DNA of 32,000 nucleotides from Methylorubrum extorquens. Lineage in GTDB: Bacteria; Pseudomonadota; Alphaproteobacteria; Rhizobiales; Beijerinckiaceae. The stretch spans positions 450,001 to 482,000 of the forward strand of contig LT962688.1 in the NCBI GenBank assembly GCA_900234795.1, read 5' to 3'. The position numbers and the translations under genes are program-made. This document shows positions 1 through 32,000 of this stretch, one piece after another. Below the pieces are notes generated by a model, which was not told where the DNA came from, searched no databases, and worked only from the letters and a program-made list of their open reading frames with translations. The first letter of the stretch is position 1. Every line of letters starts with the position of its first letter.

Positions 1-550
1 CGTTTCCGGTCGGGCCCTCCCCACGGGGCGCTGAAGTGCCGGCCGACTGCGCGCGGTAAAGACAGCCGGGCACGGTCTGCGTTGCGCCTCCATCGACTGT
101 CACAGAGCACTTGGAATTGAGGACAGCGACCGTCTCGCCAGCTTCGTAGCGAGTGCCTGGCTTCCAGTATACAACCTTGCCTTTATCGCTTGTGAAGTTG
201 AGGTGAAATCCGACCTCCTGTGCAGTTGCATCCTTCTGCGTTCGGACATTGACAAGGATTGGTGTCAGCAAATGCGGGCCATCGAAACACCCGCCGACTG
301 AGCAGAAGTCGATCATAGGCCCATTCGGATGTACGAAAATCCCAAGCGGCTGCTCCCTGCTCTTCTCGCCATGGACACGCATCAGCGAAGGGGCGCCCAG
401 GGGGAGGATCGATATCGCTCGATCGACTTGTCCTGATGGCGCGCTTGCCGGGTCCGAAGCGTTCTGCAGTGGCTGAGCGGAAATCGTCCCTGCCGTGGAG
501 GCGACGGCGAGCAGGCTGTAAAGCCCTACCTGTGCGGGGCGAGTGAGCAT
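1..550 (-). CDS. Partial CDS (3' end beyond window start): exported hypothetical protein
   Basis: This ORF is absent from the track because it has no stop in the window. Reverse-strand translation from the ATG at 550-548 stays open for 183 codons to position 1 (MLTRPAQVGLYSLLAVASTAGTISAQPLQNASDP...). It has a signal-peptide-like N-terminus, 4 Cys and visibly lower GC than the phage backbone. It lies just beyond the lysis-cassette terminator. Confidence 0.5.
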   Translation of the reverse strand, partial: MLTRPAQVGLYSLLAVASTAGTISAQPLQNASDPASAPSGQVDRAISILPLGAPSLMRVHGEKSREQPLGIFVHPNGPMIDFCSVGGCFDGPHLLTPILVNVRTQKDATAQEVGFHLNFTSDKGKVVYWKPGTRYEAGETVAVLNSKCSVTVDGGATQTVPGCLYRAQSAGTSAPRGEGPTGN

Positions 551-650
551 CGTGACGCTTTCGACGGTTCCGGGACCAAATTCAGGCGCAAGACATCTCC
601 TAGAGAGAGCCGGCAGGGCAAGGCGTCCAGCCCGCTAAAGCGTCGGCACG

Positions 651-681
651 AAAAAAAGCCCCGAGGCCGAAGCCCCGGGGC
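651..681 (-). terminator. Rho-independent terminator closing the lysis cassette
   Basis: On the minus strand there is a GC-rich hairpin at 681-658 (10-bp stem with one mismatch, UUCG loop). It is followed directly by a U7 run at 657-651, 30 nt after the stop of the 711-1067 gene. Confidence 0.75.
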
Positions 682-710
682 GGTATGTGGACGGATGTGG
701 CTAGCGGGGA

Positions 711-1067
711 TCAGTCGGCCCGGCGCCCCGTGATCGCCTGGAGCATTTCCCGGCGGGTCGCGGCCATTTCCTCTCGCATCGAGGTCACGAGGTCGTCGAT
801 GCGGCGCTCCATCCGGGTGATGACGTCGCCGGTCACGTAGGTTCGGGCAACTTCGACCTTGAAGTTGTGCAGGGCCTCGTTCTGTGCCGCGATCTGGATC
901 TTCACGGCCGCCATGTCGATCGTCAGGGGGGACACCGCGTCCTTCGTGCCGGCTCGCAGCTTGCCGATGACCCAATCCGCCCCCTTGCCGAGGGCGAAGA
1001 GGAAGGCAGCGAGCGCCACGATCTGCGCCCAGGTAATCGGGCCGGGCGAGAGGAACGAGGTGTCCAT
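711..1067 (-). CDS. Membrane-anchored coiled-coil protein, i-spanin-like by architecture (last gene of lysis cassette)
   Basis: 118 aa with an N-terminal TM segment (ITWAQIVALAAFLFALG) followed by a charged helical region. GC3 is high and only 4 nt separate it from the preceding gene. No lipobox o-spanin ORF was found embedded or adjacent. Confidence 0.6.
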   Translation of the reverse strand: MDTSFLSPGPITWAQIVALAAFLFALGKGADWVIGKLRAGTKDAVSPLTIDMAAVKIQIAAQNEALHNFKVEVARTYVTGDVITRMERRIDDLVTSMREEMAATRREMLQAITGRRAD

Positions 1068-1071
1068 AGGA

Positions 1072-1488
1072 TCAGGCCTTCAGCAGGCGGGCGGCGCCGG
1101 CGCGGGCCAGCGTCGTGAGTGGCGAGGAGATGAAGAAGGCCGTCAGGATCGTGGCCTCGATCGGCACGTACTCAGGCGGGAGCGGCTGAACGTTCCAGCC
1201 GAGATCGAACGTCTTCGTCAGGCAAGCCGCCCCGAAGTGGATCGCGGGCGGGATGCCAATGCCGTAGATCAGGCCCTTGAAGGCCGGCGCGATCGCCGCC
1301 TTCGCCTGATTGGCCGCCATCTCAGCCTGGACGACCTGCACCGCGACGTCGCGCTGCGTGTTCTGGCCGTTCTCCATCCCCTTGAGGATGGGCTGCAGCA
1401 CCGAGTTGCCGAACACCTTGATCAGGCCGGAGCCGACGGCGCCGAGCGCAGAGCCGATCGGGTTCGAGAGCCAGCCGAGGAGGCTCAT
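1072..1488 (-). CDS. Holin-like membrane protein (138 aa)
   Basis: I chose the start at ATG 1488, which forms an ATGA overlap with the upstream ORF; the track ORF 1072..1593 begins further upstream in Arg-rich sequence. The N-terminus is Gly/Ala-rich and there are hydrophobic segments (GLIYGIGIPPAIHFGAACL, IEATILTAFFISSPL). It sits downstream of the endolysin. It resembles the 3-TM GTA-type holin family, but I cannot verify that here. Confidence 0.55.
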   Translation of the reverse strand: MSLLGWLSNPIGSALGAVGSGLIKVFGNSVLQPILKGMENGQNTQRDVAVQVVQAEMAANQAKAAIAPAFKGLIYGIGIPPAIHFGAACLTKTFDLGWNVQPLPPEYVPIEATILTAFFISSPLTTLARAGAARLLKA

Positions 1489-1751
1489 CGCGGCGGCTCC
1501 CGTGCCGGCAGGGTGGCGAGCTTCGTCGCGTAGGCACGCGCCGCGAGCCGAGCCACCGCGAGGAAGGTCGCCACCTTCGCGCCCGGCAGCCACTCCGGCA
1601 GCAGCGGCGTGAGATCGACGCCCGGCAGCGCATCGAGGACGTCGGGCAGCGCCATGACGCCCGCGAGCAGGTAGACGCGCTTGCCCGAGGCCGCGCGCCA
1701 GCAGCGGCGCAGGCCGAGGCGGGCCCGTGCGAGGAAGGGACGGGGCGCCAT
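1485..1751 (-). CDS. Small hypothetical protein (88 aa) in lysis cassette
   Basis: This is the tail of track ORF 1485..2309, starting at ATG 1751 two nt after the endolysin stop. GC3 is very high (MAPRPFLARARLGLRRCW...VATFLAVARLAARAY...). It is translationally coupled on both sides. Confidence 0.5.
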   Translation of the reverse strand: MAPRPFLARARLGLRRCWRAASGKRVYLLAGVMALPDVLDALPGVDLTPLLPEWLPGAKVATFLAVARLAARAYATKLATLPAREPPR

Positions 1752-1753
1752 GG

Positions 1754-2587
1754 TCAGCCTTTCCGGAACGCGGTGTGGATCAGGTCGTAGAGCCCGGTGA
1801 GACCCAAGCGGACCGCGCCGCCGGTGGCCTGGACCCCGGAACGAACAAGCCCGCCGGTGGGGGCGGGCTGCGGAGCAGGTGAGGGCGGTGGGGCTGTCAT
1901 CGGCGCCAGCGGATCCGGCGCCGGCTCGCCCATGCCCGGCGACCAGGGCGTGTCCTTGATCTTCGACCACTTGGCGAAGGCCGCGGCGAGCTTGGTGTGG
2001 TAGCCGTGCTTGGCGTAGCTCGCGCCGTTGTAGCCCTTCGCGAACCCGGCCCAATCGTGCCGGCGCAGCTCGTCGTCGAGACCGTTCGTGACGATGAAGC
2101 GGACCATCGCCGCCAGGTGCTCGGCCTCGCCGCCGTTGCAGAAGGCCAGCACCATCGCCTGCGGGGTCGCGTAGCCAGCCGCCTTGAAGTTCTCGCCCAG
2201 GATCTGCCCGAGGCCCCAGGAGGCAGCTTTCAGCGCGGCCGTCTCGTCGATGGCCAGGGCCTGCGCGAGGCGCGGATAGCTGTCGGACGGGTAGGCGCCG
2301 GGCTTCCACGCAGCATAGGCGAGGCCGAGCGAGGCGGCGCGGGTGCGGGCAGCGCCCGAGAGGTTGCGCCAGAAGACGTGCGGCTCGAACAGCATCTTCG
2401 GCCGCTTGAGCCGGTCGAAGCCGCCGCCGGAGGCCTCCACCTCCATCACGGCGTGGATCTCGTCCTCACCGACGCCGATGGTGTGGCCGATCCGGGGGAG
2501 GTCGTAATCCGAGAGCCGGAGGGCGGCGCAGACGAAGCCGGCGGCGCGCAGGCGTGCGAAGGCACCCGCGTCGGTGGACGAGGTCAT
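1754..2587 (-). CDS. Endolysin, N-acetylmuramidase family (PF11860-like) with Pro-rich linker and C-terminal tail
   Basis: The start is ATG 2587 (MTSSTDAG...), inside track ORF 1754..2920. Family hallmarks include EASGGGFDRLKRPKMLFEPHVFWR, AASWGLGQILGENFKAAGY and WAGFAKGYNGASYAKHGYHTKLAAAF. Confidence 0.85.
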   Translation of the reverse strand: MTSSTDAGAFARLRAAGFVCAALRLSDYDLPRIGHTIGVGEDEIHAVMEVEASGGGFDRLKRPKMLFEPHVFWRNLSGAARTRAASLGLAYAAWKPGAYPSDSYPRLAQALAIDETAALKAASWGLGQILGENFKAAGYATPQAMVLAFCNGGEAEHLAAMVRFIVTNGLDDELRRHDWAGFAKGYNGASYAKHGYHTKLAAAFAKWSKIKDTPWSPGMGEPAPDPLAPMTAPPPSPAPQPAPTGGLVRSGVQATGGAVRLGLTGLYDLIHTAFRKG

Positions 2588-2601
2588 GAGGCCGCTCCAG
2601 G

Positions 2602-2958
2602 TCAGAGAAGAGAGACGCGCACTCGGGCAAGCCCGCGATGCGTGATGCCGAGGGCGCGGGCCGCCCCAAGCGAGAGATCGATCAGCCGGCCGAGCCGGGG
2701 ATGTGGCCCGCGGTCGTTCACCCGCACATCGACGTGGCGGCCGGTAGAAAGGTCGGTGACGCGCACCGAAGTGCCGAGAGGCAGGGTCCAGTGCGCGGCG
2801 CCGAGAGCCTCGGGGACGAACCGCTTGCCGTCCGCGCGCCGAGAGCCGGACTCGTGCCCGTAGAAGGACGCGGTGCCGGTCCAGGTGGCGCGGGCCGGCG
2901 TCACGCTGAGCACGAGGCAAGCGAGAGCGGCCCGCACCGCGAGGCGTTGCAGGAGCAT
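2602..2958 (-). CDS. Exported RlpA-like double-psi beta-barrel (DPBB) protein
   Basis: 118 aa. A signal-peptide-like N-terminus ([24 protein letters not shown]) is followed by the DPBB signature ASFYG..G..ADGKRF......[32 protein letters not shown]...RLIDLS. Confidence 0.8.
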
Positions 2959-3081
2959 GGTGGGTCCGATTGTCGGAGGGGGCTCAAGGTCGATCAGAGA
3001 AGCGTGTGCTTGACGTCACACGCATGGACCGCGCTGCGAGCCTTCGGTCAGGTGAGTTGTCAGTCTCGCAAGCGACGCGGT

Positions 3082-4461
3082 ATGCCCGGCTCGTATAGGT
3101 CGAGCCCGAGTTTACTAATGTATGATAATGTGATTGCTGCGTGCGCTCGGTGGGAGACCGACTATATTGCCGAGTGGCTGATGTTCCACCGCAGCATCGG
3201 CTTTGATCACGTCTTCCTCTACTGCAATGACGAAGATCCGCGCGAGTTATATGAAGCCGTCCTGCCGTTTACGCAGGGCGATAGACCCTTCGTCACATTC
3301 AGGCACTTCGGCATCTTGGGCCAGCAAGGCCAAATGTATACGCACTTCCTGCGTAATTTTAAACATCTGAGCCGTAATTACATATTTCTCGATGTTGACG
3401 AATTTATTTTACTGCGCAACGACGACACGATCCGAGAGTTTATCTCACGCTTTCCGGGTGGAGTGGGGGCAATCCACCTGTTCTCCGTCAATGCTGGGCA
3501 TAACGGCCACGCCACGCGCCCGTCTGGGTCCGCAATCCGTAATTACACTCGACGGTCCGAATTGCCGGCGCCGTTCACGAAGTGCCTCGTCCGATCCGAC
3601 GCAGTTGACGACAACAAGATTGCCAGCGCGGTGGGCTCTGGATTTTGGCACCATGCCGATTGCATTCTGAAGGACGGAATGTTCACTTTAGATAGCCGTG
3701 GCGTCAGCATGCGCGGCTACTATCTGAACATCGAAGAAAATTTTCCCGAGAGGCTGGCGGACCCGACCTTCGCCAAGGGCGTACTCGACACCGGCTTCAT
3801 CTACCACATCGGCATCAAGTCACTGGCCGATTTTGCCAGGAGGGTGGAGAGAGGCGCGGTCGGAGACTTCTTCGTGCAAGAAGCCTGGACCGAGTACCAC
3901 CAGCGCGGGCCCGACTTCCTTGAGGAATTCCTCCGTCCATCCAACGTGGTCGAGGAGCTTCGCTTGGTCGAGATGGCCGATGCGACGCTCGCCCGTGCCT
4001 TTGCTCATCAAATCGCGGCGCCTCCAATCGGAACGAACATCGCCCTCGGGAAGCCGGCGACACAAAGCTCCATCAGCCCGTGGTCGCGCTTTCAGGATCT
4101 CGCGCAAGATGCGGCCGGCGCCGTGAGCGGGAAGCCTCGCGGCCTATGGAGCCACCATACGGACTATGAAGAGGCCCCATGGTGGCAGGTAGACCTTGGG
4201 GCCGTGATTGCCATCCGCGAGGTGCGGATCTTCAATCGCGTCGATGCCGTTCGATCCCGCCTTCGGGATTTCAAAATCCTTGGAAGCGAAGACGGAGAGA
4301 CGTGGACGCTACTTCACGCCAAGGACGACGGAACCGAGTTCGGGGGCGTGGATGGGCAGATGCACATCTGGGCACCCCCGAACCCGGCTCAGACACGCTA
4401 TGTCAGAGTCGTCCGGATCGGGGCCGGCGTGCTCGATCTGGATCAGGTCGAGGTGTACTGA
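3082..4461 (+). CDS. GT-A fold glycosyltransferase (Glyco_tranf_2_4/GT92-like) fused to a C-terminal F5/8 type C (discoidin/fucolectin-like) domain
   Basis: The start is ATG 3082 (alternative ATG 3118, MYDNV...). The part of the track ORF upstream of 3082 is antisense to the RlpA-like gene. N-terminal motifs are ETDYIAEWLMFHRSIGFDHVFLYCNDEDP and FLDVDEF. The C-terminal motifs NIALGKPATQSS...APWWQVDLG...IREVRIFNR are typical of discoidin/FTP lectin domains. It is the only convincing plus-strand gene. A sample stretch counts about 50% GC. Confidence 0.8.
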   Translation: MPGSYRSSPSLLMYDNVIAACARWETDYIAEWLMFHRSIGFDHVFLYCNDEDPRELYEAVLPFTQGDRPFVTFRHFGILGQQGQMYTHFLRNFKHLSRNYIFLDVDEFILLRNDDTIREFISRFPGGVGAIHLFSVNAGHNGHATRPSGSAIRNYTRRSELPAPFTKCLVRSDAVDDNKIASAVGSGFWHHADCILKDGMFTLDSRGVSMRGYYLNIEENFPERLADPTFAKGVLDTGFIYHIGIKSLADFARRVERGAVGDFFVQEAWTEYHQRGPDFLEEFLRPSNVVEELRLVEMADATLARAFAHQIAAPPIGTNIALGKPATQSSISPWSRFQDLAQDAAGAVSGKPRGLWSHHTDYEEAPWWQVDLGAVIAIREVRIFNRVDAVRSRLRDFKILGSEDGETWTLLHAKDDGTEFGGVDGQMHIWAPPNPAQTRYVRVVRIGAGVLDLDQVEVY

Positions 4462-4469
4462 GTCGCCCT

Positions 4470-6005
4470 TCAGCAGCGCGTGACGATGCCGTTCACGGTC
4501 TGAAAGTTCTGGGTGGGTGGCCCAGAGCACGACACGCCGATGGCGTTGTTCGCGCTGAACGAATTTGCGGAAACGATGCCGTTGAAGGTGGCGTCGCCCG
4601 TGGCACCGATCCGCGCGACATGAGCGCCCGGATCAGTGCCAGGAGCGAACAGCCATGCGTTCGGCCCGCCGCTATAGCTCATGCACATGGCCGCCCCGTT
4701 GTAGCAGACCTGCTGGCCGCCTTTGAAAAGGGCTGCAAACGGAAGCGCGTCCTGCGTGAAGTCGAGACCGATACGATGCTTGCCGGCCGCTGTCAGAATT
4801 GAGCGCGCCGAATCGCCCATGTAGAAGTCGTGGTCCTGGATATACGTGCCGTCAGCGCTGTCCTGAAAGAACAGGCCAGTGTGCGCCATTGCGCTATAGC
4901 CCTTGAACTCCAACGGGGTCGCACTGTTGCCGATCGGATAATCGGCGGTACAAGTCGTTGTAGTGCAGTCAACGCGAAACGTTTGCCCGCCGTATGACAT
5001 TCGGGTGATGAGTTGGGAAAACGTACCGCTCGATTTGGTGAGTGTGGCACCAGAAACCGTTGCGGTCCCACTGTATGACTGCGTGTGCGGATTTGCCATG
5101 TAGTGAACGGCAAGGTTCGGGAATGCATTGATGCCCCCGTAAAAGAACCACGCCGAGGTGCAGTTTTCTCCGACCTTACAGTCCGCGTTGAAGTTGCTTA
5201 GATCCAACTCCATTCCGAACGATTTCGTATTTCCACTGCCGGGCGCGATGACGTGATCCGTGTTGATGGACCAGAAGGCCGGCGGCGACTGCCCCGCGGG
5301 ACCTGGGCGCTGCTGCGATGTGATCATCAAGCCGGTCGCGTTCGGGCTCTCGGCGTCTGATGGATGCGCGGCCGAGACAGTCCCGCCAACAACATCAATG
5401 TTAAAAAAACCGCTGCTCGTCTGCTTCGGCATCGAGCCGTCAGCTTTGGTCTGAACGAGCAGGTTCGCCGTGTTGTTGTTGGTCGTCGTCGGCGTCCCGG
5501 CTTCCGGGTTGGGGGGATATAGGCCGTTGGAAGACGGCGTTCCTCTCGTCGGGTAGATCGTAATGCCGGACTTGTCGGCAGACATAAACGCGCCGAAGCA
5601 TGTCGGCACCCACGTCGCCAGCCCGTTGCCCGTCCAGTTGCCTGCCGTCGTCGGACAGGCCGTGGGTACGGCGTTCACGACGGACCCTGTGAAGGCAGGA
5701 CTGGCCAGAGGAGCGCGTTCAGCGATCAGCCGCGCCAGCGTCCCCGATGCGGCAGACGCGCTCGGCGTCAGGCTGATACCAGAGCCATCGCCACTCCACC
5801 GAATGACCTTCGCCGTACCGTCGAGGCACCCTAGCGGCACCATTGTCTTGCCGGTGCGCTCGCGCATCGCCAACTGCGGGCACGCACCGGAGGCCTGGAG
5901 CCCGATCTCGGGCAGCGTGAAGGTCTGAGCGGAAACGGGCGCGAAGACAGACGAAGAGGCCAGCGTCGCGAGCGCGATCAGGCCGAAGCGCAAAGAGCGG
6001 AGCAT
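4470..6005 (-). CDS. Exported Cys-rich fibre-like protein (511 aa from ATG 6005)
   Basis: It has a Sec-type N-terminus (MLRSLRFGLIALATLASSSVFAPVSAQT). A GAAGG Shine-Dalgarno lies 9 nt upstream of ATG 6005, while the track start at 6020 is a GTG. It carries the tail-fibre-like motif APLASPAFTGS, is Ser/Thr/Asn/Gly rich, and has 12 Cys in the mature part. Confidence 0.7.
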   Translation of the reverse strand: MLRSLRFGLIALATLASSSVFAPVSAQTFTLPEIGLQASGACPQLAMRERTGKTMVPLGCLDGTAKVIRWSGDGSGISLTPSASAASGTLARLIAERAPLASPAFTGSVVNAVPTACPTTAGNWTGNGLATWVPTCFGAFMSADKSGITIYPTRGTPSSNGLYPPNPEAGTPTTTNNNTANLLVQTKADGSMPKQTSSGFFNIDVVGGTVSAAHPSDAESPNATGLMITSQQRPGPAGQSPPAFWSINTDHVIAPGSGNTKSFGMELDLSNFNADCKVGENCTSAWFFYGGINAFPNLAVHYMANPHTQSYSGTATVSGATLTKSSGTFSQLITRMSYGGQTFRVDCTTTTCTADYPIGNSATPLEFKGYSAMAHTGLFFQDSADGTYIQDHDFYMGDSARSILTAAGKHRIGLDFTQDALPFAALFKGGQQVCYNGAAMCMSYSGGPNAWLFAPGTDPGAHVARIGATGDATFNGIVSANSFSANNAIGVSCSGPPTQNFQTVNGIVTRC

Positions 6006-6016
6006 GTGAAGGGCCT

Positions 6017-6376
6017 TCACTTCGGTTGGAGCGCGGCGGCGGTGAGCAGATCCGAAATCTGCACAACGTTCAAATTAAGCGTGTCCCGCACGAAGGCGAG
6101 GAGAGCGCAATCCGGCGTAATGAATGCCGTGGTGCGGTAGGCCCGATTCACGGCGTCGCCGGGATCGGAGGGCACGGCGTCTTGGACAATCGCGGACGCG
6201 CCCGGACGCAACGCCTCGAGGGCCGCGAAGAACTGGCCCGCGGTCACTTGCCCGTCGGTGCCGCCGCCCCCAACGACGTCGAGGGTCACCGCTGTGCCCT
6301 GACGGCCGACCCGCACTGAGCCGGAGGGGGACCGGACGTCGATCGGGAACGTTGGGCGGATCGGATAGCTCGGCAT
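6017..6376 (-). CDS. Small fibre-region protein (119 aa) sharing a 73-aa module with the C-terminus of the 325-aa protein at 15997-16974
   Basis: A GGAGG Shine-Dalgarno lies upstream of ATG 6376, and the stop is 11 nt before the next start. Residues 47-119 align without gaps to residues 253-325 of the 15997..16974 product, at 32/73 identical by hand count. Confidence 0.6.
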   Translation of the reverse strand: MPSYPIRPTFPIDVRSPSGSVRVGRQGTAVTLDVVGGGGTDGQVTAGQFFAALEALRPGASAIVQDAVPSDPGDAVNRAYRTTAFITPDCALLAFVRDTLNLNVVQISDLLTAAALQPK

Positions 6377-6388
6377 GGCGGGGCCTCC

Positions 6389-6775
6389 TCAGGCGAATTC
6401 GACCGGCTCGCAGAAGACCTCTTCCGTCTCCGGGCCGATGGTGACGAGGACTCGCGTGTCGTAGATGCCGGGGCGGAGATCAGTCAGCGAGCCCGCCGGG
6501 AACACGGCCTCAACGATGCCGGGGTTCGAGACGACGAGCGTTCCGGATGCGAGCGATGCGGCGAGAACCGGCGCCGGATCCTGTCTTGACCAGCAGCCTC
6601 GATGCGGCGCCCGGGGCGTCACCTCGAGCGCGACCTCGGAGCAGGTCGAAAAGTCGATTAGGCCCTCGTCCGTCGGGTCGAGCCGGCCACGGGCATCGGC
6701 GGCCCGGAAGACGTGCCGGAAGCGCCACTGGCCCCGTCGGGAGACCGCGCCGAGCGTGTTCATGAAGGACGGCAT
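6389..6775 (-). CDS. Hypothetical fibre-region protein (128 aa)
   Basis: It is tightly packed, with a 5-nt gap to the upstream gene and a 12-nt gap to the downstream gene. GC3 is high. I recognise no family. Confidence 0.55.
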   Translation of the reverse strand: MPSFMNTLGAVSRRGQWRFRHVFRAADARGRLDPTDEGLIDFSTCSEVALEVTPRAPHRGCWSRQDPAPVLAASLASGTLVVSNPGIVEAVFPAGSLTDLRPGIYDTRVLVTIGPETEEVFCEPVEFA

Positions 6776-6780
6776 CGGCG

Positions 6781-8007
6781 TCAGAGCTTCAGGTAAAAGG
6801 TGCCGAGCCGGGTCGGCGGAAGGTTCGAGAACGACAGCCCGCCGCCGGGGTTCGTGATGTCGAACCCGAACACCTTCGCGTTCGGGGGCGCGGTGTTGGC
6901 GTTGCTGAGGCCCTGCTGCAGGTTAGGCACCGTCACCGCACCCGTAGAGGCCGACAGCGAGGCGGCGGCGAGCGTCTCGTGCGTGATGTAGCTGTGCGCC
7001 GGATAGTCGACGGTGACGGACCCACCAGGCAGCGCCGCCGGCAGGTTCTTGTTCGCCAGCCCCGAGAAGGCATCGCCACCGATCGCGCCCGGCATCTGTG
7101 CGTCGCCGAGCACGGAGAACCGCGCCCCTGAGACCGTCCCCGTCGAGCCGGCCGCGGCGGGCTGCGAGAGCGTGATCGTGGTGCCGTTGATGTCCGCGAT
7201 CGTGGTGCCGGCCGAAATTCCGGTTGCGGTCACCACCATGCCCACGATGAGGCGGGCGGAGCTGAAGACGGTCGCCGTGGTCGAGCCGGCGGAGAGCGTC
7301 ATATCCGTGATGGTCTGGACCCGACCGGCCGGGCTCGAACCCATGTCGTCGAGGCCACCCTGCAACAGCCCCTGCATCGTCGGGATGACGATCTGCTTGC
7401 CGGCGGAGAAGTCGCTCGAGGCCGAGGTGCCGCGCCCGCCGACCACGGATGCCACCGTGTCGGGGAACGTGTTCCATAGGTAGGCGAAGGCCGCAGCGGC
7501 GGAGGCGGAAGCGAGCTCCGTCGCGCCCGACCCGGCACCGCCGAGCGTCCGGCCGTTCATCCGCACCCAGCCCGGCATGATCCCGGCGTCCATGCGCCAC
7601 TTCACATCACCGGTCGCGGCGATGGCGGTCGGATCGACCGTGCCACCACCGCCCCCACCGCCGGCAGTCGGCGGCACGTAGCCGAGACCGTCATCGAACC
7701 AGAGCAGGTTGCCGTAGGGGCCGGTCACCTGTTCGGCGTAGAGCGCGGACGGCAGGTAGATCCGCGGGAATCGGCCGGTTCCGTCCGCCTTGACCGGCTG
7801 GGCGAGCGGCTTGGTCAGAGCGGGGTCGGAGTAGACCGCGAGCGGCGTCGTGGTCCCGGCCGCGAAGAACGCGACGCTCGGCACGAGCAGGGGCCGGCCC
7901 GATGCGTCGAGGATCTGCTGACGCGACTTCGGCCACGACTCGGCGGCCGAGGCAGCCGAGATCAGGCCGAGCGCGAGAGCGAGCCCGGCGGCGAACGATC
8001 GATGCAT
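6781..8007 (-). CDS. Tail-collar-domain fibre-like protein with Sec-type signal peptide (408 aa)
   Basis: The N-terminus is MHRSFAAGLALALGLISAASAAE (n-, h- and AxA regions). It is followed by a tailspike-type N-terminal motif (VAFFAAGTTTPLAVYSDPALTKPLAQPVKADGTGRFPRIY), a Gly7 hinge, and a collar-like segment GDVKWR...PGWVRMNGRTL...AFAYLW. Confidence 0.75.
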   Translation of the reverse strand: MHRSFAAGLALALGLISAASAAESWPKSRQQILDASGRPLLVPSVAFFAAGTTTPLAVYSDPALTKPLAQPVKADGTGRFPRIYLPSALYAEQVTGPYGNLLWFDDGLGYVPPTAGGGGGGGTVDPTAIAATGDVKWRMDAGIMPGWVRMNGRTLGGAGSGATELASASAAAAFAYLWNTFPDTVASVVGGRGTSASSDFSAGKQIVIPTMQGLLQGGLDDMGSSPAGRVQTITDMTLSAGSTTATVFSSARLIVGMVVTATGISAGTTIADINGTTITLSQPAAAGSTGTVSGARFSVLGDAQMPGAIGGDAFSGLANKNLPAALPGGSVTVDYPAHSYITHETLAAASLSASTGAVTVPNLQQGLSNANTAPPNAKVFGFDITNPGGGLSFSNLPPTRLGTFYLKL

Positions 8008-8028
8008 GTGGGGGAGCCTGAAACGACG

Positions 8029-8052
8029 AAGCCCCGCACGGGGGCGGGGCTT
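8029..8052 (-). terminator. GC-rich hairpin 22 nt upstream of the 8007 start (terminator-like)
   Basis: The stem pairs AAGCCCCGC with GCGGGGCTT around a 6-nt loop. On the minus strand it is followed by CGUCGUUUC, which is only moderately U-rich. Confidence 0.4.
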
Positions 8053-8097
8053 GGTCAGGGCCAGCGCGTAAGGCGCGGCACAATGATCAAATCGCGG

Positions 8098-8120
8098 GTT
8101 TTGCCCGACGGGTCAAGGGG
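8098..8120 (-). promoter_or_regulatory. 23-bp dyad motif, copy A (GTTTTGCCCGACGGGTCAAGGGG)
   Basis: It is 22/23 identical to 21505-21527, and the only difference is the central base of the dyad. Read on the minus strand it contains TTGACC within TTGACCCG-N-CGGGCAA. It lies in the 330-bp gap ahead of the fibre-like gene block. Confidence 0.45.
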
Positions 8121-8161
8121 CGATGGCTGGCACCGCGGCAAGGGCATGCTACCGTGGCGCT

Positions 8162-8521
8162 ATGCCCTCGTCTCGGACCATCTGGTGCCTCGCGCAGATC
8201 GCGTTCATCGCGGCGCTAACCTACGGCATGTCGGTGCCGCCCGAGGGTAACCCCGCGCCGATCAACCCGGCGCAGGTCATGGTGAGCTTCGGCGTCTCGG
8301 TGATCATGGCGGCGTTCTTTACCGCCCTGGCCACACGGCTATGGGACCGCGCGCACCTTAAGCTGAAGGGGTCCGCCGCCCTCTCGCTCGCCACCGCCAG
8401 CGCCACGCGCGCCGAGCACCACGAGGCGGTTCAGGAGCGCGATGGTGTCGGCGCCCGGCTTGGCGTTCGCGAGATCCGCAAGACGCCGTCCTCCCTCTGG
8501 CGTGGTCAGCAGCGCGGCTAA
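8162..8521 (+). CDS. Possible small two-TM protein, overlapping the 3' end of the 1093-aa gene (doubtful)
   Basis: From ATG 8162 the sequence reads MPSSRTIWCLAQIAFIAALTYGM...VMVSFGVSVIMAAFFTALATRLW, two good hydrophobic helices with high GC3. The last roughly 60 codons overlap the convergent minus-strand gene and look like shadow sequence. Confidence 0.2.
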   Translation: MPSSRTIWCLAQIAFIAALTYGMSVPPEGNPAPINPAQVMVSFGVSVIMAAFFTALATRLWDRAHLKLKGSAALSLATASATRAEHHEAVQERDGVGARLGVREIRKTPSSLWRGQQRG

Positions 8522-11500
8522 GCGGTCGACGTTCCGGCCCGCCTGCCAGTCCTCGAACGCCTGCGCGATCCGCTTCGGCAGGTTGAAGCCGCCGGTGGCC
8601 GCCGCCTTGCCGGCCTCGGCGCCAACGCTCCCCTTCTTCATCTCCGCCAGCGCCTCGGTATTGAACGAGGTGCGCGAGCCGACACCCTGGCGGGTACCAG
8701 TGGCCTCGAAGATGTCCAGCAGGCGGGAGAACCCGGCCGCCAGCCGCTCGCCATCGGGCAGGGCGCGGATCGCGGCGAAGACGTTCTCACCGGCCAGATC
8801 GTTGCCGCGGATGAAGGCCTGGAACTTGGCCCCGCCGGCTTGATTAGGGCCGCTCTGGAGATCCTTGGTTTTCGCCGCGAACTCGGTTCCGAGATAGGTC
8901 CGGACGAGCTCGCGCGCGGCCAGCGAGTTGCTCCGCGAGATCGTGCCGACGGCGGCCCCGACATCGGCCGCGGAGCCCTCGACAGGCTTGATCGGGAACA
9001 GCGTGTCGATCGCGGCCTTCACGTCCGGTCGCTCGGCGATCCGGCCCAGCGGCGAGCGTTCCACCGCCTCGCGACCCTGATGGGCGAGGGCGAGGCGCTG
9101 AAGACGGGAACGAGCCTCCGGGATCTGGGCGAGCAGGTCCTCGTTCTGGCGCATCGCGGCACGGATGCCGTCGGCGGTCAGCGGGCCGCTGCCGCTCACG
9201 CCATCGAGGATGCGCGTCACCTCGCGCGCCTCGAAGGCGTTGCGAGCCGCGGGCGTGGCGTTGGCCAGGAACTCGCGGGCGGCGGTCGCCCCTTCGAGAT
9301 GGGTCGGCACCTGCTCCGACGGCGTCTCCATCCGGCGGGTCAGCGGATCGCGTTGCGTCACTCGGGCAAGCGGAGCGTTACCGGCGAACGGTTCGAGGGG
9401 CCGGCTGTTGGCAGCGAAGTTCGCGTCCGCAGTGGCCACTTCGGGCGCGGCCTTCAGCTGCTCGTCGAGCGACCGGCGCACGGCCTGAAGGTCGCGCACC
9501 TTCGTGCCGTCGCCGTCGGCCTGCGCGCGGGCGATGCGCTGGTCAAGCCGTTCGCGGGCATGCAGCAGTCCCTCGATCGACAGATCGGTCTCACGGACGC
9601 CCGACACCGGGTCGGTGCCATATTCCATGAAGTCGCGACGCACCTGCTCCAGCTCGGTCCGGACGTCACCCTTGGCCGTGCGCGCCTGCCGGTCGATCGC
9701 GTCTAGAGCGGCCTGCGGGTTCACCTGCCCGAAGCGCGGCGCGGAGATCTCCTCCGTGACCGTCGTCGGCACCATGCGGGAGGAGGGGCCGCTCGCGGGC
9801 TCTTTCGAGGCCATCACGACGCGCTCATAAGCGCTGAGCGGGTCGGACTCGTCACCGCGCATCAGGGCCGCGGCCGCCCGGTCGAGCGTGCCCTTGTCCA
9901 CCGTTTTGGGATCGACGCCTGCCTCGGTCAGCGCGCGGCGAATGTCGGTTGTCGCCTGGCTGGCGGAGGCCTGGAACTCGTCGCGCATCGCGCCGAACCC
10001 GGACCGGTCATCGTGACCCTGCCAGTCCCACGGATAGGTGCGGCGTCCGCGGGCTTCCTGCTCTAGGAGGCCGATCAGCTCGTCATGGATATTGCGCTCC
10101 ATCCCACCGCCGACGTCGGGCGGCAGGTAGCCCTCTTCGATCAGGCGGGTGCGCCAGAAATTATCGATCCCCTTGCCGTTCTCCTGCACGAGGTTGGCGA
10201 CGCCGGGCTGCCGGAAGCGGTCGAGCCCGGCCGCCTTCACGTCCCCGCGCTCAAGACCGATGCCGCCATTCTCGGCGATGAAGCGGGCGAGCGACTTCGT
10301 GCCCGGCTGTAGGGCGGGCGCCTCCGGTCGCGTCGGCGCCATCGAGCCGATGGTGTCCGGCCCGCGCGGCGGCGGGTCGTAGCGCAGAGGGCCGCCAGCG
10401 CCGTTGTCGAGCGTCTGGAGCATCGGCTCGCCGGGCCGCTCCACGGTCACCGTGCGGTCGATGCCGATGCGCTCCTCGGCAGCGCGGGCGGCGGCATAGT
10501 CGCGGGCCGCCTGTTCGGAGCGCGCCGTCTCGCGGGCATCGGCGACACCGCGCATCTCGCGCTGGATCACCTGCCCGGCCTGATCGGGAGAGACCCGCGG
10601 GCCGGCGCCCTGCGTCGCGCGGATCACCGCCTGCCCCTCGGGTGTGGCGGCCACAGCGTTGCGGGCCGCGGCCTGGACCGCCTCGCCGGTGCGGGAAGAG
10701 GAGGGCGAGGCCGGCGCAATGGCATCGAGACCCGCCTGTCCGGCAGCATCGATCTGGCCGGGGCGGGCGGCGAAGAACTCGGAAAGCCCACCCTGTCCTT
10801 CAACGACGCGCTGGAGATCGCCGAGACGACGCGGGCCGACGACCTGCTGCAGCGCCTCCGCCCAGGTCAGGGCGACACCCCGGCCCGCCGCGTCATCCAT
10901 GAGCGAGCGAACCGCCGTGACCTCGTCCGTCGAGATCTTGCCGGCCGCGGCATCGAACAGGCGCTCGGCCGTGCCGGGGCGGCGCGTGAAGGCCTGCGCG
11001 GCGCCGCCGGCCACACCGCCGACGAGGCGGGCGACAGGCTCGGCCGCGGTGCCCTCCGTGATCTGCCCCGCCGTCTCGGAAGCGACGGCCGGCAGAAGAG
11101 CGTTGCGCGCCGCCGTGGCGACGCTCTTACCCGCGCCCGGCACGAACTCGGCGACCGTGCGCGCGAACTTGCCCGGCGTGGTCTGGGGCTCGTAGAGCTT
11201 GCCGGTCGCCGCCTCGAGCGCGCTGATCGCGGACTGGCCCGGCATCGGCAGTTCGGACGGCGATGGAAGTCCGCCCTTCACCGCCGCGCGGGCCTCCGCA
11301 GCTTCCGCTTCCGGCAGTGGTGCCTTGCCGGCCAGAGCGCGGGCACCCTTGGCCACCTTGTCGGTCAGGTAGCCGATGCCGGCCTCGGTCAGCCCGAGGA
11401 CCGTCTGCGGCAGGTCCGGCAGTCCGGCGGCGCCACGGATGATACCGGCGCCGGCCGACTGAACGACATCGCCGACCACCGACGGGGCGTCCGCCGCGGG

Positions 11501-11620
11501 CTTCCTGCCCTTGGGCGCGGCCTCATCGAACTGGTCGAAGACATTGCCGCCGGACGGCGCCGCGCCGGAGGCTTTCGGCGCGGCCGGCGCTTCATCGAAC
11601 TGGTCGAAGACGTTCGCCAT
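8339..11620 (-). CDS. Large internal-virion/ejection-type protein (1093 aa)
   Basis: This is a long ORF with high GC3. The N-terminus carries a duplicated NVFDQFDE motif and the protein is Ala/Gly/Arg rich. It sits directly after the SLT-domain protein, where P22-like phages place their ejection proteins. The function is inferred from position only. Confidence 0.75.
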   Translation of the reverse strand: MANVFDQFDEAPAAPKASGAAPSGGNVFDQFDEAAPKGRKPAADAPSVVGDVVQSAGAGIIRGAAGLPDLPQTVLGLTEAGIGYLTDKVAKGARALAGKAPLPEAEAAEARAAVKGGLPSPSELPMPGQSAISALEAATGKLYEPQTTPGKFARTVAEFVPGAGKSVATAARNALLPAVASETAGQITEGTAAEPVARLVGGVAGGAAQAFTRRPGTAERLFDAAAGKISTDEVTAVRSLMDDAAGRGVALTWAEALQQVVGPRRLGDLQRVVEGQGGLSEFFAARPGQIDAAGQAGLDAIAPASPSSSRTGEAVQAAARNAVAATPEGQAVIRATQGAGPRVSPDQAGQVIQREMRGVADARETARSEQAARDYAAARAAEERIGIDRTVTVERPGEPMLQTLDNGAGGPLRYDPPPRGPDTIGSMAPTRPEAPALQPGTKSLARFIAENGGIGLERGDVKAAGLDRFRQPGVANLVQENGKGIDNFWRTRLIEEGYLPPDVGGGMERNIHDELIGLLEQEARGRRTYPWDWQGHDDRSGFGAMRDEFQASASQATTDIRRALTEAGVDPKTVDKGTLDRAAAALMRGDESDPLSAYERVVMASKEPASGPSSRMVPTTVTEEISAPRFGQVNPQAALDAIDRQARTAKGDVRTELEQVRRDFMEYGTDPVSGVRETDLSIEGLLHARERLDQRIARAQADGDGTKVRDLQAVRRSLDEQLKAAPEVATADANFAANSRPLEPFAGNAPLARVTQRDPLTRRMETPSEQVPTHLEGATAAREFLANATPAARNAFEAREVTRILDGVSGSGPLTADGIRAAMRQNEDLLAQIPEARSRLQRLALAHQGREAVERSPLGRIAERPDVKAAIDTLFPIKPVEGSAADVGAAVGTISRSNSLAARELVRTYLGTEFAAKTKDLQSGPNQAGGAKFQAFIRGNDLAGENVFAAIRALPDGERLAAGFSRLLDIFEATGTRQGVGSRTSFNTEALAEMKKGSVGAEAGKAAATGGFNLPKRIAQAFEDWQAGRNVDRLAALLTTPEGGRRLADLANAKPGADTIALLNRLVVLGARGAGGGEREGGGPLQLKVRAVP

Positions 11621-11625
11621 CAGGA

Positions 11626-13719
11626 TCAGGGTCCCGCAAGAATGCTGTCCGGTCCGTTCTCACGGGCCGGGCCGAGGATACGCGCCGAGGCGCCGGGACC
11701 ATACTTCGCATCGAACTGGTCACGGTTGGCGGGATTGGATCGAAGGAACCTCACGGCCGCCATGGGGATGCTAACCGGGCCGGTGGGCGCTGCCTTCGCG
11801 GCCGGATCAGCCTTTGGCGCCGGAGCGCTGCCGCTCTTCTTCGGCATCTCGTAGGGCTTCACCGTGGAGAACCGCGGCAGCACGTCCTCGGGGTTGATGC
11901 CCGCTCGGCTGACGATGTCCCGGTACCGGGCCGTCTCCTGTCCGAGGGCGCCCTCGTAGGCCTGCATCCGGCCGAACGCCTCGGTCATGATGGCGTTGCG
12001 GGTCTCGGGCGTGAGGGCCTGTCCGCCATTCAGGCTGTTGATCGACCCGACGAGCCAGTCGGGCAGGGAGCCGGTGTTCTTCACCATGACCATCTCGCCC
12101 TCACGGACCACGGACCCAGGGTCCATGATCTTGCCGAGGCCGTAGACGAGGTTCAGGTCGGCCGCCTTCGTGTTGCGCGGCGCAGCTTCCACCATCGCTC
12201 CGTAGATCGGGAGCGCCTGCTCGTAGTTCTTGAACGAGGCGAGCCCCTGGATCTCGCGCCGGATGCTCTGTGCTTCCTCGCGACCCTTGCGCTCGTTCTC
12301 GACCGTCTTGTCGCGATCCGGCGCCGTGAACAGCGGCTTTCCGTCAGGGCTCACGAGGGAGGCACCAGCCGCGACCGTAACCGGCTTCGCGCTCTCGCGG
12401 TCGGGCGCCTGATAGATCACTTGGCCACCAGGTCCCACCAAGGCGCTACCGGGCGAGACCGTGGTCGGTTTCTCGGCCGCCGAGTACAGCACCTCACCGG
12501 TCGCCGTGTCGACGAGGTTGTTGCCGACGGTCGCGGTGTTCCGCTTGGCCTGCCCGATGGGGAGGATTCGCCCGTCTCGAGTGTTCACCCAGGCGGACTG
12601 CCCATTGATCTCCTTGATGTCCCAGCTCTTGTCCCCGCCCTTGAGGAGTTGCCCGAAGATCTCCCCGGCCATGGCGCGGGTGTTCGGGTTGCGCCACGCG
12701 GCGTTGAGCGCGGTCTGAAGCTCCGGCGTCATGCGGGTGGTGGTGCCGCCGGGGAAGCCGCCGAAAGCCTGCGACGGTGCTGCGGCCGGGACGCCGCCCT
12801 GCGGAACGACGAAACCGACCGGCTGCGCGCCGGCAGCCGGAAGGTTCGCCGCATCTGGCTCGGCTGAGGCGACGTGGCGCGACGCCGAAGGGAGCATCCC
12901 CATCTCGCGTTCCATCGCCTGCACGTCAGCCTCGTTGTCGGCGACCGCAACGGACGAGCGCTGCGGCGGCGCGATCTGCGGAGCCGCAGCAACTTGCGTC
13001 TGGGTCGAGGCCGAGCCGCCGCCACGCCGACCGCCCATCCACGCGTACACCTCGCCTGCGGTCTTCGGGGAGCCGTCGCGGTTGAAGAACACCGTGCGGT
13101 TGGCCGAGGCTACACCGGGACCAACCAACGACGCGGCCGGCGCATCGGGGCTGTTCAGCGCACCGGGGATGAACTTCGTCGCGCCACCCGCACCCAGGAA
13201 GTGCGCACCGTAGAGGTTCGTCGGATTGATCGGGATACCGGCTGCCGTGAGGGCCTGCGCGTTGTCCCGCGTGAAGGCCTGCATCGCCCGCTCCTGCTGA
13301 GCCGGGTCGGTGCGTCCGTTCGGGGTCAGTCCCAGGTCCGGGTACTGCTTCGCGAGCCCGGCCCAGGTGCCCTTCGTAAACTGATAGCGACCGAGCGCGG
13401 TGCTATTCGGGTTGGCCGCCGCATCGTTGCCGCCGCTCTCCTTCGCCCGCGTCGAGGCGAGATAATCGCCCATCGAGCCGCCGGTGGCCGCGAAGGTCGG
13501 GGCCGCCGCCACGGGCCCGGAAGCCGCGGGAGCAGCCATCGGCGCACCGAGACCGCTCGCCGGCACAGGCGCGGCCCCGCCACCCTTGTAGGCGTTCATC
13601 AGGTTCGAGATCAGCGTCGGCGCCTCGTCCTCCTGCGCCTGCTTGCGGGCGTCGGAATAGCCGCTGCCGAAGGCATCACCGAGTCCCGACACCATCTGGA
13701 AGACGGTCGCACCGTTCAT
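11626..13719 (-). CDS. Internal virion/ejection protein with SLT-type lytic transglycosylase domain (697 aa)
   Basis: The motif block KESGGNDAAANPNSTALGRYQFTKGTWAGLAKQYP...AHFLGAGGA is typical of phage SLT domains (catalytic E-S-G). There is a 5-nt gap to the next gene. Confidence 0.85.
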   Translation of the reverse strand: MNGATVFQMVSGLGDAFGSGYSDARKQAQEDEAPTLISNLMNAYKGGGAAPVPASGLGAPMAAPAASGPVAAAPTFAATGGSMGDYLASTRAKESGGNDAAANPNSTALGRYQFTKGTWAGLAKQYPDLGLTPNGRTDPAQQERAMQAFTRDNAQALTAAGIPINPTNLYGAHFLGAGGATKFIPGALNSPDAPAASLVGPGVASANRTVFFNRDGSPKTAGEVYAWMGGRRGGGSASTQTQVAAAPQIAPPQRSSVAVADNEADVQAMEREMGMLPSASRHVASAEPDAANLPAAGAQPVGFVVPQGGVPAAAPSQAFGGFPGGTTTRMTPELQTALNAAWRNPNTRAMAGEIFGQLLKGGDKSWDIKEINGQSAWVNTRDGRILPIGQAKRNTATVGNNLVDTATGEVLYSAAEKPTTVSPGSALVGPGGQVIYQAPDRESAKPVTVAAGASLVSPDGKPLFTAPDRDKTVENERKGREEAQSIRREIQGLASFKNYEQALPIYGAMVEAAPRNTKAADLNLVYGLGKIMDPGSVVREGEMVMVKNTGSLPDWLVGSINSLNGGQALTPETRNAIMTEAFGRMQAYEGALGQETARYRDIVSRAGINPEDVLPRFSTVKPYEMPKKSGSAPAPKADPAAKAAPTGPVSIPMAAVRFLRSNPANRDQFDAKYGPGASARILGPARENGPDSILAGP

Positions 13720-13723
13720 CGCG

Positions 13724-14443
13724 TCACCCGAAGATCGAGAAGGCAGAGGAGAGGTTGCTGCCGACGTTGCTCAGTGCGGCAGGGTTGCCCGCCAGTGCAC
13801 CGACGCCCTTCGCGAGCAGGTTCGCGCCACCCATCAGCGCACCGAAGCGGTTCTCGGCCGCCTGCTGCCCGGCCATCAGGCCCTGTTGCCCGACGGTGGA
13901 AAGGCCCTTGGCCGTGTCGGTCGAGATCGCGGCCTTCGCCGCGCCGGTCTGGTAGCCGATGTTGCCGAGGCCGGTTTCTGCACCGGCCTGCCCCGAGACG
14001 GCGCCGTAGCGCTTCGTGTCGAGGTTCGAGAGGTTCGAGAGCCAGTTGTTGAAATCCTGGCTGGCGAGCCCGGAGGCGAACTTCATCGCGTCGGTATCGG
14101 CGTTGCCAGAGGCGAGCGTGCCGTTGACGGCCCGGGCGCGGGCGAGCGCCTGGAGCCCCTGGTCCATGTTGAAGGTGTAGCCGGTGCCGGTCGTGTAGGC
14201 GGAGCGCGCCGCGTTCGAGGCGTCGGCTCCGTTCACACCGAGCGCGTCCTGATAGAGCTTGGAGCCGCCGCGGTATTCGTCGGCGAGATTGCCGAAGAGG
14301 CCCGACGCCTTGCCGTACTGCTCTTTGGCGAAGCCGAGGCCCTGGTCGAGCGCGTCCTTTGCCTCGGTCTCGCCCTGCTGGAGCTGCTGCGCGCCCCAGA
14401 TTGCCGCCTGACGCCCGGCCTTGCCGGAGAAGATGCTTGCCAC
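13724..14443 (-). CDS. Gly/Ala/Gln-rich virion protein (239 aa), possible ejection/needle-region protein
   Basis: GTG start at 14443 with a GGAGG Shine-Dalgarno 8 nt upstream. It is tightly packed with both neighbours. I recognise no family. Confidence 0.65.
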   Translation of the reverse strand: MASIFSGKAGRQAAIWGAQQLQQGETEAKDALDQGLGFAKEQYGKASGLFGNLADEYRGGSKLYQDALGVNGADASNAARSAYTTGTGYTFNMDQGLQALARARAVNGTLASGNADTDAMKFASGLASQDFNNWLSNLSNLDTKRYGAVSGQAGAETGLGNIGYQTGAAKAAISTDTAKGLSTVGQQGLMAGQQAAENRFGALMGGANLLAKGVGALAGNPAALSNVGSNLSSAFSIFG

Positions 14444-14445
14444 GG

Positions 14446-14574
14446 TCAGGCCTCCAGGGCGGCGATGCGGGCCTCAAGCGCTGCCGTGTAGGCGAGCAGG
14501 GCCGAGAAGAAGGCGAACCACTCCCGCGACAGGGCCAGCGAGGCGGCGTTCGGGATGGTGGGCTTGGTGCTCAT
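14446..14574 (-). CDS. Small ORF (42 aa), coupled to the upstream gene by an ATGA overlap
   Basis: These are the last 42 codons of shadow ORF 14446..15978 (MSTKPTIPNAASLALSREWFAFFSALLAYTAALEARIAALEA). ATG 14574 overlaps the TGA of the 473-aa gene. Confidence 0.45.
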   Translation of the reverse strand: MSTKPTIPNAASLALSREWFAFFSALLAYTAALEARIAALEA

Positions 14575-15992
14575 TCGGTCCGGGCCTCGACTGCCATCGC
14601 GCCACCGAGCAGGGCGCAGTAAACTGGATCGGAGACGTCGACGCGCCAGATCCGGCCCTGCGGCCCCGTCATTCCGGTGCGTAGGAGGTTGATGCGGGTG
14701 CGGCTCTCGCCCTGGCGTCCAAGGGCGCGCGACAGCGGGTTGCTCCAGGTCCGTCCGCCGTCGTCCGACCACGAAATCAGGGCGCGGGGATCCGAGATCG
14801 TCGGATCGGCGGAGAGGCCACCGACGCCGAGGGCGAAGTCGAAATCCGCCCGCGGGATCGCGAGGCGTGCCGGGAAGCCCTGCGCCGGCAGGCTCTCGAC
14901 GCGGAAGCGCAGCGGGTCGCCATCCTCGCCGAACGCGCTCTCGGTCACCTCGAGCAGGCCGGTACCGGCCGTGTCGCCGTAGAGCCAGCGCCCGAAGGCC
15001 TTCACGCTCTGCGAGGCCCGCCAGCGGCTGGACTGATGGCTGGCCCGCTCGTGCCATTGCTGCGTGGTCAGGTCGTAGACCCAGGTGCGCCCCGGCATCG
15101 AGACCGCCCAGAAGGCATGCCCGGCGACGAGATGCACCGAGGCCTCGATCGCCTTCGGATCGACCTTCGCCGCCGCGGCGAGATCGCGCTCGACGTCGTG
15201 GTTCGAGATCCGCGTCGGGCTGTAGCCGCTGAGTTGATAGACCACCGAATCGTCGCCGACCCAGATCAGCTCGTTCGACCAGCCTTCCTCCTGGCCGGCG
15301 ACCGCCCAAGGGCCGATCAGCCCGCGCGGAATGCCGGTGACCCGAGCGAGCGGGAAGCCGTTGGCCTGCGATTGCCCGCCATAGACGCCGATTCCCGACG
15401 GACCGAACAGGAACAGCTCGTCGCGGAAGGCGATGCCACGCAGGAGGCCTCCGGGACGGGACTGCTCCGTCGTCTTGCTCAGCGTGTTGAAGGTCAGTTG
15501 GTTCGGCTCGGTCGCGTAGCAGTCGCCGTTGCCGGCCGTGAAGAACAGGATGCCGAACAGTTCGCAGACCGAGTTCGGCGCCGGCAGGCCAGAGGGTGTC
15601 TGGAGCGGCTGCGGGGCGGCATCCTGCGGCAACCGGTAGGCCCCAAGTTCCGTCACCCCAACCGCATCCGGGTTCGGCTGGCGGTTGTTGCGCGCAATGG
15701 TGATCCGCTCCGAGCCCGGCAGTGGGCCCAACGCGGCGACCGTGCGATCCTCGGAGATCCGAACCAGGGTGTTCTGGTAGGCCGCGAGCACTACGGGGCC
15801 GACCTGCCGCGACCCGCGCGGGCCCGACACCCCAACATCGACGAACCGAGACAGCCCAGGCGCGCGCCGCACCGAGACCGGTGCACGGGCACCGTCGCCG
15901 AGCTTCTCGGCAAACCCGTTGATCAGGCGACCGGCGCCCTCCGCATCCGAGAGGCCGGGGCGGCTGGACAGAGGCCATGCGATGGCGGGCAA
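14571..15992 (-). CDS. Virion structural protein, 473 aa (size and position of a P22 gp10-type packaged-DNA stabilisation/tail-hub protein; homology unverified)
   Basis: TTG start at 15992 with a GGAG Shine-Dalgarno upstream. The sequence is beta-rich (WVYDLTTQQWHERAS, ISWSDDGGRTWSN). P22 gp10 is 472 aa and occupies the same place relative to coat. Confidence 0.7.
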   Translation of the reverse strand: MPAIAWPLSSRPGLSDAEGAGRLINGFAEKLGDGARAPVSVRRAPGLSRFVDVGVSGPRGSRQVGPVVLAAYQNTLVRISEDRTVAALGPLPGSERITIARNNRQPNPDAVGVTELGAYRLPQDAAPQPLQTPSGLPAPNSVCELFGILFFTAGNGDCYATEPNQLTFNTLSKTTEQSRPGGLLRGIAFRDELFLFGPSGIGVYGGQSQANGFPLARVTGIPRGLIGPWAVAGQEEGWSNELIWVGDDSVVYQLSGYSPTRISNHDVERDLAAAAKVDPKAIEASVHLVAGHAFWAVSMPGRTWVYDLTTQQWHERASHQSSRWRASQSVKAFGRWLYGDTAGTGLLEVTESAFGEDGDPLRFRVESLPAQGFPARLAIPRADFDFALGVGGLSADPTISDPRALISWSDDGGRTWSNPLSRALGRQGESRTRINLLRTGMTGPQGRIWRVDVSDPVYCALLGGAMAVEARTE

Positions 15993-15996
15993 GGGG

Positions 15997-16974
15997 CTAC
16001 TCCGTCACCGATCGCGCGGCGGCGATGATCGCGGCGAGTTGGGCGTCCGTCAGGCCGAGCGTCGTCTTCACGAACTGCGCGAGGACGCCGGACTGCGTCA
16101 CGAACTGGGCGTGGGCGAATGCGATGTTGATCGCGTCGCCTCGGTCGGACGGCACGGCATCGGTGACCGTCGCGACACGGCCTGCGGCAGAGTTCTCCAG
16201 CGCGCGAAAGAACTGCCCGCGGGTCGGCGCGTAGAGCTTCGTGGGCGTGATCGCTGCGTCTCGGATCCCGAGGGCTCCGAGCGCTGGCCGGAACAGAACG
16301 GCGTCGATGCCGACGTATTGAGCCGTTGATGCCTCTGCGAGGATGAATGCCAATCGGCCGTAGGTGCAGCCTGCCGGAGGTGTTGCAGGCAGGCTGATCT
16401 CATTCCAAGCGCCCGCAATCGGCCCGTTGTCGAGCAGGTTGGACGCTGTAACGTATGTGTCGGTCCTGTCGTACCAGAAGGCCTGGACGGTGAAGCCGGA
16501 GGTGGTCGTGCCGGCCATCGGGGCCACGTAGAACCCGAGCCCGTGCAGAGCCAAAGGCGTGACGTCCATGCGCGGCCCGAGAGCTGCGACTGCGCTACTC
16601 GTGGTCGCCGTCGCCTTGCTGAGCAGAAGCGACGTTGTTCCGGCATATGAAGCGTCAGTGAAGGCAGAAATCGAACTGCCAGCGCCAACCGCGTTGAGCA
16701 GGCTCCACCCGACCGGCAGGCCGCCCGCAACATCCTCCATGTCCCCGTTGGGGCAGAGGTTGGCCGCCATCGAGCCGATGTTGAGCTTTGACGGGCGGAC
16801 CCGCCCAGCAGCGTCGCCCAAGACGCGGGCTGCGATCGCAGCCGGAACGCTCTGCTGCACGCCGCCGGTCGGCGTGACGGTCATCGCGCCGGCATCGCAC
16901 GCAATCTGGTCCGTGGCCCCGACAAGCCCGAAGCTGCCACCCGCGAGCCGCCGGAGCGCTTTGACGATAGCCAT
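15997..16974 (-). CDS. Fibre/receptor-binding-like protein with CBM-like central domain and shared C-terminal module (325 aa)
   Basis: The segment NLCPNGDMEDVAGGLPVGWSL resembles the opening strand of CBM4_9/galactose-binding-like domains. The C-terminal 73 aa are paralogous to the 6017..6376 product. Confidence 0.7.
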   Translation of the reverse strand: MAIVKALRRLAGGSFGLVGATDQIACDAGAMTVTPTGGVQQSVPAAIAARVLGDAAGRVRPSKLNIGSMAANLCPNGDMEDVAGGLPVGWSLLNAVGAGSSISAFTDASYAGTTSLLLSKATATTSSAVAALGPRMDVTPLALHGLGFYVAPMAGTTTSGFTVQAFWYDRTDTYVTASNLLDNGPIAGAWNEISLPATPPAGCTYGRLAFILAEASTAQYVGIDAVLFRPALGALGIRDAAITPTKLYAPTRGQFFRALENSAAGRVATVTDAVPSDRGDAINIAFAHAQFVTQSGVLAQFVKTTLGLTDAQLAAIIAAARSVTE

Positions 16975-17007
16975 GCCGCATCCGCTCCCGGCGAGGGACG
17001 ATCAGGA

Positions 17008-17526
17008 TCAGGCGTTCACGACGAACGGCTGCGGGGCGACCTGATCCAGAACGGTCGCGGACGTGGCCTTGCCGATGTACTGGTCCGTCTGGGCGGCCGT
17101 GACGTTCTGCGTGGCCGTCACCTGCCCGCCGGTGCCGAGGTAATAGTCGGCGCCGGGCGTGAGGCCCGAGAGTGAGGTGTTCGGGCCGCCGGAGCGGTAG
17201 ACGGTGGCGCTCGCACCCGAGGCGACGGCGCCCAGCACGAAACCATCCGACCGCTTGCCGCCGCTGGCCGCCACCGCATCCGCGTTGCGGGCCGAGAGCA
17301 CGCCGCCGCTCGCCCAGAGGTTCACCTGCGCGCCGGCCGCGAGGGCCTCGGTCGCGGGAACGACGAAAATGTCGGCGCCGATGCCGGCCGGGAACAGCGA
17401 GATGTCGAGCAGGCCGCCCGCACCGGTGGCGACGATCTTGTCGGCGTTACCGGCGCCGCCGATCGTGGTGGCGACGACCTGCTTAAAGCCGGCACCGAGC
17501 CGCTGAAGGAAGTAGGGGGCGGGCAT
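17008..17526 (-). CDS. Virion-associated hypothetical protein (172 aa), paralog-like to its upstream neighbour
   Basis: The sequence is Gly/Ala-rich and beta-type. The C-terminal pattern PGADYYLGTGGQVTATQ...QYIGKATSATVLDQVAPQPF parallels PGPVFLGADGALTQQ...QQIGVSDLPTRLLVDIQPPF in 17530..18078. Confidence 0.6.
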   Translation of the reverse strand: MPAPYFLQRLGAGFKQVVATTIGGAGNADKIVATGAGGLLDISLFPAGIGADIFVVPATEALAAGAQVNLWASGGVLSARNADAVAASGGKRSDGFVLGAVASGASATVYRSGGPNTSLSGLTPGADYYLGTGGQVTATQNVTAAQTDQYIGKATSATVLDQVAPQPFVVNA

Positions 17527-17529
17527 CGG

Positions 17530-18078
17530 TCAGGCTCCGAGAGCGAACGGCGGCTGGATATCGACGAGGAGGCGGGTCGGCAGGTCGGAGACGCCGATCT
17601 GCTGGAGGAAGCCGGAAGCCGGCTCCTGCTGGGTCAGGGCACCGTCGGCGCCGAGGAAAACGGGGCCGGGCGCCCAGGACCACGAGGGTTCGACGAGGGG
17701 GCCATTCGCGACGTAGGCGCAGGGGGCGCCGGACTCAGCGAACCCGGTCGAGACCCCGACCGCGGCGCCGAACTGGCCCATGTCGGACGAGGAGGCGATC
17801 GCGAGGCCGCCCTCGATCGCCCGCACCACGGTGTGGCCGCTGATGGCGACCGTCGCAGGGGCGGAGAGCACCGGGGCAGGGCCACTTCCACCGCCGCTGA
17901 GATCGAACTCGGCGAAGGCGCCACCGCCCAGCAGGCCGAAGCACATCACGTTGTCGGGGACGACAATCAGCGCCTCGCCCTCGAGCAGGGCGTCCGGACC
18001 GGACAGCGGCGGGCGATAGCCGGCGCGGAACGACCGTGCGAGCCGAGGACGGGTCTCTTCCTGGAGCGTGCGCGCCAT
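17530..18078 (-). CDS. Virion-associated hypothetical protein (182 aa)
   Basis: There is a 3-nt gap on both sides and GC3 is high. See the paralogy note on 17008..17526. Confidence 0.6.
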   Translation of the reverse strand: MARTLQEETRPRLARSFRAGYRPPLSGPDALLEGEALIVVPDNVMCFGLLGGGAFAEFDLSGGGSGPAPVLSAPATVAISGHTVVRAIEGGLAIASSSDMGQFGAAVGVSTGFAESGAPCAYVANGPLVEPSWSWAPGPVFLGADGALTQQEPASGFLQQIGVSDLPTRLLVDIQPPFALGA

Positions 18079-18081
18079 AGA

Positions 18082-18534
18082 TCAGCCCCGACGCCCGCCA
18101 TCGACCGTGACGTCGAGGTCGATATCCTCGGGCGGCGTGATGGGCCGGCCGCGGCTGTTGATCGGCGCCGAGCCACCGCGACGGCCCCAGAACTGTTCCA
18201 GGCGCATCGGAGGCCGAGCGTCGTAGACCCGATATGCGAGCTTGAGATCGGTGCGGGCTTGCTCGGCGGCGGCGCGGATCTCGCCGGCACGCGTCCCGCC
18301 GATGCCGAACGGCACCATCGCGCGCTCGGCGACGATGTCCGCAAGCGGCAGATAGGCCGCATCGTCGATCTCGTCGCCGTTGAGCTTGGCGACCCCATCG
18401 TGGAACAGCTTCTCGCAGACAGGCTCGATCAGGTCGTCGACCTCGGCGCGGTCTTCATCGCTGGGCGCTTGGCCGGCGGCGAGCACGCCGAGGTTCTTGA
18501 GAACCCGCGCGATCAGATCCTCGCGGGTCCGCAT
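18082..18534 (-). CDS. Head-completion/adaptor-region hypothetical protein (150 aa)
   Basis: It is the second gene after the capsid and is tightly packed. The role is inferred from position only. Confidence 0.6.
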   Translation of the reverse strand: MRTREDLIARVLKNLGVLAAGQAPSDEDRAEVDDLIEPVCEKLFHDGVAKLNGDEIDDAAYLPLADIVAERAMVPFGIGGTRAGEIRAAAEQARTDLKLAYRVYDARPPMRLEQFWGRRGGSAPINSRGRPITPPEDIDLDVTVDGGRRG

Positions 18535-18535
18535 G

Positions 18536-19072
18536 TCAGCGGCCCTTCGCGGGGGTGGTGGCGGTCGGCTTCGGCTTGTTGGCCTCGGCGAGGTCGGCGT
18601 GCGCCTTGGCGAGGTCGGCGGTCAGCGCCTCGACCGCGGCCTTGGCGGCATCGCGCTCGGCGGCGTTCACGCGGCCGTCCTCGTGGGCCTTGGCAAGGGA
18701 TTCGCGCAGGTCGGACATGGCTGCGGAGGCGCCTTCCAGCGTTTTCTCGGCAGCATCGATATCGGCGACGAGGGCGGCGTTCTCCGCCATGCCGGCCTCG
18801 ATCACGCCCTTCAGGCGATCGATCTCGGTCAGGGCGGTCAGCAATTCGTCGACGGCGGACGGCTCCGACGCCGGCACCTCGACGGGATGCGCGAAGGTGA
18901 GGCCGGTGGCGCGCATTGTCAGCGCATCGGCGGTCGCCAGCGACTGATCGGAGATGACGGACGGAGAGGCATGCCAGCCCTCGGGCAGGTCGGCGCCGGG
19001 CGCGAGGTCGAAGATCTGGGCGGACCCGTCGGGCTTGTAGCCCCAGGTTGCGATGGTCTCGATGGTGTCCAT
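18536..19072 (-). CDS. Coiled-coil hypothetical protein after the capsid gene (178 aa from ATG 19072)
   Basis: The track ORF starts at 19132, but the first 20 codons run across the hairpin at 19119-19143. From ATG 19072 the sequence is MDTIETIATWGYKPDGSAQIFDL..., and the C-terminal half is Ala/Glu/Lys-rich and helical. Confidence 0.6.
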   Translation of the reverse strand: MDTIETIATWGYKPDGSAQIFDLAPGADLPEGWHASPSVISDQSLATADALTMRATGLTFAHPVEVPASEPSAVDELLTALTEIDRLKGVIEAGMAENAALVADIDAAEKTLEGASAAMSDLRESLAKAHEDGRVNAAERDAAKAAVEALTADLAKAHADLAEANKPKPTATTPAKGR

Positions 19073-19118
19073 GAACGCCTCGTCGGAGGTGACGGGGCGC
19101 GCATGGCCCCAGAACGAC

Positions 19119-19143
19119 GAAGGGCCCCACAAGGGGGCCCTTT
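19119..19143 (-). terminator. GC-rich hairpin just downstream of the capsid stop
   Basis: The stem pairs AGGGCCCC with GGGGCCCT (8 bp, extendable) around a 5-nt loop. The downstream tract on the minus strand is only moderately U-rich, so this may be a partial terminator or an RNA-stability element. Confidence 0.35.
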
Positions 19144-19166
19144 CGTCTTAGCGGTGGTCGGACGGC

Positions 19167-20403
19167 TTAGCCGCTGACGCGGGTGCCGAGGCGCGGGTCG
19201 ATGGCGGCCACGCCGTACAACACGTCCAGGCGCCACGAGGACACGCGGTTCGGGCCGTCGAAGTAGGGCACGAGCATGACGTGGATGCCCTTGTAGTCCT
19301 GCGTGCCGATCTGGTCGGTCGGCACACCGGCCGGCTTCTCGAAGGGCACGCACACCAGCGCCAGCGCGTTCCGGTGGAACATGAGGTTCTGCTGGAAGGT
19401 GGACGAGGCCGCGCCGTTCCACGTGACCACCGCGCCGGCAGCCGGAGCAGCCGAGACGGTCTGGTAGGCGCCCGTGGTGATGATCGCCGGGGCGATCTGC
19501 ACGGCCGCGTTGCCGGTGCCGTCTGCGGTGGCCGCGGCGGTGGCGACGAACTGCTGGAGGTAGGGCAGGACCTGCTTCGTCACCGGGTTGACGGCGAAGA
19601 CACCCGCGATGCTGAACACCTCGCCCGCGCGGACCGTGGCGGCCGCACCGAGGCCCGCCATGTTGAGGGTCTGGCCCCAGGAGTTCGCTTGCGCGCCGGA
19701 GTAGGTCACCGCCTGACCGGCGCCGTTCACGGTGCCGTTGGTGCGGGTGCCCGTGGTCAGCGTCGGGGCGTTCTGGGTCATGAACGGCTCGACGCCGGCG
19801 AGTCCGCCGAGCTTCGCCTTGCGGTAGGCGTCGGTGTTGGCGCCGTCGATGTAGAGCTGCGCCTGGTTGCCGAGCAGGGCCACATGATCGGCCGGCGACA
19901 GGGCGGCGGAGCGCTCGTCGGACGGAACGGCCATCTCGTTGAGACGCTGCACGCCCGCGAGGAACTTGCCGTAGTTCGAGATGGTGTTGCCCGGGGTGCC
20001 GACCCAGTTCCAGAAGTTCTGCAGAGCGCAGGAGTGGATGTCCTGGTCGATCTGGTTGGCGATCGGCACCATGGCCGGCTTGATCACCCGCTCGGCAAGA
20101 TCGCCGATCTTGAGGGCGAGATCGGTCGAGGAAAATTGGGAAGTCGACGCCGGCCACCTTGTTGACGGTGATCGCGGTCTTGCCCTCGATCACGTCCTGG
20201 TTGGACGCGACGAGGCCGGTGCGGACGCGGAACTGCGCCGGCTTCCGGATCGAGACCGTGTCACCGACCTTGTAGCCGTTGACGTTCTTCGAGAACTCGT
20301 CCTCGTAGCCGCGGAAGACGCGGGAGCCCATTCCGAGCTCGTTGTCGAGGATCTTCACCGCCGCCTTGGCGATGATATTTGCGGTGTTCAGATCGTTGGG
20401 CAC
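19167..20403 (-). pseudogene. Major capsid protein, P22-coat family (PF11651-like), interrupted by a +1 frameshift near 20132-20135
   Basis: The N-terminal 90 or so codons come from track ORF 18919..20403 (GTG 20403 with GAAGGA Shine-Dalgarno: MPNDLNTANIIAKAAVKILDNELGMGSRVFRGYEDEFSK...TVSIRKPAQF). The remainder is in the frame of ORF 19167..20087, which reads STDLALKIGDLAERVIKPAMVPIANQIDQD... upstream of its first Met. Removing one T from the T4 run joins the two parts as VDFPISSTDLAL. Confidence 0.8.
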
Positions 20404-21304
20404 GGAGAGTTATCCTTCGATTTCTGGTGGTCAGCCGTATGTCTTGGCCAGCCACGCATCGAGATCGCTGTCGGGGGGACGACGGCTTGGAGGCTCCGGA
20501 CACCTGCTTGGCGGGCGGCGGAGCGGCGGTTGCGGTCTTGGGTTTCGCCAGGGTCAGGCGCTGTTCGAGCCGGCCGACGGCCTTGGCCGCCGCGCGCTCG
20601 CTCATCCCGTTGAGCTCGGTGAGCACATTGGGGTTCTTGGCGAGGTAGTAGGCGAGCAGGCCGCCCTTCTCGCTCTCGATCACCAGTTCGGTGACGTGGG
20701 GCTTCACCTCGCGGTCCTTGGCCTCCGCGAGCGCCTTGTCGAAGTCCGGGATCTTGCCCCGGGTCTCGTCGAGACGCTCCTGAAAGGCCTCGATCGCGGC
20801 CTCACGCTGGGCGTCCTGCTCGGCAGCCTGCCGGCTGGAGGCCGCAGCCTCACGGTCGGCGATGCGCTGCTCGGCGACGGCGAGCTTCACATCGTAGCGA
20901 CGCTGCGCGCGGTCGAATTCCGCCCAGTCCTTGAAGTCCTCTTCCTTCGGTGCCGGTCCGATCTCCTTCCCGATGGCTGCAGCCCGATCGACGCCGGCAG
21001 CCGGAGCCGCGCTGCGAACCGATGCGAGTTCGTCCTTGAGACGGGCGATCTGGTCCTGCATCCGCTGGATGCCGGAACGCTTCTTGGGCTTATCCTCGCC
21101 CCCTTCGCCCTCGCCTTCGCCCTTGGCGGGCTCCTGCTTGGGCTTCTCGGCGGTGGATTCGCCCCCTTCTTCCCCTGGCGTTGCGGCGCCCGTCTCGATC
21201 TCGGCCGACTGGCCTTCGGTCGGGTCGGTCGTCGCGTCCGAGGCTTCGCTACCTGCCGCTGGCGTCTCCGCCTGCGCGCCCAGCACGATCAGATCCTCGT
21301 CCAT
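20261..21304 (-). CDS. Scaffolding protein (acidic N-terminus, helical body); as sequenced the 3' end reads through into the capsid gene, and the authentic stop is probably 20431 after a +1 frame correction
   Basis: It lies between portal and coat. It has a Glu/Lys/Ala-rich helical composition (QDQIARLKDELASV..., AEQRIADREAAASSRQAAEQDAQREAAIEAFQERLDE). After the C6 run at 20473-20478 the ORF becomes Arg-rich and overlaps the capsid start by 142 nt. The +1 frame instead gives PDSDLDAWLAKTYG-stop at 20431-20433, just before the capsid Shine-Dalgarno. Confidence 0.7.
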   Translation of the reverse strand: MDEDLIVLGAQAETPAAGSEASDATTDPTEGQSAEIETGAATPGEEGGESTAEKPKQEPAKGEGEGEGGEDKPKKRSGIQRMQDQIARLKDELASVRSAAPAAGVDRAAAIGKEIGPAPKEEDFKDWAEFDRAQRRYDVKLAVAEQRIADREAAASSRQAAEQDAQREAAIEAFQERLDETRGKIPDFDKALAEAKDREVKPHVTELVIESEKGGLLAYYLAKNPNVLTELNGMSERAAAKAVGRLEQRLTLAKPKTATAAPPPAKQVSGASKPSSPRQRSRCVAGQDIRLTTRNRRITLRAQRSEHRKYHRQGGGEDPRQRARNGLPRLPRLRGRVLEERQRLQGR

Positions 21305-21319
21305 GTGTCGTGGTCCATG

Positions 21320-21351
21320 AAAAAACCCGCCGCGCGGTGAGCGGGCGGGTT
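21320..21351 (-). terminator. Canonical intrinsic terminator 15 nt upstream of the scaffold start codon
   Basis: On the minus strand there is a GC-rich hairpin (21351-21324; ACCCGCC/GGCGGGT core with one bulge). It overlaps at its 3' end and is followed by a U6 run (21325-21320), then CATGGACCACGACAC-ATG. Confidence 0.65.
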
Positions 21352-21504
21352 CGGTGCATCCTCACGGCCTGGCAGCGGGTCCGCCGGCCTGCGGGATCGG
21401 GGTGGGCGCAATTCGCCCCACGGTGGGGCGCGCCGATCAGAATGGTGGGATTGCCGCTGACGGGGCTGTGCCCGCACGTCTCGCGACGGATAATCCTTGG
21501 GGCT

Positions 21505-21527
21505 GTTTTGCCCGTCGGGTCAAGGGG
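21505..21527 (-). promoter_or_regulatory. 23-bp dyad motif, copy B (GTTTTGCCCGTCGGGTCAAGGGG)
   Basis: It is 22/23 identical to 8098-8120. It lies 201 nt ahead (in the minus sense) of the scaffold start and 30 nt from the left end of the IS630 element. Confidence 0.45.
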
Positions 21528-21556
21528 GAGGACCCTTGTTTAGCCCGTCCCAGCTA

Positions 21557-22602
21557 GAGCTATTGCCGATCAGGTTGGATCGTATCCTGCCGCTGTGAGG
21601 CAGTTGCGGCAGGCCTTTGGTGTTAGGCTGTCGAGGGCGGATCGGATTGCCGCTTTCAGATCTGGAAGCGTCCGCGCGGCGGCTTTGCGCAGGTCGGCTT
21701 TGAGCTTGGCGAAGATCTGTTCGATCGGGTTGAGGTCCGGCGAGTAGGGCGGAAGATAGAGCAGCTTGGCGCCCACCGCCTGGATGGCTTCGCGCACGCC
21801 GGCCACCTTGTGAGCGCCGAGGTTGTCCATGATCACCGTGTCACCCCGCTTCAGCACGGGCACCAGGGTGTCGGTGACGTAGGCCCGGAAGCGCTGGCCG
21901 TTGGTGGCTCCGTCGAACAGGGCCGTGGCCGCCACCCCGCTCGTGCGCAGGGCGGCCGTGACGGTGGTGGTCTTCCAGTGGCCGTGCGGAACCGCGACGC
22001 GGCAGCGCTCACCGCGCACGGCCCAGCCGTAGCGGCGGACCATGTTGGTCGTGGTGGCCGTTTCGTCGAGGAAGACGAGGCTGTCGGGATCGAGTTCATC
22101 CTGAGCCTCGAACCAGTCCTCGCGCTCGGCCTTCACGTTCGGCCGCTGCTGCTCGGCAGCGTGGAGGGTGTTTTTTTGTGCGTGACGGCGTGGCGCCGGA
22201 AGAAGCGCGACAGGCTGCTCTCGCTGGTGGCGATACCGCGTTCGGCCAGCAGGGCGCGCACCTCCGATAGGGTGAGCATTGGTCGACCCAAGCGCAGTTT
22301 GAGGATCAACTCGGCTCGCGCTTCGAGGTGCTGCGAGCGTCGGTCGCCACCCTGCGGCTTGGCCGCCACCCGGCCTTCCCGCTCGAAGCTCTCCTGCCAG
22401 CGGATAGCGCTGGCGGGACTGACCCCGAACCGCTCGGCGGCCTGACGGCGCGAGGCGCCCGCGGACACGGCCTTCACGACGCGCGCGCGCAGATCCGATG
22501 ACAACGGTGACCCCATCGATCCTCCTGTCGAGAGGACCAAAGGGAATCAGATCTCGTCTCGTCAGGGAACCCCAACCGACTCACCGCGGTCGGCAACAGC
22601 TC
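21557..22602 (-). mobile_element. IS630-family insertion sequence (1046 bp) with TA target-site duplication
   Basis: The terminal inverted repeats are GAGCTATTGCCGATC (21557-21571) and the reverse complement of 22588-22602, GAGCTGTTGCCGACC (13/15 match). TA is present at 21555-21556 and 22603-22604. The element encodes a two-frame DDE transposase. Confidence 0.85.
21570..22516 (-). CDS. IS630-family transposase, two frames joined by a putative -1 frameshift at an A7 run
   Basis: ATG 22516 is preceded by an AGGAGG Shine-Dalgarno. Frame A carries an HTH region (...RRHAVTHKK), and the slippery A7 corresponds to T7 at 22171-22177 on the plus strand. Frame B continues NTLHAAEQQRPNVKAEREDW... with DDE-region motifs VFLDETA, IMDNLGAHK and PYSPDLNPIEQ. 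Confidence 0.85.
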
Positions 22603-22637
22603 TAGCGCACCAACGCTTATGCTTTTGCGATGCCCCG

Positions 22638-24779
22638 TTACCCAACCACCATCCACGACGCATCGAGTGAGACAGCGCCAAAACCTTGTTGTGTCACGTG
22701 ATTGCTCGCGGTGAGCTGCGCACCATTCATATTCCAGATATCAACCGATCCATTATCATTCTGCCACAAAACGTCTGCGTAGCCGTCCCCGTTGAAGTCG
22801 CCCGATCCAGCGACATGCCAATCCGATCCCGGGGCAACACTTAAGCCCCCGGCGGTCACGTGATCGCTTCTGACGAGCTGCGCACCGTTCATCGTCCAGA
22901 GATCTACCTGGCCGTTCGTGTTGCGCCACAGCAGATCGGCATGTCCGTTGCCCGTGAAGTCATTGACCGCTGCGATGCTCCAGTCAGGTCCTGGCGCGAC
23001 GATCGAACCCCCGGCTGTGACGTTCGCGCTTACGACAAGCTGGGCGCCGTTCATGGTCCACAGATCGAGGGCACCACTGGCGTTCCGCCACAGTATGTCC
23101 GCCCGACCATCACCCGTGAGATCGGTGGCTGCGGCGATGCTCCAGTCGGACCCTGGCGCTACGACGGTGTTGCTAGCGGTGATCGGGTTGCTGCCGACAA
23201 GCTGCGAGCCAAACATGGTCCAAACGTCGAGCCTGCCGGTGTTGCTGTTCCGCCAGAGGATCTCACTCGCACCGTCTCCAGTGAAGTCGGCCGTATCGGC
23301 GACCTGCCATTCAGGCCCGAGCCTCACGGGCGTGTTGCCGACGGTGACATGGTTGCTTGCCACTATCTGATTGGCGAGAGGGCCACCGCCCATCGTCCAG
23401 ATATCGATGCTGCCATCGACGTTGCGCCACAGGACGTCAGTTGTGCTGTCGCTGTTGAAGTCGCCCGTGCCAGCGACGCTCCAGTCAGAGCCCGGGGCAA
23501 CGGTCGTCCCGTTGGAGCTGATGAAGTTGTTTCCAAACAGGATCTCGTTACCGCTCATGGCCCACAGTGCGGTCTGACCCCCGGTGTTATGCCAAATAAT
23601 GTCCGTATTGGTGTCGCCATTCACACTGGTAGTGGAGCGCGGACCGATTATGGCCCCGGCTATATCCGTGTCCCCAGCCGCGATGCGATCATAAGCAAGA
23701 GCCAAGCGCCTGCCGCCGATGTTGATCAGATCCATAGAGTCAACAGAAACCGCATTCGCTATCAATACATTGCTTCCGACAGCGCTGCCATTGGCATCGT
23801 AGGTTTCCCCGACGATCATATTCCGGGCGTTATCGAACCAGCTAACGAAAAACCCGCCGTCATCCAACGCAGCGACAGTCGAATTAGTTTGATTCCCGGT
23901 GACATACTCATTGACTAAGAAGTCACCCCTAATAACTGTTCCGCGACTATCTACAACGGCCGCATGAATATCGGTCTGGCCTCGATCTGTGTCAGTCCAT
24001 GTAAAAACAAATCTGTCATTAGATAAGGCTGCAGTATCAACCTCATACTGCTCACGCTCGCCAAAAGAGCTTGACAGCAAACCACTGTTCAGCCCTTCTC
24101 CGTTCGACGTAAATATACTATATCCAAGCTGATCGGGTGGACGTACTGTATTCCCATCTGACTGGGATTGATACGCCACCACAAATGTCCCGTTTGCCGC
24201 AGCAGACATGGATGGGTCGGTGCGATTGGTTGCGGTCCACTGCCTCTGAAACGAAAATCCAGTCTCAAAGAATGTATTTGAAGCAACAGTAATCGTATTT
24301 ATTGTAAATCCGTTCCAGATAGCAGCATAAATCCCACCCCTATCTGTACCGCTTACACCCAAGCCTTCGTAGGCGACAACGTAACCATTGCCAGGAAGCC
24401 CAGAAATAGATAGGTCGTCCGTACTCCGCGATGCAGTTATATTTTCTGTCGCGGCATAACTCACGGCTTGATTATCGATATTGTACCTATTAACAGACGT
24501 GGTACCGCCAGATTGATAGACTGCAGCCAAGCCTCCAGATGTAAGGCCCGCAAGCGAAGCATTTTGGGCCCGTGGACCTGTAAGGGCGAATTCTTGTCCA
24601 GCAGTGTTAAATGCAAATCCGAATAACTGAGCTTCAATATTTGAAAAGGCAGCATTGTTCCAAGAAACAATCCAATTACCTCCTTGAAGATAAGCGGCAG
24701 AGGGGTTGTTCTGTGAAAACCCGTTGTCAATTTGATTAACTTGTGACAGCGAAGCCACAGGCAACAGCCGAGTCGTCAT
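22638..24779 (-). CDS. 713-aa two-domain beta-propeller-like protein: degenerate N-terminal repeats plus a C-terminal FG-GAP/VCBS propeller
   Basis: The C-terminal half has at least six blades of the pattern GDF(N/T)GDGxxDxLWRNxxGxxDxWxMNGAQL. The N-terminal half has repeats such as NSTVAALDDGGFFVSWFD and ANGTFVVAYQSQSDG. I see no obvious signal peptide. A sampled 60-nt stretch in the 5' half gave 47% GC. Confidence 0.85.
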   Translation of the reverse strand: MTTRLLPVASLSQVNQIDNGFSQNNPSAAYLQGGNWIVSWNNAAFSNIEAQLFGFAFNTAGQEFALTGPRAQNASLAGLTSGGLAAVYQSGGTTSVNRYNIDNQAVSYAATENITASRSTDDLSISGLPGNGYVVAYEGLGVSGTDRGGIYAAIWNGFTINTITVASNTFFETGFSFQRQWTATNRTDPSMSAAANGTFVVAYQSQSDGNTVRPPDQLGYSIFTSNGEGLNSGLLSSSFGEREQYEVDTAALSNDRFVFTWTDTDRGQTDIHAAVVDSRGTVIRGDFLVNEYVTGNQTNSTVAALDDGGFFVSWFDNARNMIVGETYDANGSAVGSNVLIANAVSVDSMDLINIGGRRLALAYDRIAAGDTDIAGAIIGPRSTTSVNGDTNTDIIWHNTGGQTALWAMSGNEILFGNNFISSNGTTVAPGSDWSVAGTGDFNSDSTTDVLWRNVDGSIDIWTMGGGPLANQIVASNHVTVGNTPVRLGPEWQVADTADFTGDGASEILWRNSNTGRLDVWTMFGSQLVGSNPITASNTVVAPGSDWSIAAATDLTGDGRADILWRNASGALDLWTMNGAQLVVSANVTAGGSIVAPGPDWSIAAVNDFTGNGHADLLWRNTNGQVDLWTMNGAQLVRSDHVTAGGLSVAPGSDWHVAGSGDFNGDGYADVLWQNDNGSVDIWNMNGAQLTASNHVTQQGFGAVSLDASWMVVG
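22641..23627 (-). repeat. Coding tandem repeats of about 190-200 bp (FG-GAP blades)
   Basis: Repeated DNA and protein blocks encode the successive blades (DVLWRN..DIWTM, EILWRN..DVWTM, DILWRN..DLWTM, DLLWRN..DLWTM, DVLWQN..DIWNM). Confidence 0.7.
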
Positions 24780-24816
24780 AAAATCCCCAATGCTTTGAAA
24801 ACGTTCTTATAACTCC

Positions 24817-24845
24817 ATCCTAGGCTTGGCAATTCGAGGGGTCAA
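24817..24845 (-). promoter_or_regulatory. Sigma70-like promoter for the FG-GAP gene: TTGACC-N17-TAGGAT
   Basis: On the minus strand, TTGACC is the complement of 24840-24845 and TAGGAT is the complement of 24817-24822, with an exact 17-nt spacer. The region is AT-rich and sits about 35-60 nt upstream of ATG 24779, which has a GGGGA Shine-Dalgarno. Confidence 0.45.
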
Positions 24846-24918
24846 TTAAAAATCGCTCGCAGGCTGAAGTCTGCTTTAGGTACCGGTATTAGCTGCATTG
24901 TGGATCAAAGCTGCTGGT

Positions 24919-25080
24919 TCAGAGCAAACCGAGCCAGCCGATCAGGAAAATTACAGCGAGCAGGACGAGCCCGAGCAAGGCGCCCCGGATCGCACCTGTC
25001 ACGCATTGCTGCAGGATCGGCGGCGCCGCCTGTGCCGCCGTAGTCTCCCGATGCCATTGGTCGATCAAGGTTTGGCGCAT
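24919..25080 (-). CDS. Possible small tail-anchored membrane protein (53 aa)
   Basis: From ATG 25080 the sequence is MRQTLIDQWHRETTAAQAAPPILQQCVTGAIRGALLGLVLLAVIFLIGWLGLL, with a C-terminal TM segment. It lies between the portal stop and the FG-GAP promoter. The start choice is uncertain (the track ORF begins at 25143). Confidence 0.35.
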   Translation of the reverse strand: MRQTLIDQWHRETTAAQAAPPILQQCVTGAIRGALLGLVLLAVIFLIGWLGLL

Positions 25081-25174
25081 GATGGCACGTCGAGACCGGC
25101 AAAGCTGCCGAGCGAACATCAATCGTGTACGCGCACTCGTCAATCTCGCCGTGGTGTCTAGGGGCGCAAAATCG

Positions 25175-27514
25175 TCATGCGGGCGGGCCCATCATCTCGG
25201 GCGCGGGCTGACCAAGCGCGCCGGGGTCAAAAGAAAAGGCGCCCGGAGGCGCCTCGATGAAGTCGGTGGGGAGCGCTATGGGCGGCGGCTCCGGTTCGGC
25301 AGGCGGCGCCGGCAGCGGCGCGGCTGCCATCTCTTCCATGATCATCGAGACCACTTCGGAGAGCTGCGCGACGGCGGCGACGATCGCGTCGAGGCGCGGG
25401 TCGGCGGCGGGCGCGGTGCCTTCCATGCCGGGCATCTGCGGGCGGTTGGCCTCCATCACGCGTGCCTCGGCTTCGATCTGCGCCTTCTCGATCTCGGCCT
25501 GGATCTTCATCACGTCGGCCTGGAGCTTCTCGCGCTCCACGGCGAGCTTTTCCATGTCGAGCTGCTGGCGCCCGGCCTCGATCTGCTGCTGGCGCTCCTG
25601 CTGCGCCATGGCAGCCTGTTCCTGCGGCGAAGGTGGGACCGGCGGCGGCGGCGCCTCGCCGCTCTCCTCGGCCTCCTGCGCCTGGATCTGAGGCGGCAGC
25701 ATGGTGCGGATGCGCTTGGCGATCTTGTCCGCCATCGGCCAATCCTGCGCCTTGGCCAGCAGGTCGAGAACGAGGGGCGCAAGCTGCGGCGCGGCCTGCA
25801 CCAACTGGATCATGCCGTCGAGCGCAGCCTCGCGCCGGGTCGTGTAGCTCGGGCCCATCTCCATCGCGACATCGTAGGCGCCGACCGTGACGTCGTTCTG
25901 GATCTTGTCGAGCGGCTGCCCGTCCTCGGCGAGGCCGCCCACCTGGTTGATCTCGACGAGGTCAACCTTGCCGTCCTCGCCCACGATCCGAAGCGTCCGA
26001 GCGGTGTCGTAGACGTGTGGGATCATCCCGCAGACGATCGCGCCCGTGTGCCGGATGCTGCGCGAGAAGTTCACGATGTAGACGAACGAACCGACGTCGC
26101 CCTCGCGCTGGCGAGCCTGGATCGCCTTGCCCGAGGTCTCGTTCGAGCGGGCGCCAAGCGAGGCGTCATAGACGCCAGTGACCGCCTTCATGTCCTCGGC
26201 CGCCTCGCGGGTCAGCTCGGCGAGGCCGGCGGAGGCGATGGGCGGGGTCGAGCGCTCCGGCCGCGCTGTCGGCGACTTCTCATCGACATTGTAGGGCAGG
26301 AAGGGGTGGTTCGTGCTGTTGGCCGTGTCCCAGATCGACTCGTAGCCCTTGAACATCTTCTCGGTGCCGAGGAACGGCGCCTTGGGCTGGAGCGCTACCA
26401 CCTCCGTCTGGGTCGAGCGGGCATAGTTGTAGGCGCGTTGCGCATCCTTCGCGAACCGGATCACGCCGCGACGGGCGCGGCGCTTGCCGATCGTCATCTC
26501 GACGCCGACGACCGGCACCACCGGGATGAAGCGGCCGGGGATCTCGGTCGGACCGTCAAGCACGGCGTTCGCGCTGATGACGTAGCGCTCGACACGGTGG
26601 CCGGGGCGCTTCTCCACCCGCACCCGAGCGCCCTCCGCCTTGGCCGCCTCGACCAGCGCCATCTTCTCGGCGTGGTCCTCGGCCGCTTCGTCGGTCAGGT
26701 CCAGGATCTCGCCGTCGGGCATCAGGGCGAGCTTCTTCTGGACGGGCGTCTTGGTGTAATACTCGGCGATCCGCACCATGTCGGTGCCCGCCCACTCGGC
26801 CATGCCAGCGGCCGACAACTCGCTGTCGCCGATCTCGGCGGCCGGGTGATCCGGATAGGTCTCCTCGTAGACGTCCCGGCTCATATCGACGGGAACGAAG
26901 CAGAACTTGGCGTCCTCGCGCGTCGGCAGCACCGCATCCGGGTCCCAGCGGACACCGACACCGTCGGGCACGCCGACGATGCGGATCTCTTGCTCAAACG
27001 TCGTGTCGGAGCCGTATTCTGTGATGACCTTCCAGTGCCCGATGCCGGCACCGACCTGCTGATCCGCCGCCGCGAAGTAGGCCGAGGGCGCGTCCGAGCG
27101 GTTCTCGACGTATCGCACCATGCCGGCGATGACGTCCGCGGTCTCAGGGTCGCCGCGGCTATCCACCGGCACGACCTTGATGGCCGGACGCATCTGGCGA
27201 ATGTCACCGGTGATCTGGGCGATGGTGGTCGGCAACCGGTTGAATTCCAGGCACGGTCGGCCCTCGTCCTCGCGCGCTTGCTTCTCCCGCGCGGGCCACT
27301 GCGCGCCAGGGGTCTCGAGAAAGTCGAGGTCCTCGTAGGCGTCCGTGCGGTTCTGGCGGTCGAACTCATCGGCGCGGCGCCACCGCTTTTTAGCGAGGTC
27401 GAGCACCTTCGCGAAGTCGTCGCCCTTGGTCTCGGTCGACGCCTTCGCCGAAGCCTCGGTCACATCCGGGTCCGTCGCGTCCGCCAGCGCGGCGCGCTTG
27501 GTCTTTCTGGCCAT
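25175..27514 (-). CDS. Portal protein, P22-like, with long C-terminal coiled-coil (barrel-type) extension (779 aa)
   Basis: The start is ATG 27514, 4 nt after the TerL stop; the track ORF extends upstream in Arg/Ser-rich sequence. Blocks recalled from P22 gp1 match: LDFLETPGAQWP, MRPAIKVVPVD..ADVIAGMVRY, GAGIGHWKVITEY, IAEYYTK and GRFIPVVPVVGVE. The C-terminus is Gln/Glu/Ala-rich and helical. Confidence 0.9.
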   Translation of the reverse strand: MARKTKRAALADATDPDVTEASAKASTETKGDDFAKVLDLAKKRWRRADEFDRQNRTDAYEDLDFLETPGAQWPAREKQAREDEGRPCLEFNRLPTTIAQITGDIRQMRPAIKVVPVDSRGDPETADVIAGMVRYVENRSDAPSAYFAAADQQVGAGIGHWKVITEYGSDTTFEQEIRIVGVPDGVGVRWDPDAVLPTREDAKFCFVPVDMSRDVYEETYPDHPAAEIGDSELSAAGMAEWAGTDMVRIAEYYTKTPVQKKLALMPDGEILDLTDEAAEDHAEKMALVEAAKAEGARVRVEKRPGHRVERYVISANAVLDGPTEIPGRFIPVVPVVGVEMTIGKRRARRGVIRFAKDAQRAYNYARSTQTEVVALQPKAPFLGTEKMFKGYESIWDTANSTNHPFLPYNVDEKSPTARPERSTPPIASAGLAELTREAAEDMKAVTGVYDASLGARSNETSGKAIQARQREGDVGSFVYIVNFSRSIRHTGAIVCGMIPHVYDTARTLRIVGEDGKVDLVEINQVGGLAEDGQPLDKIQNDVTVGAYDVAMEMGPSYTTRREAALDGMIQLVQAAPQLAPLVLDLLAKAQDWPMADKIAKRIRTMLPPQIQAQEAEESGEAPPPPVPPSPQEQAAMAQQERQQQIEAGRQQLDMEKLAVEREKLQADVMKIQAEIEKAQIEAEARVMEANRPQMPGMEGTAPAADPRLDAIVAAVAQLSEVVSMIMEEMAAAPLPAPPAEPEPPPIALPTDFIEAPPGAFSFDPGALGQPAPEMMGPPA

Positions 27515-27518
27515 CGTA

Positions 27519-28775
27519 TCAGGCACCCATCCAGCCGCCGCGGCGACGGCCGCTCGCGCTGCCGATCTTGAGCGGGGCCGTCGGCTCCTGGAGCGCAACC
27601 GCGAGGTAGCGGAAGGCATCGGCGCCGTGGCTGGCCCAATCGTGCAGCGGGTTCTTCGAAAACTGACCCGTGTTCGGGTCGACGTCGTACCGGTAGTTTC
27701 TGAGGCACTGCAGTCCGTCGGAGCAGGCGTCAGCATCGAACCAGCAGCGCGAGAACAGCGTGCGGGCAGCGTTGATGCCCTCGGCGACGCCGAGCTTCGG
27801 CGTGATGTGAACCTTGAAGCCTGCGGCCTCCATCTGCTGCGCGATCGTCCGCTCGGAGCCCAGCAGCTCGTTGGTCGCGTCGTGCGGCAACCAGTGGTCG
27901 CCGTAGACGTAGGGCCGGCCCTGGAGGTGCTTCAGGTAGTGCCCGAGCGCGTGGCCGCGGTTCTGGTAATAGTCGATGATCCGGAACTCGAAGCCGACGA
28001 CCTGCGCGAACCAGATCGCGGTCATGTCGGCCCGGCCGAGATCCCAGAACGTGTGCACCGGCTTGGTGCCGTCGTAGGGCACGCGGGTGAAGCGGCTGGC
28101 CTCCGTCGCGGCCATGATCTCGTTGGCGTAGATCGCGCCGTCGAGCACCACCTTGCAGTGGCCGTCCCAAACCGTGAGGTAGGCCGCTGGATCGCGCGCC
28201 TTCAGGTCGAGCGCCTCCTGCTTCAGGACGTCCGGGAACCAGGGGTTGTCCTGCCAGCCGATCTTCACGACCTTGGCGCCGGTCGGCGGGTTCTTCACAA
28301 ACCGCTTATAGGTCTCGTCTTCCTCCAACTCCGGGTTGAAGCTGATCCAGATCTCCGACCCTTCCTTGCGGATGGTGGGAATCAGCACGTCCCAGGAGGT
28401 TTTCGAGACGGTGCGGGCCTCCTCGACCCAGCACACGTCGATGCCTTCGGTCGATTTCACTGAGGCGACGTTGTGCCGGAGCCCCTTGAAGATGAACTCG
28501 GTCCCGTTGGCGCCGAGGATGCGCTTCTCTTGGATCTCGTAGAAACCGGAGAGGCCGAGGAGGTCGATCTGCTGGCTGAGCAGCGCGTGCGCCGATTCCG
28601 CAATCGAATTCTGGAACTCGCGGGCGCAGAGCACGCGGATCTTCCGCTGCGCGCCCATGATGAGGAGTGCCCGCCCGAAGCCCCACGACTTCGCGCCGCC
28701 ACGCCCCCCGTAAGCGATCTTGTAGCGGGCGGGCTCGAAGAGGAAGTCGAGCCGCTCCGGGAACTCAACTGTCAT
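27519..28775 (-). CDS. terL: Terminase large subunit, PBSX family
   Basis: There is a Walker A-like YGGRGGAKSW, then VLCAREFQNSI and DVCWVEEA (Walker B). Nuclease-domain blocks include FWDLGRADMTAIWF, HDA and HGADAFRY. Confidence 0.95.
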   Translation of the reverse strand: MTVEFPERLDFLFEPARYKIAYGGRGGAKSWGFGRALLIMGAQRKIRVLCAREFQNSIAESAHALLSQQIDLLGLSGFYEIQEKRILGANGTEFIFKGLRHNVASVKSTEGIDVCWVEEARTVSKTSWDVLIPTIRKEGSEIWISFNPELEEDETYKRFVKNPPTGAKVVKIGWQDNPWFPDVLKQEALDLKARDPAAYLTVWDGHCKVVLDGAIYANEIMAATEASRFTRVPYDGTKPVHTFWDLGRADMTAIWFAQVVGFEFRIIDYYQNRGHALGHYLKHLQGRPYVYGDHWLPHDATNELLGSERTIAQQMEAAGFKVHITPKLGVAEGINAARTLFSRCWFDADACSDGLQCLRNYRYDVDPNTGQFSKNPLHDWASHGADAFRYLAVALQEPTAPLKIGSASGRRRGGWMGA

Positions 28776-29049
28776 CGGAGGGCGCGGGCCGAATGAAGTG
28801 CACGGTCAGGCCGACCGGGATTGCGCCGCCCTCGCCATCGCCATCAATGGGTTGGCTGGGCTTGCCATAGCCGCGGTCGAGAATGGCGTTCGCGGCCGCC
28901 ACGCGTGCAGCCTCGCTCTCGCCTGCGGTCGCGATCTGCACAAGGACCGCGAGGGCCGCTTCGGTGTGCTCGCGGGCGGCGTCACGGACGCGCGCAGAAG
29001 CCTTCGGGCGACCGCCAGGGTTGCCCGACTGCCCAGGTTGGAAAGCCAT
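28765..29049 (-). CDS. Putative small terminase subunit (DUF5681-like, 94 aa)
   Basis: The N-terminal motif FQPGQSGNPGGRPKA is typical of the small proteins encoded upstream of terL in alphaproteobacterial phages. It overlaps the terL start by 11 nt. Confidence 0.6.
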   Translation of the reverse strand: MAFQPGQSGNPGGRPKASARVRDAAREHTEAALAVLVQIATAGESEAARVAAANAILDRGYGKPSQPIDGDGEGGAIPVGLTVHFIRPAPSDDS

Positions 29050-29156
29050 TGATAGGGCCTTGTTCTCAGAGGGCCATCAGCCCGTCCGCTGCTCGCCGGG
29101 CGTAAGACGGGAGTGGGTCGCCAGAACCTTGCCGACCTTGAAGGCGGCCTCAGTCT

Positions 29157-29477
29157 CTACCGGGCGCCGCATCCGATGCAGATGTCGTGCACCACGCGCT
29201 CGCGCTTCGGTCCCGTCGCCTGATTAGGCAGGCGGCCGCCGGTATCTCGGACGGCTCCTTGGCCAGTCAGCATCCACGGCCGTTTGACCGGCGTGTCATC
29301 TACAGCGCGGGGCGGTTCAGGCACCTGCCGCTCAATCAGCGCCGAACCCTGCGTGCCTGCGATGTTAGGCGTCTGAGGCTCCTGCCGCTCGATGAGCGCC
29401 ATACCCTGTGCAGATGCGCTGCCTGACATGAGGAGGCCGAACAGCAAAGCGCAGACCGATCGGTTTGGTGCAGCCAT
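29157..29477 (-). CDS. Small exported protein with internal repeat (106 aa)
   Basis: It has a signal-peptide-like N-terminus (MAAPNRSVCALLFGLLMSGSASAQG), a duplicated ALIERQ(E/V)P(Q/E)xP segment, and a C-terminal ICIGCG. Confidence 0.5.
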   Translation of the reverse strand: MAAPNRSVCALLFGLLMSGSASAQGMALIERQEPQTPNIAGTQGSALIERQVPEPPRAVDDTPVKRPWMLTGQGAVRDTGGRLPNQATGPKRERVVHDICIGCGAR

Positions 29478-29531
29478 CGACGCCTCCTGTCGGCACTAAA
29501 CGCCGCGCCTGAGCCGTTGGTTCGCGTAGTG

Positions 29532-29804
29532 TCAGGCCGCCACGCGGAGAGTGTTGGGCGAGCCGCCGAGGTCGTCGGTCGGCAGGCCGCGGGAGGGGAC
29601 CACGCCGACCTCCCAGAGCGAGTGCCCGAGGTGCTTCAGCGCGTAGGCATGAGCATCCGCGGCGCAGCCGAATTTCTCGGCACGCTCGACGCTCTTCGTC
29701 CAGATCAGCGGGCGCCAGCCGTTGGCGTTATCGCCTGCAGTGTCGGAGTGCGCGAGGAAGCGTCGGGACGTGCCGGCGCCGAAACGGACAGCGTAGACCA
29801 TCAC
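29532..29804 (-). CDS. Hypothetical protein (90 aa)
   Basis: GTG 29804 or ATG 29801 overlaps the stop of the upstream ORF. It is the third gene of the recombinase operon. I recognise no family. Confidence 0.5.
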   Translation of the reverse strand: MMVYAVRFGAGTSRRFLAHSDTAGDNANGWRPLIWTKSVERAEKFGCAADAHAYALKHLGHSLWEVGVVPSRGLPTDDLGGSPNTLRVAA

Positions 29805-30010
29805 AGCCGGATCCTCGTGAGAACGTCGCGGGCGACCTCCGCCAGGACGGCGCTGGCCTCGTCGCGGGGCGTGGTGTCGAGCAGGGCGACCGGCTCCGGC
29901 AACGGGCGGAGGATGCCCTTGCGGCGGAGGTGCGCGCCGTAGGCCGTGGCCGCGGGTTCGATGCGGCCGAGGCTGATCGCCTCGTCACGGGAGACGGGGC
30001 GGTCGGTCAT
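29801..30010 (-). CDS. Hypothetical protein (69 aa)
   Basis: It has an ATGA overlap with the recombinase stop and high GC3. I recognise no family. Confidence 0.5.
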   Translation of the reverse strand: MTDRPVSRDEAISLGRIEPAATAYGAHLRRKGILRPLPEPVALLDTTPRDEASAVLAEVARDVLTRIRL

Positions 30011-30930
30011 AGGAAGCCTTTGCCGGCGTGGTTCTTGAAGGCCTTCGCCCGGCGGTCGTAGGCCTTGAGGGTCTTCACTTCGCGATGCCGGGTCACATCC
30101 ATGACCTTCAGCAGGTCGGCGCCCGCCTCGAGCGCGGAGGTGACGAAGCCGGCGCGCAGCGAGTGTCCGGAGAACAGGGCCGGGTCGAGCTTCGCGGCCT
30201 CGGCGTAGCGCTTGACGATGTTGGCGACGGTCCGGTCGGTCAGGTCGAAGACGCGGCCTTCCTTGATGCCGGCGGCGGCGATCCAGTCCTCGACCGCCTC
30301 GACCGGCTTCAGCTTTCCGCCACGGGGAATCGCGACGATGTGGCCCTCGCCCTCCTGGTCCGTCTTCGACCGGCGGATATGGACGAAAAGCCCGTCGGGC
30401 GTGCGCTCCAGGTCGGCGACCGTGAGGCCGACGATTTCGGACCGGCGGAGCGCTGCGGCGAAACCGAGCAGGAGCACCGCGCGATCCCGCTTGCCGGTCA
30501 GCGTCTCGGGCACCTTCTTCAGCATGGCGCCGATCGCGCGGGCCGTGGCCGGTGCCTTGCGCTCGACGGCGACGCCGAGCCGACGCTTGATGCCCCGGAG
30601 CACCGCCTTCACGGCCTCCGCGTTGGTCGGCGGCTCGTGCCCGGCGATACGGTGCATGTAGCCGATAGCGGCAGCCCGCCGGACGATCGTGGAGGCCTTC
30701 AGCCCGCGGTCGGCGAGGCTGGCGAGGTAGGCCGCGACCGTGGCGGCCGAGGCCGGCGCGACGACCTGGTCGAGCCCCGCAGCCCAGCCGGCGAAATCGC
30801 TCCAGTCCGAGGCGTAGGCCCGCCGCGTCGCATCGCTTTTTTCAGCGAGCGCGTACTGCGCGGCCGAGGCCAGATGATCTTGGAAGACAACGACTTCCGC
30901 CGGTGCGACCGGCACCGGCAGAGTGGTCAT
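30007..30930 (-). CDS. Tyrosine recombinase, Cre-like architecture (307 aa)
   Basis: The N-terminal core-binding region (TRRAYASDWSDFAGWA...VAAYLASLADRGLKASTIVRRAAAIGYMHR) and the catalytic region (AALRRSEI, RRSKTDQEG, GHSLRAGFVTSA, RHREVKTLKAYDRR) parallel the Cre/INT_Cre_C layout, giving R...K...H-x-x-R...H...Y. Confidence 0.9.
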   Translation of the reverse strand: MTTLPVPVAPAEVVVFQDHLASAAQYALAEKSDATRRAYASDWSDFAGWAAGLDQVVAPASAATVAAYLASLADRGLKASTIVRRAAAIGYMHRIAGHEPPTNAEAVKAVLRGIKRRLGVAVERKAPATARAIGAMLKKVPETLTGKRDRAVLLLGFAAALRRSEIVGLTVADLERTPDGLFVHIRRSKTDQEGEGHIVAIPRGGKLKPVEAVEDWIAAAGIKEGRVFDLTDRTVANIVKRYAEAAKLDPALFSGHSLRAGFVTSALEAGADLLKVMDVTRHREVKTLKAYDRRAKAFKNHAGKGFL

Positions 30931-30985
30931 GAATGTTCCGGGAACGACCGTTATCGGAAAACCGGAGGCCTACTCTAAAGCCCGG

Positions 30986-31004
30986 TTTCGAGTGCTTTCG
31001 AGTG
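30986..31004. repeat. Direct repeat TTTCGAGTG x2 (10-bp period) next to a 7-bp inverted repeat, upstream of the recombinase gene
   Basis: TTTCGAGTG occurs at 30986-30994 and again at 30996-31004. AAACCGG (30959-30965) and CCGGTTT (30982-30988) are separated by 16 nt. All lie in the 80-bp gap between the 31011 stop and the 30930 start. Confidence 0.4.
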
Positions 31005-31010
31005 GCGGGA

Positions 31011-31262
31011 TCAGCCCGCTTTCCGAGCCCGCGGCATTCGCAGCTCGACGCTGAACGACCGCCTGGCGAACGTGCGCCGGCCGGTGCCGAAGGACAGCAT
31101 CTCAGGGATGCCGACCTGACGCCGGCCCCTGCTCACGAGGGCGAGGATGCGCTTGCAGTGTGCGTCCTTGGCTTCGAGGTACTCGGCTTGATCGCGGAAG
31201 CGCCGACGGCAGAAGGCGCGGGCCTCCTCCTCGATCGCCGTGAAAGTGGCGTGCGCGCTCAT
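31011..31262 (-). CDS. Hypothetical protein (83 aa)
   Basis: This is an ATG-initiated ORF with plausible composition upstream of the recombinase operon. I recognise no family. Confidence 0.4.
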   Translation of the reverse strand: MSAHATFTAIEEEARAFCRRRFRDQAEYLEAKDAHCKRILALVSRGRRQVGIPEMLSFGTGRRTFARRSFSVELRMPRARKAG

Positions 31263-31565
31263 CGGGGGCCGATCTTAGACATGCTGCCAGCATCCGTCCC
31301 GCCCAGGCAACGCCGTGGCTGTGGGTCGGTTCGAGGGCCAGAAGGGAGCCGAGGCTGAGCCTCAAGGCTGTAGGCGGAAGGACGGCACAGAGGCTGGCGC
31401 ATCAACGAGACAGAAGCTGCTCGTCGAAGGGATGACTTGCGAGGCCATCCACGTCCTTCCGCCCAAGATCTATAGTAGGCGAACGGTTGACGAAACGATA
31501 ACGCCCGGCGGCAATGAAGCCCCGGGCGCGCGTCTCGCGACACTGATCAGATGCAGGGTTTCGCC

Positions 31566-32000
31566 TCAGGGGTCAACCCGTGCCGCGGTCCGTTCGTACA
31601 CGCCGACCATGTCATACACGTCCGGGCTATCTTCAGGGAATATCTTAGCAAGGGACAGCGCACTCCGCGTAGCCTCACCGAGGGCAAATTTCTCTATCTC
31701 GATGCACTCGCGTCGAGACCAGGGCAGCAAATGAACAGAAAGCGCATAAAGCCGAGCAGCGTCTACAATTGCGAGCACTACTCGATCGTTAGGAATTCGT
31801 TCGACATTGCCACCACTTATGCGCTTCCGGATAATTCTCAGCCTTGCCTCATGAACCTGGGACCAAGAGAGCAGTTCAGCGAGAAATTCTGCCTGCGGAC
31901 GATCGACAGCAACTAGTGCGTTTTTTATCTCTGCGATTGCATCGTTCGGTCGCTCTGGCGTCGCAGGGTATTCAGATCTGTTAAGTCGATCATAGACACC
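31566..32000 (-). CDS. Partial CDS (5' end beyond window end): hypothetical helical protein, lower GC
   Basis: Track ORF 31566..31778 is only the tail of this gene. The same frame stays open from 32000 down with no stop (GVYDRLNRSEYPATPERPNDAIAEIKNALVAVDRPQAEFLAELLSWSQVHEARLRIIRKRISGGNVERIPNDRVVLAIVD...). Confidence 0.5.
   Translation of the reverse strand, partial: GVYDRLNRSEYPATPERPNDAIAEIKNALVAVDRPQAEFLAELLSWSQVHEARLRIIRKRISGGNVERIPNDRVVLAIVDAARLYALSVHLLPWSRRECIEIEKFALGEATRSALSLAKIFPEDSPDVYDMVGVYERTAARVDP

Follow-up and report, generated by a model that had tools for sequence, protein, structure and literature searches.

A candidate receptor-binding module whose fibre proteins carry predicted secretion signals in a P22-like prophage of Methylorubrum extorquens

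The assembly of the tailed phages is taught as a cytoplasmic process, and secretion signals on their fibre proteins are unexpected because the particles are built in that compartment. Virion proteins with cleavable signal peptides and periplasmic disulfides are found in the filamentous phages (pIII and pVIII); such phages, however, extrude at the membrane, whereas the phage considered here is tailed, is released by lysis and has a capsid filled in the cytoplasm. Late phage proteins that use the host Sec system include the SAR endolysins (P1 Lyz) and the T4 antiholin RI (PMC8385771). Their N-terminal signals serve during lytic growth and their action is tied to holin-triggered membrane events, but they are lysis factors, whereas the proteins described below would, in the best reading, be virion or receptor-binding proteins. 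Outside the phages, a domain of ~130 residues that directly follows the signal peptide is conserved in all 21 mosaic adhesive trimer (MAT) fibres of Bdellovibrio (PMC10769870). Our literature search turned up no tailed-phage fibre described as having a signal peptide.

The tailspikes of P22 (gp9), Sf6 (gp14), Pam1 (gp17) and Pan3 are encoded after the ejection proteins and before the lysis genes, and those of the P22, Pam1 and Pan3 type start their head-binding domain at residue 2-3. Pam5, an isolated podophage, has a more elaborate arrangement (gp16-gp18) in which a fibre, a small protein and an anchored spike follow one another after ejection-like genes; the small protein, gp17, has 111 aa and is annotated as a beta-sandwich "receptor-binding protein". 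Here, we compare with these systems a locus within the window, by which we mean the whole 32,000-nucleotide stretch of Methylorubrum extorquens DNA that was analysed.

The prophage in this window is P22-like. PHROG assignments give the late gene order terminase, portal, scaffold, coat, ejection proteins, a four-gene block on the minus strand (8007..4470) and lysis genes; matches for the terminase, portal, scaffold, major head and DNA-ejection proteins represent a P22-type head and tail set, and PF11134 (Phage_stabilise) was found on the p510 homologue of a related locus (L003). The block occupies the position of the P22, Sf6, Pam1 and Pan3 tailspikes, and its gene order of fibre, small protein and anchored spike is that of Pam5. 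Its genes, all on the minus strand, encode fibre1 (6781..8007, 408 aa), p128 (6389..6775, 128 aa), p119 (6017..6376, 119 aa) and p516, which extends from 4470 to an ATG at 6005 (511 aa, hence also p511) or to a GTG at 6020 (516 aa). The first-pass annotation of this DNA had pointed to the close packing of the four genes, and for the block as a whole this was confirmed: the intergenic gaps are 5, 12 and 11 nt, within the 5-12 nt that it gave, and the GTG start of p516 overlaps the p119 stop as GTGA. The spacing is tight enough for translational coupling and matches that of late structural genes. Besides this block, no further receptor-binding gene was found within the window. The lysis cassette that follows it opens with a signal-bearing, RlpA-like DPBB protein (2602..2958, minus strand; PF03330, E 2.4e-18; TIGR00413 rlpA, 89.2 bits vs a cut-off of 82.15), akin to the Sec-using late proteins of other phages.

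The first product of the block, fibre1, is a tail protein by its PHROG match (PHROG 8763, "tail protein", E 6e-29). It consists of a predicted signal peptide, a head-binding domain (residues ~22-110; 7678-7944), a collar-like region (~117-237) and a distal domain, and it lacks Cys. When its AlphaFold2 model (pLDDT 77.6) was compared with known structures by Foldseek, it matched Pan3 (9vyg_m; E 4e-6, rmsd 0.8 A over 79 columns, 37% identity), Pam1 (7eeq_A; E 1.8e-4) and the N-domains of the P22 and Sf6 tailspikes (E ~3e-3 to 1e-2, probability 1.00). A profile of the fibre1 family (A2), searched against PDB sequences, likewise retrieved the Pan3 tail spike (E 2.4e-20) and the Pam1 "tailspike head-binding domain" (E 7.8e-17), and the solved chains, such as the Pan3 tail spike, align to it from residue 2-3. 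As judged from these model and profile comparisons, the N-terminal domain of fibre1 is a tailspike head-binding domain of the Pan3, Pam1 and P22 type. The relationship extends to Pam5, whose tail fiber is 35% identical to a fibre1 relative (P0077). The two fibre motifs noticed earlier in the block's products, GDVKWR..PGWVRMNGRTL and APLASPAFTGS, are both present in the sequence. The collar likeness of fibre1 is based on PHROG 8763, on BFVD "tail collar" models and on tblastn matches of P0077 to Bordetella phage collar proteins; a Pfam search at E <=0.01 gave no match of any kind for the window's fibre1, and the tail collar family (PF07484) is carried only by a distant relative (P0087).

The head-binding domain stands at the extreme N-terminus in signal-less homologues and in the solved chains; in the window's fibre1 it would do so only after removal of a 21-residue predicted signal peptide. 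We called signal peptides by a hydropathy, charge and AxA rule of our own, not by a trained predictor, and the hydropathy measure, the highest 12-residue value within the first 35 aa, was controlled over 25 window proteins. Fibre1 peaks at 2.41, p516 at 1.87 and the RlpA-like lysis protein at 2.40, whereas none of the window's 14 head, tail and ejection proteins exceeds 1.5; hydrophobic N-termini are limited in the window to fibre1, p516, the RlpA-like protein, a small membrane-protein ORF described below and lys118. The predicted signal of fibre1 (residues 1-21, MHRSFAAGLALALGLISAASA; 7945..8007, minus strand) reads MHR-SFAAGLALALGLISA-ASA, with AES after the predicted cut (ASA|AES), and that of p516 (residues 1-26; 5928-6005) reads MLRSLR-FGLIALATLASSSVFA-PVSA, with QTF after the cut (VSA|QTF). 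Both have the basic n-region, uncharged hydrophobic h-region and AxA site of Sec substrates processed by signal peptidase I (SPase I); neither a lipobox Cys at +1 nor a twin arginine was seen when the two N-termini were read. A fibre-module protein in another locus (L036) has RRGFLAG, unlike fibre1 and p516.

Fibre1 loci with and without the signal were compared (alignment A3). Both have the same hairpin, spacer and ATG, and the difference between them is a clean 60-nt indel, so that the signal peptide is encoded by the ATG together with 60 nt inserted in frame. Among 88 representatives of the fibre1 family, ~24 have a signal, ~57 do not and ~7 are fragments; in hydropathy, forms with the signal and forms without it do not overlap (>=2.06 vs <=1.57). 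The signal occurs in two distant clades, and the predicted cut gives the N-terminal length of the signal-less forms: AES-W corresponds to TIS-W, and AHA|AGTI and AFG|AGSI correspond to M-AGSI. One relative (P0013) is 80% identical to fibre1 yet has no signal, so that its gain or loss is recent. The Sec-type signal peptides that the first-pass annotation had read on fibre1 and p516 are retained as a feature in homologues that have diverged, and they look real and selected.

The small genes between the two signal-bearing ones both lack a signal peptide. The p128 gene follows fibre1 in every related locus, in the position of Pam5 gp17; its product has no match in Pfam or PHROG. The N-terminus of p119 (MPSYPIRPTFPIDV...) matches that of a 520-aa spike in a relative (L001), and the protein combines this spike-anchor N-terminus, which heads full-length spikes in relatives, with a C-terminal module of ~65 aa; its residues 45-107 are 49% identical to residues 251-313 of p325. 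The anchored spike of Pam5 is represented here by two proteins, the 119-aa anchor and a separate signal-bearing body, p516. A p119-type adaptor is followed by a signal-bearing protein of at least 450 aa in all 9 of the independent loci, the distant L015 and L033 among them.

Beyond its signal peptide, p516 has an N-domain (QTFTLPEIGLQ...) and the motif APLASPAFTG, and its central and C-terminal parts are rich in Cys. It does contain 12 Cys, as was first noted, and the six pairs co-vary: both members are present in 60 cells, both are absent in 19 and one stands alone in 5, a pattern which fits folding outside the cytoplasm. The p516 superfamily comprises 220 clusters, nearly all signal-bearing. 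A signal was found in 14 of 14 p516 homologues and in 38 of the 49 superfamily representatives inspected among 150 listed, most of the other 11 being signal-like or truncated. The N-domain is conserved across homologues and the C-terminal modules are swapped. In architecture alone (signal peptide, conserved N-domain, phage-fibre-like segments and swapped distal modules) this recalls the Bdellovibrio MAT fibres; those are, however, chromosomally encoded and on the predator's surface, whereas p516 belongs to a prophage tail-fibre operon and follows a virion-anchor protein, and no S74 domain was found in it. The model of p516 has a low pLDDT (47), and no significant structural matches were found. 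In one relative (L008) a signal-bearing fibre1 is fused directly to a p516-type module, including an invariant Cys pair. The pairing with p119, the conserved N-domain with its swapped modules and this fusion make membership of the fibre the best reading of p516.

The explanation that we favour, with confidence just below even, is that the block is the receptor-binding module of a P22-like prophage, of which fibre1 and p516 are made as Sec-type precursors, exported, processed and added to the particle at lysis. Late in infection, the host Sec system would translocate the two proteins; signal peptidase I would cut them at the sites predicted above, and fibre1 would regain the signal-less N-terminus that fits the tail. 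The disulfides of p516 would form in the periplasm, and otherwise finished, fibre-less particles would meet the two proteins only after holin action has breached the inner membrane. Fibre1 would then dock via its head-binding domain and p516 through the p119 adaptor. P22 tailspikes can dock on tail-less heads in vitro; in the literature, no precedent was found for a tailed phage that adds periplasmic fibres to its particles after lysis. Two observations sit uneasily with export. The absence of a signal from p128 and p119 means that presumed partners would be made in different compartments, and most fibre1 orthologues work without a signal; a signal-less fibre1 occurs together with a signal-bearing p516-like protein in L011 and L013, so that the module does not depend on fibre1 being exported. 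We extend the proposal, somewhat more tentatively, to a lineage of P22-like phages of the Hyphomicrobiales that may build its particles across two compartments, the capsid and tail hub in the cytoplasm and the fibres exported, cut and oxidised in the periplasm and docked after the holin has opened the membrane; the 60-nt cassette would switch fibre1 between a cytoplasmic and an exported route.

If this were true, routinely exported receptor-binding proteins would add to phage assembly a step of periplasmic maturation and attachment at lysis, and this would explain the use of disulfide-stabilised fibres by phages. The host's Sec, signal peptidase and Dsb functions would become determinants of phage infectivity, and fibre engineering would need expression with export signals. 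Annotation would be affected as well, since genes of this kind now go by the label "exported protein of unknown function". The proposal lends itself to testing: the host is a methylotroph open to genetic manipulation, and nature provides fibre1 variants, one with the signal and one lacking it, that are 80% identical.

The strongest competing explanation, which we consider unlikely, accepts export and dispenses with assembly: p516, and perhaps the signal-bearing fibre1, would be exported late, never join particles and serve as an enzyme or lectin, free in the periplasm or released, that strips or blocks the receptor glycan on the dying cell and on cells nearby and so lets progeny spread untrapped. 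A superfamily that is essentially always signal-bearing and disulfide-rich accords with this, as do the signal-less p128 and p119, the GC content of p516 (61.7% vs 70% in the core fibre genes) and the signal-bearing ORFs that stand just after the spike gene in the isolated phage Pam5. Members of the superfamily are moreover encoded outside virion operons, beside a glycosyltransferase after the lysis cassette (L005/L006, L050) or beside an integrase (L004), and the family can therefore encode non-virion exported proteins. Against a free p516 speak its strict pairing with p119, whose N-terminus is a virion anchor, the combination of conserved N-domain and swapped distal modules that is typical of anchored receptor-binding proteins, and the case of L008, where a p516-type module is joined to a fibre with a head-binding domain; nor could an enzymatic domain be detected in p516 by searches that included Pfam and structure comparison.

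It is decidedly improbable that the hydrophobic N-termini have no export role, the proteins folding in the cytoplasm as usual and the segment being tolerated, otherwise removed, or membrane-active or tethering. The majority of fibre1 orthologues lack a signal, fast-folding trimeric fibres are poor Sec substrates, and Ala- and Leu-rich segments arise easily in DNA of 70% GC. Yet n-region, h-region and AxA site are kept despite sequence drift in two fibre1 clades and throughout the p516 superfamily, the predicted cut falls exactly at the boundary of the insertion and restores the native N-terminal length, and the co-varying Cys pairs argue for oxidative folding. In solved virions, moreover, the head-binding domain starts at residue 2-3, and it is not obvious where a further 20 hydrophobic residues could be accommodated.

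On the other side of the block, the p516 gene converges on a gene of the plus strand (3118..4461, 447 aa) that encodes a fusion of a GT92/GT2_4 glycosyltransferase to an F5/8 type C (discoidin) domain, without a signal peptide. Its Pfam scores exceed the cut-offs (PF13704, 39.8 bits vs 27.5; PF01697, 28.1 vs 23; for the discoidin domain at residues 338-444, PF00754, 63.9 vs 28.2, and PF22633, 55.9 vs 27.8), and it has a DxD motif (FLDVDEF). The GT-A/discoidin fusion and its lower GC were thus correctly read in the first pass; the start at 3082 given there is an in-frame upstream ATG, and M13 at 3118, as gene-called in identical contigs, is probably the true start. The stop-to-stop ends 8 bp apart with no terminator were also borne out by the sequence (TGA 4459-4461, GTCGCCCT, TCA 4470-4472) and by a scan that found no terminator-like site between the two stops. 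More than 383 homologues were found, mostly chromosomal and from alphaproteobacteria, and in related loci the slot holds a Hint_2 gene (L003) or is empty (L010). GC is 58.0% in this gene, 61.7% in p516 and ~70% in fibre1. Judged by its composition (58% vs 70%), opposite strand and variable slot, the gene is foreign prophage cargo (a moron), low in GC and beside receptor-binding genes like the gtrABC, Sf6 oac and P22 sieA cargo; it is, however, a soluble fusion, unlike the Gtr-type membrane system, and no homology to gtr, oac or sieA was found in searches that included Pfam and PADLOC. As cargo it is independent of the fibre block, and it probably alters a surface glycan in the lysogen.

P22-like phages are known for O-antigen-modifying genes, and the first-pass annotation had proposed that the lysogen itself expresses the exported fibre-like proteins, as receptor-binding-protein paralogs rather than virion parts, together with the glycosyltransferase, for receptor masking, exclusion or action on neighbouring cells. 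One part of this surface-remodelling idea survives: in three low-GC arrangements (the window, L005/L006 and L050, the latter two in an island after the lysis genes) a homologous glycosyltransferase adjoins a signal-bearing p516-superfamily gene, a recurrence that makes a link between the two plausible, and a terminator-like hairpin lies ahead of the block. The rest is slightly less probable still than a hydrophobic N-terminus with no role in export: the tailspike position, the fibre1 head-binding domain, the Pam5 gene order and the L008 fusion all oppose "rather than virion parts", "paralogs" finds no support when the window has no other receptor-binding gene and ~57 of 88 fibre1 relatives are signal-less, the tight packing is in line with late structural genes, the opposite strand makes the glycosyltransferase a separate transcription unit, a scan of 2500-8600 for sigma-70 consensus sites found no promoter-like site, and PADLOC matched neither fibre1, p516 and the glycosyltransferase nor the small membrane-protein ORF and the FG-GAP protein.

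The gap of 331 bp (8008-8338) that separates fibre1 from the upstream gene for a 1093-aa protein was described correctly as to its size and its hairpin, and the "repeated dyad motif" reported there amounts to weak repeats of 73-80%. The terminator-like hairpin (8025..8056, minus strand) has 13-nt arms (8025-8037/8044-8056) that are 92% complementary and a T-rich tail on the minus strand, and lies 17 nt upstream of the fibre1 ATG; its position is kept in all relatives, signal-bearing and signal-less, and the stem sequences differ in L011 and L001 (alignment A3). The small membrane-protein ORF (8162..8521, plus strand; GC3 0.92), for whose product two membrane helices are predicted, overlaps the 3'-terminal part of the 1093-aa gene and is also called by gene callers in identical contigs. 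P22 keeps sieA between its ejection and fibre genes, and the window likewise has a small membrane-protein ORF in that place; if an exclusion function exists at this locus, the ORF is the more conventional candidate for it. Relatives have in the same place and orientation 78-aa two-helix ORFs (L003, L005) or a lipoprotein ORF (L001).

The window holds a P22-like prophage, whose minus-strand genes run from the terminase (28775..27519) and portal (27736..25175), through a low-GC insertion, to the scaffold and the major head protein (20087..19167), and then to several small proteins of the tail, to p325 and to p510. Genes for a DNA-ejection protein, a 697-aa transglycosylase-bearing protein and a 1093-aa protein stand directly before a block of four minus-strand genes: fibre1 (8007..6781; 408 aa), p128 (6775..6389), p119 (6376..6017) and p516 (6005 or 6020 to 4470; 511 or 516 aa, depending on the start). 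The block is followed by a glycosyltransferase gene on the opposite strand and by a lysis cassette of an RlpA-like protein, a muramidase and membrane proteins. The tight packing described in the first-pass annotation was confirmed (intergenic gaps of 5, 12 and 11 nt), as was the end of the block, where the stops of p516 and the facing plus-strand gene are 8 bp apart with no terminator-like site between them. The upstream interval, between fibre1 and the 1093-aa gene, is indeed 331 bp long and contains a strong terminator-like hairpin with a T-rich tail (8025-8056), 17 nt before the fibre1 ATG; the repeated dyad motif reported with it proved weak. Such a hairpin stands 10-20 nt before the start codon of the fibre1 homologue in every relative (L001-L013), and the differing stem sequences in L011 and L001 suggest that it is the structure that may be under selection. 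A sigma-70 promoter scan of 2500-8600, uninformative for M. extorquens, returned no site.

The same annotation had read the block as a surface-remodelling or exclusion module rather than as virion parts. For fibre1 this opposition finds no support: its head-binding fold, its family profile and the gene order of the isolated podophage Pam5 all identify it as a virion fibre. Residues ~25-110 of its AlphaFold2 model (pLDDT 77.6) superpose on the head-binding domain of the Pan3 tailspike (37% identity, rmsd 0.8 A) and likewise on those of Pam1, P22 and Sf6. The family profile recovered the Pan3 tail spike (E 2.4e-20) and the Pam1 head-binding domain (E 7.8e-17), with alignments beginning at residue 2-3 of the solved chains. 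When fibre1 and p516 were compared by tblastn with 50,697 phage records there was no match, and only a distant relative of fibre1, P0077, reached the tail fiber of Pam5 (residues 37-340). The gene order of Pam5 is the same (ejection-like genes, two small opposite-strand genes, the fibre) and continues as in the block, with a 111-aa beta-sandwich protein, an anchored spike and then lysis. More generally, an ejection-protein homologue usually lies a few kb before the fibre1 homologue (33 loci, from Hyphomicrobiales and some metagenome bins). The window contains no further candidate receptor-binding gene, and a scan of viral contigs yielded nothing but prophages of this kind. By fold, sequence and synteny the block belongs among the P22/Pam-type fibre modules, and it is this prophage's receptor-binding module.

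Fibre1 and p516 each have a 100% identical match among Methylorubrum extorquens proteins, annotated as "exported protein of unknown function", and the Sec-type leaders first noticed on them are, as predicted features, conserved across their homologues. These predictions come from a hydropathy-type sequence rule and not from a trained signal-peptide predictor; in a control of 25 window proteins, hydrophobic N-termini were found only in fibre1, p516, the RlpA-like protein, one lysis membrane protein and a small open reading frame upstream of fibre1. When the DNA around the fibre1 start codon was aligned for five loci with the leader and five without, hairpin, spacer and ATG proved common to all of them, the sole difference being a clean 60-nt insertion right after the ATG. 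The leader-less proteins start M-TISWPLSRQQ, and fibre1 of the window starts M-[HRSFAAGLALALGLISAASA]-AESWPKSRQQ, and the boundary of the insertion coincides exactly with the signal-peptidase site that is predicted (ASA|AES). After the predicted cut the Trp becomes residue 4, the place that it occupies in the leader-less forms if their start Met is removed, as is expected before Thr. The alignment shows the fibre1 leader to be a discrete insertion, the predicted removal of which would restore the native N-terminus.

Among the 88 cluster representatives of the fibre1 family, the leader is present in ~24 and lacking in ~57 (~7 are fragments), and the highest 12-residue hydropathy is at least 2.06 in the first class versus at most 1.57 in the second. 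Leaders occur in two distant clades, and the Bradyrhizobium-like clade keeps the same rule (AHA|AGTIPGFSL and AFG|AGSIQLSLSQQFD versus M-AGSISLSLSQQFD); moreover, the relative P0013 is 80% identical to the window's fibre1, yet has no leader. The leader has thus been gained or lost recently and repeatedly, with the mature N-terminus preserved every time. A cleaved signal would look like this if the protein that bears it had to keep its N-terminus fitted to a docking site. No downstream ATG, GTG or TTG that would skip the leaders of fibre1 or p516 lies near the cleavage sites. A pairing of the leader on fibre1 with that on the last gene was also considered, and is broken by L011 and L013, where a leader-less fibre1 stands alongside signal-bearing p516-like genes.

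In all 14 word-indexed homologues of p516 the leader ends AxA|Q, and in most of them it is followed by a conserved N-domain (QTFTLPEIGLQNSGACPQLAVRERTGKTMVPLGC) and then by different distal modules. A p516 profile searched against 1.84 billion representatives gave 220 related clusters (E <=0.001); the strict signal-peptide rule was passed by 38 of the 49 superfamily representatives inspected, the other 11 being mostly signal-like or truncated, with about two clearly signal-less. The 12 Cys of p516 form six sequential pairs (42/60, 117/136, 276/282, 347/352, 434/441 and 493/511), and across the alignment 60 cells have both members of a pair, 19 have neither and 5 have one alone. The AlphaFold2 model, from a 14-sequence alignment, reached a pLDDT of 47 and gave nothing with Foldseek at E <=0.001; the profile matched no PDB sequence, and p516 and its relatives had no usable Pfam, PHROG or NCBIfam match, apart from two relatives that match a PHROG "tail protein".

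It is the preceding gene that ties p516 to the fibre. The third position in L001 is taken by a full-length, signal-less spike, the N-terminus of which is matched by that of p119 (MPSYPIRPTFPIDV...), so that p119 looks like a putative spike anchor without a body; a similar-looking N-terminus occurs in L010 and L012. The C-terminal ~65 aa of p119 (residues 45-107) are 49% identical (E 2e-14) to the C-terminal residues 251-313 of p325 (15997-16974, minus strand), a module that these two structural proteins have in common. It can also be recognised in L015 and L033, two distant loci, where the short third gene carries it. In nine of nine independent adaptor loci (the window, L003, L005, L009, L011, L013, L050, L015 and L033) the adaptor gene is followed by one for a signal-bearing protein of at least 450 aa, which in the seven Methylobacterium-group loci has the QTFTLPEIGLQ N-domain. 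The p325 module was considered as a second docking site for p516 and dropped, because L009 has p119 and a p516-like gene with no detectable p325 homologue. These comparisons of predicted proteins show both that the Cys pairs of p516 co-vary and that it is strictly linked to the anchor protein. In L008, a signal-bearing fibre1 (86% identity, residues 1-367) runs straight into a module with homology to residues 377-442 of p516, including a nearly invariant Cys pair (HMM E 8e-15). This fusion argues that p516-type modules serve as distal parts of the virion fibre, and it shows that a signal peptide and paired Cys can, by prediction, coexist in one fibre that has a head-binding domain.

We give a little under an even chance to the following reading as a whole: fibre1 and p516 would be exported late in infection, would undergo processing and oxidation in the periplasm, and would dock on fibre-less particles after the holin opens the inner membrane. 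The closest precedent for late docking is the addition of the P22 tailspike to heads, which works in vitro. The use of Sec resembles that of phage lysis proteins, and the architecture resembles that of the Bdellovibrio MAT fibres, with their signal peptide, conserved N-domain and mosaic tips. The absence of leaders from p128 and p119 and the leader-less fibre1 of L011 and L013 count against export, as does the occurrence of p516-superfamily genes outside fibre operons. This last observation would suit a p516 that is a free exported enzyme or lectin, not bound to the virion, an explanation that the L008 fusion and the nine adaptor loci make unlikely. Leaders that are non-functional or uncleaved would fit the leader-less majority of the fibre1 orthologues, and seem improbable beside a predicted cleavage site that coincides with the insertion boundary. 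The full-text literature searched, in which subscription journals are mostly outside coverage, yielded no account of Sec signals on the fibres or spikes of tailed phages, and this is absence of evidence only. The leader feature is, on the sequence evidence, real and conserved, and it is open to direct tests in a tractable host.

The glycosyltransferase is a GT92/GT2_4 domain fused to an F5/8 type C domain, and M13 (3118), the start used by the gene calls of identical contigs, is probably the true one. Its low composition was correctly recognised (58% GC versus ~70% in neighbouring phage genes); p516 is also low (61.7%). This architecture is common in alphaproteobacterial chromosomes (>383 homologues), a Hint_2 gene occupies the slot in L003, and in the window the gene is opposite-strand, low-GC cargo. 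The suggestion that an exported fibre-like protein and this lectin-glycosyltransferase act on one glycan is sustained in part, its best evidence being recurrent adjacency. A 44-49% identical homologue follows the lysis cassette in L005/L006 and in L050, where it lies immediately downstream of a gene for a 521-aa signal-bearing member of the p516 superfamily; this member has no adaptor-type N-domain, and both genes are of 55-58% GC (L005 14104-17239; L006 6781-9916; L050 10696-13572). The L005 island continues with ABC2-membrane, methyltransferase and GT61 genes and may be a glycan-conversion island. Such adjacency notwithstanding, that the block is a remodelling or exclusion module expressed by the lysogen seems quite improbable beside the head-binding fold of fibre1.

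A more conventional candidate for exclusion lies in the 331-bp interval, which had been taken for a gap and is not empty. It holds a plus-strand open reading frame (8162..8521, alternative start 8123; GC3 0.92) with two predicted membrane helices, which overlaps the 3' end of the 1093-aa gene. Relatives have 78-aa two-helix frames (L003, L005) or a lipoprotein frame (L001) in the same place and orientation. Since this is the position in which P22 keeps sieA, the frame is a candidate exclusion gene, of a place and type conventional for one.

The insertion between portal and scaffold genes (21570-24779, minus strand) is foreign cargo amid the head genes, with 46-58% GC across the region; it encodes a 713-aa protein (53.7% GC) with FG-GAP repeats (PF13517, E 6.8e-22) and two open reading frames with weak transposase or DNA-binding PHROG matches. 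First in the lysis cassette comes a signal-bearing DPBB protein of the RlpA family (2602-2958, minus strand; TIGR00413, 89 bits), with a PF11860 muramidase after it, and an exported RlpA-like lytic transglycosylase seemed an unusual phage lysis component. L001 (2230-15056, Methylobacterium sp. Leaf94) and L002 carry a compact element with integrase, AAA_24 and PD-(D/E)XK genes, a truncated ejection-protein homologue, a fibre module and a lysis cassette, with no head genes in sight; this is a remnant of a prophage or else a satellite-like element that has fibres of its own. A 283-aa protein of a related fibre module (L036 12636-13487, plus strand) has a twin-arginine, Tat-like leader (RRGFLAGAAALAA), which would take a protein of a fibre module out of the cytoplasm by a different route. 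Finally, the two open reading frames right after the Pam5 tail spike gene (L048 9005-9810, plus strand), gp19 (155 aa) and gp20 (109 aa), have signal-peptide-like N-termini and several Cys, so that exported-type proteins ending a fibre module would not be confined to Methylobacterium prophages.

Follow-up and report, generated by a model that had tools for sequence, protein, structure and literature searches.

What is a low-GC gene for a double beta-propeller protein doing between the portal and scaffold genes of a prophage, and from where could it have come? The question is raised by a 32,000-nt stretch of Methylorubrum extorquens DNA, termed here the window (contig LT962688.1, positions 450,001-482,000; all coordinates given below are window positions). 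A sequence-only reading of this locus proposed a classic moron, inserted as a 2.4-kb segment with its own promoter and terminator, and serving lysogenic conversion or defence. The analysis described here followed the insertion to its borders, compared it with related prophages and asked to which proteins the propellers are akin.

Borders and composition of the insertion

The head module is of the P22 type and is encoded on the minus strand. The portal gene (25175-27514, 779 aa from the ATG at 27514) matches PF16510 P22_portal with E 4e-187 as well as phrog_156, and Logan gene calls likewise give a portal protein of 779 aa. The scaffold gene (20261-21304, minus strand) was assigned through phrog_8865, head scaffolding protein (E 4e-40), the match to PF09306 being weak, and after it comes a coat gene of the P22 type. 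Between portal and scaffold, with flanks of GC about 0.69, lies the propeller gene (22638-24779, minus strand, ATG start, stop codon included), which was delineated from the list of open reading frames, Pfam, AlphaFold2 and motifs. The sequence-only reading was right to place a low-GC frame of 713 aa here, but its 2.4 kb is too short for the insertion. When defined against the empty site of one related locus (L024), the whole insertion extends over 3,391 bp (21528-24918, minus strand). In that relative positions 10045-10530 correspond to window positions 25398-24919 at 85%, positions 10564-10992 correspond to 21527-21100 at 97%, and merely 33 bp separate the two segments, which makes it an exact empty site. 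The insertion comprises an AT-rich spacer, the propeller gene, an IS630-family element and short junctions.

The left anchor of this variable slot is the stop codon of the portal gene or of orf53, a gene for a 53-aa protein with a C-terminal transmembrane segment (24919-25080, minus strand, GC3 0.76); in those relatives that are devoid of orf53, homology ends at about 25171-25175. It had been noticed before as a tail-anchored frame and counted as part of the low-GC insertion; the frame is real, but its residues 1-53 are found intact directly after the portal gene in four relatives (L020, L023, L024 and L028; 68-83% amino acid identity by tblastn), and in L024 it is the sole gene between portal and scaffold. 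Judged from this conservation, orf53 is a backbone gene outside the insertion. PADLOC gave no match for it.

The right anchor is a conserved non-coding backbone element (21305-21527, minus strand), delimited in two alignments, A2 with 10 prophages and A5 with 19. Three parts make it up: a CTTGACC box that is invariant (TTGACC at 21523-21518), about 190 nt of structured leader, and an intrinsic terminator, whose hairpin (21346-21325) is followed by a T-run that stops about 15 nt short of the scaffold ATG. The terminator is kept in all 19 Methylobacterium-type relatives aligned, including L009 with an empty slot, and the spacing from box to T-run is constant in nearly all relatives of this type. 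RNAalifold revealed compensatory changes at pairs 198/231 and 211/217 of the leader stem and at pairs 250/261 and 251/260 of the terminator stem. No Rfam family reached its gathering score for the leader, and the sub-threshold matches were terminator-like only. The hairpin with its T-run, which had been ascribed to the moron, therefore exists, but it is 1.3 kb away from the propeller-gene stop and is kept in cargo-free relatives, so it is not the moron's own.

Between gene and terminator the sequence-only reading had passed over an IS630-family element of 1,046 bp (21557-22602, minus strand), recognised by HTH_23 and DDE_3 in Pfam and by NF033545 in NCBIfam. Its orfA (HTH_23, 22133-22516) and orfB (DDE_3, 21570-22136), both on the minus strand, overlap at a poly-A run, and NF033545 aligns with one half at model positions 2-121 and with the other at 126-299. 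The inverted repeats are imperfect (GAGCTGTTGCCGA / TCGGCAATAGCTC) and TA is present on both flanks (22603-22604 and 21555-21556). In the two-frame transposase, the poly-A run, the inverted repeats, the TA flanks and the length of about 1.05 kb the element is like others of its family; there is nothing unusual about it. It begins 35 nt past the propeller-gene stop codon. Since its GC is host-like (0.68), its inverted repeats are imperfect and each flank carries TA, it is regarded as a separate event, a secondary insertion beside the cargo and no part of it, which probably occurred when the cargo was already in place. Capture of the cargo by a composite transposon or otherwise by an IS was considered and rejected: only one IS copy is present in the window, its GC is host-like and so unlike that of the cargo, TA flanks it on either side, and the cargo is not flanked by direct repeats. 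In other samples, contigs break or switch within the element, and two of them (L005 and L006) run on into DUF2934/DUF1003 genes, diverging at 21697 within the IS into a related IS630 variant. A second genomic context was rejected here as well, as these are most likely assembly cross-overs inside the IS and no second locus.

The propeller gene differs in composition from the flanking phage genes, and it is itself a mosaic. Its GC3 is 0.57 overall, compared with 0.75-0.91 in head genes; GC of the region is 0.39-0.53 over 23700-24900 and 0.55-0.65 over 22600-23700, and a GC3 change point at codon 303 (nt 23873), which falls within a blade, separates a part of about 0.40 from one of about 0.70-0.79. 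The copies in Logan contigs of other samples, which are the sole known copies, are 99.97-100% identical. On 22 of 27 contigs the automatic gene caller gave only the C-terminal 393 aa.

The variable slot in related prophages

The comparison covered 37 related loci, and the portal-to-scaffold interval was measured in the 32 that contain both genes. It ranges from under 0.3 kb (a 268-bp gap in L009 and L025) to 6.8 kb. The cargo of the slot is diverse and occurs on both strands: a PAS-HisKA-HATPase-REC kinase (L023), an ankyrin protein (L022), an RTX/M10_C protein (L033), GH16 (L034) and GH5 (L036) proteins, an Ig-like protein of 967 aa (L041), a radical SAM protein (L014) and, below threshold, a GDSL-like protein (L016). 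The propeller gene is present in none of the 37 loci; neither has it a tblastn match in 50,697 deposited phage genomes, nor a relative in a pattern scan of IMG/VR. A search of related prophages had been proposed as a check on whether the insertion is optional, and universal presence at this position as the result that would speak against it; the absence from 37 of 37 loci and the exact empty site of L024 bear out the optional insertion, and universal presence was found neither in these loci nor in deposited phage genomes.

Since the interval is variable, the cargo of relatives is unrelated, the gene is missing from all 37 loci and L024 offers an empty site, the propeller gene is best seen as accessory cargo. 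We consider it probable that it is a moron in the broad sense, captured horizontally into a hypervariable slot of P22-like Methylobacterium/Methylorubrum prophages, and the unrelated accessory genes that relatives carry in the same slot make it an ordinary phage moron with an unusual cargo.

The propeller protein and its relatives

The 713-aa protein is acidic, with no Lys, no Cys and 9.4% Asp plus Glu; the pI is 4.1 for the C-terminal 393 aa and about 4.1-5 for homologues. Motifs and Pfam agree with the first description of its architecture, i.e., degenerate N-terminal repeats (of which there are seven), six FG-GAP blades and the lack of a signal peptide, no hydrophobic N-terminal signal being found. 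The N-terminal propeller (about aa 24-385; 23625-24710, minus strand) was defined by the seven degenerate 'GGFVVxW' repeats and by DSSP strands. The C-terminal FG-GAP/VCBS propeller (aa 386-713; 22641-23624, minus strand) was defined by Pfam, motifs and DNA repeats; it is made up of six 54-aa blades with 'LWRN' motifs and five canonical DxxxDGxxD calcium loops of the integrin type, and its DNA repeats have a 162-nt period. It scores 78.3 bits with PF13517 FG-GAP_3 (gathering cut-off 26.9) and 70.6 bits with PF01839 FG-GAP (cut-off 22.1).

A structure prediction, which had been suggested as a check, was run and is in line with these assignments. The AlphaFold2 model consists of two all-beta domains (mean pLDDT 74, pTM 0.52) with four-stranded blades, pLDDT being 80-93 in blade cores, 70-94 in most blades of the N-terminal propeller and low in the inter-domain region 341-382. 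The top Foldseek matches are propellers, including the bacterial lectins PLL2, PHL and CV39L; against PDB and BFVD only generic propellers (LRP6, WD40, CylK, lectins, sialidases) were returned and no specific functional match. A phmmer search against PDB sequences gave no match, NCBIfam has no family for the protein, and among PHROGs only phrog_38635 (function unknown) matches, with one blade at E 1e-5. By its profile matches, calcium loops and predicted fold, the C-terminal half is a member of the FG-GAP/VCBS beta-propeller superfamily. Bacterial propellers of this kind belong to the VCBS/integrin/tachylectin supercluster (PMC8023676), and the Vibrio cholerae matrix protein Bap1 is one example (PMC3789753). 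With such proteins the 713-aa protein shares FG-GAP and FG-GAP_3 repeats, DxxxDGxxD calcium loops and the predicted propeller fold, which in the known examples is an extracellular ligand-binding module. Unlike them, it lacks a signal peptide and any further adhesin domain, its FG-GAP half is joined to a second propeller from another repeat family, and its gene lies in a prophage head module.

To which proteins, then, is it akin? Homologues of the C-terminal half are 31-40% identical and several of them have RTX or M10 peptidase domains: RTX repeats occur in P0004, P0006, P0012, P0014 and P0016, the last of which also has an M10 peptidase domain. P0015 has the same two propellers in the same order, with an RTX block between them, at 24% identity to the 713-aa protein. 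The N-terminal propeller is matched by 11,607 library proteins at E<=0.001, the best 150 of which are mostly multi-kilodalton repeat proteins; RTX repeats together with cadherin or Ig domains were present in two of the eight relatives of this half that were scanned. Relatives share a pI near 4 and little Lys and Cys. The 713-aa protein shares both its repeat families with RTX-associated repeat proteins, which are presumed type I secretion substrates, and it resembles them in being acidic (pI about 4), nearly free of Cys and Lys and devoid of an N-terminal signal peptide; the giant 'GGFVVxW'-repeat proteins also belong to this group. It differs from them in being much shorter, in lacking RTX nonapeptides (a regular-expression search for GGxGxD found none and PF00353 did not match) and in having no secretion genes nearby, as no ABC, MFP or OMP exporter genes were found among the window ORFs scanned. 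Among the traits of RTX/type I substrates, the acidic and Cys-poor composition and the missing N-terminal signal are present and the nonapeptides are not.

Kinship with extracellular repeat proteins that are acidic, poor in Cys and associated with RTX suggests calcium-dependent ligand binding outside the cell. The protein may have been derived from repeat proteins of this acidic, Cys-poor type, which are usually accompanied by RTX and exported without an N-terminal signal, and it would most likely act outside the cytoplasm as a calcium-dependent ligand- or glycan-binding protein, adhesin- or lectin-like. It could leave the cytoplasm by type I-like export or through release at phage lysis.

Expression, rival readings and significance

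Upstream of the gene, inspection of the sequence revealed an AT-rich spacer of 139 nt (24780-24918, minus strand, GC 0.45). It contains TTGACC (24845-24840) and, after 17 nt, TAGGAT (24822-24817); the sequence immediately before this site is rich in T and A, and 4 nt ahead of the ATG lies GGGGA, a plausible ribosome-binding site. The sigma-70-like site had been called an exact promoter; it is present at 24845-24817, but matches the consensus in 9 of 12 positions only, and 9.3% of spacer shuffles give at least one such site. It is treated here as a candidate promoter. The gene is co-oriented with the late operon, and from the portal stop to its 3' end there are only weak 5-pair terminator-like hairpins, one in orf53 and one in the gene itself, so that late read-through is at least as likely as independent expression. 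Transcription would come from such read-through, possibly also from the weak sigma-70-like promoter in the AT-rich leader. Between the propeller-gene stop (22638) and the backbone element no terminator was found, thus the gene lacks the own terminator of a moron. These results do not establish the layout of promoter, gene and terminator: the promoter match is weak, and the terminator cited for it belongs to the backbone, beyond the IS630 element.

Phage morons were defined by Hendrix and colleagues, and the 'ant moron', situated between genes 16 and 9, is their example in P22-like phages; apart from the ant site, morons are reported to occur nowhere in the morphogenetic clusters of enterobacterial P22-like phages (PMC2629481). 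Like other phage morons, the propeller gene is an extra gene in a late operon, of deviant composition, at a site of varying content from which it is absent in close relatives, and homology implies no role for it in morphogenesis. It differs from the ant moron by its portal/scaffold site, by the absence of its own terminator, by a promoter that is only a candidate and by its type of cargo, as no description of a double propeller in this role was found. The literature yielded no paper on an FG-GAP gene within the head module of a prophage, nor one on a moron slot between portal and scaffold.

The same co-orientation and weak hairpins would fit a protein of the virion that decorates the head or the vicinity of the portal, serves as a fibre or binds the host surface, and that is expressed from the late operon only, its propellers binding host polysaccharide. 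The gene does lie within the head module, and Foldseek matches in BFVD include phage structural, fibre and haemagglutinin-like propellers. Moreover, several large co-oriented slot proteins of relatives look surface- or carbohydrate-active (GH16, GH5, Ig-like), two of them having an N-terminal M-x-QR-x-F-x-LFGGG motif as a possible virion anchor. The propeller protein, however, does not have this motif and matches no structural family among PHROGs, prophages with portals 89-95% identical have complete head modules without the gene, and the slot also takes genes that are clearly non-structural (histidine kinase, ankyrin, radical SAM) and genes that lie antisense. The gene's GC3 of 0.40-0.70, compared with 0.75-0.91 in structural genes, speaks against a long common evolution with the capsid. 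We therefore regard a virion component as unlikely.

Another reading takes the mosaic composition further, to a functionless, eroding recombinant fragment of an RTX-family gene whose RTX and secretion portion disappeared when it was captured. The 713-aa protein has no counterpart of the RTX block of P0015, and residues 341-382, at the equivalent place, are those predicted with low confidence; the GC3 breakpoint cuts through a blade, an IS adjoins the gene, the automatic caller mostly recovered only the C-terminal part, and none of 5.8 billion proteins is a close homologue. The known copies are too alike for gauging purifying selection, and the gene could be a neutral passenger. Against erosion, the frame of 713 codons is intact, including 389 low-GC codons that would remain open by chance with a probability of about 2e-9, motifs are retained in each of the seven N-terminal repeats and each of the six C-terminal blades, the five calcium loops are canonical, the TA-flanked IS630 element missed the frame by 35 nt, and a plausible ribosome-binding site as well as a promoter-like site precede it. 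A decaying passenger is accordingly judged improbable.

An anti-phage defence or superinfection-exclusion function, exerted from the repressed prophage with the propellers as a sensor or receptor-masking module, is highly improbable, for although variable slots of prophages are often sites of defence genes, the radical SAM protein in the slot of one relative is weakly similar to prokaryotic viperins (PDLC02903, E 1e-9) and a promoter-like site lies upstream, PADLOC, against the defence role suggested earlier, found no family at E<=0.01 for the propeller protein, which has two propellers only, lacks any effector domain such as a nuclease, NTPase or TIR, and is kin to extracellular RTX-type repeat proteins, and most slot cargo of relatives is not defence-like.

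The accessory-cargo reading stays preferred, and the propeller gene may serve lysogenic conversion. A bolder combination, which we hold to be unlikely as a whole, would make the portal/scaffold junction of these alphaproteobacterial P22-like prophages a dedicated platform for cargo exchange, the leader and terminator fixing its right border and the propeller being a lectin or adhesin delivered by the phage. In such a scheme the leader with its terminator may act as a gate for transcription of the scaffold and coat genes, and genes inserted just upstream of it would be expressed with head assembly undisturbed. The Lys-free propeller, which lacks a signal peptide, would be freed by lysis or type I secretion and would alter the surface sticking of the Methylobacterium lysogen or mask phage receptors.

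What does the locus mean for this group of prophages? The P22-type head module is open to accessory genes, and its portal/scaffold junction is in Methylobacterium a busy slot of diverse cargo, of which the propeller protein is one more uncharacterised item. Bounded by a conserved RNA-like leader, the slot is a defined place in which genes of lysogenic conversion may be sought in plant-associated methylotrophs, and the related loci provide a natural series of empty and filled sites for experiments. If the propeller protein is exported with neither signal peptide nor RTX repeats, it would be a compact model of a large unstudied repeat family.

The portal-scaffold interval and its cargo

The late genes of the window lie on the minus strand, where the large terminase gene (27519–28775; PF04466) is followed by the portal gene (25175–27514; PF16510, E 4e-187), a 53-aa ORF termed orf53 (24919–25080), the 713-aa ORF that encodes a double β-propeller (22638–24779), two short ORFs with HTH and DDE_3 domains (22133–22516 and 21570–22136), the scaffold gene (20261–21304; phrog_8865) and then a P22-type coat gene. 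The GC content is about 0.69 in the flanks, 0.39–0.53 at 23700–24900 and 0.55–0.65 at 22600–23700, so that, together with the ORF calls, the presence of the 713-aa ORF, its location and its atypical composition, all noticed in the sequence-only reading, are real. In its longest form (25175–27736, 853 aa) the portal ORF runs about 220 nt into the terminase gene. The P22_portal match begins at residue 116 of this form, gene calls of other assemblies give 779 aa, and translation probably begins at the ATG at 27514. A tyrosine-recombinase-like gene (30007–30930, minus strand; PF00589/phrog_1) is separated from the downstream terminase genes by a few small genes and lies within the apparent late-gene direction, which is an unusual location for an integrase. 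The plus strand, antisense to the late genes, carries at 2638–4461 the gene of a 607-aa protein that combines a family 2/92 glycosyltransferase domain with a C-terminal F5/8 type C (discoidin) domain; this gene adjoins an N-acetylmuramidase gene (1754–2920), has a GC dip at 3001–3500 and is possibly a second lysogenic-conversion cargo, perhaps one that modifies surface polysaccharide.

With the portal protein as a query, 37 related loci were collected, 11 from reference genomes (nine of Methylobacterium or Methylorubrum with portal identity of 67–89%, two of Camelimonas with 47%) and 26 from IMG/VR (identity up to 95%). The window therefore carries a Methylobacterium-type prophage. The portal-scaffold distance, measured in the 32 loci that have both genes, is below 300 bp in seven (79–274 bp; 268 bp in both L009 and L025), 517 bp in L024, where orf53 is the sole gene, about 1 kb in several loci that hold two small backbone ORFs, and at most 6.8 kb (L033). 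The proteins encoded in this interval include a PAS-HisKA-HATPase-REC hybrid kinase (L023), a low-GC ankyrin protein (L022), an RTX/M10_C protein on the opposite strand (L033), proteins with GH16 (L034) and GH5 (L036) glycoside hydrolase domains, a 967-aa Ig-like protein (L041), a GDSL-like protein with a sub-threshold match (L016) and, in Methylobacterium sp. W2 (L014), a low-GC radical-SAM protein on the opposite strand (11331–12788, minus in the locus), whose weak similarity to prokaryotic viperin (PADLOC PDLC02903, E 1e-9) makes it a possible defence cargo. Three large co-oriented slot proteins (L033:4893–6731, L011:7536–11618 and L041:2221–5124) share an N-terminal motif, in the versions MGQRFPFGLFGGG and MAQRNLFNLFGGG and in a looser one in L041, which may be a common anchoring module before variable C-termini; the motif is absent from the 713-aa protein.

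The exact empty site is provided by L024, in which 10045–10530 aligns with window 25398–24919 and 10564–10992 with window 21527–21100 (97%). Only 33 bp separate the two matches, therefore the insertion spans 21528–24918 and measures 3,391 bp, not the 2.4 kb estimated initially. It is composed of a 139-nt AT-rich spacer, the propeller gene, a junction of about 60 nt and an IS630-family element. orf53, formerly counted with the low-GC insertion, is intact in L020, L023, L024 and L028 (68–83% identity), has a GC3 of 0.76 and is a backbone gene outside the insertion. In L010, L011, L012, L013, L015, L016 and L021 its place after the portal is taken by two small conserved ORFs (about 105 aa and about 165–177 aa) with no Pfam match, hence at least two backbone variants alternate at the left edge of the slot.

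The variable distances, the diverse cargo and the empty site thus identify the portal/scaffold junction as a hypervariable slot, with the propeller gene as one of its many alternative cargos. It was found in none of the 37 related loci, so that it is optional and not universal at the junction, and in neither the 50,697 deposited phage genomes nor IMG/VR. In classical enterobacterial P22-like phages morons were reported solely at the ant site, between genes 16 and 9, and nowhere else in the morphogenetic cluster (Villafane et al., PMC2629481); the phenomenon is the same here, but the site is the portal/scaffold slot.

The 713-aa protein

Of 27 contigs with automatic gene calls, five have the whole 713-aa ORF annotated and 22 no more than its C-terminal 393 aa. 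Since the 389 low-GC codons have a probability of about 2e-9 of remaining open by chance and encode a match to a large repeat family, the full ORF is the better call. Its GC3 is 0.40 through codon 303 and 0.70 thereafter (a likelihood gain matched in 0 of 500 permutations). The breakpoint, near 23873, falls inside the sixth N-terminal blade and not at a domain border, which suggests recombination of two similarly built alleles from donors that differed in GC.

As initially described, at least six FG-GAP blades follow degenerate N-terminal repeats. In the C-terminal half FG-GAP_3 and FG-GAP repeats score above the Pfam threshold; its six blades are 54 aa long and bear an (I/L/V)W(R/Q/H)N motif, it has five calcium loops of the canonical DxxxDGxxD type, and the DNA that encodes it shows a repeat with a 162-nt period. 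The N-terminal half contains seven degenerate 'GGFVVxW' repeats, for which there is no Pfam model. The AlphaFold2 model (mean pLDDT 74, pTM 0.52, low confidence in the linker 341–382) consists of two all-β domains of four-stranded blades, and Foldseek matched it to generic propellers only, bacterial lectins and CylK included.

An exhaustive HMMER search with the N-terminal half retrieved 11,607 proteins (E ≤ 0.001), and most of the best 150 are giant repeat proteins, matched in up to 46 stretches; RTX repeats occur alongside cadherin or Ig domains in two of eight giant relatives scanned. RTX or M10 peptidase domains are found in several homologues of the C-terminal half, and the homologue P0015 (879 aa, 24% identity across 95% of the query) arranges its two propellers in the same order but has an RTX block between them. 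A sequence motif search of the 713-aa protein gave no RTX nonapeptide and, in line with the earlier view, no signal peptide. The protein lacks Lys and Cys altogether despite the AT-rich 5′ half of its gene; its relatives are low in both and have a pI near 4, the giant repeat proteins have a median of 1.1% Lys, and none of 183 other proteins retrieved is Lys-free. Such traits suggest an origin among RTX-associated repeat proteins that are extracellular and have no signal peptide, which concerns ancestry and not export of the present copy. Judged by homology and composition, the product is most likely a calcium-dependent ligand-binding protein outside the cell. That it is instead a virion accessory is improbable, as is the idea that the gene is an inert passenger; a defence gene is very improbable.

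Expression, the IS630 element and the conserved leader

The candidate promoter TTGACC-N17-TAGGAT is present at 24845–24817, preceded by a T/A-rich stretch, and GGGGA stands four nt ahead of the ATG of the propeller gene. It had been called exact, yet it matches the consensus at 9 of 12 positions, and at least one equally good site occurs in 9.3% of spacer shuffles. The gene is oriented as the late operon, and between the portal stop and its 3′ end there are only weak terminator-like hairpins with 5-pair stems (24973–24957 within orf53, 23869–23855 within the propeller gene), therefore late read-through would be expected; independent expression from the prophage via the candidate promoter is possible.

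The HTH and DDE_3 ORFs, overlooked in the sequence-only reading, are two halves of one IS630-family transposase (NCBIfam NF033545, model positions 2–121 and 126–299). The element (21557–22602, 1,046 bp) has inverted repeats GAGCTGTTGCCGA / TCGGCAATAGCTC, TA at both flanks, a poly-A run where orfA and orfB overlap and host-like GC. Starting 35 nt past the stop codon of the propeller gene, it separates the cargo from the conserved leader and terminator. Contigs of other samples break, switch or cross over within it, therefore it is multi-copy in the host. Its insertion was an event separate from, and probably later than, that of the cargo, and it may have a polar effect on late transcription reaching the scaffold and coat genes.

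The terminator (hairpin 21346–21325 with a T-run), previously assigned to the moron itself, lies beyond the IS630 element, 1.3 kb past the propeller stop codon, and is a backbone feature conserved even with the slot empty (L009). It belongs to a non-coding element (21305–21527, minus strand) directly upstream of the scaffold gene, in which an invariant CTTGACC box is followed by a leader of roughly 190 nt and then by the terminator; about 15 nt separate the end of the terminator from the scaffold ATG. All 19 Methylobacterium-type relatives aligned, L009 among them, have kept the element, and it occurs in L009–L017, L021–L036 and L042. RNAalifold detected compensatory changes both in a stem of the leader and in that of the terminator, and no Rfam family matches the element. 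Its T-run region possibly pairs with the scaffold start codon. The element could serve as a late-promoter/antitermination unit, or its leader could regulate scaffold synthesis. Before the IS630 insertion, transcription past the stop codon of the propeller gene would have reached this leader after about 60 nt and then met the backbone terminator.

Of the moron reading, optional foreign cargo at a variable site is supported; the promoter-gene-terminator cassette is not supported. More reusable than the propeller gene itself are the cargo slot and the conserved leader that adjoins it.
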